Assembly (NCBI GenBank): GCA_051313645.2
Contig: JBNRSN020000014.1
Coordinates: 32,426,001 to 32,490,000 of the forward strand
Direction: 5' to 3'
Length of the DNA: 64,000 nucleotides
From: Centroscyllium fabricii
Taxonomy: Eukaryota
The translations under genes were made by a program, and so were the position numbers. This document shows positions 1 to 64,000 of this stretch, one piece after another (within the stretch, counting starts at the first letter, position 1; each line of letters starts with the position of its first letter). Under the pieces are notes generated by a model that did not search any database, was not told the DNA's origin, and was given only the letters and a program-made list of their open reading frames with translations.

Positions 1-58
1 TGGGGACCTCAGGTGGAGGCCAATATGGATCATCCACTCGGCACTTCTGGCTAAAGAT

Positions 59-2908
59 CATAGAATCATAGAAGATAGGAGCAGGAGTAGGCCATTCAGC
101 CCTTCGAGCCTGCTCCGCCATTCAATGAGATCATGGCTGATCTTTAGCAAGCTAGTACCCCGTCCCCGCCTTTTCTCCATAACCTTTAATCCCTTTAGCT
201 TGAAGAAATATATCCAATTCCCTCTTGAATATGTTTAATGAACTGGCCTCCACCGCCCTCTGTGGCAGGAAATTCCACAGGCCCACCACTCTCTGAGTGA
301 AGAAATTCTTCCTCATGTCTGTCCTAAATGGTTTACCCCTTATCCTTAGACTGTGGCCCCTGGTTCTGGACTCCCCCGCCATTGGAAACATTCTCTCTGA
401 ATCTAACCTGTCCAGACCTTTCAGAATTTTATACGTCTCAATGAGATCACCTCTCAATCTTCTAAACTCCAACGAGTACAAGCCCAGACTACACAATCTC
501 TCCTCGTAGGTCATTCCTGCCATTCCCGGAATCAGCCTGGTGAAACGCCGCTGCACTCCTTCCATGGCAAGAACATCCTTCCTCAGGCGAGGCGACCAGA
601 ACTGTACACAATACTCGAGGTGTGGTCTCACCAGTGCCTTGTACAGCTGCAGTAAGGTATCCTTATTCCTATACTCGAACCCTCTTGATATGAAGGCCAA
701 CATACCATTTGCCTTCCTAACCGCCTGCTGCACCTGCGTGCTCGCCTTCAGCGACTGGTGCACAAGAACACCCAGGTCTCTCTGCACCTCCCCATCTCCC
801 AATCTATTGCCATTTAAGTAGTAATCTACCCTCCTGTTTTTGCCCCCAAAGTGGATAACCTCACATTTATCCACATTATAGTGCATCTGCCATCTATCTG
901 CCCAGTCCCCCAACTTATCCAAATCTCCCTGTAACTTCCTGACACCCTCTTCAGAGCCTGCTCCCCCTCCTAGTTTGGTGTCATCCGCGAATTTGGAGAT
1001 ATTACATTCAATTCCCTGATCCAGATCATTAATATATATTGTAAACAGCTGAGGTCCCAGGACAGACCCCTGCGGTACTCCACTAGTCACCGGCTGCCAC
1101 TCAGAAAATGAGCCGTTAATTCCAACTTTCTGTTTTCTGTCTGCCAACCAGTTCCCTATCCACATCAAAACTTTGCCCCCAATCCCATGAGCCTTAATTT
1201 TACATGCTAATCTTTTCTGTGGAACCTTATCGAAGGCTTTCTGGAAGTCTGGAAGTCAAGGTACACCACATCTACTGGCTCTCCCCCATCTATTTTCCGA
1301 GTTACTTCCTCAAAGAATTCCAATAGATTAGTTAAACATGATTTACCTTTTGTAAATCCATGTTGACTCTGTCCGATCTCATCCCTAATTGTCAAATGCT
1401 CCGAGATTACATCCTTGATAATGGACTCGAGCATTTTGCCCACTACTGATGTAAGGCTTACTGGTCTATAATTCCCTGCTTTCTCTCTGCCCCCCTTTTT
1501 AAATAGTGGGGTAACATTAGCCACCCTCCAATCCGTGGGTACTGATCCAGAGTCTATCGAGTTCTGGAAAATGATCCTTAAAGCACCCTCTATTTCCAGG
1601 GCTACCTCTTTAAGTACCCTAGGATGTAGATTATCAGGCCCTGGGGATTTGTCGGCCTTCAATCCCTTCAACTTCCCCAAAACCATCTCCCTAGAAATAC
1701 TGATATCTGTTAGCTCCTCCCTTGCATTAGACCCTATGTTCGCTGCTATCCCTGGGAGGTTGCTTGTGTCCTCCTTTGTGAAAACAGTACCAAAATATGA
1801 ATTTAGTTGGTCTGCCATTTCTTTATTCCCCATTATATATTTCCCTGAATCGGACTGCAAGGGACCGACTTGGGATTTTACCAATCTTTTCCTCTTGATG
1901 TACCTATAAAAGCTTTTGCAGTCAGTTTTTATGTTTGCCGCCAGCTTACATTCATAATCTATCTTTCCCCTCCTGATTAATCCCTTTGTCTTCCTTTGCT
2001 GTATCCTGAACTGCTCCCAATCTTCCGGCCTAGTACTTTTTTTGGCCAATTGATATGCCCATTTTTTGGATTTAATGTTGTCCCTTATTTCCCTTGTTAT
2101 CCACGGTTGAGTCACCTTTCTAGGTTTATTCTTATGCCAAACCGGTATGAACGAGTTCTGTATTTCTTCCATCCTATACTTGAATGCTTGCCATTGTCTA
2201 TCCACATTCAATCCCCCCAGGAACACTGCCCAATCTATCTTGCTTAATTCCCTTCTCATACCTTCATAATTCCCTTTATTTAAATTCAGGACCTTAGTCT
2301 CTGAGTTGATCTTTTCACTTTCCATCCCAACTGAGAATTCGATCATATTATGATCGCTCCGACCCAAGGGGCCTCGTACAACTAGATTGCTAATTAGTCC
2401 CTTATCATTGCACAATACCCAGTCTAAGATGGCCTGATCCCGAGTTGGTTCCTCGACATATTGGTCCAGATACCCATCCCGTAGACATTCTAGGAATTCC
2501 TCCTCCTCAGTATTTTTACTAACTTGGCTAGTCCAATCAATATGTAGATTAAAGTCGCCCATGACGACAGCTGTGCCCTTATTGCAAGCTTCTCTAATTT
2601 CCCTTTTTATGCCGTCCCCCACCTTCATATTACTATTTGGAGGCCTGTATATAACTCCCACTAATGTTTTCCGCCCTTTACTATTTCTTAGTTCTACCCA
2701 TATAGATTCCGTATCATCTGAGTTAATATCCTTCCTTTCAATTGCATTTATCCCCTCTTTCACCAGCAATGCCACCCCACCTCCCTTTCTTTTGTGCCGA
2801 TCCTTTCTGAATGTTGTATACCCCGGGATGTTGAGTTCCCAGCCTTGCCCCCCCTGCAGCCATGTTTCCGTAATTCCAATCAACTCATATTTGCTTACCT
2901 CTATGGAC
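59..2908 (-). mobile_element. Young CR1 LINE, near-complete ORF2 (APE endonuclease + RT), 5'-truncated
   Basis: ORFs 1207-2931 (ITETW, GDFN, SDH, KSPGPD) and 152-1168 ([14 protein letters not shown]) are split by one 8-bp duplication, CTGGAAGT at 1241-1256. 3' tail (CTATGATT-like) near 60; AAAGAT duplicated at 53-58 and 2909-2914. Confidence 0.95.
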
Positions 2909-2937
2909 AAAGATGGTTGCAAACACTTCATCTTTGT

Positions 2938-3185
2938 CCAAAGATGTGCGGGTTAGGTTGATTGGCCATGATAAATTGACCCTTAGTGTTAGTGGGATTG
3001 AATATGTGGGGTTACGGGGATAGGGTGGGATATGTGTCGGTGCAGGCTCGATAGGGATCGAGGGATATGGGGACAAGGCAGGGACAGGGTGCTGGGTTTG
3101 GATGATCAGCCATGATCTCATTGAATGGTGGAGCAGGCTCGAAGGGCCAAATGGCCTACTCCTGCTCCTATCTTCTATGTTTCTA
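2938..3185 (+). mobile_element. 5'-truncated V-SINE (HE1-like) with CR1-derived 3' tail
   Basis: Matches the body and tail of the full copy at 45196-45627; ends in TTCTATGTTTCTA. Confidence 0.85.
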
Positions 3186-3355
3186 TGTCTTTTGCACTCA
3201 CGTGCTGGGCTCCACCATTATTGAGGATGGGCATATTCATGGCGCCTCCTCCTCCTGTTAGCTGTTTAATGATCCACCACCATTCACGACTGGATGTGGC
3301 AGGACTGCAGAATTTAGATCGGATCCGTTGATTGTGGGATCTCTTAGCCCTGTGG
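3186..3355 (-). mobile_element. Fragment of the second LINE family (also at 1-58 and 2909-2937), host of the CR1 and SINE insertions
   Basis: Encodes SPATSSREWWWIIKQLTGGG, the same motif as 61620-62474; the sequence is continuous across both insertions. Confidence 0.85.
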
Positions 3356-4309
3356 GACTTTATGAAATCCTCTCTCAGCAACCTGGAACTGTGAAGTCAA
3401 ATGGTTTCCCTGCAACTTCAAGACTTTCTTCTTTATTTGTTCTTGGGATGTGAGCAATGTTGGCAAGGCCGCTTTTATTGTTCATCCCTAGTTGCCCTTA
3501 GAAAGTGCAGATAGGGTCTTCTCCTTGAATCGGTGCAGTCCGTGTGGTGATGATGAAGGTCAGAAACATTAGCCTGTCTTTTCTCTTTACAGATGCTAAT
3601 GATCCTGCTGTGTATTTTCTGTTTTTCATACCTGGGATTTTCCAAAATAATCTGAATGATAAACTGTGACTGTCTGGGTCTGTAATTTGCCACTAGAAGC
3701 CACACAAGAGCACCCAGTGTGACCCACCCACGGACTGCCCACAAACCAGATCAAGGAGCACATCATCTCCACTTGGTGACTACACCTGAATTGTGAATAG
3801 GAACTTCATGGACACCACGAGACCATCTTAAGATATGTTGTTTTTAAACTAAATTCAAGTCCAACAATGCAACGAAACAAACATTTATTGTAGCCGTCAG
3901 GCTAGAGGGTAAGATTTCCCTCTTTGGGTTACACAAATGACCTTGAGTTTGCAATAAAAATGTCCTCAGCCCTTCAGGCAATGTAACATACTCTCGGCCA
4001 CTTCTGTGATTTGGGTATCCTGAACGTCCTCAAATGGAGATTACGTCTATATACGTAGATGTCAGTGCATTGTGCAACACCTGTCCTGTGGATTGAATGA
4101 AATATCACGTTCCTGCACACTCGATGTCTTCTACAGACAAAAAAATGTTGAACACATTTAAAGTATGCAAACCGCTGTGGCAATATCTAAACAATGAAAA
4201 GGGGTTGAATGACCAGAGGTGTGTGGTCTTGCATTTATTGCCCCTTGCAATGCAAATGCAATCATTTAAATGTTCCTTTCCCCCCTGTTTAAGAATGAAG
4301 CTGATTCTC

Positions 4310-5480
4310 AGGACCGCCTGCAGCGGCGGCGACCAACACAGCGCCCAAGGAGAGGGGGGACGGGGTGGGTGGCAGGCTGGCAAGCAATGCATCAAGCACA
4401 TAAAAGACAGGGAAATGCTTGTGCATATATTTATTGGTATAACCAGCAGATGCAAAATACTGTACCGCTGAGTGGTAAATCAAAGAGCAAGTTTAGGTTA
4501 AATGGGTGAGCGGATCCCCCTATTAGCAGGGCGGCGGTGGTAGGTTCCCCGGGGCGCGATCACGTGGTTCTCCCCGCTCCGCCATTTTGTCGGTAGTTTG
4601 TATTTAGGGTCGAGCCGGAACGGAGCTTCTCCCGAGTTTCTGTCACGGGCGGCGGCGGTGATCGGCAGCGGGCGAAAAGAGAAAAGACAAAAGCGGGGGG
4701 GAACAAAAAAGACAAGGAAACGAAAAAGACAAGCCGCCCGCATTGTATTAATTAACGGTAGTTAGTGTTAGTCCCGCGCCTGTAGCTGACAAGATGTCCA
4801 CTCCCGAAGCTCCCGAATACTCGCCCTTCTTCGCGGTGATGGGCGCCTCGGCTGCCATGGTTTTCAGCGGTGAGTCTCGTCTCGCATTTACTGGGGGCGA
4901 GGTGGGCAGTAGGCAGCTGCTGCTGTTCGGCCTGATCGGGGTTAACCCCCCCCCCCCCCGCTGAAGGGGGTTCGGCGGCTTTTTTATATATATTTTTAAT
5001 GTACATATAAAATCTATATATAAAATGGCCGCGAGTGAGCCTGGTTTTTTTTCTCGCATTTATTTATTTATAATCTCTCGTCTATTCACCTCTGCTGGGG
5101 ACGGGCTGCTGCTGATGGTGTTTCCTGCGGCGGACGCTCTGGGCTGCGTAGGTGGACGAGCCTGCTGCGACGGCAGCTCGAGCCGCTTCGGCTCTTTCCG
5201 TGTTCCGACTCGGCGGCGTTCGGCCCGAGGCGTTTTTTTTGCTTCAGTGTCAATGCTGGGAATTTCCGTGGTGCATAGGGGGGGGGAAAGGGTTCGGCAA
5301 TTTCCGGAGCGGGCAGTCCCGAGCCGATCATATGACTGGGGTGCGGGTGCTAGTTCATATCTACGTGTACTGCAATATTTGTTCGCCTTCTAATTCTCAT
5401 TTTGACAATCTGCATTTTCATCGGTTCCTCAGCCCTTTTAAAGGACGACGGCACTGCCACGTCATCGTCGCATATATTTA
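4310..5480. promoter_or_regulatory. ATP6V0C: CpG island / ATP6V0C promoter with E-box TCACGTG (4560-4566) and YY1 motif CCGCCATTTT (4579-4588)
   Basis: Dense CpG around the first coding exon; motifs read directly. TSS not determined. Confidence 0.75.
4794..4869 (+). CDS. ATP6V0C: V-ATPase 16 kDa proteolipid subunit c, coding exon 1
   Basis: ATG at 4794; MSTPEAPEYSPFFAVMGASAAMVFS+G; donor GTGAGT at 4870; 76 nt. Confidence 0.96.
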
Positions 5481-5757
5481 ATGAAATCAGATGGTCATTA
5501 CATTTTTCACGATTGTGCTACTTAATAGATTTGGAATTTGCATAACCCCACCTTGAAATTACATTTTTCCAGCTGTAACTCTCTTGAGACAGCTTTATAG
5601 CTGCCCAACTTAACCATGAGCTATAATCGAGTTTTAACACTGGCAGGTTTAGATTGCTGCAGCATATAATTGAGTAAATCATTTACTGTTTTTAGAAATT
5701 CACTTTCTGTTTGAACATAAGAAATAAGAGCAGGAGTCGGCCATTTGGCTCCTTGAA

Positions 5758-6115
5758 GATAGAAACATAGAAGATAGGAAGGAGCAGGAGTAGGCCATTC
5801 GGCCCTTCGAGCCTGCTCCGCCATTCGATGAGATCATGGCTGATCATCCAAACCCAGCACCCCGTCCCTGCCTTCTCCCCATATCCCGTGATCCCCCCAC
5901 CCTATCCCCGTAACCCCACATATTTAATCCCCCCTAACACTAAGGGTCAATTTATCCTGGCCAATCAACCTAACCTGCACATCTTTGGACTGTGGGAGGA
6001 AACCGGAGCACCCGGAGGAAACCCACGCAGACACGGGCAGAATGTGCAAACTCCACACAGATAGTACCCGGGTCTCCAGAGCTGTAAGGCAACCGTGCTA
6101 ACCACTATGCCACCG
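5758..6115 (-). mobile_element. V-SINE (HE1-like)
   Basis: tRNA-like head, V-domain GTGGAGTTTGCAC...GGGTTTCCTCCGGGTGCTCCGGTTTCC and CR1 tail on the minus strand. Confidence 0.85.
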
Positions 6116-6790
6116 AACCTGCTCTGCCATTCAATAAGATCATAGCTGATCATCTACCTCATCTCCACTTTCCTGCCTGACCCCCATAATCACTTGATTC
6201 ACTTTATATCCATAATCTGTTGATTTCTGTCTTGAATGTACTCCATGACTGAGCCTCTATAGATTCACCACCCTCTGAGTGAAGACTGCCGAACACCCAC
6301 ATTTCCCAATGTCTCACCATTTAAAAAATACTTTGCTTTTCTATTTTTCCTACCAAAGTGGATAACTTCACATTTCTCCACATTATATTCCATTTGCCAT
6401 GTTCTTGCCCACTCACTTAGCCTGTCTATATTGCCTTGAAGCTTCCTTGCATCCGCCTCACTACTTACATTCCCACCCAGCTTTGTATCATCAGTAAACT
6501 GGGTTTGGATGATCAGCCATGATCTCATTGAATGGCAGAGCAGGCTCGAAGGGCCGAATGGTCTACTCCTGCTCCTTGTTTCTATGTTTCTAAACTTTGG
6601 TCCCCCTCATCCAAATCATTGATGTAGATTGTGAATAGCTGAGGCCCAAGCACTGATCCTTGTGGTACCCCACTAGTTACAGCCTGTCAACCTGGAAATG
6701 ACATGTTTATTCCTACTGTTTGCTGTTTGATAACCAATCCTCAATCCATGCTAGCATATTGCCCCCAATCCCATGAGCCCTAATTTTGTT
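6116..6790 (-). mobile_element. Fragmented CR1 RT/3' end with an inserted CR1/SINE tail
   Basis: TDDTKLGG...WQMEYNVEKC translation in 6265-6528. Confidence 0.8.
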
Positions 6791-7451
6791 TAGCTCTTTC
6801 TGAAATTGGGGTTTGCTTGATGCTGCAGTGGTGTGGTTTCACAGATAGGTGTAAATCTACAGCAGGACCTGAAATTGCCTTGCCCAAATGGTGCATTCAA
6901 TTTGGACTCGTGCAGTGAGCAAGTGACATTGTAATGCTTCCTGGCCTGAGTATTTCCAGCATTTTCTGTTAGCTTTGTTGGTTTGATTCTTGACTTGCTT
7001 AAATCTTCCACTATGTCGCAATAATGTAAATTCCTTAAATGATTAAATAACATTAAGAAACGGGGATGGGTTTACACAGGTCTGTAAAATATTCCCAAGA
7101 ATGTCACATTCGAGTGAGTACTCTATTGGAGGGAAGGAAACTTGTGTGTTTATGGGAAGTTATTTTTTAATTTAAAATAGTAACTTGCTTTGAGCCATCT
7201 AAATGGGGTGAGACTGCTGTTAACTCTGATTTGACCAATAGCTATTTGTATCTGATGTGATCTGTGAACTGCATGTGCATATATGTCATTAACAGGCAAT
7301 CTTTAACCACATTAAAAGCAGTTCAGTTGGCATGCACTAGAATGTTAGTGAGTTACACTTATCCTTTATCTCTGGTTTGTCTAGTGTCTCATCACTGTCT
7401 ACATCAGTGAAATACCTGTAGTCCTCAAATTGCTACTCTATAGGACTACAA

Positions 7452-7565
7452 ATGCAAGAAGTCACACACCAGGTTATAGTCCAACAGTTTTATTTTAAAT
7501 CACAAGCTTTCGGAGCTTCTGCCCCTTCGTCAGGTGAAAGAGAAGCTTCTCCAGCACCTCCACAT
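7452..7565. mobile_element. Small Penelope-type terminal-repeat element with 13-bp TSD
   Basis: TATAGGACTACAA at 7439-7451 and 7566-7578; same family as 22855-23048 and 45701-45836. Confidence 0.75.
7500..7537 (-). ncRNA. Minimal type I hammerhead ribozyme motif
   Basis: Minus strand reads UCAC-CUGACGA-A-GGGGC-AGAA-GCUCC-GAAA-GC-UU-GUGA: intact core, stem I, stem II and palindromic AGCU stem III. Confidence 0.7.
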
Positions 7566-8613
7566 TATAGGACTACAATGCAGTTTAGAAATGTTTTGAC
7601 TGGAAATCCTGTTTTACCTATTGTGTTTGGCTCTGTTAGAATGAGATTCTGCACACTGTTGTAGATTTGGTTTTTAAAGTGCATTTGAAAACTTCAAAGT
7701 ATCCAAAAGGACTGTGGAAATTACCACCTAGAAAATGAAAGTAACTGTGTCTCTATCCATGCTTCACTGAGCCGCTAATCTTCCGAGTGGATGAATGAAC
7801 ACGAACGACCCTGTTTCTCACTAAGCCACAGACTGGAGGATCCCAGGTTGAATTACTGGCCTAGTAAGTTATCTGGCCTCCTTTCTCCTCCCCTCCCCCA
7901 CACATGCACACCCCGCGGGGGAGGGATGTGGAGAAAGGCGGCAGCTAATTCACTGGGCCAATAATGTGGGGGGGGGGGGGGAATAGATACACACTATAGT
8001 GCCAACAATCAATGAATGGGCACTTTTTTTGGTACAAGGTTTTAAAAATAAATCATTCAATTCTACAGCTTATAAAATGTCAGCCTGTGACAAGATCAGA
8101 TCGTGCTCACTCCCTGCTTCTGTCCACCAGTTTCTTCTAGTGGTTGATTTATTAGGAATGTGCACTGTTTTCCTACAGTGATTAGCAGCCATCTTGAAAC
8201 CTGTGTTTAGAGCGAGCATATTGCTTTTTGATCTATTGAACAGGCACATCAGTGTCAACTGCCAGTTTATGGTTCCAGGTAGCTATGTGGAATACATGCA
8301 ACATTTTCCAAATTAAGATCAAAGGTGTGCACACTTAGTCCAGTCTAAAAATAGCTCTTGTGTAGAAAGGAATCTAGTGGCACTGGAACAAAAACAATAT
8401 ATTGCCGATGCTGCTGGCAATCTGAAACAAAACTTGTTGAAGTTGCTCAGCAAGTCAGGTGACATCTGTAGAAGAACAGACTTGATGTTTATACAGACTC
8501 TTCCTCAACTATAGTCATAGAATAATTATAGAATCCCTACAGTGCAGATAGAGGCCATTTCGGCCCATCGAGCCTGCACTGACGCACATCCCACCCTATC
8601 CCCATAACCCCAC

Positions 8614-8813
8614 TTTTTTTCATTGATGGGATGTGGGTGTTGCTGGCTGGCTAGGCCTGCATTTAGTGCCATCCCTAATTTCACTTGAGAAGATGGTGGT
8701 GAGTCGCCTTCTTGAACCGCTGCAGTCCATATGGTGTAGGTACACCCACAGTGTTGTGTAGCGGTTGTTTACAACTGAGTGGCTTGCTAGGCCATTTCAG
8801 AGGGCATTAAGAG
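8614..8813 (-). mobile_element. SINE-sized head+tail derivative of the tRNA-headed LINE, nested in a V-SINE (about 8545-8990)
   Basis: Minus strand joins ...CCACTCAGTTGTAAACAACCGCTAC (as at 61137-61161) directly to AACACTGTGGGTGTACC... (LINE 3' end, as at 63987-64000 and 58470-58580). Confidence 0.7.
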
Positions 8814-9809
8814 GATTTAATCCCCCTAACACTAAGGGTCAATTTATCCTGGCCAATCAACCTAATCTTTGGACTGTGGGAGGAAACCCACGCAGACACT
8901 GGGAGAGTGTGTGGAGTTTGCACGGTCACCTGAGGCCAGATTTGAACCCGGACCCTTAGCGCTGTGAGGCAACCGTGCTAACCACTGTCACTGCCGCCCT
9001 AGTCGTGCTGGCTTGTGACGGTGTTTGCATGCAGGGGAGTGTGTACATAAAGGCCTGACCAGTTTAAACAAAAGTTGTCCATTCTGGATACTACCTTCAT
9101 GCTTAATGTGACTGTCACTGATGTACAGGGTATTAACTATTGTCAGCTTGGCCAAGGCAAATGATTTGCCAGACCACTTAAAGACATGGTTCTTGTGACT
9201 TTTAAATTGTTCTCTGATCTTTTTAACAGATCTTGTATTGGCTACCATCTAGCGTGGTGGTTGTCTCCTGACCTTTTTTCAAGGAAAGACATGTTGACTG
9301 TGCAAGTTTATCTAAACAACTTGTTTGCCTTAAATGCAGCTGAAGACTTAAAAAACAAACTAGCAGAATAATCTTGTCCTGAGCTGTTTTGACCGGCATC
9401 TCCCAGTTAGTTGCAAAACTCATCTTTAGGATGTGACTTGCTGGAGCAGGTTGTTCCTTTACTAAATTTGGAAATGGAAAATGCCACCTACAAATTGGCA
9501 TGATGTGAGCTGAAATACGTTGATCAGGTAATCCCATTTTAAGAATGGTCTGCCTGGTGTAACCCACACAATATTGTCACTAACGTCTAGATTTTAAGCT
9601 TGTTTACTGCATAATTGCAACTTCTTGCTCCTCTCGGATCTCTACTTGAGGAAGGTAAAATGGCATAACTTGGTGAAACTAATGCTAGAATCTGAAGGAT
9701 TGGAATTGGCCTTTTCTCCTAGATTAGAGGCCCATCTTACTTACTTGCTGCATCCCTCAATCCTTTCTCCAGGAGAGTACTGTTTTCTTGGCCCCTTTAT
9801 TCCATTTGT

Positions 9810-11435
9810 TAGGCAGGATTTAGCTAACCTCGATTGGGAACGGGAACTTGCTGGGAGGGGAACGGAAGAAAAATGGAGTGTTCCTGAAGGTAGACAAATC
9901 TCCCGGGCCGGACGGGATATATCCAAGGATTCTCTGGGAAGCGAGGAACGAAATCGCAGAGCCACTGACCTCTATCTTTAGTTCCTCGCTATCCTCGGGG
10001 ATAGTCCCTGAGGACTGGAGAGAGGCGAATGTGGTTCCCATATTTAAAAAGGGGAGCAGGGACGAGCCAGGGAACTACAGACCAGTCAGCCTTACCTCGG
10101 TGGTCGGAAAGGTGATGGAAAGGGTCCTGAGGGACAGGATCTACGACCATCTAGAAAGTGGCAAATTAATCGGGAGCAGTCAGCACGGATTCGTTAAGGG
10201 CAAATCGTGCCTGACCAACCTGATAGAATTCTTTGAAGAGGTGACCAAGTGTGTGGACGAGGGAAAGGCGGTTGATGTCATATATATAGACTTCAGCAGG
10301 CGTTCGACAAGGTCCCGCACGGTCGACTCATGAAGAAAGTAAGGAGTTGCGGGGTAAACAACGAAGTAGTGGGATGGATTGAGAACTGGCTGGCTCAGGA
10401 AGCAGAGGGTAGTGGTAGAGGGCCAATACTCGGGTTGGAGACCGGTCACCAGTGGGGTGCCACAGGGGTCGGTGTTGGGGCCACTACTATTTGTAATCTT
10501 TATCAATGACTTGGAGGAGGGGACTGAGGGGTGGGTCAGCAAATTTGCAGATGACACAAAGATTGGGGGAGTAGTGGATGAGGAGGAAGGAAGTAGAAAG
10601 ATTCAGAGGGATATAGATAGGATGCAGAGCTGGGCTGAAGAATGGCAAATGGAGTTCAACACGGGGAAATGCGAGGTGATGCACTTCGGTAGGGCAAATA
10701 GGAAGAGGGAATATAGGGTCAACGGCAGGGTCCTGAGCGAAGCAGAGGAGCAGAGAGATCTGGGAGTATATGTACACAGATCATTGAAGGCTGCCACCCA
10801 GGTGGACAAGGCAGTAAAAAAGGCCTATGGTGTATTGGCCTTCATCAACAGGGGAATAGAGTTTAAGAACCGGGAGGTCATGCTACAGCTGTACAGGTCA
10901 CTGGTGAGACCACACTTGGAGTACTGTGTGCAGTTCTGGGCACCGTACTACAGGAGGGATGTGGAGGCGTTGGAGAGGGTGCAGAGGAGATTCACCAGGA
11001 TGCTGCCGGGAATGGGGGGAAAGTTGTACGAGGAGAGGTTGAGGGAGCTGGGACTCTTCTCCCTGGAACGGAGAAGGAAGAGGGGGGACTTAATAGAGAT
11101 GTTTAAGATGATGAAGGGGATCGATAGAGTAAACGTGCAGAGACTGTTTCCCCGGGTGGGAAGAACGACAACAAGAGGGCACGAGCACAAGATTCAAGGA
11201 GGAAGATTCAGAAGGGATGGCAGGGGCAAGTTCTTTACGCAGAGAGTGGTCGGGGAGTGGAATAGGCTACCATCTGAAATAGTGGATGTGGACAGTCTGG
11301 GTGCTTTTAAAAGGATGATAGATAGGTACATGGAGGGGAAGGAAGAGTAGGGGGGACAGGAAAAATCAGAGACGGACTAAGCGCGGCACTACATTGAGGG
11401 CCCAAGGGCCTGTACAGTGCTATGTTCTATGTTTC
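9810..11435 (+). mobile_element. CR1 LINE of a distinct CpG-rich subfamily, RT and 3' end, with an internal deletion
   Basis: ORFs 9848-10333 and 10379-11350 ([21 protein letters not shown]); tail CTATGTTCTATGTT. Confidence 0.92.
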
Positions 11436-11799
11436 ATTGATCTTCAACTTGCATTTATAGGAATGGAGGAATTGCTAGAGGAAAATGGTTTTCCAGTGAA
11501 TCTGGAACACACCGGTTCCAAAAGTCTTGACAATTCCCCTTAAACATTTTTTTAAAGCTACTTTCTAATTGAATCTCTTGAATTCTGTGAACTGGCTAAA
11601 TTTTAACTGAAGCTTGACCTGTATTTAAGAATATCTAAAGCCATAGGCCTATTTTCATAGTCCTGCTGTTCCTGAAATCTTCACCCCTCATGGGCAATTC
11701 ATTTTCTTTCTGGGTAAAGACCGATGTGAAATGTTTTAATCTAATCCGTCTAATTTTCCCTTTGCTGTTTATTTCTCAGTTTCTATATTCAATTGACCA

Positions 11800-12985
11800 A
11801 CAGCAACTTGTATTTATATAGCACCTTTTAATGTAGTAAAACGTCCCAAGATGCTTCACAGGAGTATTATAAGACGCACAATTTGGCACTGAGCCACATG
11901 GAGAAATTAGGGCAGTTGGTCAGAGGTAGGTTTTAAGGAGTGTCTTAAAGGTGGAAAGAGAAGTAGAGAGAGAGAGAGAGAGACTGAGGTTTAGGGAGGG
12001 AATTCCAGAGCTTGGGGCCTAGGCAACAAGGCACGGCCACCAATGGCGGAGTGATTTATAATAGGGATGCTCGAGGGCACAATTAGAGGAGCACCGATAT
12101 CACGGGGGTGGTTGTGAGACTGGAGGAGATTAGAGATAGGGAGGGGCAAGGCCATGGAGGGATTTGAAAACCAGGATGAGCATTTTGAAATCAGCATTTC
12201 AGTGTAGCTCAGCGAGCACACGGGCAATGGGTGAACTGCCCGAGTTGGGAGATGGGCAGCCGAGTTTTGGATGACCTCATGCTTGCATAGGGTAGAATGT
12301 GGGGGGCCAGCCAGGAGTGCGTTGGAATAGTCAAGTCTAGAGGTAACAAAGGCATGGATGAAGGTTTCAGCCGTGGATGAGCTGAGGCAAGGGCAGAGAT
12401 GGACGATTTTAGAGGTAGAAATAGGCGGCCTTGGTTATGCTGCGGATATGTGGTCGGAAGGTCATTTTGGTGAAATATGACACCAAGGTTGCGAACAGTG
12501 TGGTTCAGCCTCACAGATATAAGGGAGCGGGTCATGGAGTCAGTAGCAAGGGAACAGAGTTTGTCTGAAAACCATGGCTTTAATTAGAGAAAATTTCTGC
12601 TCCTCCAGAATTGGATGTCTGACTAGCAGTCTGACAAATCAGATCGTGGAGGGGTCGAAATAAGTGGTGGTGAGGTAGAGCTGGGTGTAGTCGGCGTACA
12701 TGTGGAACCTGGCACTGCCTTCGGATGATGTCACCAAGGGGCAACATGTAGATGAGGAATAGGAGGAGGCCACGGATCTCTCTTTGGGAGACACCAGAGG
12801 TAACGATGCTGGAGCGGGAAGAGAAGCCATTGCAGGTGATTCTCTGGTTTCGATGAAGTAGATCAGAATGGAATCAGGCGCGCGCAGTCCTACCCAGCTG
12901 GATGATGGTGGAGAGGTGTTGAAGGATGGAGTGGTCAACTGTGTCAAAGGCTGCAGACAAGTCAAGAAGGGCAAGGAGGGATAGT
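11800..12985 (-). mobile_element. Degenerate L2-type LINE RT and 3' end
   Basis: HMYADYTQLYL motif, VRNLGVIF, and an L2-like 3' end GGTGCTATATAAATACAAG on minus. Confidence 0.75.
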
Positions 12986-13119
12986 TGACCAGCTAATCAC
13001 ATTTCTCAGTCCAGTTTGAGGGTTACCCAAGGGCATGAACTGTGCTTTGGTTCAGTAGTTTGCTATCCAATATCTTGTGACCAAAGTAGTTCATAATGTA
13101 CTGGTCCACTGTACAGTCG

Positions 13120-13395
13120 GGGTGTGCTAGATTAATTTGTCATACAACTGGATCACCAACCCAGAGGTTGAATTTAAATCTTGCCATGGCAGGTTGGGAA
13201 ATTGAATTCAATAAATCTGGTCATTTGTGGGCTGACACCAGCAGAAATGACCATAAAAGCTGCCAGATTATTGTAAAAGCCAAACTGGTTCAGGAAAAGG
13301 AGCCTGTTGCCCTTAGCTGGCCTGGTCCACAACCAACTCGGTCCCATATGATGTGGTTGACTCTTAATCACCTGAAGTACTCTAGCAAGCAATAC
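13120..13395 (+). mobile_element. Old degenerate copy of the tRNA-like head region at 60823-61150
   Basis: Shares GAATTCAATAAATCTGG, TGACCAT and ATGTGGTTGACTCTTAA blocks. Confidence 0.55.
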
Positions 13396-14957
13396 ATTGC
13401 AAAAACAATTCCTTCAAGAAGCTAGCCTCTAATGCTCAGAGGAACATTGCATACTGTAGATTCAATTATGAATTCAGTACAAAAGCCAGTTGGTGTAATA
13501 CTGTTCTAAATCTGAATATGGATCTTTTCTGCTGTGGCTAACTGAGCTAGAGACCAGGAAAGACCTAGGGTTGACTCTCTGTGCTGATGTCAGTGGGATA
13601 GCAGTGGAGGCTTGGCATCAGTCCCCTCGACTGGATTAATGATTGGCTGGGATTCCTGTACAGGGTACTTGATTGCTATCTGGTGAAAGTCAACCCCTTC
13701 ACCTTGGAAAGTGTGAGCAGCCTTTGCTTTTGCTGTGTTGCCCTGCAGTTTATTAGCCTGACACTTGTCAGTGGTGTGGGAGGGGTGCAAAAATCTGGTG
13801 TTACTGGGTAAATTTTGTGAGTAATGGTATGCTAAAAGATGTCCCATCTGTGAATGTAATTACTTTGAGCTATCGGTTGCTTCCTTGAATGTTTGAAGGA
13901 CTACCTTTGCAGTTAATGCAGACCTAGCTGCTTAGTAAGTAAACATGTGATTTTAGCCATCTACACAAGTGGCAGTCTCTAGTCTGCTTTTGAAATCCTT
14001 GAGAAATGGGAGTCATCCCCTATTCCTGAACAAGAAAGATACTTCTAACCATTGCAGCAAGGTGTTCCTCTGGTACACATTTTGGGTAGAAACTTGCTGA
14101 GTGGGTGAAGTTGGTTTAAGATATTGGCGAGGGGAGAAATTGACAGTTGAAAGTGCATTTTGTCCTCTGTAGACATTGTTCTCATTTGAGCCTGAATGCT
14201 AAATCTTTGTGGCTAGAAACTATTAGATGCACTCTGGTAATGCTATGCTTCTCCCCTTGGACTGAACCATGTTGCAACCAGTGCTGCCTAGCTGTTGTAG
14301 TGGATTGCCAATTGCTGCCTGGCAGTGATGGTAAATGGGCAGACTTAGTGGGGAGAGACATCCCACCAGAGTCCTTATTGCCAGTCATAATATCAACATT
14401 TAAGTTCTTTAGTGTTCTAATCAAAAAGCACTTTGGGCACAGAAAAAGGGAGTTAGGCAATGTCTGTGGCTGGCCAGTTCACCAAGATTTGAAGGAAGTT
14501 GTTGCAGGAAGCTGATTGTCTACTTTCCTCTTCAGCTGGGTGCAGAGATGTGACGATACTTTAGCTGTTCGGTGCGCAGTTGTGCAGTCATTTCATGCCA
14601 GCTTTACTTGTTTTAGAATAACAATTGGGTTTCATATTACTGAGTGATAATGGTGCTGGTTTAAGTAGTCTGTGGTCCTGAGCAGTGGCTAAAGTTTGCA
14701 TAATCAAATTTTATCTTTTATACAAATGTTGCGTATTATATATTCTTTGCAAGTGCAACAGTTGTGGTTTCTCATTCAAAGGAGGGAGCTCTTTAATACT
14801 GCATCTGCATGCCCAAAATAACTGAACTATAACACACACTACTAAACTGTACCCTGACTGAATGATGCCATGAGACCAAGGTAGCATTTCAGCCATGCCG
14901 CTGGTGGGAAGTAAAAAAGTGTGCAAGAATCAATAATTGATTGTTGGGGCTGCTCTT

Positions 14958-16512
14958 GGAAACATAGAACATAGGAGCAGGAGTAGGCCATTCGGCCCCT
15001 CGAGCCTGCTCTGCCATTTGATGAGATCATGGCTGATCATCCAAACTCAGTACCCCGTACCTGCCTTCTCCCCATATCCCTTGATCCCTTTAGCTCTAAG
15101 AACTATATCTAACTCCTTCTTGACTATATTTAATGAATTGGCCTCAACTACATTCTGTGTAGAGGATTCCACAGGTTCACCACTCTGGATGAAGAAATTC
15201 TTCCTCTTCTCTGTCCTAAATGAGTGACCCCTTATCCTTAGACTATGACCCCTGGTTCTGGACTGTCCGACCATCGGGAACATTGTTCCTGCATCTAGTT
15301 TGTCCAGACCTGTCAGAATTTTATAAGTTTCGATGAGATCCCCTCTCATTCTTCTAAACTCCAGTGAGTAAGTCCAATCGACCCAATCTCTCCTCATACG
15401 TCATTCCTCCCATCCCAGGTATCAGCCTTGTGAACCTTCGCTGAACTCCTTCCATGGCAAGAACAACCTTCCTCAGATAAACCGACCAAAACTGCACACA
15501 GTAGTCAAGGTGCGGTCTCACCAAGGCCCTGTACAACTGCAGCAGGACATCATTGTTCCTGTACTCAAACCCTTTTGCTATGAAGGCCAACATACCATTT
15601 GCCTTCTTCACTGTCTGCTGCACCTGCATGTTTACCTTCAACGACTGGTGCACAAGGACACCCAGGTCTCATTGCACTTCCCTGTCTCCCAATCTATTTC
15701 CATTCAGATAATAGTCTGCCTTTTGGGTTTTGACACCAAAGTGGATAACCTTGCATTTATCCACGTTATATTGCATCTGCCACGCTTCTGCCCAATCATC
15801 CTGGAGTTTCTCGGTATCCTCCTCGCAGCCCACAGGCCCACCCAGCTTTGTGTCGTCTGCAAACTTGGAGATATTGCATCTAGTTCCCTCGTCTAGGTCA
15901 TTAATATATATTGTGACGAGTTGGGGTCCAAGGACCGATCCCTGCGGTACCCCACTAGTCGCTGCCTGCCACTCGGAAAAAGACCCGTTAATTCCTACTC
16001 TCTACTTTCTGTCCCCCAACCAGTTCTCTATTCAAGTCAATACCTTGCCCACAATCCCATGTGCCTTAACATTACACACTAATCTCTTATGCAGGACCTT
16101 ATCGAAAGCCTTTTGAAAGTCCAAATACACCACATCTACTGGTTTGCCCTTATCTATTCTACTAGTTACATCCTCAAAAAAAACTCCAGTAGATTAGTCA
16201 AGCACGATTTACCTTTTGTAAATCCATGTTGACTTTGTCTGATCCTGTCACTGTTTTCCAAGTGCTCTGCTATTACATACTTTATAATGGACTCTAGCAT
16301 TTTCTCCACTACCGATGTCAGGCTTACCAATCTGTAATTCCCCGCTTTTTCTCTCCCACCCTTTTTGAATAGTGGGGTAACATTAGTTACCCTCCAATCC
16401 ATGGGTACAGTTCCAGATTCCAGCGAATGTTGAAAGATGATCAGTAATGCATCTACTATTTCTAGGGCCACTTCCTTAAGTACCCGAGGATGTAAATTAT
16501 CCGGCCCTGGGA
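14958..16512 (-). mobile_element. CR1 LINE RT and 3' end, frameshifted
   Basis: PGPDNLHPRVLKEVA, VRPHLDYCVQFW; CR1 tail at about 14960. Confidence 0.92.
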
Positions 16513-16533
16513 TTGATTTATTTGTTACAGGCA

Positions 16534-19424
16534 TAGGGTTGCAAAATTATGGGAATTTTTAAGAGGAAACTTTCCATGGGAATTTGAGGGTTTTTTGCAC
16601 TGATGGTTTTTGTCTCTGACCCTTATATTATCTTTGTCATCAAAATAGACATACTGTTCCGTACAAATAAAAACCGGCTTTCAAAACTTTATTTAGGTTA
16701 TAATTTTGAACTTTATTGAACCCCCACAAGACCCATCTAAAATAAGAGTGTCAGCTTACTTAGCCTGTAATTTGTCCTTATGTTGCCCCTTTGAGTCTTC
16801 TACTCATCATTGCTCCTTTTGATTCTCTGGCTCTGACGTGTCCATTTCCTCCTCTGTCGCTGTCTAGCTGTGTGGTGGACACTTCTGTATTTGGCTCTAA
16901 GTTGTAGGTTCGCCCGGATAGCCACCAGTTTCTCCACTCTCGTTAGTCAGCCTGTTGCGCACCTTTGTATGCGTATTCCCAAAAAGTGACCAGTTTCGTT
17001 CAGAGGCCGCTGATGAAGGTGGGATTTGGAGTATCACCGATGCAATAGGTGACAGGGCCTCGGATGCACAAAGTCCCTTCCACCAGGTATTTGCACTGAT
17101 ATGCTTGCATGATTCCCATATCCTGTCCCCATTCCAAAGACCTTGCTTGGTAGAGAACTTTGCCAGACTTCCCAGAACTTTGCCCACATCCAGATTGAGA
17201 TGGTGAGAGGATAGAAATCACACTAAGCGCTGTTGATCTGTTCTCCAGAAAGGATTGGTCTCCCAACATGCTTTGGGTCTAGCATGTATGCTTGACACAA
17301 AATTATTGACGCCTCTATGAATTGAACAGCAGGGATGTGGGTAGGTCAATGCTGATTTGTTCTTTTAAATCAGTAAAAAGCCGGAGAACATCTCCTTCAA
17401 TATGAGCAATTGCAGATGCTACTGGTGAGAGTAGTTTAAGGCTGCTAACCACTCTCTCCCAAAACACATCATCCAGCAGTATTTTCTTGATGGTGGTTTC
17501 CATATCCCCAGTCTGGGATATTGCCATTTCTTGCAGTGACTCCTTACCCTCCAGAAGGCTGTTGTACATTATGACAACACCACCCCATCTAGTGTTGGGC
17601 AGCTTCAGTGTGGTGTTCTTGTTCTTTGTCATTTGCTTGGAGTTGTATGTTGCTGCAACTACCTGTTTTCCCCTGACATACTTAACAACTTGCTTGGCTC
17701 TCTTGTACAGTGCTTCCATGGTTCTCAAACCCATGATGTCCTTGAGCAGGTTAAGCCCATGAGCTGCGCACCCAATAGACGTAATATGAGGGTAGGCCTC
17801 CTCCACTTGAGCCCAAGCAGCCTTCATATTCGCAGCATTCAGTAACTACTGCAAAGACCTTTTGTGATCCAAGATCGTCAGCTCATCAGCAATGTATGTG
17901 CCTGTGTGTCTGTGCTCTTGAAGAACACGGAGAGGAGTGGAGACGATGTAGTTTATGATGCCCTCCCCTCATACATTTGACCACCCATCTGCGATAACTG
18001 CAACACAGTCTGCCATCGCTGTCATTTCTTTGAGCTTTCCTTGGACTCTGTTATACTCAGCCTCCAGCAAATAAGTAGACAAAGCATGTCTGGTGGGAGG
18101 ACAGTATGCAGGGCGAATAACATTGAAAAATCTCTTCCAGTACACATTGGCTGTGAGCATGAGGGGTGAGCCTGTTGCATATACAGCTCGAGCAAGGCAC
18201 TCATCTGCATTCTTCTGGCTATGGTTATCCATTGTGTCAAAGAACCTTCGAAGTGGGCCAGGAGTTGCTGATGATAAGGAGCCTGATGCTTCTTCTTTCG
18301 TTTGCTTCAGTATCCCGTTGTCAGATCACCAGCTCGGTTGAGGAAAGCCATGCTAGCGTTTCGTCGTCTAGAGCAGCTATGCCGGCTTCGCCGTTGGGTG
18401 GTCGATGTTTTAGACATGACTCGATGATGTGATCGACTGTCTGTTCAGGGTGACCACAGTCGCAGACAGCCGAGTCCCTGAGTCCCCATCCTTTCATGGT
18501 CGCGGCGAAACGGCCGACACCAGTCCTGAGGCGGTTGAGCATTGTCCAGCCTGATGCTGAATGAGAACCATCATCTTCTTGAATGGAAGCAGAGGAACTC
18601 TGGGCTGACTGCTGTGAGCTTTGAGTGAAGTTGTTGCATTTGGATAAATGCTGCTGCATCTTTGTGGCATTCTTTACATATGGCTTTGTACACTGTTTGC
18701 ACATGTACACAGTCTTTCCATTTTTAATGCCTGGGGTAAAATGCTTCCACACATCCAACGGTAAACGTGGCATTGTTCTATGCAGAGAAATAAAGGGCAT
18801 TCATCTGTGTCTAACTGCGGTCGATCAGCACGATTGCAACAGGGTGAGTACATTTTTGCTGATGCTCCATGTGATGGAAGCATGACCTGTACACATGACA
18901 CTACATCACCAATAGTGTATTATTTTGTATATTTTAAATTGAAGGACAACAGAGTTCAACAAGTAACTGGTTTATTTGGTATAAAGTCTGATTTACTTAC
19001 TGCATCGTCACCATCAGAAAACAAAATGACTTCCCTCAGGACCCCTAACCTGGATCTTAAAAAAAACTATAGCAGTCTTACAGATGCCTGCAGGCCAATC
19101 CCAATTCGATATGCAAATATTACAAATAGAGGGAGCTAATCGTTCATCCACTCATCCAACCAATCAGGACGCATTTATTCAGTCACACACAACTTGTTGA
19201 TTAAAACAACAAGCCAAGTAAGAAGATAAACATATATTGATTAAGAAATTCCTTAATAGTTAAGATTCCATCTCTGTTAATAATTTTGAGTACACCTGTG
19301 GGGGGGAAAAAAAGAAATACAATAAAAACAATATTATGCTAGCATGTGCTTTTTTGGGCAAAATTCCCAAGCTAAACGTCCCGTGGAAAATTTCCAGAAA
19401 TTTACTGGAAACTTTGCACCCCTA
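16534..19424 (-). mobile_element. hAT DNA transposon with both ends and a decayed transposase (BED finger, DUF659-like core, dimerisation domain)
   Basis: TIRs TAGGGTTGCAAAAT / ACTTTGCACCCCTA; perfect 8-bp TSD TACAGGCA (16526-16533, 19425-19432); motifs VWKHF..C..C..H...C, DGWSN, CAAHGLNL, NTRW, SAASERNWS. Confidence 0.93.
18291..18547 (-). mobile_element. Vingi/Ingi-like LINE 3' fragment inserted in the hAT transposase
   Basis: LNRLRTGVGR...CDCG..EQTVDHII..C (CCHC); GAA-rich tail; 11-bp TSD AGCCTGATGCT (18280-18290, 18548-18558). Confidence 0.8.
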
Positions 19425-19525
19425 TACAGGCAGCTAGCCCCTATACGGTATATCCATAGGGGCCAAGTGAAGAATTCATGCTGCACTGTAGTTTATCTGT
19501 TGCCTTTGGATTCTTTTTGGAAATA

Positions 19526-19985
19526 CAGGTTGAGCACCGTTAATCGGGTAACCGAAAAGCCAGCAACTTCAGTCGTCCGGCACAAATCTCCCCGACTGCC
19601 CTGCGCATGCGCAAAATGGGCAATGCGAGCAAGGCTTGGCGAATGATCTGCGCATACGCTCGTCGTTCGCCGAAGCCTCGATCGTGGCGCCCATTTTGCG
19701 CATGTGCAGGGCAGTCGGGGCGGACAGACAGGAGAGAGCAGCAGAGCCCACTCCAGCCTTTGATCCCGGCACATTCACACTCACCGTCCCGATTGCTTCA
19801 GGAGACGCCGACCCCATGGAAGGCAGCAGCGACTCGGACTCGGGAGGCCAAGAGCTCCGGTGCCTCGGAGTCGCTGGGATACGAGGAGGATAAGGAGGAG
19901 GCCTTCTCCGACCTGTTGGCTGAGGAGCAGATACCGCACATCAGAATTTACCGCGCGCTTGAAACGGGGACAGGTCCCGCCTAGC
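19526..19985 (+). mobile_element. Tigger4-like MITE left end with internal hairpin; no right TIR found
   Basis: TA+CAGGTTGAGCACCGTTAATC; 32-bp inverted arms at 19590-19621 and 19689-19720. Confidence 0.7.
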
Positions 19986-20560
19986 TTGCTTTGATGGGGG
20001 GGGGGGGAAATTAAAACTGTTACTCTGGGTTTTGAAGATGTCAATGTATCTGGTCAGAAGCCTTTCCGAGGGGTTCTCTTTGTGAATCAGTGATGCAACA
20101 TTCTTGTGTTGCCAATAATGTAGCCTTTACTGCTAAACTCAATCACATGGTAGTTTGGAGCCAGTAACTTGCAGCAACTAAGTGAGCTGATGAAATCAGC
20201 CCCCTCCTATGTCACAGCTGGCAGTGCCATCTGTTGTCTTGCAATGCCTGCTGCAGAACTATAAGGTGTGGGAGCTGTACGCCTACTTGCATTACAGGGG
20301 CTGAGGATTTCAAGCTGCTCTGCTTCCACCTACTGTCCTTTTGACTTGCTACCTAGCAGTTTACAGCTAACTAACCATTTATCCAGTTCTGGGGTATGCA
20401 TTACAAAGGTCCGAATCAGCGGGTGCAACTGGGAGTCTAAACTGGTTTTATGCAGCTAGTGTAAAAGATAAAGTGCAGGTACTTGGGTGTCCCTTGTAAG
20501 AGTATCATTGTTCTTGGCTGATTTCCAGTGTTCTGACTTTTCTGGTGCTTTCTCCTTTAG

Positions 20561-20744
20561 CTCTAGGAGCAGCTTATGGAACTGCTAAGAGTGGAACAGG
20601 AATTGCTGCCATGTCTGTTATGAGGCCTGAGCTAATCATGAAATCCATCATTCCTGTTGTGATGGCTGGTATCATTGCTATCTATGGACTGGTGGTGGCA
20701 GTATTAATTGCCAACTCGCTCACAGAAAAGATAACCCTATTCAA
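20561..20744 (+). CDS. ATP6V0C: V-ATPase proteolipid subunit c, coding exon 2
   Basis: TTTAG acceptor; (A)[60 protein letters not shown]; GTAAGT donor; 184 nt. Confidence 0.97.
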
Positions 20745-21109
20745 GTAAGTCACTTTTTTTTAACTGGGAACTTTTACTTTATGTTGTGGTAGTTGTGTGC
20801 AAGAGGTGGTAAAAAAAATTCTTTCAGTTCATCTATTTAAAATTTTGTCCAAAAGAATTGTCCTCTAAGGAAGTAACTGCTAACATGAGTGATCTATTTG
20901 TGTTAAGTGGCAAGACTATTTGCCAGAGAAAGCTATTTTAGTGCAATCCATTATTGCAAAATAGTTATATTGCAAAATAGTAATATTGCTATCAATGGGA
21001 TGAATAATTTGGGGTGCCCCTAGTCCTTTTCCTGGGAACACTGGCCTGTGTACTACTGAAACTACAGATGGTTGACATATTCATCGAGGACCCTGTTATG
21101 CTCTAGTAA

Positions 21110-21640
21110 AGGGAGGAAAGGTGAACTTGCAGCAACACTAATGTGGATAACTACAGGCCAGTTAGTTTAACCACTGGCAGGGACCGTATTAGCATTGTTA
21201 AAAGATGAAATTGTTAAATATCTAGACAAGAAAATAATTAAAAGCGGACAACACCATTTTCAGAACTGATCTTTGAGGTGCTGGATGTGGGGTACATGGT
21301 CTTAAGAAAGCCTTTGACAAGGTACCATGCAGGAGACTATTGGGAGAAGATTAAAGGGTGTGGATTTAGGGTAAGGTACCAAATCTGATTATAAATTGGG
21401 TCGAGGGCAGTTTCCACGGACAGAAATGAATGGTGCACCACAAGAATCTGATTCTGGAGCTGCTTCTGTTCACTGGGTTTTTATGACGAGTGACACAAGT
21501 CAAAATTTAATGAATCTATATAAAATTTTAGACTGCAGTCAGAGTACTGTGTGCATAGTTTTGAGCTTGATGCAATAAGAAGGATGGTGTGGCAAGATAA
21601 TGCATCCTGACTCACCAGGGTGTTTCCGGAGGAGGTAGTG
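21110..21640 (+). mobile_element. Highly degenerate CR1 RT fragment
   Basis: NYRPVSLT and KAFDKVP remnants. Confidence 0.6.
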
Positions 21641-21767
21641 TGATGTGATCAAGATGTTTGTCTCTGTGCGACACACAGAGGACTAGCCGGTAACTTGCTC
21701 CCAACATTCTGCTACAAAGGACTCATGAGCTATGTGGAAAATGTCCTGTGGCAACTCCTTCATTCTA

Positions 21768-21846
21768 CAGGTTGAGCACCGGTAATCCGGCACCCTCGGG
21801 ACCAGGCCGGTGCCGGACCATTGAAAATTCCGAACCACTGAAGGTT
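21768..21846 (-). mobile_element. Tigger4-like MITE end fragment
   Basis: TA+CAGGTTGAGCACCGGTAATCCGG; close to the reverse complement of 30497-30560. Confidence 0.7.
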
Positions 21847-22594
21847 GAAGAAGGGATCGAAAACCTACTGATTAGCAGAGCCATTGTGGTGTTTCCACAT
21901 TGGGGATTAAATGTTTGTACACAGTTAAACATGTAAAATCCCCTTTAACTGGCAGTTTTCCCCTCCCCTTTAAGAGAGAGGGAAAACGGGGATCACATGA
22001 CCAAGCTGTGACGTTATAACGCGTTTCGCGGGCTTTTGAATTCATTCTGTTTGTTGGAGTTGAGTAGTAAAGACCTGAGTTGAGTTACCCTCTTGATTTT
22101 GGCTGATTATTTCACTGGGAGATCATAGTCTCCCACACTATCTTGTACTTCAGAGTGCGGGAATGGCAGGGATAATTGATGGGGCTGAATTTGTGGTCAG
22201 AGGCTTCCCGCGGGGAAATGCCACCGACCCACAAATAAATTGCCCGCCTACCTGGTGGTCCAGGAGGTCCGGAGATTGGCGGTCCTGGGACTCTCCAGGT
22301 GCTGGCGGGTAGAGGCCCACGTATCCTGGGGTGCAGGCGGTTCGCGAGCGTCCCTGGGATCATGTGGGCCGGCCTAATGAACGAGAGAAGGGAATCCCCA
22401 TTCATTCTTATCGGTATTCCATATGTATGGAAACCCCATAAGTATGAATTGGAAGACCCCAGAAAATACACCTAGACATCAAATAAATAAAAATAATCAC
22501 ATATTTAAAATGAATTAAAATGGCATTTAATTCAATATTTAAAACAAAAAAATAATTTTTTGAAAAATAAATTTACATGCTTTACAGCAGGAAA

Positions 22595-22840
22595 AAGATG
22601 TGCGGGTTAGGTCGATTGGCCAGGATAAATTGACCCTTAGTGTTAGGGGGATTGAATATGTGGGGTTGCTGGGATAGGGTGGGATACGTGTCGGTGCAGG
22701 CTCGATGGGGATCGAGGGATATGGGGAGAGGGCAGGGGCGGGGTGCTGGGTTTGGATGATCAGCCATGATCTCATTGAATGGCGGTGCAGGCTCGAAGGG
22801 CTGAATGGCCTACTCCTGCTCCTATCTTCTATGTTTCTAT
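22595..22840 (+). mobile_element. 5'-truncated V-SINE
   Basis: Near-identical to 2938-3185. Confidence 0.85.
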
Positions 22841-22854
22841 GTTTAATTATGAAG

Positions 22855-23048
22855 CCATGATGTGGAGGTGTTGGACTGGGGTGGACAAATGTAAGAAGTC
22901 ACAACACCAGGTTATAGTCCAACAGTTTTATTAGAAATCTCAAGCTTTCGGAGTGCTGCTCCTTCCTTCACCTGATGGAGCAGCACTCCGAAAGCTTGTG
23001 ATTTCTAATAAAGCTGTTGGACTATAACCTGGTGTTGTGACTGCTTAC
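22855..23048. mobile_element. Palindromic Penelope-type small element with 14-bp TSD
   Basis: GTTTAATTATGAAG at 22841-22854 and 23049-23062; about 75-bp inverted arms; damaged hammerhead CTGATG-GAGCAGCACTCC-GAAAGCTT. Confidence 0.8.
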
Positions 23049-23166
23049 GTTTAATTATGAAGGGGTGGGAGCAGTAGATAGTTTGCAGTGGTTGAGTTTA
23101 GCCCAAGATGACATGGATATAACATTTCGGAAGAGTAAGACTCTTGATATTCTGAGAAATGCACTA

Positions 23167-25771
23167 CAGGTTGAGCACCGTTATACCGGTGTGGGCGGGA
23201 CTAGGCCCACTGGTAGAGCGAAAAAACCGGTAGAATGAAGCCGGCCAGTGCCCATGTGTGCACCAATCAAAATGGCCGCCGAACGTCCTTGCTGAGTCTC
23301 AACTGCAGTTTGTGCCTCCTGATGACGGCCTGCAGGCTGCTCCGGGGAACCGCGCGCTTCACCATGGCGGGCGCTCGGGGCCCACACATTCAAAAGTGGC
23401 GTGAGCCGCCGCGTCCTGACATCACGGAAGGCCCGCTCGTCCGGCAGCCGTTTTGAATGATCTGCGCATGCGCTCACCACCCAACGGCACATGCGCAGAT
23501 TATTCGCCAAAGCATCAATCGCGGTGGCCATTTTGCGCACGCGCAGGGCAGTCGGGGCTGAAGTTGCTGCCGTTTCGGGGAAACATAGAAACATAGAAGA
23601 TAGGAGCAGGAGTAGGCCATTCGGTCCCTTGAGCCTGCTCTGCCATTTAATGAGATCATGGCTGATCATCCAAACTCAGTACCCTGTCCCTGCCTTCTCC
23701 CCGTATCCCTTGATCCCTCTAGCCTTAAGAAATACATCCAGCTCCTTCTTGAATATATTCAATGAACTAGCCTCCACCGCCCTCTGGTAGAGAATTCCCC
23801 AGGTTCACCACTCTCGGTGAAGAAATTCCTCCTCATCTCTGTCCTAAATGAATTACCCCTTATCCTTAGACTATGACCCCTGGTCTGGACTCTCCGACCA
23901 TCGGGAACATTCTTCCTGCATCAAGTTTGTCCAGACCAGTTAGAATTTTATACGTTTTGACGAGATCCCCTCTATCTTCTAAACTCCAGAGAGTACAAAC
24001 CCAGTCTCTCCTCATACGTCAATCCTGCCATCCCAGGTATCAGCCTGGTGAATCTCCTCTGCACTCCCTCCATGGCAAGAACGTCCTTCCTTAGATAAGG
24101 AGACCAAAACTGCACACAGTACTCAAGGTGTGGTCTCAGCAAGGCTCTGTACAACTGCAGCAAGACCTCCCTGTTCCTGTACTCGAACCCTTTCGCTATG
24201 AAGGCCAACATACCATTTGCCTTCTTAACCGCCTGCTGCACCTGCATGCTCGCCTTCAGTGACTGGTGCACCAGGGCACCCAGGTCTCGTTGTACTTCCC
24301 CTTCTCCCAATCTATTGCCATTCAGATAATAGTCGGCATTTGTTTTTTCCCCCAAAGTGGATAACCTTGCATTTATCCACATTATACTGCATCTGCCATG
24401 TCTCAGCCCACTCGCCCAACCTGTCCAAATCATCCTGGAGCTTCCTGGTATCCTTCTCGCAGCACACACGCCCTCCCAGCTTTGTGTCATCTGCAAACTT
24501 GGAGACATTACATTTAGTTCCCTTTTCTAAATCATTAATGTATATTGTGAATAGCTGGGGTCCCAGGACCGATCCCTGTGGTACCCCACTAGTCACTGCC
24601 TGCCACTCGGAAAAAGACCCATTAACTCCCACTCTCTGCTTTCTGTCCGCCAACCAATTCTCAATCCAAGTCAATACCTTGCCCCCACTCCCATGTGCCC
24701 TAACTTTATATGCTAATCTCTTGTGCGGGACCTTGTCGAACGCCTTCTGAAAGCCTAAGTACACCACATCTACTGGTTCTCCCTGATCAATTTTCCCAGT
24801 TACATCCTCAAAAAATTCCAGTAGATTAGTCGAGCACGATTTACCTTTTGTAAATCCATGTTGACTTTATCCGATCCTGCCACTGATTTTTCAAGTGCTC
24901 AGCTATTACATCCTTTATTATGGACTCCAGCATCTTCCCCACTACCGATGTCAGGCTTACTGGTCTGTAATTTCCCGCTTTCTCCCTACCGCCCTTCTTG
25001 AATAGTGGGGTAACATTAGTTACCCTACAATCCATGGGTACAATTTCAGATTCCATCGATTGCTGGAAGATAATCAGTAATGCATCCACTATTTCTAGGG
25101 CCACTTCCTTAAGTACCCTAGGATGTAGATTATCAGGCCCTGGGGATTTATCGGCCTTTAATCCCATCAATTTCCCTAACACCATTTCCCTGCAAATACG
25201 GATATCCTTCAGTTCCTCCCCTTCATCAAACCTTATGTTCCCCAATATCTCTGGGAGGTTACTTGTGTCCTCCTTTGTGAAGACAGAGCCAAAATATGCA
25301 TTTAATTGGTCTTCCATTTCTTTGTTCCCCATTATCACTTCCCCTGCTTCTGACTGTAAGGGACCTACACTTGATTTCACTAATCTTTCTCTTTACATAT
25401 CTATAAAAGCTCTGTCAGTTTTTATATTCCCTGCAAGCTTACTTTCATATTCTATTTTCCCCTTCTTAATTAGTCCCTTTGTTGAATCCTAAACTGTTCC
25501 CAATCCTCAGGGTTACTGCTTTTTTTGGCCAGTTTATATGCCCTTTCCTTTGATCTTATGCTATCCCTAATTTCTCTCGTCAGCCACGGTTGCGTTACCC
25601 TTGTTTTATTCTTGTGCCACACTGGGATGAACAACTTCTGTAGTTCATCCATGCAGCCTTTGAATATTTGCCCTTGCCCATCCACCGTCAACCCTTTGAG
25701 TGACATCCCCCAGTCAATCCTACCCAGTTCGCACCTCATACCATCGTAGCGGATTAACGGTGCTCAACCTG
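23167..25771. mobile_element. Tigger4-like MITE, both TIRs TA-flanked, interrupted by a CR1
   Basis: CAGGTTGAGCACCGTTA at 23167; GGATTAACGGTGCTCAACCTG+TA ending at 25771. Confidence 0.75.
23581..25748 (-). mobile_element. CR1 LINE ORF2 fragment nested in the MITE
   Basis: ORFs 23972-24508, 24312-24767, 24841-25380 and 25470-25739 carry CR1 RT motifs. Confidence 0.93.
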
Positions 25772-27103
25772 TACCAAAGTACATTATTGAAACCAAATCT
25801 CTCCTAAGAAAGGTAAATCAGGTGAGTGTCGGGGTCAGTGTTCAGTCATACTGGTTAGCACTGGCTGGGTATTGTGACTGGTATAAAAAGGGCCTGCTGG
25901 TGAGGGGGGAGTGTTGAGTGAGTTGGTGAGAAGACGTGTGTGTGATACAATTATCATTCAGGTAACAAGTGGTATTGGAACAAGTGGTTTTGCCTTGAGC
26001 TCGGGAGATTTTTCTGGAATAAACTTGCAAGATGTCTGATTGAATGGAGGAAGTGCAGTGGCCCTGTGAAGGGTCAATGGAGCATTCTAGCTCTTATTCA
26101 GGCTGCTTTGCTGTAGCTACACTTCACGAAGCATCAAAGAGCCAGGTTGCCTTTGTACTTCCAACAAAGTCTACAGCTGGCATTGGTGCCCCCAAACAGG
26201 CTTGATACAAATGCAATATTTTTTGAGCATTAAGATCTAATGTATAAATATCGCAACAGTTGTCAAACAGGCTGTTGGAGGAGGCCACTGAAACCACCTG
26301 AAACTGACGGTGAAAGTTATAGGATGGTCAGAGCAGATGTAGCTTTGAAACTACTTTAATGGTAAAAAGCTACTTGTGTTGATGTGGTTTAACATTGTTG
26401 GGGATATGAAGTTAGAACAGTTAGTCCACAAGGCACAGTATTCCCTCGCACTGCCATATCACGTAGGGCGCAAGAGGATATGCAGAACAAAGATTGTTGA
26501 TGGGTGTGTTGCTTTTTGGGTGGAAGCATGAATGTTCATTGTAGTTGGTAGCTTATTGCGCATAGCAACCAAGTGAATTTGAATGTAGTGTGGCAAGTGT
26601 AAAGACTAAATTCAAACTCCAGATTTACCATTGGCAAATCATTCACTGACCAGGATTGTTGCTCCTAGGGTTCTTTTAGTGGGATACTGAGCCATGACTC
26701 TCACTTTACACTAGAAACTAAAAGCTAGTTTGTGAGGTGTTAGATGAGTTGGTGCTAGTTACCCATGTGATGTCTCTGCCTTAAAGCACTTTGCAGAGAC
26801 AATGTTATCCATGTAAAAGATGTGATTTGGTGAGGTGTGAATTAAAGTAACAGTTTGAGGTGCCTTGTCAGTGATCTGAATTTTGGAATAGCATGGTGCT
26901 GTTCCTCTAGTATATGCACACTTGTGGTCTGCAAATCTTGATCCATTGGACAGTGTTGCTTGATGGAGTTTAAGCTTGTCAAATTGACCTGGGTGTGGGT
27001 ATAATGGGTCTCTAATACTGGTTATACCAACTGGCAGCAGCATTAACATTTGCAAGATTTTCCTGTCCTGTATGGGGTAAGTTATTGGACAAGAGTATAT
27101 AGT

Positions 27104-27310
27104 TGTGGTAAACCACTAATCTGCCTGTTAACATGTCTGGGCATGCCTCAGCTGGCTCCACCCCATAGCCCAGGTATAAAGGTGATTGACCTCCAGTCCC
27201 CCTGGCTTTAAGGATCGGTCTACCAGCAGAGGCATGCTCGTATTCTTTTGTTAATAAAAGCCTACTTGTTATAAGTTTCACTTAGTCTTTTGGGAGTTAT
27301 TGATGGCACA
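27104..27310 (+). mobile_element. Possible solo LTR
   Basis: TG...CA ends, TATAAA at about 27175, AATAAA at about 27253; no TSD confirmed. Confidence 0.4.
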
Positions 27311-27351
27311 TTGATGAATGCTTTTGACCTGCACAAACATGTTTGTGCTGA

Positions 27352-27835
27352 CTATAGAGTCATAGTTATACAGCACAGAAAGAGGCCCTTCGGCCATCGT
27401 GTCCGTGCCGGCCATCAAGCCCTGTCTATTCTAATCCCATTTTCCAGCACTTGGTCCATAGCCTTGTATGCTATGGCGTTTCAAGTGCTCATCTAAATGC
27501 TTCTTGAATGTTGAGGGTTCCTGCCTCTACCACCCTTTCAGGCAGTGAGTTCCAGATTCCAACCACCCTCTGGGTGTGTTTCCTCAAATCCCCTCTAAAC
27601 CTCCTGCCCCTTAACTTGAAACTATGCCCCCTTGTTATTGACCCTGCTACTAAGGGGAAAAGTTCCTTTCTATTTACCCTATCTATGCCCCTCATAATTT
27701 TGTACACCTCAATCAGGCCCCCCCTCCGCCTTCTCTGCTCCAAGGAAAACAACCCCAGCCTGTCCAGTCTCTCTTCATGGCTGAAGCGCTCCAGCCCAAG
27801 TAACATCCTGGTGAATCTCCTCTGCACCCTCTCTA
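27352..27835 (-). mobile_element. CR1 3' fragment
   Basis: LERVQRRFTRML...LFSLEQRR translation. Confidence 0.85.
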
Positions 27836-28510
27836 ATTGTCTTGACATTTACTTCCACCTTGTTTCAAACTTAAGCATGTTGTCCAAGTTGAGGTATGAT
27901 CTTTGAAACCCCAAATGAGGTTGAGCTGTATTTCTCATCCATTCAAAGCCTGACTTAATGTTTGACTTCAAATTGTCTCCACTGTGGCTCTGTCCCCTCA
28001 TTGGTGGTGGTTAACCCTGGAGCAGAGAGGGTGACTACAGTATTACCTTCTGTTGTGAAACTATTTGTTTGAGGAAGACTTAAACCAGATGCACAAGTGT
28101 TGGTATTGGGTAGCCAATCCTCCCATTGACTGGATCCTTCCTCCGACCACATGGTCTTCAGTCAGTTTCTGCATGATTGTGGTGCAAGTGGGAATATTTG
28201 TAGGTGCCAAGGTATCAACACTGGCAGACATCACTACTTTTATCAACACAACCCAAAGATATTGACCCTTATCCCCAACATGGTGACTCAACACTGGTGT
28301 CTAAAGCTTATGTAAAGAATCCAAGGTTTATCTTAGAAGATTTGTAATTAAATGGCCTCTAGTTGGATTCCTGCATTCCTTTGAACTCTGGGCTATATTC
28401 CAGATGATTCTTTTCCCCATTATGGGCTTCATTAAACCCAGGATCATCTCTTGGTCTGTTTGCTCCAAGTGTCTAATTTATTTTCTCTCAGTCTTGTGGA
28501 GTTCCCTATA

Positions 28511-28704
28511 CAGGGTCTGACACCGTTAATCCGGCACCGTTGGACCAGGCCGGTGCCGGATTAATGAAAAATCCCACCGACTGAAGCTTCGACGAGCACA
28601 CGCGCAGACCATTCAGAATGGTCTGAGCATGTGCAGACCAGTCGGGGGGAGGGCCGGATTTATGCCGGACGACTGAAATTTCTGGATTAATGGTGCCGGA
28701 CCTG
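28511..28704. mobile_element. Complete ~195-bp Tc1/mariner-type (Tigger-like) MITE
   Basis: TA at both flanks; imperfect TIRs CAGGGTCTGACACCGTTAATCCGG / CTGGATTAATGGTGCCGGACCTG. Confidence 0.75.
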
Positions 28705-29085
28705 TAGTCCACATCCAGAATTTAAAAGGAAGTCTTCATGCAGGTCAAACCCCATTTCCTTGCCACCACCCTCCCCCTTTAAGCAAGCAGCAAGTTTTGA
28801 CAAGTGAGGAAAGGTATTTGCTCAGTAAGAGTCTTCGTGGTTTCTCTAGACTGAACATTTGTATTTGGAGGGTGAGGAGGATTCTAGAATGAGACTCTGG
28901 GGATACATTTGCCGTGAAATGTTGCTCAAAGTTGCCAGGTTACTTTGACAGCTGGATGTTTACCTGTGACTGGAGCGGCATAATGTAATTCTGTGGCACA
29001 CTTTTGGGCCGTTTGAGGGGAGTGAGCTTTCTCTGCATTAAAGTGTCACAAACTTGGAATAACTTTTTTTATGTTTACCTTACAG

Positions 29086-29290
29086 GAGCTTCCTTCAGCT
29101 GGGTGCTGGTTTGAGCGTGGGTCTGAGTGGTCTTGCTGCTGGTTTTGCTATTGGCATAGTAGGTGATGCTGGTGTACGAGGGACTGCACAGCAGCCAAGG
29201 TTATTTGTTGGAATGATCCTGATCCTCATTTTTGCTGAAGTGTTGGGTCTTTATGGCCTGATTGTTGCTTTGATCCTTTCCACAAAATAA
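29086..29290 (+). CDS. ATP6V0C: V-ATPase proteolipid subunit c, coding exon 3
   Basis: TTACAG acceptor; (K)[67 protein letters not shown], including the proton-binding Glu. Total 76+184+205=465 nt = 154 aa + stop. Confidence 0.97.
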
Positions 29291-29857
29291 ATCCTGCAAA
29301 TATAGCATTTAGCTCCGTCATTCTAATGGTCTTATCTCCAGAATGTGTACAGTTGTCTCTCTTTGGTAGTCAATCTCTTGTAAATGCGCAATGTATGTTA
29401 GTGATTGTCTGTCCTGTGTATTTAGGTATTGAATTGTATTGTTTTAAGAGCTGGGTTCAGTGGCTCCTAAACATTTGTGCAATTTCCAATCCATATTATT
29501 GTTGAGGAGCACTCGGATTAAATTAGAATTGTAACGTTTCATTTCTTTTCACTGGATTTTATTTATAAAGATTTAAAATGTTCATACATTGTTATAATGG
29601 AGCAAGATTTCTGGAGTCCCCATGATATAGTAGATTATTGCACTCAGTAATTGTATTTGCTCAGATCTCTCTGGATGTAATAATTGGTTAAAGATTGGAT
29701 CTGATCATAGTCCTACTTTTGTGTACTGGTATTGGAGTGAGTTCTACTTGTGTTTTTAACATCCTGAGGCACATGTAAATGTTTCCGGTAGTAAAATGTA
29801 TTCCTACTCTTAAAAGGTGTGCACCCAGTGTTGGGTTTCGCATTTCTGATGTTTCCA

Positions 29858-29863
29858 AATAAA
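29858..29863 (+). terminator. ATP6V0C: Likely ATP6V0C poly(A) signal
   Basis: AATAAA about 570 nt after the stop, followed by a T-rich tract at about 29897-29908. Confidence 0.65.
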
Positions 29864-30262
29864 AAAATTCCTCAACTAAATTTTGAAGTTGCCTACTTTT
29901 TTTTTTTGTCTAAACTTTCCTATGCATTATTTTGATCAGACCCTGGAGTTCCAGATCCTCTTTATTAACTATTGAGTCTTAGTATATCTATCATTACTGA
30001 TTTAACGGTAGCACTCACTTCCATGGTGACATTGCTTTCTTTTAAAGCTAGAATGATTCATTTAATGGCTTGTGGCCCAAGGTTCACCGGCCTAATGCTG
30101 AAATACTCATAGGTTACAAGAAAACAAAGGTGACTTGCTGCCATTAGGTGAGAGTTGGGTCAAATGCTTCATCTTGTATGATTTGAGATGAGCTAAACAG
30201 AAGTAATGAAAGAGGTGAGCTATTTACCAGCAAAAAGCAGTACTGTTACAACAATAGTTGTA

Positions 30263-30563
30263 CAGGTTGAGCACCGGTAATCCAGCACCTGATGGTCCGG
30301 CAGCTTCAGTGGTCCGGCACGATTGGAAACTAGCGGTCTTCATTTTGCAGAGCAGCTGCTCGGCGGCGCCACAGTTTCCCGCGAAGGGTGAGTGAGTGCC
30401 GAAGGCGTCTGGTGTTTGGGTTTCTGTTTTTAAGTCTTGTAAGTGTTCTGTCCCCGGGCTCCCTCCCGGGGAGTGTTCTACCCGCGCGCTCCTCCCGAAC
30501 CTTCAGTGGTTCGGACTTTTCAGTGGTCCGGCACCGGCCTGGTCCCGAGGGTGCCAGATTAAC
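30263..30563 (+). mobile_element. Tigger4-like MITE, right TIR eroded
   Basis: TA+CAGGTTGAGCACCGGTAATCC; subterminal TTCAGTGGTCCGGCAC repeats. Confidence 0.75.
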
Positions 30564-31044
30564 TATTGCCTTGGTAACTAAGATCTCTTGATTAGAATTC
30601 ACAAATAATCTTTTGCCGAATACTTAAACGCAGCAAAACCGTTTGCTAACTTTGTCCTCTGCTGTATAAAATAAATGCCGGCCTTGCCAAATGTTCTGTT
30701 CATGACTTGCATATCTGCTTTGACTATCCCTGTGGTCGTAATAGCTGGCACCAGGTCCCAAAAGGCAGTGGATGCTTGGGCTCAAGACTCTGATCAATAG
30801 ATTTTTCTTGGGTAAGGGTATCAAGGGATATGAAGTTGAGGTGCAGATCAAATGTGATCTAATTGAATGGCAGGTCGGGCTCGACTGGCTGGATATTCCA
30901 AAGAATCCAACCTCTGTTTTAATAGCTCTGTCTGGATCCAGCTCGGCACAGTATAGAAGCAGGAACCACAATGGTTATGAAAAAGATTGCTTTATTGTAG
31001 TGCCAATTCTTTCTTCACCAGCTGGATTTATAAGCTACGATAGT

Positions 31045-33980
31045 AAAATACTGCGGATGCTGGAAATCCCAAATAACAGAAAATGCTGGAAAAACTCAGC
31101 AGGCCAGGCCGCATCGGTGGAGAGAAATAATAGTCGACTTTTCGGGTTAGGACCCTTTGTCAAGACTGAAGCCAGGAAATGAAACGGGTCGGAAGGCTGG
31201 GAAGAGGACAAACGGGAAGAGAAAACAAAAGAGAAAAGCCATTAAAAGGTACAGGTTGAGCACCGGTAATCCGGCACCCGATGGTCCGGCAGTTTCAGTG
31301 GTTCGGCACGAATCTAAACCGGCGCTCTTCATTTCCGCCTTCCGCACTTTCATGCTGGCGAGCTCAGAATCGTAAATTCCCTCCGTTTTTATTTCGTTAA
31401 AACATCGATCCCATCCTTCCAAGTGTCTCGTTGTGGTTTTGCTTTTAAAGAACGGGAGGAAAAATCAAAAATAAACTGCGCCAGGATCAGAGAAAATCTG
31501 CATCCCCCAGCAGTTAATTTCAATAAATGTCACTTTCACATCGTGTAGATCCAACAACTTAGGATAACATTGCCGTTTACACAGGCTACATTAACCTAGC
31601 TACATTTGCTTTCAATTCTAAAACTAATGGTGGTATTTGCTGAGGGAACTTATAAACTTAGAAGTGTGAAAAGATGGAATGAAAAATAGGTCTTGTAGTA
31701 GCTCACGGGACAACAGTAAAAGCTGCAGTGGAATTAAGAATAGTCAGTTCTGGAAATTGTAATTCTGTATCTACTGCAGAGGACGTGCCGACAAATTGTA
31801 AGAAGTGCGGTATTTTGAATTTATCCGAATATAATCGGCACACTGTTGAGACAACATACCTTTTGCTTCTCGGGGTTGATTGCATAGCCTGTCAAATGAA
31901 TCTGTTCCAAGGTGCCTGATATTTGAGAGAGCTAATATTTCCATGGTTGGAATATTTGTAAAGTTAACGCATAATCTGAAAGTGGAAGCTAATAAATTAT
32001 TGGGTGCTAATTGGGGCCGGAGTGCGGTTGTCGGTCCAAGCCAGTTCCACCGAACCTTCGGTGATTTGGAATTTTCAGTGGTCCGGCACCGGCCTGGTCC
32101 TGAGGGTGCCGGATTACTGGTGCTCAACCAGTGTTCAAAATGAGACGAGATAGTGATGGGGCTGGAAACAGAATACAGCTATAGATTAGGTGTGAAATGC
32201 ATTGGCAGAATGGGAGGTGGCTGCCATGTGGGGGAGAGAAAAAGAGAAGGGGGGCCAAATAAAAGGTGTGGCTAAAAATAGGTAAAAATATAATGGGGGC
32301 CGAAGTTATGATCTGAAATTGTTGAACGCTATAGGCACTTTACAGCCCTCCGGACTCTAAGCGGAAGAGGTGTTCCTTCAGTTCACGCTGAGCTTCCAAG
32401 GAACAATGTAATAGGCTAAGGACAGAGAGATCAGTGTAGTGAAGCGGAGAATTAAAGTGACAAGCGATCGGAAGCACGGGGTCACCCTTACAGACTGAAC
32501 GGAGGTGTTCCGCAAAGCGGTCACCCAATCTGCATTTGGTCTCCCCAATGTAGAGGGGACTGCATCGTGAGCAGCGTACACAGTATACCAGATTGCGAGA
32601 AGTACAAGTAAATCACGGTTACACCTGGAAGGGGTGTTTGGGGCCCTGGACAGTGGGAAGGTGGGAGGTGTTGCATCTCCTGCGCTTGCACAGGAAGGTG
32701 CCGGGCAAAGGGGAAAATGTGCTGGGGGTGATGGAGTGGACTAGTGTGTCTCGGAGGGAGTGGTCCCTATGGAATGCTGAAAGGGGAGGGGAACATCCAT
32801 TTGGTGGTGGGATCACGTTGGAAATAGCGGAGGATGATCTGTTGAATGGGGAGGCTGGTGGGGTGAAAGGTGAGGACAAGGGGAACCCTATCGTGGTTCC
32901 GGGAGAGAGGGGTGAGGGCAGAAGTGCGGGAGATAGAACGGACCCGGTCGAGGGCAGTGTCAACCACCGTAGAGGGGAATCCTCGGTTGAGGAAAAAGGA
33001 AGACATATTGGAAGCACTGGTGTGAAAGGTGGCATCGTCCGAGCAACTGGGAAAATGGAATAGAGTCTTTACAGGAGGCGGGGTGAGAGGAAGTGTCCAG
33101 ATTTGTGGGAGTCAGTGGGCTTACAGTGAATGTTGGTCAATAACCTATCCCTGGAGACGGAGATGTTGAGGAAGGGAAGAGTCGGGGATGGTGGAAATTG
33201 GAGGCAAAGTGAATGAAGTTGTCGAGTTCCGGGCAAGAGCAGGAAACGGCACTGATACTGTCATCAATGTACCGGAAAAAGAGGTGAGGGAGGGGACCCG
33301 AGTAGGACTGGAACAAAGAGTGTTCCACATATCCCACGAAAAGGCAGGCATAGCTAGGACCTATGCGGGTACCCAGCAACACCTTTAATTTGGAGGAAAT
33401 GAGTGGAGTCAAAGGAGAAGTTGTTCAATGTGAGAACAAGTTCAGACAGCGGAGGGGGGTGGTGGATGGGGACTGGTTGGGCCTCTGTTCAAGGAAGAAG
33501 CAGAGCGCCCTCAGGCCATCCTGGTGGGGGATGGAGGTGTAGAGGGATTGTACGTCCATAGTGAAAAGGAGTCGGTTGGGGTTGGGAAACTGGAAACTTA
33601 AAGTGGCGGAGGGCGTTGAAAGAGTCGCGGATGTAGGTAGGAAACATAGAAGATAGGAGCAGGAGATTCGGCCCTTCGAGCCTGCTCCGCCATTTAATGA
33701 GATCATGGCTGATCATCCAAACCCAGTACCCTATCCCTGCCTTGTCCCCATATCCCACGATCCCTATCGAACCTGCACCGACACATATCCCACCCTATCC
33801 CCGTAACCCCACATATTCAATCCCCCTAACACTAACGGTCAATTTATCCTGGCCAATCAACTTAACCCACACATCTTTGGACTGGACTGAAGAGATTGGA
33901 CAAGGGGAGAAAAGATAGTCGAGATAGGAAGAGAAGTTCCATGGGGCAAGAACAGGCTGAAACGATGGGTCTACTAGGGC
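31045..33980 (-). mobile_element. Penelope-like element (RT, GIY-YIG, terminal repeat); left arm of an inverted pair
   Basis: MDVQSLYTSIPH, GPSYACLFVGYVE..FRYIDD, GDRFAEH; nested MITE 31252-32131 and V-SINE about 33641-33885. Confidence 0.85.
31252..32131 (+). mobile_element. Tigger4-like ~880-bp element with both TIRs
   Basis: CAGGTTGAGCACCGGTAATCCGG / CCGGATTACTGGTGCTCAACCAG; the empty site is visible in the sister arm (about 37455-37480). Confidence 0.8.
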
Positions 33981-34714
33981 TGTATCGGTGCTGTTTCCTG
34001 CTCTTGCCCTGAACTCGAGAACTTCATTCACTTTGCTTCCAATTTCCACCCTTCCCTCACCTTCACATGGTCTATCTCCAACTCTTCCCTTCCTTGACAT
34101 CTCCATCTCTGGGGATAGGTTATTGACCAACATTCACTACTGACTCCCACAGCTATCTGGACTGCACTTCCTCCCACCCCGCCTCCTGTAAGGATTCTAT
34201 TCCATTCTCCCAGTTTCTCCATCTCCGCCGCATCTGCTCTGACGATGCCACCTTCCACACCAGTGCTTCCAATATGTCTTCCTTTTCCTCAACCGATGAT
34301 TCCCCTCTACCATGGTTGACACGGCCCTCGACTACTGGGTCCGTTCTATCTCCCGCACTTCTGCCCTCACCCCTGCCACTCCCTCCCAGAACCATGATAG
34401 GGTTCCTCTTGTCCTCACCTTTCACCCCACCAGCCTCCACATTTAACGGATCATCCTCCGCCACCTCCGATGTGATCCCACCACCAAACTCATCTTCCCC
34501 TCCCCCTTCAGCATTCTGTAGGGACCGCTCCCTCTGAGATACACCAGTCCACTCCTCCATCACCCCCAGCACCCCTTCGCCTGGCACCTTCCTGTGCAAG
34601 CGCAGGAGATGCAACATCTGCCCTTACACCTCCCCCCCCCTTCCCACTGTCCAGGGCCCCAAACACCCCTGCCAGGTCAAACAGCGATTTACTTGTACTT
34701 CTTGCGATCTAGTA

Positions 34715-35097
34715 CAGGTTGAACACCGTTAATCCGTTACCCGAAAAACCGGCAGCTTCAGACGTCCGGCAATGATTTCCCCAACTGCCCCGCACATGTG
34801 CAAAATGGCCGCCATGCGTGGCTGCACATGCTCGGGCCTCCCTGACTGGTCTGCGCATGCGCAACATGGCCACCGCGCTTGCCTGCGCATGCCCAGGCCT
34901 CCCCGAACGATTGATGCTTCAGCGAGATCTGCTCATGCGCCGCCGAACGGCGAGTGCATGCGCAGACCATTCAAAACTCTGCAGTGGCCATTTTGAATGA
35001 TCTGCGCATGTGCCGCCAAAGCTTCAAGCATTTGGCGTTTTCAACAATTCGGCAGGGTGCTGGTCCCGACACTGCTGGATTAACGGTGTTCAACCTG
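34715..35097. mobile_element. Complete Tigger4-like MITE (383 bp) with TA duplication, inserted in the GIY-YIG region
   Basis: TA-CAGGTTGAACACCGTTAATCC ... GGATTAACGGTGTTCAACCTG-TA. Confidence 0.85.
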
Positions 35098-35304
35098 TAT
35101 ATTGTATTCTCTGCTCATGATGCGGTCTCCTCTACATTGGGGAGACAAAACGCAGATTGGGTGACTGCTTTGCGGAACATCTCCGTACAGTCCGTAAGGG
35201 TGACTCTCAGCTTCCGGTCTCCTTTCACTTTAATTCTCCTCTTCACTACCACTTTGATCTCTCTGTCCTTGGCTGATTACATTATTCCTCGGAAGCTCAG
35301 CGTA

Positions 35305-36108
35305 AAACATAGAAACATAGAAGATTGTAGCAGGAGTAGGCCATTCGGCCCTTCGAGCCTGCTCCGCCATTCAATTAGATCATGACTGATCTTTCAGATT
35401 CAGTACCCTGTCCCTGCCTTCTCCCCATATCCCTTCAGCCTGAAGAAATATGTCCAACTCCTTCTTAAATATATTCAATGAACCGGCCTCCACCGCCCTC
35501 TGGCAGAGAATTCCACAGGTTCACCACTCTCGGTGAAGAAATTCCCCCTCATCTCCGTCCTAAATGGCTTTCCCCTTATCTTTAGACTGTGGCCCCTGGT
35601 TCTGGACTCCCTGACCATCGGGAACATCATTCCTGCCTCTTGTCTGTCCAGGCCTGATAGAATTTTATAGGTTTCGATGAGATCTCTCAATCGTCTGAAC
35701 TCCAGTGAGTATAAGCCCAATCGACTCAATCCCTTCCCCATACGTCATTCCTGCCATCCCAGGTATCAGCCTGGTGAATCTTCGCTGCATTCCGTCAATG
35801 GCAAGAACGTCCTTCCTCAGATGAGGCAACCAAAACTGCACACAATACTCGAGGTGTGGTCTCACCAAGGTCCTGTAGAGCTGCAGCAAGACATCCTTGT
35901 TCTTATATTCGAACCCTCTTGCTACGAAGGCCAACATACCATTTGCCTTCTTAACCACCTGTTGCACCTGCATGCTTACCTTCAGTGACTGGTGCACAAG
36001 AACACACCGGTTTCTTTGCACTTCCCCAGCTCCCAATCTATTGCCATTCAAATAATAATCTGCCCTCCTGTTTTTGCCACCAAAGTGGATAACCTCACAT
36101 TTATACAT
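35305..36108 (-). mobile_element. CR1 3' fragment
   Basis: CEVIHFGGKN...VRPHLEYCVQFW; CR1 tail. Confidence 0.9.
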
Positions 36109-36219
36109 TTTCCGATTAGGCACTTTACAGCCCTCCGGACTCTATCGAGTTCAACACTTTCAGATCATAACTTTGGCCCCCATTATATTTTTACCTATTT
36201 ATCCACACCTTTTATTTGG

Positions 36220-36224
<5 letters not shown>

Positions 36225-36260
<36 letters not shown>
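36225..36260. repeat. (CT)n microsatellite
   Basis: About 18 CT units. Confidence 0.9.
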
Positions 36261-36263
<3 letters not shown>

Positions 36264-36317
36264 CCACATGGCAGCCGCCTCCCATTCTGCCAGTGTATTT
36301 CACACCTAATCTATACG

Positions 36318-36565
36318 GTGGACGACACGGTGGTGCAGTGGTTAGCACTGCTGCCTCGCAATAAGGAGCTCCTGGGTTTGAATCGTGCTTGGCCCGGGAC
36401 CTCTCTGCATTGAGTTTGCATGTTCTCCCCGTGTTCGTGTGGGTTTCCTCCGGGTACTCCGGTTTCCTCCCACCACCCAAAGACATGCAGGTTAGGTGAA
36501 TTGGAGATACTAAAAATTGCCCATGATTATGTGTGAGATATAGTTCTTAGAGCTGGGGGTGTCGG
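36318..36565 (+). mobile_element. Divergent V-SINE
   Basis: GTGGTGCAGTGGTTAGCACTG head plus V-domain. Confidence 0.75.
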
Positions 36566-36567
36566 GG

Positions 36568-37290
36568 AACATAAGAACATAAGAAATAGGAGCAGGAGTA
36601 GGCCAATCGGCCCTTCAAGCCCGCCCCGCCATTCAATAAGATCATGGCTGATCTGATCCTAACAACCAACCTACTATCACAGAAGCATCTCCTGCATCTA
36701 ACAGAATTAGACACATGAAATAGGAGTAGGATCAGGCTACACGGTCCCTGGGCCCGCTCCACTACCCACAGGGCCATGACCGATCTGAACCTAGACTCAT
36801 GTCCAAATTCCTGCCCGCTCCCCGTAACCTTTAATCCCTTTTACTACTATGAAACTGTCTATTTCTGTTTTAAATTTATGCAATGATGTAGCTTCTACAG
36901 CTTTTTGGGGCAGCATGTTCCATGGACCTACCACCCTCTGAGTGAAGTAGTTTCTCCTCATCTCAGTTTTGAAAGAGCAGCCCCTTATTCTAAGTTTATG
37001 CCCCCTAGTTCTAGTTTCACCCATCATTGGGAACATCTTCCCTGCATCCACCCGATCCAACCCCTTCATAATCTTATATGTTTCAATAAGATCTCCCCTC
37101 ATTCTTGTGAACTCCAATGAGTAGAGTCCCAATCTACTCAACCTCTCCTCATATGTCCAACCCCTCATCCCTGGGATTAACCGAGTGAACCTTCTTTGTA
37201 CCGACTTGAGAGCGAGTATGTCCTTTCTTAAGTATGGACACCAAAACTGTACGCAGTATTCCAGGTGCGGTCTCACCAATACCTTGTACA
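36568..37290 (-). mobile_element. CR1 3' fragment with a long 3' UTR
   Basis: ORF 36797-37291 YKVLVRPHLEYCVQFW; tail (TTCTTATG)n. Confidence 0.88.
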
Positions 37291-38299
37291 AATATGGGGA
37301 GAGGGTAGGAGGGGGGGTGCTGGGTTTGGATGATCAGCCATGATCTCGTCAAAATGGCAGAGCAGGCTCGAAGGGCTGAATGGCCGACTCCTGCTCCTAT
37401 CTTCTGTGTTTCTGTATAGCTGTATTCTGTCCCCAGCCCCATCACCATCTCGTCTCATTTTGAAAACCTCTTAATGGCTTTTCTCTCTTGTTTTCTCCTC
37501 CCTTTTGTTCTCTCCCAGCTTCCCCCGGCCTTCTCACCTGTTTCATTTCCTGGCTTCAGTCTTGACAAAGGGTCCTAACCTGAAACGTCGACTCTATATT
37601 TCTCTTCACCGATGCTGCCTGGCCTGCTGAGTTTTTCCAGCATTTTCTGTTGTTATTTTGGATTCAGAGACTGTTGGTTTTTTGTGACTCACCACCTTTC
37701 GCCTGCAAAACCTGGATGAGTGCAGCTCCTCAACATAGGGTAAAACTCATCTCCCGATGTGTCCCATCTTTCAATGCAAGCCTCTATGTGGAGCCCTGCT
37801 CCTTTTTCTGGGGCAATGTACGTTTCAGACTGTCTATTGTTGCAACGGTTTTAGCAAAGCATAAGGATTTAATTGAACCAGTTTAATTAGCAGTTGCACA
37901 TACCAACTGCACAGGAACCCAATCACAAAGGAATATCTTGTGCCACTTAGCCCACTTTTTTACTTAATTATCTGCAGACTAATTAATTATGGTATAAACA
38001 GACTATGGTATGAAGGCCGATGGGATCTGGCTTGTGCCTGATTGGTTACAGGATTAGGCCAATCTGCCTGTATGGTATACATCCCTTGCATTTCTCTCGA
38101 GGCATTACATGCAAGCATGCTTATTAGCTAGCCACCAGAATGTGCTATGTTGTACTGGAATGTATTAAGAATAATTTAGTTTTTTGTTTTCTGCAAGATT
38201 CAATTTTGGCATCTTCAAATTCTTGGAAATCCTTAACCAATACACCATCTAGGGAAAAATACTAGTAACATAGTGGGGGGGAAATATTGTACTAATTTT

Positions 38300-39375
38300 A
38301 TGTTTATGGATGGGGGCGTTGCTTGCAAGGCCAGCATTTATTGCCCAGCCCTAATTTCCCTTGGGAAGGTGGCAATGAGCCGCCTTCTTGAACAGCTGCA
38401 GTCTGTATGCTGAAGGCACTCCCACAGTGCTGTTAGGTAGGGAGTTCCAGGATTTTGACTCAGCGACTATGAAGGATCGGCGATCTTCTGAGGTGGTGGT
38501 CCCAAGTGCCTGCTGCCCTCTTCCTTCTAGTTGGAAGAGGTTATGGGTTTGGGAGGTGCTGCCAAAGAAGCCTTGGCGAGTTGCTGCAGTGCATTTTGTA
38601 GATGGTGCACACTGCAGCCATGGTACGCCGGTGGTGGAGGGAGTGAATGATTAAGGTGGTGGATGGGGAGCCAATCAAGCAGACTGCTTTGTCCTGGATG
38701 GTGTCGAGCTTCTTGTGGTGGTGGGACTGCACTCATCCAGGCAAATGGAGAGTATTCCATCACACTTCTTACTTGTGCCTGGTAGATGGTGGAAAGGCTT
38801 TGGGGAGTTAGGAGGTGAGACACTTGCTGCAGAATTCACAGCCTTTAACCCGCTCTTGTTGCCTCAGTATTTAGGGCTGATGCAGTTAAGTTTCTGGTCA
38901 ATGGTGACCCCCAGGATATTGATGGTGGGGGATTTGGCGATGGTGTTGCTGTTGAATGTCAAGGTGCGGTTAGACTCTCGCTTGTGGAAGATAGTCATTG
39001 CCTGGCACTTCTGTGGCACAAATGTTGCCTGCCACTTGTCAGCCCAAGCCTGAATGTCATCCAGGTCTTGTTGCATACGGGCATGGACTGCTTCATTCCG
39101 GGAGTTGCGAATGGCACTGAACACTGTGCAGTCATCAACTAACATTGCCATTTCTGACCTTGTGTTGGAGGGAAGGCCATTCATGAAGCAGCTGAAGATG
39201 GTTGGGCCTAGGACACTGCCCTGAGGAACTCCTGCAGTGATGTCCTGGGGCTGTGATGATTGACCTTCAACCATCTTCCTTTGTGCGAGGTATGACTCCA
39301 GCCAGTGGAGAGTTTCCCCCCCCCGATTCCCATTGACTTTAGTTTTGCTAGGGCTTCTTGATGCCGCACTCGGTA
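38300..39375 (-). mobile_element. 3' part of the second LINE family
   Basis: [16 protein letters not shown]; homologous to 62990-64000. Confidence 0.85.
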
Positions 39376-41214
39376 TTTCCTGGAAATGAGACCCATTGTT
39401 TTAAGGACCCCCCCCCCCCCAATAAAGTGAGTGAACTCTGGGTTGAGTGATTTTTAAACTGACTGTCGAGGTTTATCATGTCATTAGAACTACCTGACTG
39501 AACTTGCTTCTAGGTGGAGCATTAACTTGCAGAGAAGGTTTGAGCAAATGCATTAGAAAAGGTGGGGGAGGGAGTTGAGGGAAGAATTGAGATCATTCAT
39601 CCATTTACTGCTTTGAATCCCCAAATGTAGTTAACTCCATTACATTACCTGTTGGATTATTAGAAATATTTTTCACCCTTTTGAAAATATTTTTTGCTAG
39701 GATCTATTTAGAATTTGTATCCACTGCCTAACCTTGAAGTAATATTCTCTGTTCCCCCTTAATCTTTCTAGACAGTTATGCTCGAGCTGTCTTGTTTCCC
39801 CCCCCCCCCCCCCATAACTTTACACTTAGGACCATTCCTGTTCTGCTCTCCTCTGTCCAATGCACACACATCTTTGGAAGTCTGGTGACCAACACTGGTG
39901 TAGTCTAGAGTTTAGACAGATATTAACCCTCTTGCTCCTGCCAGGTTTCTTTCAAATGTCCTTGTGCTAACTCTGTTCCCCTCCATTGTATATCTGTGTT
40001 GCTAATTTTGTCACCCAATATATTGTACTTTGCATTTTGTCAGTATTAAATTAAACTTCTCCATTTGCCCAGTTGCATACCCAATCCATATCCTGCAAAA
40101 TGTTAACATGATCCCCCCCCCCCCCACCCATCTCTGCTACACCCCAAGGGGTATCGAAAGTTTAAAAAGCATAATGGTCTGTGTTCTTTGGGTCAAGGTT
40201 GAAAGGTATTTATGTGAGTAAAGCATTCAGAACAAAATTGGAGAGTTCAAAGCATCAATAAGTGCAGGAATGCGATCAATAGCTGTAACGGAGACCTGGC
40301 TAATGTTTGGACAGACTGGGAAATTAATGTTGCTCTGAGGGTGATGGGCCCAGGAGGTCAACAAGTGCCTGTCATGCCAACATTGATTTTATTAACTGAC
40401 ATTCCTATTGCATACTCAAATTAATCTTGAACAACAAGGTTGGTAATCACAGAAGTTAACTGATTGATTGGCAGCCTTAGTGAAAACACCAGGTCTAGCT
40501 GTGCTCTCTCCCAGTCACCGGCCCTGTTGACCTAGGCTCAAACAGGAAGAATAGCCACTTGGGAAGAGTACCAGAGAGTTACTGCAGTTTGAAGAACTGG
40601 ACACCAGTGAGAGTCAGCACCTCCGGGGAGAAAGTGACAAAAAGGCCCCCCCTCAATTGTGCATGTGTGCTGACTGTCAGACCAGGCCTGGGAACTTGTA
40701 TGTCCCCCACTCGCTGGTGTTTTGGAACATTAACTTGTACATGCATTAATGTTCCTTTTGTATGCACCAAGCAAGTAGTGCTGATTGCAGGAAGACAAAG
40801 GGTTATTTGCAATGCAACCAGGCATAAACTTGATAAGCCCCATGTGACTCAGTAAATATCTTCTGCAGTAGGGTACTCAGCCACACAAACCCAGGTTTGA
40901 TCCTGTCTTCTGATCACAGCCAGCGTGGAGATAGGGCTGCATAAAAGTGACCTCGCTATCCCTGGCACAGGGAAGGCACAAACTCGAGTCAGGATTCCCA
41001 GTCATGGTTGCTGGCCCATTGCTGCTGCGAAATGTCATTCCAAAATACCCATTGAATTAGATCACTTTCTGTAATTCAGTCTCTGGCGTGCCTTATAACC
41101 ATCCCATCCCCCCAGATTAGATTCCAGCCTGTAACTCACTCTCTGGTATCCATTATTTTATATATAAACCACCTCAACACTGCCATTAGATTCCAGCCAG
41201 TAACTCACTCCCAT

Positions 41215-42230
41215 TTAGCGTGCAGGTGCAGCAGGTGGTGAAGAAGGCAAATGGTATGTTGGCCTTCATAGCAAAAGGGTTTGAGTACAGGAACAAGGAT
41301 GTCTTTCTGCAGTTGTACAGGGCCTTGGTGAAACCACACCTTGAGTACTGTGTGCAGTTTTGGTCGCCTTATCTGAGGAAACATAAACATAGAAACATAG
41401 AAACTAGGAGCAGGAGGAGGCCATTCGGCCCTTAGAGCCTGCTCCGCCATTCAATGAGATCATGGCTGATCATCCAAACCCAGCACCCCGCCCCTGCCCT
41501 CCGCCCATATCCCTCGATCCCTATCGAGCCTCCATCGACACATATCCCATCCTATCCCCGTAACCCCACATATTCAAACCCCCTAACACTAAGGGTCAAT
41601 TTATCATGGCCAATCAACCTAACCCACACATCTTTAGTTCTTGTCATGGAAGGAGTTCAGCGAAGGTTCACAAGGTTAATAGCTGGGATGGCAGGAATAA
41701 CGTATGAGAAGGGATTGGGTCGATTAGGCTTATACCCGCTGGAGTTTAGAAGAATGAGAGGGGATCTCATCAAAACTTATAAAATTCTGACAGGTCTGGA
41801 CAAACTGGACGCAGGAAGAATGTTCCCGATGGTCGGAGAGTCCAGAACCAGGGGGCACAGTCTAAGGATAAGGGGTAAGCCATTCAGGGCAGATGTGGAA
41901 GAATGTCTTCACCCAGAGAAACATAGAAGATAGGAGCAGGAGTAGTCCATTTGGCCCTTCCAGCCTGCTCCGCCATTCGATGAGATCATGGCTGATCAGA
42001 GAGTTGTGAACCTGTGGAATTCTCTACCACAGAATGTAGTTGAGGCCAATTCATTAAATATATTCAAGAAGGAGTTAGATATTGTTCTAAGAGCTAAAGG
42101 GATCAAGGGATATGGGGAGAAAGCAGGTACAGGGTACTGAGTTTGGATGATCAGCGATGATCGCATCGAATGGCGGAGCAGGCTCGAGGGGCCGAATGGC
42201 CGACTCCTGCTCCTATCTTCTATGTTTCTT
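41215..42230 (+). mobile_element. CR1 3' fragment interrupted by an antisense V-SINE (about 41380-41635) and a tail fragment (about 41920-41996)
   Basis: KANGMLAFIAKGFEY...; the reading resumes at VMEGVQRRF after the SINE. Confidence 0.88.
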
Positions 42231-42589
42231 ATCCGTTACTCTATATGTAAACTGCCTCAGCCACACCATTAGATTCCAAATTATCTGTTTAATGCCTCCA
42301 ATTCACATTTGTGTTTAAATCCCTCCGCTGAATTCTCCATTCCTCTGACTCTGGCCTTTTGTGGATCACCCCCTCCCTTCACTCTGGCTGTGCCTTCAGC
42401 TGTCTAGACCCCCTCCGCCTCTCTCTCACTCTCCTCCTTTAGAAGCTGCCTGTTTGATCAAGCTCGTCCAGCCTGTGATCCATTTTATTCTTAATCCTCT
42501 GAAGTGCCTCGGGACATTTCTCTACGTTAAAGGTGCTATATAAACTCAAACTGTTGTCTTAACACAACCCCCAGAGCATGCTTACAGTC

Positions 42590-43480
42590 CAGTGTTGTGA
42601 TAGAATCCTTCATTAACACTGACACCCACCCTCTTTATCCTTCCTTATCATCCTGGAAAATGTGATACCCCTGTAATCAGTTCCCAGCCCTGTCCAAATC
42701 TAAGTCAGGTCTACAGTGTGTTTATCTCTACCTCAAATCGCATTTAATTGTAATTGAATATGTGATTAAAGCTAAGATTAACATTTTTAATCGCAAGATT
42801 AATCGCGATTAACATCAAAGCCTTTCTCCTCTGATAAGTATTCACTATTAAAATCAGATAAGCCTTTTGTTTCTATTGCAACAGCTTTATCAATTCTGCT
42901 GTTCCTCTCTAACCTCAAGCCTGCTGCCCCTGCCGCATTAGTTTAAGTCCTCCCCCATAACTCTCGGTAAGCAGTGCTGCAGTTTTGGTTCCGGTGAAGA
43001 CCATTCCCTGGGTAGTGCCTTCCCTTGTTCCAGAAATAACTCTGATGCGCAAAGAATGTGAACCGTTCCCTCTTGCACACGCCCCTTCCTGATCTTCCTC
43101 TCCTTAACCTGCCCAGCCATGGCACAGGCAGCAATCTGCAGGTTACCTCCCTGGAGATCTTGTTTTCCAATCTGGTGTCTAACTCCTTAAACTCTCTCTA
43201 TAAGCACTCGAACCTACTTCTCTCTGTGTCATTGCTTCCAACATGGACCGTGACTTGTACCAGCTTTTCCCCACTCCTTTTCCAGAAGTTTTTTGCCCAC
43301 CCTTTCCATGATGTCCTTCACCCGGCTCCAGGGGCAACGTACCATTAGGCCCCACCCACCCCTCCGGTCACAGCTGCAACCAAAAGACTGTCTATACCGA
43401 CTAGAATCGCTCCCTACTCCCACTCTCCTATTCTTGCAGTCTACCCGTCTCTGTCCACCCTGGCTCCAGACTGCTGAAAT
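42590..43480 (-). mobile_element. Degenerate CR1 5' region (ORF1 esterase-like and start of endonuclease)
   Basis: VGSDS...MVRCP.SRVKDI.ERV resembles the CR1 ORF1 SGNH esterase blocks. Confidence 0.55.
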
Positions 43481-43869
43481 GTTGCTAAGGACCACCATCT
43501 GAGTCACTCGCTGTCCACTTCATTCACCTGGGCCCTGAAGCAGCGATTTCCCCAGATGCATGGGATTCCACGCCTCTCGCAGAAGCCCTCCTCTCCCGCT
43601 GACCTTGATTCTAATGTATTCACCAGCAGGGCCAAACAGACCAACTGCGACACCAGCAAAGCAGACCGAGTGATCCGTGACTAGTCTCCTTCTGCTGTTG
43701 CCTGGAAGCAGCCTGACAAAGGGTTCGAGTAGTGTCATGTTTTCCACACTGCTGATCTGCTGTTTGGTGTCAGATCGAGTTACTTGAGATGTCACCATTC
43801 ATCTGCCTTCCTCAATGAGGCAAGATACTGTACACTGGGTACCGTAGTGTCGTGGTTCTGTTACTGGAC

Positions 43870-44289
43870 TAATCAATCAATTCAAGTTTTATTGTCATTG
43901 CAGAGTACTAGTACAATACAACGCGAAGACTCGACGCTCCCAAGAGTAGTGCAAATAAATTACATGCAAATTGCATACAGTAAAGTACATTATCAGGCGT
44001 GCAGGTACCGGAGTTTATTTTTAGAGTTCAGGAGGCTGACAGCCCTGGGGAAGAAGCTGTTCTGAAATCTAGTCGTGCGGGTGCAAATTGCTCTGTAGCG
44101 TCTCCCGGAGGGCAGGGGGGCAAACAGACTGTGGCTGGGGTGTGTGGGGTCTTTAATAATGTTCAGAGACCTCCGTAAGCAGCGTTTGAGGTAGATGCTT
44201 TCCATTGACGGTAGCTGTGTACCGGTAATTCGTTGGGCAGTTTTGACTACCCGCTGCAGGGTTTTCCGGTCCGAGATAGTGCAATTTCC
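43870..44289 (-). mobile_element. Rex1/Babar-type LINE 3' end, cut by the gap
   Basis: IIKDPTHPSHSLFAPLPSGRRYRAICTRTTRFQNSFFPRAV; AATAAA plus (TTGA)n tail on minus. Confidence 0.8.
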
Positions 44290-44489
44290 NNNNNNNNNNN
44301 NNNNNNNNNNNNNNNNNNNNNNNNNNNNNNNNNNNNNNNNNNNNNNNNNNNNNNNNNNNNNNNNNNNNNNNNNNNNNNNNNNNNNNNNNNNNNNNNNNNN
44401 NNNNNNNNNNNNNNNNNNNNNNNNNNNNNNNNNNNNNNNNNNNNNNNNNNNNNNNNNNNNNNNNNNNNNNNNNNNNNNNNNNNNNNNNN
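44290..44489. other. 200-N assembly gap
   Basis: Exactly 200 N, a round spacer length, so the true size is probably unknown. Confidence 0.9.
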
Positions 44490-44972
44490 ACTGTCGGAGG
44501 GGTAGTACTGAGGGAGTGCTGCACTGTCGGAGGGGCAGTACTGAGGGAGCGCTGCACTGTCGGAGGGGCAGTACTGAGGGAGCGCTGCACTGTCGGAGGG
44601 GCAGTACTGAGGGAGCGCTGCACTGTCGGAGGGGCAGTACTGAGGGAGCGCTGCACTGTCGGAGGGGCAGTACTGAGGGAGCGCTGCACTGTCGGAGGGG
44701 CAGTACTGAGGGAGCGCTGCAATGTCGGAGGGGCAGTACTGAGGGAGCGCTGCAATGTCGGAGGGGCAGGACTGAGGGAGCGCTGCACTGTCGGAGGGGC
44801 AGTACTGAGGGAGCGCTGCACTGTCGGAGGGGCAGTACTGAGGGAGCGCTGCACTGTCGGAGGGGCAGTACTGAGGGAGCGCTGCACTGTCGGAGGGGCA
44901 GTACTGAGGGAGCGCTGCAATGTCGGAGGGGCAGTACTGAGGGAGCGCTGCAATGTCAGAGGGGCAGGACTG
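44490..44972 (+). repeat. 33-bp minisatellite derived from a DeuSINE segment
   Basis: Unit CACTGTCGGAGGGGCAGTACTGAGGGAGCGCTG, about 14.5 visible copies, running into the DeuSINE body. Confidence 0.92.
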
Positions 44973-45700
44973 TTGGAGATGCCGTTTTTCAGATGAGGTG
45001 TCCCATCAGCCCTCTTAGGTGGACGTAAATGATCCCATGGCACTACTTCGAAGTAGAGCAGGAGAGCTCTCCCCGGTGTCCTGGATAATATTTATCCCTC
45101 AACCAACACCTAATACATACAGATGATCTGGTCATTATCACATTGCAGTGTGCGCAAATTGGCTGTCGCTTGTCCTACATTACAGCATTGATTATGGGCG
45201 GCACGGAGGCACAGTGGTTAGCACTGTTGCCTCACAGCACTGGAGACCCGGGTTCAAATCCAGCCTCGGGTACTATCTGTGTGGAGTTTGCACATTCTCC
45301 CCGTGTCTGCGTGGGTTTCCTCCGGGTGCTCCAGTTTCCTCCCACAATCCAAAGATGTGCGGGTTAGGTTGATTGGCCATGATAAATTGACCCTTAGTGT
45401 TAGAGGGATTAAATTGACCCTTAGTGTTAGGGGGATTGAATATGTGGGGTTACGGGGATAGGGTGGGATATGTGTCGGTGCAGGCTCGATAGGGATCGAG
45501 GGATATGGGGAGAGGGCAGGGACAGGATGCTGGGTTTGGATGATCAGCCATGATCTCATTGAATGGCGGAGCAGGCTCCAAGGGCCGAATGGCCTGCTCC
45601 TGCTCCTAGTTTCTATGTCTATGTCTATAAAAGTACTTCATTGGCTGTGAAGTGCTTTGGGACATCAAGAAGTTGTGAAAGGTGCTATATAAATGCAAAT
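44973..45700 (+). mobile_element. Deu-domain SINE (SacSINE1/AmnSINE1-like), split by a V-SINE
   Basis: GGTGGACGTAAA.GATCCCATGGCACTA...AATATTTATCCCTCAACC...; L2-like tail at 45630-45700. Confidence 0.8.
45196..45627 (+). mobile_element. Full-length V-SINE (HE1-like) with a 27-bp internal duplication
   Basis: A box GGCACAGTGG, B box GGTTCAAATCC, V-domain, CR1 tail; duplication at 45384-45437. Confidence 0.9.
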
Positions 45701-45836
45701 GCAAGAAGTCACACAACACCAGGTTATAGTCTAACAGTTTTATTTGAAATCACTTGCTTGTTTGTTGGACTATAACCTGGTGTTGTGTGACTTCTCGCAT
45801 TTGTCCACCCCAGTCCAACACCGGCACCTCCACATC
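45701..45836. mobile_element. Palindromic Penelope-type small element with 14-bp TSD
   Basis: ATATAAATGCAAAT at 45687-45700 and 45837-45850; inverted arms ACACAACACCAGGTTATAGTC / GACTATAACCTGGTGTTGTGT. Confidence 0.78.
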
Positions 45837-45996
45837 ATATAAATGCAAATCTGTCTTTCTTTCACAAAACCCCCAAACCCAGTCATCAGGATGTGCAGCT
45901 CTGGAATCTGATGCCCTTCAGTACAGCCTGCTGACTATCAGTAGCACCATTACTGACACCGGGGGTCTGGGTAATTGTACTTGGACACTCACTCAC

Positions 45997-46069
45997 CTGG
46001 TCGAGCAACAGTTGAGCCAGCTCCGGATTCCTGTCTCGTAATTCATTCAGCTTCTTAATCAGGGTGTGA
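45997..46069 (-). CDS. TRAP1: TRAP1 penultimate coding exon (73 nt)
   Basis: HTLIKKLNELRDRNPELAQLLLDQ; AG/GT borders; phase matches the previous exon. Confidence 0.93.
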
Positions 46070-46189
46070 CTGAAACAGTACAAGATACAGGTAAATAAAG
46101 GAATGAGGTCTCGACAATTCCTAAATGACCATGATCTGTAATTTATGCAATTTGGTGCTTTCTTCACTGTGCTAGAGATACAGAGAGCG

Positions 46190-48840
46190 AACAAGGGCGA
46201 GAGGGAGGGAGAGAGGGAGGGAGGAGGAGAGATGGGGNNNNNNNNNNNNNNNNNNNNNNNNNNNNNNNNNNNNNNNNNNNNNNNNNNNNNNNNNNNNNNN
46301 NNNNNNNNNNNNNNNNNNNNNNNNNNNNNNNNNNNNNNNNNNNNNNNNNNNNNNNNNNNNNNNNNNNNNNNNNNNNNNNNNNNNNNNNNNNNNNNNNNNN
46401 NNNNNNNNNNNNNNNNNNNNNNNNNNNNNNNNNNNNNNNNNNNNNNNNNNNNNNNNNNNNNNNNNNNNNNNNNNNNNNNNNNNNNNNNNNNNNNNNNNNN
46501 NNNNNNNNNNNNNNNNNNNNNNNNNNNNNNNNNNNNNNNNNNNNNNNNNNNNNNNNNNNNNNNNNNNNNNNNNNNNNNNNNNNNNNNNNNNNNNNNNNNN
46601 NNNNNNNNNNNNNNNNNNNNNNNNNNNNNNNNNNNNNNNNNNNNNNNNNNNNNNNNNNNNNNNNNNNNNNNNNNNNNGGAAATGGAGTGGGGAAGGGAAG
46701 GAGGGGGGAGAGAGGGAGCAGAGAGAGAGAGGGAGGGAGGAGAGAGAGGAGAGGGGAGAGAGAGAGGAGAGGGGAGAGAGAGAGGAGAGGGGAGAGAGAG
46801 AGGAGAGGGGAGAGAGAGAGGAGAGGGGAGAGAGAGAGGAGAGGGGAGAGAGAGAGGAGAGGGGAGAGAGAGAGGAGAGAGAGATGGGGAGAGGGGAGGA
46901 AGGGGAGGAAGGGGAGCGGGGAGGAAGGGGAGAGGGGAGGAAGGGGAGAGGGGAGGAAGGGGAGAGAGAGAGGAGAGGGGAGGAAGGGGAGAGAGGGGCG
47001 GAAGGGGAGAGGGGAGGAAGAGGAGAGGGGAGGAAGGGGAGAGAGAGAGGAAGGGGAGAGGGGAGGAAGGGGANNNNNNNNNNNNNNNNNNNNNNNNNNN
47101 NNNNNNNNNNNNNNNNNNNNNNNNNNNNNNNNNNNNNNNNNNNNNNNNNNNNNNNNNNNNNNNNNNNNNNNNNNNNNNNNNNNNNNNNNNNNNNNNNNNN
47201 NNNNNNNNNNNNNNNNNNNNNNNNNNNNNNNNNNNNNNNNNNNNNNNNNNNNNNNNNNNNNNNNNNNNNNNNNNNNNNNNNNNNNNNNNNNNNNNNNNNN
47301 NNNNNNNNNNNNNNNNNNNNNNNNNNNNNNNNNNNNNNNNNNNNNNNNNNNNNNNNNNNNNNNNNNNNNNNNNNNNNNNNNNNNNNNNNNNNNNNNNNNN
47401 NNNNNNNNNNNNNNNNNNNNNNNNNNNNNNNNNNNNNNGGAGGNNNNNNNNNNNNNNNNNNNNNNNNNNNNNNNNNNNNNNNNNNNNNNNNNNNNNNNNN
47501 NNNNNNNNNNNNNNNNNNNNNNNNNNNNNNNNNNNNNNNNNNNNNNNNNNNNNNNNNNNNNNNNNNNNNNNNNNNNNNNNNNNNNNNNNNNNNNNNNNNN
47601 NNNNNNNNNNNNNNNNNNNNNNNNNNNNNNNNNNNNNNNNNNNNNNNNNNNNNNNNNNNNNNNNNNNNNNNNNNNNNNNNNNNNNNNNNNNNNNNNNNNN
47701 NNNNNNNNNNNNNNNNNNNNNNNNNNNNNNNNNNNNNNNNNNNNNNNNNNNNNNNNNNNNNNNNNNNNNNNNNNNNNNNNNNNNNNNNNNNNNNNNNNNN
47801 NNNNNNNNNNNNNNNAGGGAGGAAGGGGAGAGGGAGGAGGNNNNNNNNNNNNNNNNNNNNNNNNNNNNNNNNNNNNNNNNNNNNNNNNNNNNNNNNNNNN
47901 NNNNNNNNNNNNNNNNNNNNNNNNNNNNNNNNNNNNNNNNNNNNNNNNNNNNNNNNNNNNNNNNNNNNNNNNNNNNNNNNNNNNNNNNNNNNNNNNNNNN
48001 NNNNNNNNNNNNNNNNNNNNNNNNNNNNNNNNNNNNNNNNNNNNNNNNNNNNNNNNNNNNNNNNNNNNNNNNNNNNNNNNNNNNNNNNNNNNNNNNNNNN
48101 NNNNNNNNNNNNNNNNNNNNNNNNNNNNNNNNNNNNNNNNNNNNNNNNNNNNNNNNNNNNNNNNNNNNNNNNNNNNNNNNNNNNNNNNNNNNNNNNNNNN
48201 NNNNNNNNNNNNNNNNNNNNNNNNNNNNNNNNNNNNNNNNNNNNNNNNNNNNNNNNNNNNNNNNNNNNNNNNNNNNNNNNNNNNNNNNNNNNNNNNNNNN
48301 NNNNNNNNNNNNNNNNNNNNNNNNNNNNNNNNNNNNNNNNNNNNNNNNNNNNNNNNNNNNNNNNNNNNNNNNNNNNNNNNNNNNNNNNNNNNNNNNNNNN
48401 NNNNNNNNNNNNNNNNNNNNNNNNNNNNNNNNNNNNNNNNNNNNNNNNNNNNNNNNNNNNNNNNNNNNNNNNNNNNNNNNNNNNNNNNNNNNNNNNNNNN
48501 NNNNNNNNNNNNNNNNNNNNNNNNNNNNNNNNNNNNNGAAGGGGAGGGAGGAAGGGGAGGGAGGAAGGGGAGGGAGGAAGGGGAGGGAGGATGGGGAGAG
48601 GGGAAGGGGAGAGGGGAAGGGGAGAGGGGAAGGGGAGAGGGGAAGGGGAGAGGGGAGGGAGGAAGNNNNNNNNNNNNNNNNNNNNNNNNNNNNNNNNNNN
48701 NNNNNNNNNNNNNNNNNNNNNNNNNNNNNNNNNNNNNNNNNNNNNNNNNNNNNNNNNNNNNNNNNNNNNNNNNNNNNNNNNNNNNNNNNNNNNNNNNNNN
48801 NNNNNNNNNNNNNNNNNNNGCGGGAGGAGAGAGAGGGAGA
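46190..48840. repeat. GA-rich polypurine tandem repeat, mostly N
   Basis: 18-bp GGAGAGGGGAGAGAGAGA units at about 46740-46880 and GGAAGGGGAGAG variants between N runs. Confidence 0.9.
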
Positions 48841-49116
48841 AACACAGAAGACAGGAGCAGGAGTAGGCCATTTGGCCCTTCGAGCCTGCTCCGCCATTTT
48901 GATGAGATCATGGCCTGATCAGTGGATGTGGTATACATGGATTTCAGTATTGTAGCAGCACGTGCAGCCGGGTCGCACTCGCTCAGCAACCAAGCTGAAA
49001 GCATGACTGAGGGAGTAGGAGGGCCCTGTCCCCCACAATCGCTCTCAGGACAATCTCGTGAAGACCTTCTCTACCCCGCGATGCGTCCGCACCGCGTGAC
49101 CCAGCCTGCAACTTAC

Positions 49117-49262
49117 CTGGCATTGATTTCCAGAGTCGGCTGCAGGATCTGCGCCCGCTCCTCGCTGGACTTGGCGAGCTGCTGCGTGCGCAGGAAGTGC
49201 CGAGCCGCACCCATCTCCAGCACGGTGACCATGGCGGGGTGAGTGTCCAACCGCGGAGTCAG
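49117..49262 (-). CDS. TRAP1: TRAP1 coding exon (146 nt)
   Basis: [48 protein letters not shown]; CAG acceptor, GTAAGT donor. Confidence 0.96.
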
Positions 49263-49624
49263 CTGATGCAACACAGGGGGAAAAACAAATCTGAATTTGT
49301 TTGGGGTCACAATCTAACACGAAATCTAACACGAGACAAGGAACCGAGGCCTCATCTGAATGTTCATACTCTCATCGCACTAATTGAAGAGCTGGGGAGT
49401 TCTCCACGGAATCCCGACCAACATTCCTCCTTCAAACAGCATCACCAAAACAGATGATCTGGTCACTTATCCCATTAGAAATGCATAACAATCTAAAACA
49501 GCTAAGCTTTAATACAGGATATCAGCCCAATTGTTTTGCATTATTCCCAGTGCTATTTTTCTGTGGGATCTTGCTGGCTGATGTTCACAGGGAGCTTCTC
49601 CAGTGTGGTTATGCATAGGTATCA

Positions 49625-49868
49625 GCCTTGGCTTAGTGAGTAGTACTCTCACCTCAGAAGGTTGTTGATTCAAAACAAACTCCAGAGACCGGAGCACAAA
49701 ATCTAGGCCAACACTCCCAGTGCAGTGCTGAGGGAGTGCTGCACTGTTAGAGGTGCTGTCTTTCGGATGAGGCGTTAAACCGAGGCCCGCGTCTGCCCCC
49801 AGGTGGATGTAAAAGATCCCATGGGACCATTTCAAAGGTGTCCTGGCCAATATTTATCCCTGAACCAC
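49625..49868 (+). mobile_element. Deu-domain SINE 5' part
   Basis: tRNA-like head then GTGCTGAGGGAGTGCTGCACTGTTAGAGGTGCTGTCTTTCGGATGAG...GATCCCATGG. Confidence 0.8.
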
Positions 49869-49926
49869 GACAGAAAATACTGGAGAAACTCAGCAGGCCA
49901 GGCAGCATCCGTGGAGAGAGAAACAG

Positions 49927-49963
49927 AGTTAACGTTTCAGGTCTGTGGCCCTTCGTCAGAACT
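49927..49963 (-). ncRNA. Minimal type I hammerhead ribozyme motif in a Penelope terminal repeat (about 49870-50050)
   Basis: Minus strand AGUU-CUGACGA-AGG-GCCACAGA-CCU-GAAA-CG-UU-AACU; palindromic ACGU stem III. Confidence 0.6.
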
Positions 49964-50429
49964 GGAAAAAGTTGGAGATGTAACAGATTTTAAGCAGGTG
50001 CAGAGGCAGGGAAAGGGGGGAGGGGAGGAACGGAGGTGAGAGGGGAGAGATGGGGGAGTCCGCTTCTGATCACTATCCAGCAACCCCTGCTGACGTGCAG
50101 AAGTTGGATGAGGACAGGAGTGGGTTGGCTGGAACATGCCTCCATGGTTAAATAGCTCATCGACACTCGCCATCCAGGCTCAGATGAAGAATAGGCACTC
50201 GGTCGCGGTATCGGAAGGTGCTGCTGCTCAACAACGATGGCGTTAATACTTATACTGGTTCCTATTGCATATTTTAAGAGTTCAGACCTGGTCCCGGTGC
50301 TCACTGCCAAACTAGAGCTGTAAATCAAAGCTTGCTATTGCTGCAGGAAAAGTCTGCATCGTTAAACCCTCTCACAGGGCTTCCTTTCTGTTCTATCACA
50401 GTCACATTACAGTCGGAAGGGATACAGAT

Positions 50430-51400
50430 AGACAGCTGGAAACATTTGACACTAATCCACCAAGGTGTACAGAGAACAGAAGCTGTGAAGACATCAAAAG
50501 GATGGTTTGACTTGGTTCTGTTGCATTTGGAAGGTTAAGCAGGATGTGGAAGAACACAGATTTCAGTAAATGGGACACAGAGTTTATGAAGCGACCCATA
50601 TTATTACACAGATCGGAGTGTTGGAACAGGAGAAAAGTTGATGAGCAAAAGAAACAAACAGCAGAGATGAGTTGGTCGAGAGAAATACTGAGAGCGGCCA
50701 GGATGCCAAAAACATGGCTTGGACAAGAAACGACACTTCTACAGAAGATTCACAAACAACTGCAATGGTTTGAACATAGAAACAGGAGGAGGCCATTGTG
50801 CCCCTCGAGCCAGTTCCGCCATTCAATGAGATCGTGGCTGATCTGTTTCCTTACTTCATCCGGCCGCCTTGGCTCCATATCCCTTAACACCTTTGTCTAG
50901 CAAGAATTTTACCAATTTCAAATTTTAAATGATTAATTGAGCTAGCTCTACTGCGTCTTGTGGGAGAGTTCCACAGTTCCACCATCCTTTGCGTGAAAAA
51001 GTGTTTCCCAACTTCTCTCCTGAATGGCCTGGCTCTGGTTTGAAGGTTATGTCCCCTTGTCCTAGACTCCCTCACCAGCGGAATCAGTTTCTCTCTATCT
51101 ACCCTGTCAATTCCTTTCAAAATCCTAAAAACCTCCATCAAATCCCCCCATAACCTTCTATATTCCAGGGAATAGAGTTTATGTAATCTCTTTGGGGCAC
51201 GTTTGAAGAATGGAAACGATACGAATACCTTCCGTGCACACAGAGAGGCTGAGGAAGACCAGGGAAATGTTGGATGGACAATGTCAAGAGTGACCTGACA
51301 CAGAAAGGGATTCAGAGGATTGCGGCGACTTCAGACCAGACAACAGTGGAGTGAATCCACTTGGCCCCTTGTCGCTGCTGAGCTGACAGACGGGGATTGA
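50430..51400 (+). mobile_element. Degenerate RTE-like LINE 3' part, split by an antisense CR1 end (about 50773-51190)
   Basis: AFGRLSRMWK..ILLHRSECW..AEMSW..QWF; resumes as RPGKCWMDNVKSDL. Confidence 0.6.
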
Positions 51401-51418
51401 GTCATAGTTTTATTATAC

Positions 51419-51504
51419 CTTAATATTCGCCACTCGCTCTCCAAGTGCATTCTTCATCCACGCCACGAGCCCCTCAGCCTCCGACTCAGAGAGACGCTCA
51501 GTCG
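51419..51504 (-). CDS. TRAP1: TRAP1 coding exon (86 nt)
   Basis: (A)[28 protein letters not shown]; CAG/GT borders; phase 1 to 0. Confidence 0.93.
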
Positions 51505-51905
51505 CTGTGAAAGGAGAAGCAATCAGTGGAATCAGTCGCAGTGACAGTTACTGAGATACAATAATTAAAGAAATGTTCAAAGTTTCTGTACTTTTCTCCC
51601 TGGGTTGTTTTTTTTTTTTTTAAGTCACACCCATTCTCTTCATGTACCATTCACAACTGAGGCAGAGTCTGCCTACTCCTGGGGGTGGGGTGAGAGAAAG
51701 AGACACACACACATAGGCAAACAGAGTGAGTGTGAGTGACACACAGGCATACACAGAGCGAGAGAGAGACACACCAATAAAATGAGAGATTTGGTGATCC
51801 CTCCCCCAGGACAGTAATCACTGGTTGGCCTTCAGACAAGTGCCTAGTGCAGGTGTGAGCCAGTCTGAAGCTTCCAGGTCCGACCCCTCCTACAGGGCAC
51901 CGTAC

Positions 51906-52044
51906 CTGGCCTGCTGTCCTCGTACTTTTCCTCCTTGTAATGATCCACCACAATGTCAGTCTCCACAGAAATCAGCTTCTTCTTGTCAAACTCCCGCAGG
52001 TGTAGCAGAGTCAGCTCATCAAACTGGTCGTAGCAAAAGAGAAC
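51906..52044 (-). CDS. TRAP1: TRAP1 coding exon (139 nt)
   Basis: [46 protein letters not shown]; TAG/GT borders. Confidence 0.96.
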
Positions 52045-52597
52045 CTACCGGAAGCATACAGGGAGACCGGAGGGTTAGTTTAAAACCTGCCCGCGCAGAG
52101 CACAGGGTGAGATGGAAGTGGTGAGAGTCGGAAGACCAAATGAAGCTGGCTCCTCTGCCTGGCACTCTGTGAGGCAGTGAGCCACATAGGCTGGGGAAAT
52201 CCCACGGCCAATCCCTGGATTATGGGTGACGGGGGAAGAGAGGGCATGATTGGCCTAAACGCCTCAGGGCAAGGAAAATCGGGCAGGATCCACACTTCTG
52301 ACTGTTGTGTAGAAACCCTCACTTGCTGCATAGCTAAGAGAGGTCGCTGGGTGAGGACAGGGTACGAGGCGAGGCAGTAACAATGCGTCACTCTGCTGGA
52401 GGTGAGCACGGGTGTTCTGGTTGATTTATAACGTGGCCCATCAGTGCAGCTTAACAGTGCCGATGGAAAACTCATTTAATAAATCGATGGCAAGCAAGGA
52501 AATGTAACACAGATTCCCACCTTCGGACAGAGCAGGGGAGAACGGTAAAGTACCAGCTAGCAAACTGCTCGCTGGAAGCCCCCTCCCTCCTCCTCAC

Positions 52598-52783
52598 CTC
52601 CATTTCCTTTTTCTTCATGGCTTCGAAGTACGGTGAGTGTTGTGCTAGGTGGCGGTTCGGCGCACACAGGTAATAAATATTTCGGCTCCCCGCTTTCATG
52701 CGGCTGCCATACTCGGCTAGACTGGTCACCTGACCCGCCGGCAGTGCAGACGATTCGAACCTCAACAGTTTTCCGATATTCTC
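52598..52783 (-). CDS. TRAP1: TRAP1 coding exon (186 nt)
   Basis: [62 protein letters not shown]; TAG/GT borders. Confidence 0.96.
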
Positions 52784-53184
52784 CTAAACACAAACAACGC
52801 AGTCAGTTAAAAATAGCAGCCCAGCCTGAATCAGGACCAAAGGCGCCCTCGATGGCCCCTGGTCATTGCTTAATTCAGCAACTCCGATGGCAGAACCAGC
52901 TGGATTGCACGACACAGGACTGTGCCACGGAGGCCAGGAGACTCCAGGTGGAAACCCTAGTCTGTGTTCAGTTAGCCGACGTGATCTAGAGCAGCAGCTT
53001 GGGCTCTAGAATCAGTCTCAGTACCCGGAGCCGGGTTGGGTCCTGCTCCTGGTGTCTGTGCGGCGTCCAAGCGTGAACCTGGAGTACCAACAGGACCGGG
53101 CTCAGCTGTGAACATGCTCTTTAGAAGCAAGGGACCAGGGCGTCTGGAGACTCTGGACCCCCAGCAGTACTCCGTAAGACCAGG

Positions 53185-54670
53185 AGAACGTTACAGCACA
53201 GCAGAAGTCCATTCTGCCCATCGTGTCTGTGACAGCTCTTTGCTAGAGCAACCCAAAAGTACTCCGACCTCCCGACCTCTCTCCCCATACCCCTGTATCT
53301 TCCTCTGCTTCAAATATTTATTCAATTTTCCCTTAAAAGATGCGATGGTCTCTACCTCAATCACTCCCTGCAGCAAAGCATTCTGTGCTCCAACAACCCA
53401 CCGTGTAAAGAAATTCCCAACACCTCGCTTCATTCTCGCTGAAGTTTCAATTGTTCACTAACCAGACTTCACTTATTCACGCTATCAAAACTCTTCATGC
53501 TTTAAAAATCTCAAATGAACCTTCCCTTGGCCTTCTCTGCTCCAGTAGAAACAGTCCCAGTATCTCAAGTCTCTCCTCAGAACTAGAGTTTCCCGTCCCT
53601 GGCATCATCGTGGTGAATCTACGCTGTTCACTCTCCATGGATTTAATGCATTTTCTATAACTGGGTCCAAAACTGGCATCACCAATGTTTTGTACAAATT
53701 TATCATTTCATAGACCCTTACAGCACAGAAGGCGGCCATTTGGCCCATTGTGCCTGTGCCAGCTCTCTGAAAGAGCTAGCCAATTAGTTCTACTCCCCGC
53801 TCTTTCCCCATAGCCCTGCAAATTTCTCCATTTCAAGTATTTTTCCAATTCCCTTTTGAAAGTTATTTATTAATCTGCTCCCACTTCCCTTTCAGGCAGT
53901 GCATTCCAGATCACGACAACTTTCTCTTTACTCTCTCACTCTATACCACCAATTATAAAACTCAAAAGCCCTGTCAGAGAATGTTTCCACTTGTGGGGAA
54001 GAGCAAAATCAGAGGCCATCAATATAAGATAGTCACCAAGAAATCCAATTGGGAATTCAGAAGAAACTTCTTTTCCCAGAGAGTGGTGAGAATGTGGAAT
54101 TCGCTCCCACAGGGAGTGGTTGAAGCAAATAGTATCGAGGCATTTAAGGGAAGGCTGGACAAACGTATGAGAGAGAAGGGAATAGAGAGTTACGCTGATA
54201 GATTTAGAGGAGGAAAGACTGGAGGGGGCTCGAGTGGAGCATAAACGCCGGCATGGACAGATTGGGCCGAATGGCCTGTTTCTGTGCCGTAGATCCTCTG
54301 TAATCCTGTGTTCTGTATGTAAAAGAGAGTCATAGCGTTATACAGCACAGAAAGATGCCTTCGGCCCATCGCGTCCACGCTGGCCATCAAAGCCCTGTCT
54401 ATTCTAATCCCATTTTCCAGTATTTGGTCTGTAGCCTTGTATGCTGTGGCATTTCAAGCTCTTCCCCACAAGTGGAAACATTCTCTCTCTATCCACTCTG
54501 TCAAAACTTTTCATAATTTTAAAGACCTCTATTAGGTCACCCCTCAGCCTTCTTTTTTCAAAGAGAAAAGAGACACAAGCCTGTTCATCCTTTCCTGATA
54601 TATAGACCCTCGCATTTCTGGTATCATCCTTGTAAATATTCTCTGCACCCTCTCCAGTGCCTCTATATCA
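53185..54670. mobile_element. Cluster of CR1 3' fragments in both orientations
   Basis: NFFTRWVV.. (-), FPLVGKSKIRGH..NFFSQRVV (+), IEALERVQRIF (-). Confidence 0.75.
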
Positions 54671-54671
54671 T

Positions 54672-55063
54672 AGGAAACATAGAAACTAGGAGCAGGAGTA
54701 GGCCATTCGGCCCTTCGAGCCTGCTCCGCCATTCAATGAGATCATGGCTGATCATCCAAACCCAGCACCCCGTCCCTGCCCTCCCCCCATATCCCTCGAT
54801 CCCTATCGCGCCTGCACCGACACATATCCCACCCTATCCCCGTAACCCCACATATTCAATCCCCCTAACACGAAGGGTCAATTTATCCTGGCCAATCAAC
54901 CTAATCCGCACATCTTTGGACTGTGGGAGGAAACCAGAGCACCCGGAGGAAATCCACGCAGACACGGGGAGAATGTGCAAACTCCACACAGATAGTACCC
55001 GAGGCCGGATTTGAACCCGGGCCCCTAGTACTGTAAGGCAACAGTGCTAACCACTATGCCACC
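54672..55063 (-). mobile_element. Full-length V-SINE
   Basis: Head GGTGGCATAGTGGTTAGCAC, B box, V-domain and CR1 tail on minus. Confidence 0.9.
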
Positions 55064-55189
55064 ATACTCCTTTTTTTATGGCCTTGCTAATTTGTGGCGC
55101 AATGTTTAGTGATTTGTGTATTTGTACTCGAGATCCCTTTGTTCCTCTACCCCACCTAGACTCGCACCCTCCAAGCAGTAAGTGACCTC

Positions 55190-56562
55190 CCTGACATCGG
55201 TAGTGGGAAAAATGCTCGAGTCCATTATTAAAGATGTAATAGCAGTACACTTGAAAAACAGTGACGGGATTGGACAGAGTCAACATGGATTTACAAAAGG
55301 TAAATCGTGCTTGACTAATCTACTGGAATTTTTTGAGGATGTAACTGGTAAAATAGATAACGGAGAACCAGTAGACGTGGTGTATTTGGATTTTCAGAAG
55401 GCTTTCGATAAGGTCCCTCATAAGAGATTAGCATGCAAAATTAAGGCTCATGGGATTGGGGGCAAGGTATTGACATGGATAGAGAACTGGTTGGCAGATA
55501 GAAAACAGAGTTGGAATAAATGGGTCGTTTTCATAGTGGCAGGCAATGACTAGTGGGGTACCGCAAGGATCGGTCCTAGGACCCCAGCTATTCACAATAT
55601 ATATTAATGATCTGGACGAGGGAATTGGATGTAATATCTCCAAATTTGCAGATGACACAAAGCTGGGTGGGAGGGTATGCTGTGAGGAGGATGTCGAGAA
55701 ACTCCAATGCGATTTGGACAGGTTGAGGGATTGGACAGATACATGGCAAATGCACTATAATGTGGAAAAATGTGAGGTTATCTACTTTGGTGGCAAAAAC
55801 AGGAGGGCAGATTATTATTTGAATGGCAATAGATTGGGAGATGGGGAAGTGCAAAGAGACCTGGGTGTTCTTATGCACCAGTCACTGAAGGTAAGCATGC
55901 AGGTGCAACAGGCGGCAAATGGTATGTTGGCCTTCGTAGCAAGAGGGTTCGAATATAAGAACAAGGATGTCTTGCTGCAGCTCTACAGGACCTTGGTGAG
56001 ACCACGCCTCGGGTATTGTGTGCAGTTTTGGTCGCCTCATCTGAGGAAGGACGTTCTTGCCATTGAAGGAGTGCAGCGAAGATTCACCAGGCTGATACCT
56101 GGGATGGCAGGAACGACATATGGGGAGAGATTGAGTCGATTGGGCTTATACTCGCTGGAGTTCAGACGATTGAGGGGATCTCATCGAAACCTATAAAATT
56201 CTATCAGGCCTGGACAGACTGGAGGCAGGAATGATGTTCCCGATGGTCGGGGAGTCCAGAGCCAGGGGTCACAGTCTAAGGATAAGGGGAAAGCCATTTA
56301 GGACTGAGATGAGGGGGAATTTCTTCACCCAGAGAGTGGTGAACCTGTGGAATTCTCTACCACAGAGGGCGGTGGAGGCCGGTTCATTGAATATATTCAA
56401 GAAGGAGTTGGATATATTTCTTCAGGCTGAAGGGATCAAGGGATATGGGGAGAAGGCAGGGACAGGGTACTGAATCTGAAAGATCAGTCATGATCTAATT
56501 GAATGGCGGAGCAGGCTCGAAGGGCCGAATGGCCTACTCCTGCTCCTATCTTCTATGTTTCT
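55190..56562 (+). mobile_element. CR1 RT and 3' end, frameshifted
   Basis: ORFs 55182-55553, 55546-56196, 56231-56473. Confidence 0.92.
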
Positions 56563-56996
56563 CCCTATCAAAATGTAATACCTTCATCTACCTGCACTCA
56601 CACTTTCAGGGTATTATGTATTTGAGCCCCCAGGTCTCTCTGCTCACCCCCACCCTTCAGCATCTTTCCACCAAGTGTCTGCTTCCATCCTTTGTTTTTC
56701 CTCAGACTTAACCAGCTGTCTGCCCATCCCATGAACCTGTGTGTTTTCCTGGAGACTTTTACAGCCCTTCTCACGGTTTGACTAAAACCATAATTCCACG
56801 TGATTGGCAAATTTTGAGATTTCAGCCCCTGCAGCCAAGTCCAAATCACCTGTACAGACTCGAGGGGTCTGGGGAGGGAAGACTGAAAATTGCAGCAAAG
56901 TCAGAAAAAATACACATCCCTGCCCCGTATAGAACTAGATCAGGAATTCCAGTCATTCCCTCACTACCATTACATCGAGATCACACCCCAGCAGAC

Positions 56997-57144
56997 CTTC
57001 ACATCCTGCTCAGCTGTTGTCACAATCCCTTCACGCACGAACAATCCGTAATCCTCATAGAACTTGATGAACTTCTCGGGCTCTTTCTTTCCCTGGTCCA
57101 GGAAGAATTTGATCAGTCGTTGCTGCAGAACATCTCGCAGCTTC
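56997..57144 (-). CDS. TRAP1: TRAP1 coding exon (148 nt), most 5' exon in the window
   Basis: [49 protein letters not shown]; CAG/GT borders. Confidence 0.96.
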
Positions 57145-57147
57145 CTG

Positions 57148-58030
57148 CAGACAGGAGCACACACCTGTGAGTTATACAGACCCAGACAGGAGCACACGCC
57201 TGTGAGTTAAACAGACCCAGACAGGAGCACACGCCTGTGAGTTATACAGACGCACACGCCTGTGAGTTATACAGACCCAGACAGGAGTACGTGCCTGTGA
57301 GTTATACAGACCCAGACAGGAGCACACGCCTGTGAGTTATACAGACCCAGACAGGAGTACGTGCCTGTGAGTTAAACAGACCCAGACAGGAGCACACGCC
57401 TGTGAGTTATACAGACGCACATGCCTGTGAGTTATACAGACCCAGACAGGAGCACACGCCTGTGAGTTATACAGACCCAGACAGGAGTACGTGCCTGTGA
57501 GTTATACAGACCCAGACAGGAGCACACGCCTGTGAGTTATACAGACCCAGACAGGAGTACGTGCCTGTGAGTTAAACAGACCCAGACAGGAGCACACGCC
57601 TGTGAGTTATACAGACGCACATGCCTGTGAGTTATACAGACCCAGACAGGAGCACACGCCTGTGAGTTATACAGACCCAGACAGGAGCACGTGCCTGTGA
57701 GTTATACAGACCCAGACAGGAGCACACGCCTGTGAGTTAAACAGACCCAGACAGGAGCACACGCCTGTGAGTTATACAGACCCAGACAGGAGCATGTGCC
57801 TGTGAGTTAAACAGACCCAGACAGGAGCACACGCCTGTGAGTTATACAGACCCAGACAGGAGTACGTGCCTGTGAGTTAAACAGACCCAGACAGGAGCAC
57901 GTGCCTGTGAGTTATACAGACCCAGACAGGAGCATGTGCCCGTGACTTATACAGACCCAGACAGGAGTACGTGCCTGTGAGTTATACAGACCCAGACAGG
58001 AGCACATGCCCTGACTTATACTGACCCAGG
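57148..58030. repeat. 35-bp minisatellite abutting the TRAP1 acceptor
   Basis: Unit CCTGTGAGTTATACAGACCCAGACAGGAGCACACG, about 25 copies including three 25-bp deletion variants. Confidence 0.95.
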
Positions 58031-58464
58031 CACAATGGAGGCCCAGGAGGTTAACTGAGCTGCTGCCACTCGCCCGGGTACATGCACTGACCAGCTTATT
58101 ACAGTGCCGGGCAGTGAAGGAAAGTCCTCAGTCTGACCTCCAGCCTGTAATGAGTGAGCTGATCCCAGCAGGGGGCAGCAGTGAGGGCTCTACAACTATA
58201 CTGACTAACTGCTACTCACTCTTTACTGCTGGGGAGTGCATGGTGGGATATCAGGTGAGAACAGGGCGCGGTTACGCTGCAAGGGCCTTCTCTACCCTAT
58301 TTCTCCATTCACAACAAGAACAGTGACTTGGACATGGAGCTGGAAGAATGCCAGTACAGGGTATCTGTAGCACTGTCACAACCTGTATATAGAATAACAG
58401 ATACCCTGGAGTGAGTTACAGGCTGGAATCTAATGGATGGGTTCAGGAGTTTATATATATTTTT

Positions 58465-60815
58465 ATTCTTTCTGGGGATGTGGGTGTCGCTGGCAAGGCC
58501 AGCATTTATTGTCCATCCCTAGTTGCCCTTGAGAAGGTGGTGGTGAGCCAGTCTGTGTGGTGAAGGTACTCCCACAGTGCTATTAGGGAGGGAGTTCCAG
58601 GATTTTGACCCAACGACTATGAAGGAACGGCGATATATTTCCAAATCATATGGTGTGTGACTTGGAGGGGAACTTGGAGGTGATGGCATTCCCATGCTCT
58701 TGCTGCCCTCGTTCTTCTTGGTGGTAGGGTTTGGGAGGTGCTGTCAAAGAGGCCTTGGCAAGCTGCTGCAGTGCATCGTGTAGATGGTACACACTGGAGC
58801 CACGGTGCGCCAGTGGTGGAGGGAGTGAATGTTTAAGGTGGTGGATGGGCTGCCAATCAAGCAGGCTGCTTTGTCCTGAATGGTGTTGAGCTTCTTGTGT
58901 TGTTGTTGGAGCTGCACTCATCCAGGCAAATGGAGAGTATTCCATCACACTCCTGGCATGTGCCTTGTGGATGGTGGAAAGGCTTTGGGGAGTCAGGAGG
59001 TGAGACACTCGCTGCAAAATACCCAGCCTCTGACCTGCTCTTGCTGCCACAGTATTTATGTGGCTGGTCCAGTTAAGTTTCTGGTCAATGGTGACCCCCC
59101 AGGATGTTAATGTTGGGGGATTTGGTGATGGTAATGCTGTTGAATGTCAAGGGGCGATGGTTCGTCTCTCTCTTGTTCGAGATAGTCATTGCCTGGCACT
59201 TGTGTGGCACGAGTGTTACTTGCCACTTATCAGCCCAAGTCTGAATGTCGAGCAGGTCCTGCTGCATGCAGGAATGGATTGCTTCATTATATGAGGAGTT
59301 GCGAATGGAACTGAACACTGTGCAATCAGAAACGAACATCCCCATTTCTGACCTTATGATGGAGGGAAGGTCATTGATGAAGCAGCTGAAGATGGTTGGG
59401 CCTAGGACATTGCCCTGAGGAACTCCTGCAGCGATGTCCTGGGGATGTGATGATTGACTTCTAACCACCGCAACCATCTTCCTTTGTGCGAGGTATGACT
59501 CCAGCCAGTGGAGAATTTTCCCCCCTGATTCCCAATGACTTCAGTTTTACTAGGGCTCCTTGATGCCACACTTGGTCAAATGCTGCCTTGATGTCAAGGG
59601 CAGTCACTCTCACCTCACCTCTGAAATTTAGCTCTTTCGTCTATGTTTGGACCAAGGCTGTAATGAAGTCAGGAGCTGAGTGGTCTAGGCGGAAACCAAA
59701 CTGGGCATCAGTGAGCAGGTTATTGGTGAGCAAGTGCTGCTTGATAGCACTGTTGACGACACCTTCCATCACTTTGCTGATGATTGAGAATAGACTGATG
59801 GGGTGTCAATTGGCCGGATTGCATTTGTCCTTTTTTTGTGGGCATACTTGGGCAATTTTCCACATTGTCGGGTAGATGCCAGTGTTGCAGATGTACTGGA
59901 ACAGCTTGGCTAGGAGCACGGCTAGTTCTGGAGCACAAGTCGTCAGCACGACAGCCGGGATATTGTCGGGGACCACAGCCTTTGCTGTATCCAGTGCGCT
60001 CAGCCGTTTCTTGATATCACGTGGAGTGAATCGAATTGGCTGAAGACTGGCTTCTGTGATGGTGGGGACCTCAGGAGGAGGCCGATATGGATCATCCACT
60101 AGGCACTTCTGGCTGAAGATGGTTGCAAACGCTTCAGCTTTGTCTTTTGCACTCGCGTGCTGGGCTCCACCATCATTGAGGATGGGGATATTCATGGAGC
60201 CTCCTCCTCCCATTAGTTGTTTAATGGTCCACCACCATTCACGACTGGGTGTGGCAGGACTGCAGAGCTTTGATCTGATCTGTTGATTGTGGGATCGCTT
60301 AGCCCTGTCTATAGCATGCTGCTTCCGCTTTTTAGCATGCATGTAGTCGTGTGTTGCAGCTTCCCCAGGTTGGCACCTCATTTTTAGGTACGCCTGGTGC
60401 TGCTCCTGGCATGCTCCTCCACACTCCTCATTGAACCAGGGTTGGTTCCCTGGCTTGATGGCAATGGTAGAGTGAGGGATACGCTGGGCCATGAGGTTAC
60501 AGTTTGTAGTGGAATACAATTCTGCTGTTGCTGATGGCCCACAGCGCCTCATGGATGCCCAGTTTTGAGCTGCTAGATCTGCTCTGAATCTATCCAATTT
60601 AGCACAGTTGTATTGCCACACAACACGATGAAGGATGTCCTCAGTGTGAAGACAGGACTTTGTCTCCACAATGACTGTGCGGTGGTCACTGCTACCAATG
60701 CTGTCATGGACAGATCTGCAACAGGTAGATTGGTGAGTACGAAGTTAAGTGGGTTTTTCCCCTCGTGTTGGTTCTCTCACCACATGCTGCCGGCCCAGTC
60801 TGGCAGTTATGTCCT
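58465..60815 (-). mobile_element. 5'-truncated copy of the second LINE family (CR1/L2 group)
   Basis: ORFs 59806-60669 and 59085-59477; reverse complement of 61737-63920. Confidence 0.9.
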
Positions 60816-60822
60816 TCATAAG

Positions 60823-63800
60823 GAGGCGGTGGCGTAGTGGTTATATCACTAGACTAGTAAGCCAGAGGCTCAGTCAAATGCTCTGAGGATATGGGTTCAA
60901 ATCCCACCACGACAGCTGGTGGAATTTAAATTCAATTCAATTTAATTCTGGAATTAAATGTTGGTCTTAGTAATGGCGACCATGATACCATTGTCGATTG
61001 TTGCAAAAACCCATCTAGTTCACTAATGTCCTTTAGGGAAGGAAATCTGCCGTCCTTACCTGGTCTGGCCTACATGTGACTCCAGACCCACAGCAATGTG
61101 GTTGATTCTTAATGCCCTCTGAAATGGCCTATCAAGCCACTCAGTTGTAAACAACCGCTACGAAATACAATACGAATAAAACCGGACGGACCACCCGGCA
61201 TCGACCTCAGCACCGGAAACTACAACGTCAACGGCAAACCCGGCCCTGTCGACCCTGCAAAGTCCTCCTCACAAACATCTGGGGACTTGTGCCAAAATTG
61301 GGAGAGCTGTTCCAGACTAGTCAAGCAACAGCCTGACATAGTCATACTCACAGAATCATACCTTACAGCCAATGTCCCAGACACCACCATCACCATTCCT
61401 GGGTATGTCCTGTCCCACTGGCAGGACAGACCCACCAGAGGTGGTGGCACCGTGGTATAGAGTCTGGAGGGAGTAGCCCTGGGAGTCCTCAACATTGACT
61501 CAGGACACCATGAGGTCCCATGGCATCAAGTCAAACATGGGCAAGGAAACCTCCTGCTAATTACCACCTACCGCCCTCCCTCAGCTGATGAATCAGTACT
61601 CCTCCATGTTGAACATCAATTGGAAGAAGCACTGAGAGTAGCAAGGGCACAAAATGTCCTCTGGGTGGGGGACTTCAATGTCCATCACCAAGAGTGGCTC
61701 GATAGCACCACAACTGACCGAGCTGGCCGAGTCCTAAAGGACATAGCTGCCAGACTGGGTCTGCGACAGGTGGTGAGGGAACCAACAAGAGGGAAAAACC
61801 TACTTGATCTCGTCCTCACCAATCTACCTGTTGCAGATGCATCTGTCCATGACAGCATTGGTGGAAGTGACCACCGTACAGTCCTTGTGGAGACGAAGTC
61901 CCGTCTTCATGTTGAGGATACCCTCCGCCGTGTTGTGTGGCACTACCACCGTGCTAAATGGGACAGATTTCAAACAGATCTGGCAACTCAAAACTGGGCA
62001 TCCATGAAGCGCTGTGGGCCATCAGCAGCAGCAGAATTGTATTCAACCACAATCTGTAAACTCATGGCCCAGCATATCCCTCACTCTACCATTACCATCA
62101 AGCCGGGAGATCAACCCTGGTTTAACGAAGAGTGCAGGAGAGCATGCCGGGAACATCACCAGGCATACCGAAAAATGAGGCGTCAACCTGGTGAGGCTAC
62201 AACACAGGACTACTTGCATGCCAAACAACAGAAGCAACATGCGATAGACAGAGCTAAGCGATCTCACAACCATCGGATCAAATCAGAGCTCTGCAGTCCT
62301 GCCACATCCAGTCGTGAGTGGTGGTGGACAATTAAACAGTTAACAGGAGGAGGAGGCTCCAAAAATATCCCCATCCTCAATGATGGAGGAGCCCAGCACG
62401 TGAGTGCAAAAGACAAGGCTGAAGCATTTGCAACTATCTTCAGCCAGAAATGCCGAGTGGATGATCCATCTTGACCTCCTCCTGAGGTCCCCAGCATCAC
62501 AGATGCCAGTCTTCAGCCCATTGAATTCACTCCACGTGATGTCAAGAAACGGCTGAAGACACTGGATACTGCAAAGGCTATGGGCCCTGACAACATTCCG
62601 GCAATAGTACTGAAGACTTGTGGTCCAGAACTAGCTGCGCCCCTAGCCAAGCTGTTCCAGTACAGCTACAACACTGGCATCTACCCAGCAATGTGGAAAA
62701 TTGCCCAAGTATGTCCTGTCTACAAAAAGCAGGACAAATCCGACCCGGCCAATTACCGTCCCATCAGTCTACTCTCAATGATCAGCAAAGTGATGGAAGG
62801 TGTCGTCGACAGTGCTATCAAGCAGCACTTACTCAGCAATAACCTGCTAACTGACGCCCAGTTTGGGTTCTGCCAGGGCCACTCAGCTCCTGACCTCATT
62901 ACAGCCTTGGTCCAAACATGGACAAAAGAGCTGAACTCAAGAGGTGAGGTGAGAGTGACTGCCCTTGACATCAAGGCAGCATTTGATCGAGTGTGGCATC
63001 AAGGAGCCCTGGCAAAGCTGAAGTCAATGGGAATCAAGGGGAAAACACTCCATTGGTTGGAATCACACCTAGCACAAAGGAAGTTGGCTGTGGTTGTTGG
63101 AGGTCATTCATCTCAACCACAGGACATCACTGCAGGAGTTCCTCAGGGCTGTGTCCTAGGCTCAACCATCTTCAGCTGTTTCATCAATGACCTTCCCTCC
63201 ATCATAAGGTCAGAAGTGGGGATGTTCGCTGATGATTGCACACTGTTCAGCACCATTTGAGACTCGTCAGATACTGACGCAGTCCGTGTCCATATGCAGC
63301 AAGACCTGCTCAACATTCAGATTTGGACTGACAAGTGGCAAGTAACATTCGCACCACACAAGTACCAGGCAATGACCATCTCCAACAAGCGAGACTCTAA
63401 CCATCTCCCCTTGACATTCAATGGCATTATCATTGCTGAATCCCCCACTATCAACATCCTGGGGGTTACCATTGATCGGAAACTGAACTGGACCAGCCAT
63501 ATAAATACTGTGGCTACAAGAGCAGGCCAGAGGCTAGGAATTCTGCGGCGAGTGTCTCACCTCCTGACTCCCCAAAGCCTTTCCACCATCTACAAGGCAC
63601 AAGTCAGGAGTGTGATGGAATACTCTCCACTTGCCTGGATGAGTGCAGCTCCAACAACACTCAAGAAGCTCGACACCATCCAGGACAAAGCAGGCCGCTT
63701 GATTGGCACCCCATCCACCCCCTTCAACATTCACTCCCTCCACCACCGGCGCACTGTGGCTGCAGTGTGTACCATCTACAAGATGCACTGCAGCAACTCG

Positions 63801-64000
63801 CCAAAGCTCCTTCAACAGCACCTTCCAAACCTGCAACCGCTACCACTTAGAAGGACAAGGGCAGCAGACGCATGGGAACAGCACCACCTACAAGTTCCTC
63901 TCCAAGCCACACACCATCCTGAATTGGATCTGTATGGCCGCTCCTTCACTGTCGCTGGGCCAAAATCCTGGAACTCCCTTCCTAACAACATTGTGGGTGT
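60823..64000 (+). mobile_element. LINE (CR1/L2 group) with tRNA-like 5' head followed directly by EN-RT; runs past the window end
   Basis: A box 60830-60840, B box 60894-60904; PDIVILTESYL, GDFNVHH, SDH, ALDIKAAFDRVWH, GVPQG, FADD; a few stops and frameshifts. Confidence 0.85.

What the first reader, a model, noticed from the sequence alone, without database searches (positions are those of the whole stretch)
7439..7578. 114-bp TSD-flanked retroelement carrying an intact minimal hammerhead ribozyme
Seen: 13-bp direct repeats around a tiny element whose minus strand has every hammerhead core nucleotide, stem I UCAC/GUGA, a 5-bp stem II and a palindromic AGCU in place of stem III. Known: Penelope-like elements carry such minimal type I hammerheads, thought to cleave as dimers. 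Inference: with two further TSD-flanked relatives here (22855, 45701) and no coding sequence, this is an abundant non-autonomous ribozyme-bearing (retrozyme-like) family in sharks.
Basis: partly seen in the sequence, partly recalled or inferred. Interest (0 to 1): 0.75.

Follow-up and report, generated by a model that had tools for sequence, protein, structure and literature searches.

The report
Penelope retroelement stump with hammerhead ribozyme
A 114-base insertion in an intron of a shark-like genome carries a complete minimal hammerhead-ribozyme motif; it is most likely a stub of a Penelope-like retrotransposon's end, an already described kind of genomic debris rather than a new class of element.

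Summary
A 13-bp duplication flanks 114 bp whose minus strand has every minimal type I hammerhead nucleotide. A related species has the empty site with one copy of the 13-mer, so this is a true insertion, and the family is very abundant. But the three copies in the window are not copies of one unit. They are 114, 194 and 136 bp long, and only 1 of 3 keeps an intact core. All 3 are built head-to-head, with a 36-38-nt 'tail' (14-15 nt of it here) at one end only: the published signature of Penelope-like element (PLE) insertions. A second hammerhead family in this window sits behind a PLE RT/GIY-YIG relic. Best reading: a truncated, inverted PLE end whose ribozyme is likely a passenger; it is monomeric and antisense to the host gene ATP6V0C. 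It fails the retrozyme definition (tandem units) at this locus. No coding partner was found, and a few contigs hint at head-to-tail units, so a short non-autonomous family is not excluded. This scan noted the same pattern before in other shark genomes. Cleavage is untested.

The parts
7439..7451 (.). left target-site duplication, 13 bp
   Evidence: exact repeat; single copy at the empty site in organism C
7452..7545 (-). tail-less sense arm (3' part of a putative PLE pseudo-LTR); its 3' end abuts the left TSD, whose adjoining 4 nt equal the family's next 4 nt
   Evidence: 84-90% identical to arms of the 22855 and 45701 copies
7500..7537 (-). minimal type I hammerhead motif; predicted cut between 7504 and 7503
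   Evidence: numbering and pairs; descriptor scan with shuffled control
7540..7551 (.). perfect 12-bp palindrome at the inversion junction
   Evidence: 17 perfect palindromes of 12 bp or more in the window, about 0.03 expected per 114 bp
7551..7565 (+). inverted piece: last 14-15 nt of the 'tail', abutting the right TSD
   Evidence: 14/15 identical to 45821-45835 (E 0.79 alone, so it rests on sitting at the TSD edge as in both relatives)
7566..7578 (.). right target-site duplication, 13 bp
22841..23062 (.). relative: 14-bp TSDs, 194-bp head-to-head insert; tail-bearing arm on minus starts inside the core, tail-less arm on plus lacks 3 nt of the core/stem II join; no intact ribozyme; in intron 2 of ATP6V0C
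45687..45850 (.). relative: 14-bp TSDs, 136-bp head-to-head insert; tail-bearing arm on plus, tail-less arm on minus; both stop short of the ribozyme core
4794..4869 (+). host gene ATP6V0C (V-ATPase 16 kDa proteolipid), coding exon 1; exon 2 about 20561-20745, exon 3 from about 29086; the element lies in intron 1 with its ribozyme antisense
   Evidence: exon limits read from GT/AG in the sequence

Best explanation
The 114-bp insert is a true insertion with a 13-bp target duplication and is most likely a 5'-truncated, 5'-inverted end (pseudo-LTR) of a Penelope-like retrotransposon, whose minimal hammerhead would be an inactive passenger at this site. Inferred mechanism: a PLE GIY-YIG endonuclease nicks AT-rich DNA on both strands 13-14 nt apart. 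Each free 3' end primes reverse transcription on uncleaved element RNA, one at the pseudo-LTR end and one about 36-38 nt further on at the tail end. The two short cDNAs are joined head-to-head by fold-back or microhomology, so arm lengths differ at every insertion. Here the first cDNA ran about 94 nt, just past the ribozyme, and the second about 15 nt. In the parent RNA the motif would cleave only as a dimer or with protein help; this copy is a monomer, antisense to ATP6V0C pre-mRNA, and predicted to fold mostly otherwise. Shown: TSD, empty site, motif, layout, abundance, orientation. Inferred: the enzyme, two-site priming, the full-length parent, inactivity.
For: Empty orthologous site. 3 of 3 window copies have 13-14-bp AT-rich TSDs (69-86% AT against 53%), 3' ends pointing outward, a tail-less end fixed within 2 nt, a tail at one end only, and unequal arms (114/194/136 bp). 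The tail is 36-38 nt and 74% A+C and is predicted to close a stem-loop (z -2.08 in one copy, -1.01 in the other). These match the inverted copy and 30-40-bp tail in PMC8557442, TSDs and junction palindromes in PMC3846280, and two RT start sites in an AC-rich stem-loop, nicking of both strands and use of uncleaved RNA in PMC11167929. The motif has the PLE min-HHR traits of PMC4209133, where most motifs are single and attributed to truncated PLEs. Same-window analogue: a second family's hammerhead lies 3' of an RT/GIY-YIG relic. Only 1 of 3 copies keeps the core, so an intact DNA copy of the ribozyme is not needed for insertion. Stem I pairing probability drops from 0.8-0.9 (core alone) to about 0.1 in the whole insert.
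Against: No ORF-bearing partner was found for this family (DNA scans 18, 26, 55-57, 62, all in collections that hold little shark DNA). The two arms that reach past the core start close together, 3 and 8 nt upstream of stem I, and loose ends there agree poorly beyond about 10 nt (0.43-0.52 in X3 and X9); that fits a short defined RNA as well as truncation. One X5 loose-end group (11 contigs, median 11 nt, agreement 0.71) and X3 back-joints read into another unit head-to-tail. The forced hammerhead fold costs only 0.8-3.2 kcal/mol over the minimum, so misfolding is a weak prediction. Only three insertions were read whole.
Confidence: 0.65

Rival explanations
1. A short non-autonomous family: a defined RNA of about 93-130 nt that starts just upstream of the ribozyme is transcribed from solo or tandem copies and mobilised in trans by a PLE protein. 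Head-to-tail dimers would let two minimal hammerheads cleave as a dimer. The insertion chemistry is the same as in the best explanation; only the template differs.
For: 11,832, 3,000, 1,931 and 1,147 contigs laid in the four runs. 5' ends near stem I in 2 of 2 arms that pass the core; poor agreement of loose ends further upstream; head-to-tail hints in X5 and X3. No coding partner found. Non-autonomous PLE derivatives are documented (PMC8557442; bioRxiv 10.64898/2026.07.22.740005).
Against: 0 of 3 window copies are tandem; 2 of 3 lack an intact core; lengths differ. Loose-end consensus counts contigs, not depth, so a shared upstream sequence can be hidden. One X9 group (15 contigs, median 46 nt, agreement 0.57) does continue upstream. 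Partial tandems are also normal for autonomous PLEs. Retrozyme HHRs are canonical, whereas minimal ones are assigned to PLEs.
Confidence: 0.27
2. A fold-back DNA element (MITE-like) whose terminal inverted repeats are the two arms, the hammerhead being incidental.
For: Inverted arms and TSDs in the 22855 and 45701 copies.
Against: The two ends are not mirror images (tail at one end only), the centre differs in each copy, the 7439 copy has no terminal inverted repeat, and the TSD is 13-14 bp.
Confidence: 0.04
3. A co-opted intronic ribozyme acting on ATP6V0C transcripts.
For: Intact core inside intron 1 of a housekeeping gene.
Against: Antisense to the host pre-mRNA; absent from the orthologous site of a species about 97% identical in the flanks; monomeric minimal HHRs showed no cleavage in PMC4209133.
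Confidence: 0.02

Closest known systems
Minimal type I hammerheads in PLE pseudo-LTRs (Cervera & De la Pena 2014, PMC4209133)
   Same: Full core, unpaired base between 9 and 10.1, G10.1-C11.1, palindromic 15.2-16.2, 4-bp helix I, no helix III, dispersed single copies by the thousand.
   Different: Helix II is 5 bp (7-8 bp in their S. mansoni families). No shark example in the parts read or in 2 searched supplementary files (file 1 not searchable). The parent PLE is not identified here.
EN+ PLE insertions with inverted pLTR and 'tail' (PMC3846280, PMC8557442; mechanism in PMC11167929)
   Same: Head-to-head arms, 30-40-nt tail at one end, TSD, palindrome at the inversion junction, AT-rich target, AC-rich tail.
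   Different: Extremely short (114-194 bp, no ORF remnant); TSD 13-14 bp against 8-10 bp in the rotifer examples; the tail-side arm here is only about 15 nt. Clade (Poseidon or Neptune) not determined.
Metazoan non-LTR retrozymes (PMC7229834; bioRxiv 10.64898/2026.07.22.740005)
   Same: Non-coding, type I HHR, PLE-related, long TSD, low GC; monomer derivatives are known, and one chondrichthyan was found to carry retrozymes (mean 363 bp).
   Different: Not tandem at any of 3 loci, minimal rather than canonical HHR, unit shorter than 150-450 bp, inverted-plus-tail build, no circular RNA shown.

Membership tests
PLE minimal type I hammerhead | Conserved core CUGANGA / GAAA / UH | tested here: met
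PLE minimal type I hammerhead | Unpaired nucleotide between 9 and 10.1; G10.1-C11.1; palindromic 15.2-16.2; helix I 4-5 bp | tested here: met
   against PMC4209133
PLE minimal type I hammerhead | Compensatory changes across copies of the family | tested here: inconclusive
   Only one intact copy was readable whole; its G-U in stem II is A-U in the 22855 arms and in loose ends; N7 varies (C, U, G), but C/U can be CpG decay. Two-sided changes were seen only in the second family (2 pairs, 3 sequences, 50 of 500 shuffles as high).
PLE minimal type I hammerhead | Self-cleavage as dimer or with PLE protein | not testable with these tools
   Cofolding two cores gave -25.8 against 2 x -12.0 kcal/mol and did not pair the core palindromes; no assay
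EN+ Penelope-like element insertion | Target-site duplication with empty site | tested here: met
EN+ Penelope-like element insertion | Inverted 5'-truncated copy adjacent at the 5' end | tested here: met
   3 of 3 copies; in the 7439 copy it is only about 15 nt plus a palindrome
EN+ Penelope-like element insertion | 30-40-bp tail at one end only | tested here: met
   36 nt (22855) and 38 nt (45701); last 14-15 nt at 7551-7565
EN+ Penelope-like element insertion | Same end attached to an RT plus GIY-YIG ORF somewhere in the genome | tested here: inconclusive
   Not in the window; no genome held; peptide and DNA searches blank but weak
Non-LTR retrozyme | At least two consecutive tandem units, each with a complete HHR | tested here: not met
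   0 of 3 loci; weak head-to-tail hints elsewhere in the family
Non-LTR retrozyme | Canonical type I HHR (6-bp helix I, helix III, loop 1-loop 2 contact) in 150-450-bp units (PMC7229834) | tested here: not met
   4-bp helix I, no helix III, about 94-nt arm; note the 2026 preprint also admits minimal HHRs and units from 51 bp
Non-LTR retrozyme | Accumulating circular RNA | not testable with these tools
   only contigs were available; no listed holder on record as RNA
tRNA/5S-derived SINE | Pol III head derived from tRNA or 5S rRNA | tested here: not met
   no such Rfam match at 7440-7600 up to E 10

The most novel reading that the evidence does not exclude
Sharks carry a very high-copy family whose template RNA begins a few bases upstream of a minimal hammerhead. 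Either an autonomous PLE's internal priming at its 5' pseudo-LTR runs off the RNA's 5' end and mass-produces SINE-like ribozyme stubs, or a unit of about 93 nt has become a self-standing element whose head-to-tail dimers supply the partner that a minimal hammerhead needs. Either would give a genome-scale record of two-strand, two-site PLE priming and of the step from PLE end to retrozyme.
Probability: 0.27. Interest if true: 0.5.

Novelty: new member of a known kind. Interest (0 to 1): 0.22.

Why it matters
As one more PLE end with a minimal hammerhead it matters little: such motifs occur by the thousand in fish, amphibian and reptile genomes. Its use is as material. A young insertion with an empty site in a related species, in a family this abundant, lets TSD length, the two priming sites, junction palindromes and 5'-end positions be counted genome-wide. 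That tests the still unsettled PLE integration model and whether the ribozyme is under selection.

Tried and rejected
Rfam, whole window (E up to 5) and 7440-7600 (E up to 10): no hammerhead family; hits were hairpin-type chance matches. No own genome. Exact DNA scans: metagenome 0 and 0, GTDB genomes 0 and 0, viral contigs 1 and 0; the one hit, L001, has no similarity beyond the pattern and was rejected as chance. Tail reading frame as a PLE N-terminal extension: no candidate; one hit among 1.84 billion representatives, P0002, is a repeat-containing hypothetical protein from JGI and was rejected; no significant match to the 19 PLE-type proteins. Pfam, Atlas, PDB and one homology search on frameshifted PLE relic pieces gave nothing until. 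Expression: no RNA holder listed. In run X16 (RNA is a guess) depth falls 5' of 7520, but loose ends show sequence divergence there and no record has 31 letters on both sides of the cut site, so it says nothing on cleavage. Summed contig depth (8.0 million against 4.2 in X3) is not a copy number. A MAFFT alignment of both hammerhead families was out of register in stem I and was not used for pair counts. Earlier-findings look-ups by sequence and place were empty.

Full report
1. Observation. The window has an exact 13-bp repeat at 7439-7451 and 7566-7578 around 114 bp. Outside tandem arrays the window has only six 13-bp repeats at 60-260 bp spacing, and three of them flank this family. The minus strand carries a complete minimal type I hammerhead: stem I of 4 bp, C3-A9, an unpaired A, stem II of 5 bp (one G-U), G12-A14, a 4-nt palindrome in place of stem III, and U17, with the cut predicted at 7504/7503. 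My descriptor found 2 such motifs in the window; 0 of 100 resampled sequences had one with all features. Rfam does not see it, and the core's folding energy is unremarkable (z -1.15).

2. It is a real insertion. In run X9 (organism C) one 1693-nt contig aligns to 7282-7438 and 7566-7730 with 9 substitutions and 2 indels and skips 127 bp, that is 114 plus 13, with 12 letters fitting on either side. This is the empty site. Run X3 holds both junctions of the filled site without differences, and X5 the left one; X3 may be the window's source and is not independent. The family is abundant: 11,832, 3,000, 1,931 and 1,147 contigs were laid in the 4 runs, against one or two per run on the flanks. Summed depth is not a copy number. 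Three insertions in 61.8 kb of unmasked sequence (about 49 per Mb, one window only) suggests tens of thousands of copies or more; this is a rough inference.

3. Anatomy of the three copies. Each has a 13-14-bp TSD that is 69-86% AT against 53% for the window. Each is head-to-head, with 3' ends at the TSDs. One end always stops within 2 nt of the same position; the other carries a further 36-38 nt, the tail, which is 74% A+C. Arm lengths and centres differ: 114, 194 and 136 bp. In the 7439 copy the tail-less arm is about 94 nt and includes the ribozyme. The other arm is only the last 14-15 nt of the tail, joined through a perfect 12-bp palindrome (7540-7551; about 0.03 expected per 114 bp). That short match is not significant alone (E 0.79); it counts because it sits at the TSD edge as in both relatives. 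At the tail-less end the TSD shares 4 nt (7439) and 5 nt (45701) with the family's continuation, and 3 nt with a terminal mismatch at 22855. Only 1 of 3 copies has an intact core: the 22855 arms either start inside it or lack 3 nt, and 45701 stops short of it.

4. Surroundings. The element lies in intron 1 of ATP6V0C (exon 1 at 4794-4869, exon 2 about 20561-20745, exon 3 from about 29086, plus strand). The ribozyme is antisense to that pre-mRNA. In the whole insert, stem I pairing probability is about 0.1, because the inverted piece and palindrome form a competing hairpin; the forced hammerhead fold is only 0.8-3.2 kcal/mol above the minimum, so this is a weak prediction. The window also holds a second, unrelated hammerhead family (49959-, about 37562+, about 31163-). 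One copy lies 3' of a frameshifted RT/GIY-YIG relic (33643-32325, minus), separated by a 3' UTR that an 880-bp element interrupts; the 37415-37660 copy bridges the gap. Among these 3 sequences, 2 pairs change on both sides, one being C3-G8 to U3-A8 as reported for S. mansoni; with so few sequences this is not significant (50 of 500 shuffles). This family shares nothing significant with ours, so it is an analogue, not the parent. The best named hit of the relic is a Heterodontus francisci protein, the basis for 'shark'.

5. Mechanism. The layout matches published PLE insertions: an inverted 5'-truncated copy and a 30-40-bp tail at one end (PMC8557442, passages), and TSDs, empty sites and palindromes at the inverted junction (PMC3846280, passages and Discussion). 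PMC11167929 (parts 1-2 of 4) showed in vitro that a Poseidon protein nicks AT-rich DNA on both strands and starts reverse transcription at two sites in an AC-rich stem-loop, the tail being the stretch between them. It also showed that hammerhead cleavage needs the protein and is not required for insertion. I infer that both nicks primed cDNA, one at each site, on uncleaved RNA, and that the two cDNAs were joined. PMC3846280 instead explains junction palindromes by self-priming on an antisense template; my data do not separate these. The tail-bearing arm at 22855 ends in an ATG, which could be the parent's ORF start, but peptide searches found nothing.

6. Against this reading. I found no coding parent: there is no genome, and exact scans of collections that hold little shark DNA were blank. 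Both arms that pass the core begin 3-8 nt upstream of stem I, and loose ends there agree poorly after about 10 nt (0.43-0.52 in X3 and X9), although 15 X9 contigs continue for a median of 46 nt (agreement 0.57). An X5 loose-end group (11 contigs, median 11 nt, so the far part rests on few contigs) reads into the start of another unit, and X3 shows back-joints. These are head-to-tail hints that fit either PLE partial tandems or a retrozyme-like array. One search left 221 loose-end rows and 18,168 pieces unshown. I give the short non-autonomous family 0.27.

7. Comparison with what is known. It works like a PLE pseudo-LTR end and meets every sequence-level trait of the PLE minimal hammerhead (PMC4209133, parts 1-2 of 4). 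That paper reports thousands of dispersed single motifs in coelacanth and Xenopus, and no cleavage for a monomer. Membership of a specific PLE family is unproven. It is not a retrozyme at this locus: those are tandem units (bioRxiv 10.64898/2026.07.22.740005, parts 1-3 of 5; PMC7229834, passages). That preprint already argues that retrozymes derive from PLE ends and finds them in one chondrichthyan; its supplements were not seen and may list this family. Six literature searches showed no paper describing this shark family; PMC6155905 and PMC8969392 (passages) added only general statements; 2 supplementary files of PMC4209133 had no shark terms and file 1 could not be searched. Repbase and Dfam could not be checked. 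Two earlier notes of this scan reach the same reading in other shark genomes; they are unchecked, and I used them only as a lead to PMC3846280.

8. Verdict. Observation confirmed, interpretation partly supported. New member of a known kind, interest 0.22. The open point worth a follow-up is whether the family's 5' ends pile up just upstream of the ribozyme.

Noticed in passing
window 49925-49963 (-), 37558-37593 (+), 31132-31167 (-): Second minimal-hammerhead family with different stems and palindrome; two copies carry U3-A8 instead of C3-G8 and a two-sided change in stem I.
   Followed up: partly
window 31065-35350: Frameshifted Penelope-like RT/GIY-YIG relic in head-to-head arrangement (33643-32325 minus; 33957-34720 and 35016-35350 plus); its 3' UTR leads to the second hammerhead family.
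   Followed up: partly
window 31251-32132: About 880-bp element with terminal inverted repeats interrupting the PLE 3' UTR; related ends at 19524, 21766, 25775, 28521, 30260 and 34712 suggest a MITE-like DNA transposon family.
   Followed up: no
window 7489-7494 (-) and the matching place in the 22855 and 45701 arms: An AATAAA hexamer a few bases 3' of the ribozyme is present in all 4 arms that cover it; possibly the parent's polyadenylation signal.
   Followed up: no
window 45750-45765: The inversion centre of the 45701 copy falls at about the ribozyme's own palindrome and predicted cut site; some X3 back-joints (7507, 7511) and loose ends (7504) also fall there.
   Followed up: partly
window 4794-29290 (+) and about 46000-53000 (-): Host genes: ATP6V0C on plus; TRAP1 exon at 52475-52783 on minus.
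   Followed up: partly
window 16900-18800 (-): Degraded DNA-transposon-like ORFs with weak DUF659 and zinc-finger matches, below Pfam cut-offs.
   Followed up: no
window 58646-63850: Two LINE-like RT copies forming a long inverted pair, 84-92% complementary over about 1.8 kb.
   Followed up: no

Follow-up and report, generated by a model that had tools for sequence, protein, structure and literature searches.

An elasmobranch CR1-Zenon LINE with a tRNA-derived 5′ head and a sense strand depleted of T clusters

A tRNA-like head joined to a single LINE frame

Position 60822 of the window—the whole 64,000-nucleotide stretch of Centroscyllium fabricii DNA analysed here—marks the 5′ end of a LINE that runs off the window's far edge and in which head, body, leader and frame are contiguous in one physical copy. 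Its parts, with the evidence for each, are the following:

60822..60914, + strand: tRNA-derived, Thr-AGT-like head, the 5′ end of the element (boxes, ARAGORN, flanks in sequencing run X15, published consensus starts)
60915..61000, + strand: hairpin behind the B box and AT-rich variable linker with no T4 run (loose ends at 60937–61005 are diverged versions in other runs)
61001..61161, + strand: strongly conserved non-coding body, common to the LINE and its short derivatives (deepest part in all four runs)
61162..61261, + strand: A-rich joint and basic leader in the endonuclease frame, with no in-frame AUG (high depth in runs X1, X9 and X13)
61262..64000, + strand: single frame for APE endonuclease and reverse transcriptase, running off the window (open reading frames, Pfam, tblastn)

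The A box (TGGCGTAGTGG, 60830–60840, + strand), an anticodon-like loop CTAGTAA (60854–60860) and the B box (GGTTCAAATCC, 60894–60904, 53 nt beyond the A box) lie as described in the earlier note on this DNA, whose observations we could confirm in part and whose interpretation we support in part. The endonuclease start NIWG follows at 61274, 370 bp past the B box, and the leader between the tRNA-like head and the endonuclease-reverse transcriptase frame measures 350 bp; as the note had also stated, the stretch between B box and endonuclease shows neither a frame the size of ORF1 nor a poly(A) tail or duplication. An A-box pattern matched six times in the window, and a B box lay within 80 nt of only two of these matches, namely the head at 60830 and a SINE head at 55061. 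The two boxes stand at tRNA-like spacing and the element starts 7–8 nt upstream of the A box, the layout of a type-2 promoter when judged by the usual box consensus sequences.

ARAGORN in its relaxed setting (-ps80) called a tRNA-Thr(agt) at 60826–60914 and none of four other SINE heads; at default and at -ps90 it called no tRNA, Rfam gave no tRNA match to the element at E≤10, and the head alone folded no better than shuffled sequence (z −0.39). We therefore rejected a functional tRNA gene and regard the head as a promoter module of tRNA type that has decayed. Its long arm, which separates anticodon loop from B box (60849–60892), resembles a tandem anticodon-arm duplicate in SquAca consensus sequences, and the stem of this arm shows paired changes between the window copy and CarCar (both by eye). 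A bacterial promoter scan, otherwise irrelevant here, showed two hairpins.

Within the frame, Pfam recognized PF14529 (E 5.9e-15) and PF00078 (E 4.2e-30), and tblastn found it collinear with P0001 across 906 aa (41.5%). This copy is dead, with one frameshift near 61313 and stops at 61458, 62472 and 63258; what had been read as NIWGLVPKLGEL running on into PDIVILTESYL sits in two frames with the frameshift between them, and the three stops come after. Of the earlier label "autonomous SINE-headed LINE", the headed 5′ end stands as a family trait (see below), and autonomy does not apply to this copy, whose frame is not intact; only the family can have been autonomous. The 3′ end would lie about 100 bp past the window, which predicts a full length of ~3.29 kb, against 3,244–3,314 for five of the seven elasmobranch Zenon consensus sequences.

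Three further pieces of the same LINE lie in the window:

58450..60819, − strand: second, headless stretch with the 3′ end and an A-rich tail (85.8% identity over 2268 columns)
38308..39372, − strand: third, 5′-truncated copy with the 3′ end (79.8% identity)
8614..8812, − strand: 5′-truncated short derivative consisting of body end, LINE tail and A7 (self-comparison, alignment)

At 60816–60822 the head adjoins the 5′ end of the second stretch, back to back; perhaps a full-length copy landed in an older one, whose remainder would then lie past the window's end.

Other repeats are dense. A CR1-type ORF2 at 251–2925 (− strand) has a single frameshift near 1250 and lacks stops in two frames; it is young and near-intact and served as our control. 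A third LINE family at 9884–11332 (+ strand), its reverse transcriptase 35% identical to that of Zenon, is T-poor on its sense strand. SINE copies at 54674–55063 (−), 45205–45618 (+), 5762–6115 (−) and 8564–8986 (−), the last split by the short Zenon derivative, share their tail with CR1 copies; we take them to be V-domain, HE1-like SINEs. Descent of the head from these V-type SINEs found no support, given alignments of 58, 55 and 60 against shuffle maxima of 55, 52 and 56, made up mostly of the boxes. A Deu-domain-like motif with one mismatch at 49811–49824 possibly belongs to a SacSINE1-type element, though 19 of 100 shuffles yielded as many matches. Self-comparison also showed tandem arrays at 44490–44978 and 57148–58032 (periods about 66 bp and about 65–70 bp), and six N gaps fall between 44290 and 48819.

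Family membership and the regular 5′ end

We compared the element by eye with the first 400 letters of each of ten published Zenon consensus sequences (PMC13343379, Table S2), taken from a study that reports 1,003 elements (Stuart et al. 2026) and built its consensus sequences by iterative extension. All seven elasmobranch sequences, from five species of sharks and a ray, begin with the same head, body and spacer, and none of the three from hagfish and coelacanth does. The A box is present in 7/7 and an intact B box in 6/7 (the stingray sequence lacks one base of it), while the sequence between the boxes varies; the body differs from that of ScyCan_Zenon-1 at ~5 positions in ~146 nt, again by eye. 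A search with six exact B-box strings through the same paper's supplement (first 400 letters per consensus) hit three rows only, all of them shark Zenon.

Judged by this collinearity over the 5′ 400 letters and by its single APE-reverse transcriptase frame without ORF1, the LINE at 60822–64000 is an elasmobranch CR1-Zenon element. It shows no structural difference from the published CarCar_, RhiTyp_, ScyCan_ and HypSab_Zenon-1 and SquAca_Zenon-1/2/3, which share the 5′ 400 nt, a length of ~3.3 kb, the APE-reverse transcriptase frame and the lack of ORF1 (PMC13343379), and whose A-rich tail recurs on copies 2 and 3 of the window. The same source describes Zenon, found in elasmobranchs, coelacanth and hagfish, as lacking ORF1 and ending in poly(A), and reports Zenon and Rex1 to be universally without ORF1; the missing ORF1 is thus not the anomaly that the earlier note had made of it. 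The end of the 60822 copy falls outside the window; short A-rich tails close copies 2 and 3, and the derivative has an A7. Reverse transcriptase identity to the best relatives is 38–52%, and to the window's CR1 31%; no relatives were found in metagenome or viral contigs. For six of the seven elasmobranch consensus sequences, PMC13343379 gives intact copies as 0/2313, 1/1419, 3/612, 0/59, 0/396 and 1/294, and its Table S3 lists longest ORF2 lengths of 324–747 in the Zenon rows. If open reading frames were called from ATG there, intact Zenon copies would be undercounted, the frame having no in-frame AUG.

Contigs of 4 of 24 sequencing runs, from four organisms (X1, X9, X13 and X15), were aligned to 60730–61730; the three larger runs (X1, X9, X13) are probably DNA, X15 as RNA is only a guess, and contig depth cannot rank expression. 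The spacer at 61172–61239 reached a summed depth of 0.1–0.6 million in X1, X9 and X13 and the endonuclease 0.2–2.1 million. Spacer depth of the same order as that of the endonuclease argues that the joint is not confined to a single locus. In X15, the match of 21 contigs breaks off at 60822 and their flanks are unlike, so that the element's 5′ end is fixed there.

These data bear on two readings in which the head would be foreign to the LINE. A SINE might have inserted beside a truncated LINE at this locus only, a chance that the repeat-dense surroundings and the abutting second LINE copy would favour; we consider it very improbable, as no tail separates body from frame, the published consensus sequences contradict it by running collinearly through the joint, and the depth is that of a family. 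The note had named copies with another 5′ end or an ORF1 as the finding that would make this a chance neighbour; with head, body and spacer in 7/7 elasmobranch consensus sequences and a spacer at high copy in all three larger runs, its view of the head as part of the LINE has held up. Alternatively, head and body could constitute a SINE module, and only a minority of copies, chimeric ones, would have it fused to the LINE; the consensus would then have taken its head from the abundant SINE. Iterative extension permits this, because a walk outward from the shared body may end in a SINE head. In X1 and X15 the frame is covered less deeply than head and body, which indicates that short forms are abundant, and none of the listed contigs from the four runs spans head to frame; in X9 and X13 the window copy's head is mostly far thinner than the endonuclease. 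(In X15, head and body are 20–1000 times deeper than spacer and frame, a contrast that we do not use as evidence.) Against this stand the contiguous window copy, the same join in five species with species-specific heads and linkers, the match in depth between spacer and frame, and contigs that extend 42–49 letters past 61166 and 61173 in X1 and X9 (X13 differs locally there), and we hold the SINE-module origin to be improbable. The window's copy is independent physical support for the join of head and frame, and, recurring across the family, the head is where elasmobranch Zenon regularly begins rather than a chance SINE neighbour.

Depletion of T clusters and the polymerase

Vertebrate Pol III stops at runs of at least four T. 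On the sense strand of 60823–64000 (3,178 nt) there is no such run, against 14 on the antisense strand, a count that bears out the scarcity suspected earlier. Expected sense-strand numbers were 5.0 under base shuffling (P 0.006), 2.6 under dinucleotide shuffling (P 0.048), 3.0 under codon permutation (P 0.026) and 2.4 under a third-position model (P 0.074), so that the plain test is only modest in its last three forms. The 2.7-kb CR1 copy has seven such runs, and the five CR1 stretches tested are at expectation on their sense strands; the LINE at 9884–11332 has only 0–1. Among the published first 400 letters, such runs occur in 0/7 elasmobranch and 3/3 other Zenons (by eye).

Codon context proved unspecific: C before CCN is avoided like T before TTN (P 0.009 vs 0.025), and this signal is therefore not particular to T. 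After that result we chose, post hoc, to count T clusters, defined as at least four T in 5 nt. The sense strand holds 2 against 8.3 ± 2.1 expected under synonymous codon permutation (P≤0.001) and 4 against 10.0 expected under dinucleotide shuffles (P 0.005); neither C, A nor G clusters are depleted in the Zenon copy, and T clusters are not depleted in the CR1 control (18 vs 18.9), in four CR1 stretches or in the third LINE. The sense-strand depletion of terminator-like clusters is thus specific to T. The scarcity of T runs remarked on earlier holds up in stronger tests, and the depletion recurs in the headless copy 2 (3 vs 7.8, P 0.01), though not significantly in copy 3 alone (P 0.23), all three Zenon copies being related; that this depletion spans the coding region and a copy without a head also speaks against a SINE module grafted onto a few LINEs. 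Phenylalanine makes up 2.0% of the frame product; across 79 long relatives its median share is 4.6% and just one has less, and the nine closest relatives listed are Phe-poor as well (2.3–3.6%). The absence of T4+ in 3,178 nt and the cluster statistics (P 0.001–0.005) agree with the rule, applied in PMC4494074, that a Pol III element holds no internal oligo-T, and together they are a sign of moderate strength that Pol III reads through the element.

With the promoter layout, this sign leads us to consider it somewhat better than an even bet that full-length Zenon RNA is transcribed by Pol III. The head could also be a true family 5′ end while Pol II makes the full-length RNA from an internal body promoter or by read-through, the A and B boxes serving only short derivatives or acting as a TFIIIC-bound insulator. 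T-poverty would then reflect avoidance of splice or polyadenylation signals, from which a similar pattern could arise. In favour of Pol II, the literature treats LINEs as its transcripts (PMC10886601, PMC5786205), the simple T4+ tests are weak, and an ATG at the start of the leader in 6/7 consensus sequences, out of frame, could be used by a capped RNA with a frameshift. The CR1 control, presumably a Pol II element, shows no T-cluster depletion, however, and the LINE consensus retains both boxes in sharks and a ray alike, with the element starting at the tRNA +1; Pol II transcription is in our view a possible but clearly less likely account. A further point that counts against Pol III is its weak processivity, held to limit element length (Kojima 2024, PMC10886601).

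Translation, short derivatives and relation to known elements

The first in-frame methionine lies at 62004, after the endonuclease, and no in-frame AUG precedes the endonuclease. Upstream, the frame stays open through a basic leader of ~31 aa (35% K+R) like the leaders of relatives; among the 55 long relatives whose endonuclease start could be detected, gene finders called a leader of 10–70 aa beginning with Met in 46. The leader-start ATG of the 6/7 elasmobranch consensus sequences is one base out of the endonuclease frame (assessed partly by eye). A 2A peptide before the endonuclease was rejected, with none here and one in 79 long relatives, as was a structured body or ribozyme, for the body matches nothing in Rfam, ribozymes included, and folds no better than shuffles (z −0.67). 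By analogy with R2, non-AUG, cap-independent initiation helped by the conserved body would fit an uncapped RNA; this is the weakest step, because the body alone shows no fold signal. On a capped RNA, a frameshift from the out-of-frame ATG would take the place of non-AUG initiation.

Short body-plus-tail forms of this LINE exist. In the derivative at 8614–8812, the body's last 55 bp (61107–61161, 54/55 identical) are joined to the LINE's last ~144 bp; it sits inside another SINE, and no target-site duplication is visible. The earlier note had cited this piece (as 8614–8813) as a head-plus-tail derivative that ties the head to the LINE. It carries no tRNA head and hence ties the end of the body, not the head, to the tail. 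X15 contains two body-to-tail joints, one at 61162 like that of the derivative and another behind 61172; no molecule showed the head together with such a joint. Each joint apparently retains bases absent from the other, which suggests, going by loose-end summaries of X15, that deletions arose from a longer parent more than once.

A SacSINE1 or Deu-domain identity of the element was rejected, as the 14-nt Deu motif, with two mismatches allowed, matches only at 45027 and 49811 (alignment by eye), and the UCON3 and Meta domains do not match the body by eye (domain motifs from the supplement of PMC7245038). SacSINE1 and other DeuSINEs combine a tRNA head, a conserved body and a CR1/L2-type tail at similar length (463 bp, PMC2746220), but carry Deu motifs in the body that Zenon lacks. 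Lepidopteran Zenon and Persaeus, a SIDE derived from it (PMC6740152), parallel the shark element in their internally deleted 5′ plus 3′ forms with a poly(A) end; unlike it, Persaeus, which has the Zenon 5′ end, is stated to have neither tRNA homology nor a Pol III promoter. Bipartite SINEs of the Bov-tA type likewise unite a tRNA head with 5′ and 3′ LINE parts (PMC5786205, PMC4494074), yet in those a non-coding, deleted LINE acquired the head, whereas in shark Zenon the coding element itself bears it. R2 is a single-frame LINE that does not rely on a Pol II promoter of its own and for which IRES-type initiation has been suggested (PMC3414825), but a ribozyme cuts it from an rRNA co-transcript and no Rfam ribozyme was found in the Zenon element. 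The TRIMp3 retrotransposons Cassandra, Helenus and Ajax have captured a small-RNA Pol III promoter; unlike Zenon, they are short (311–1263 bp), non-coding and LTR-type (PMC10886601).

The main text of PMC13343379 contains neither "tRNA" nor "polymerase III", and head, T-cluster depletion, missing AUG and short derivatives appear to be undescribed there; the available text of the whale shark preprint (10.1101/443036) mentions Zenon once and tRNA never. The novelty thus appears to lie in a 5′ module of a known family that had gone unremarked, not in the absence of ORF1. Searches of mostly open-access literature other than Repbase Reports turned up no account of an autonomous LINE with a tRNA head. 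Ingi/Vingi elements reportedly may include small-RNA-headed members, a possible precedent.

Our preferred reading, which we consider somewhat more likely than not, begins with an ancestral elasmobranch Zenon that exchanged its 5′ end for a module resembling tRNA-Thr, probably through a template switch to the RNA of a SINE or tRNA. Starting at +1, Pol III would then read the whole frame as far as the A-rich tail, and such read-through would select against T runs. The uncapped RNA would be translated without an in-frame AUG, most likely aided by the conserved 160-nt body, and internal deletions sparing head, body and tail would give rise to SINE-like derivatives mobilized by the LINE protein. 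In its boldest form, to which we assign a probability of roughly 0.5, this reading would make elasmobranch Zenon a coding, self-mobilizing family run by Pol III since before the split of sharks and rays; its 3.3-kb uncapped RNA would be cleared of T terminators and translated by way of a conserved RNA element, and simple internal deletions would generate SINEs.

LINEs are commonly regarded as Pol II transcripts and SINEs as short Pol III transcripts (PMC10886601). If our reading is true, a vertebrate LINE in high copy number that conserves a tRNA promoter and whose coding region is depleted of T clusters would break this division of polymerases. A tRNA-type promoter is normally found only on small non-coding SINEs. 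Copying by Pol III would be very unusual for a protein-coding element, and Zenon would offer a natural case of a translated long Pol III RNA. It would also provide a direct route to the birth of SINEs, the origin of whose bodies has been called enigmatic (PMC5786205), with both head and body supplied by the partner LINE.
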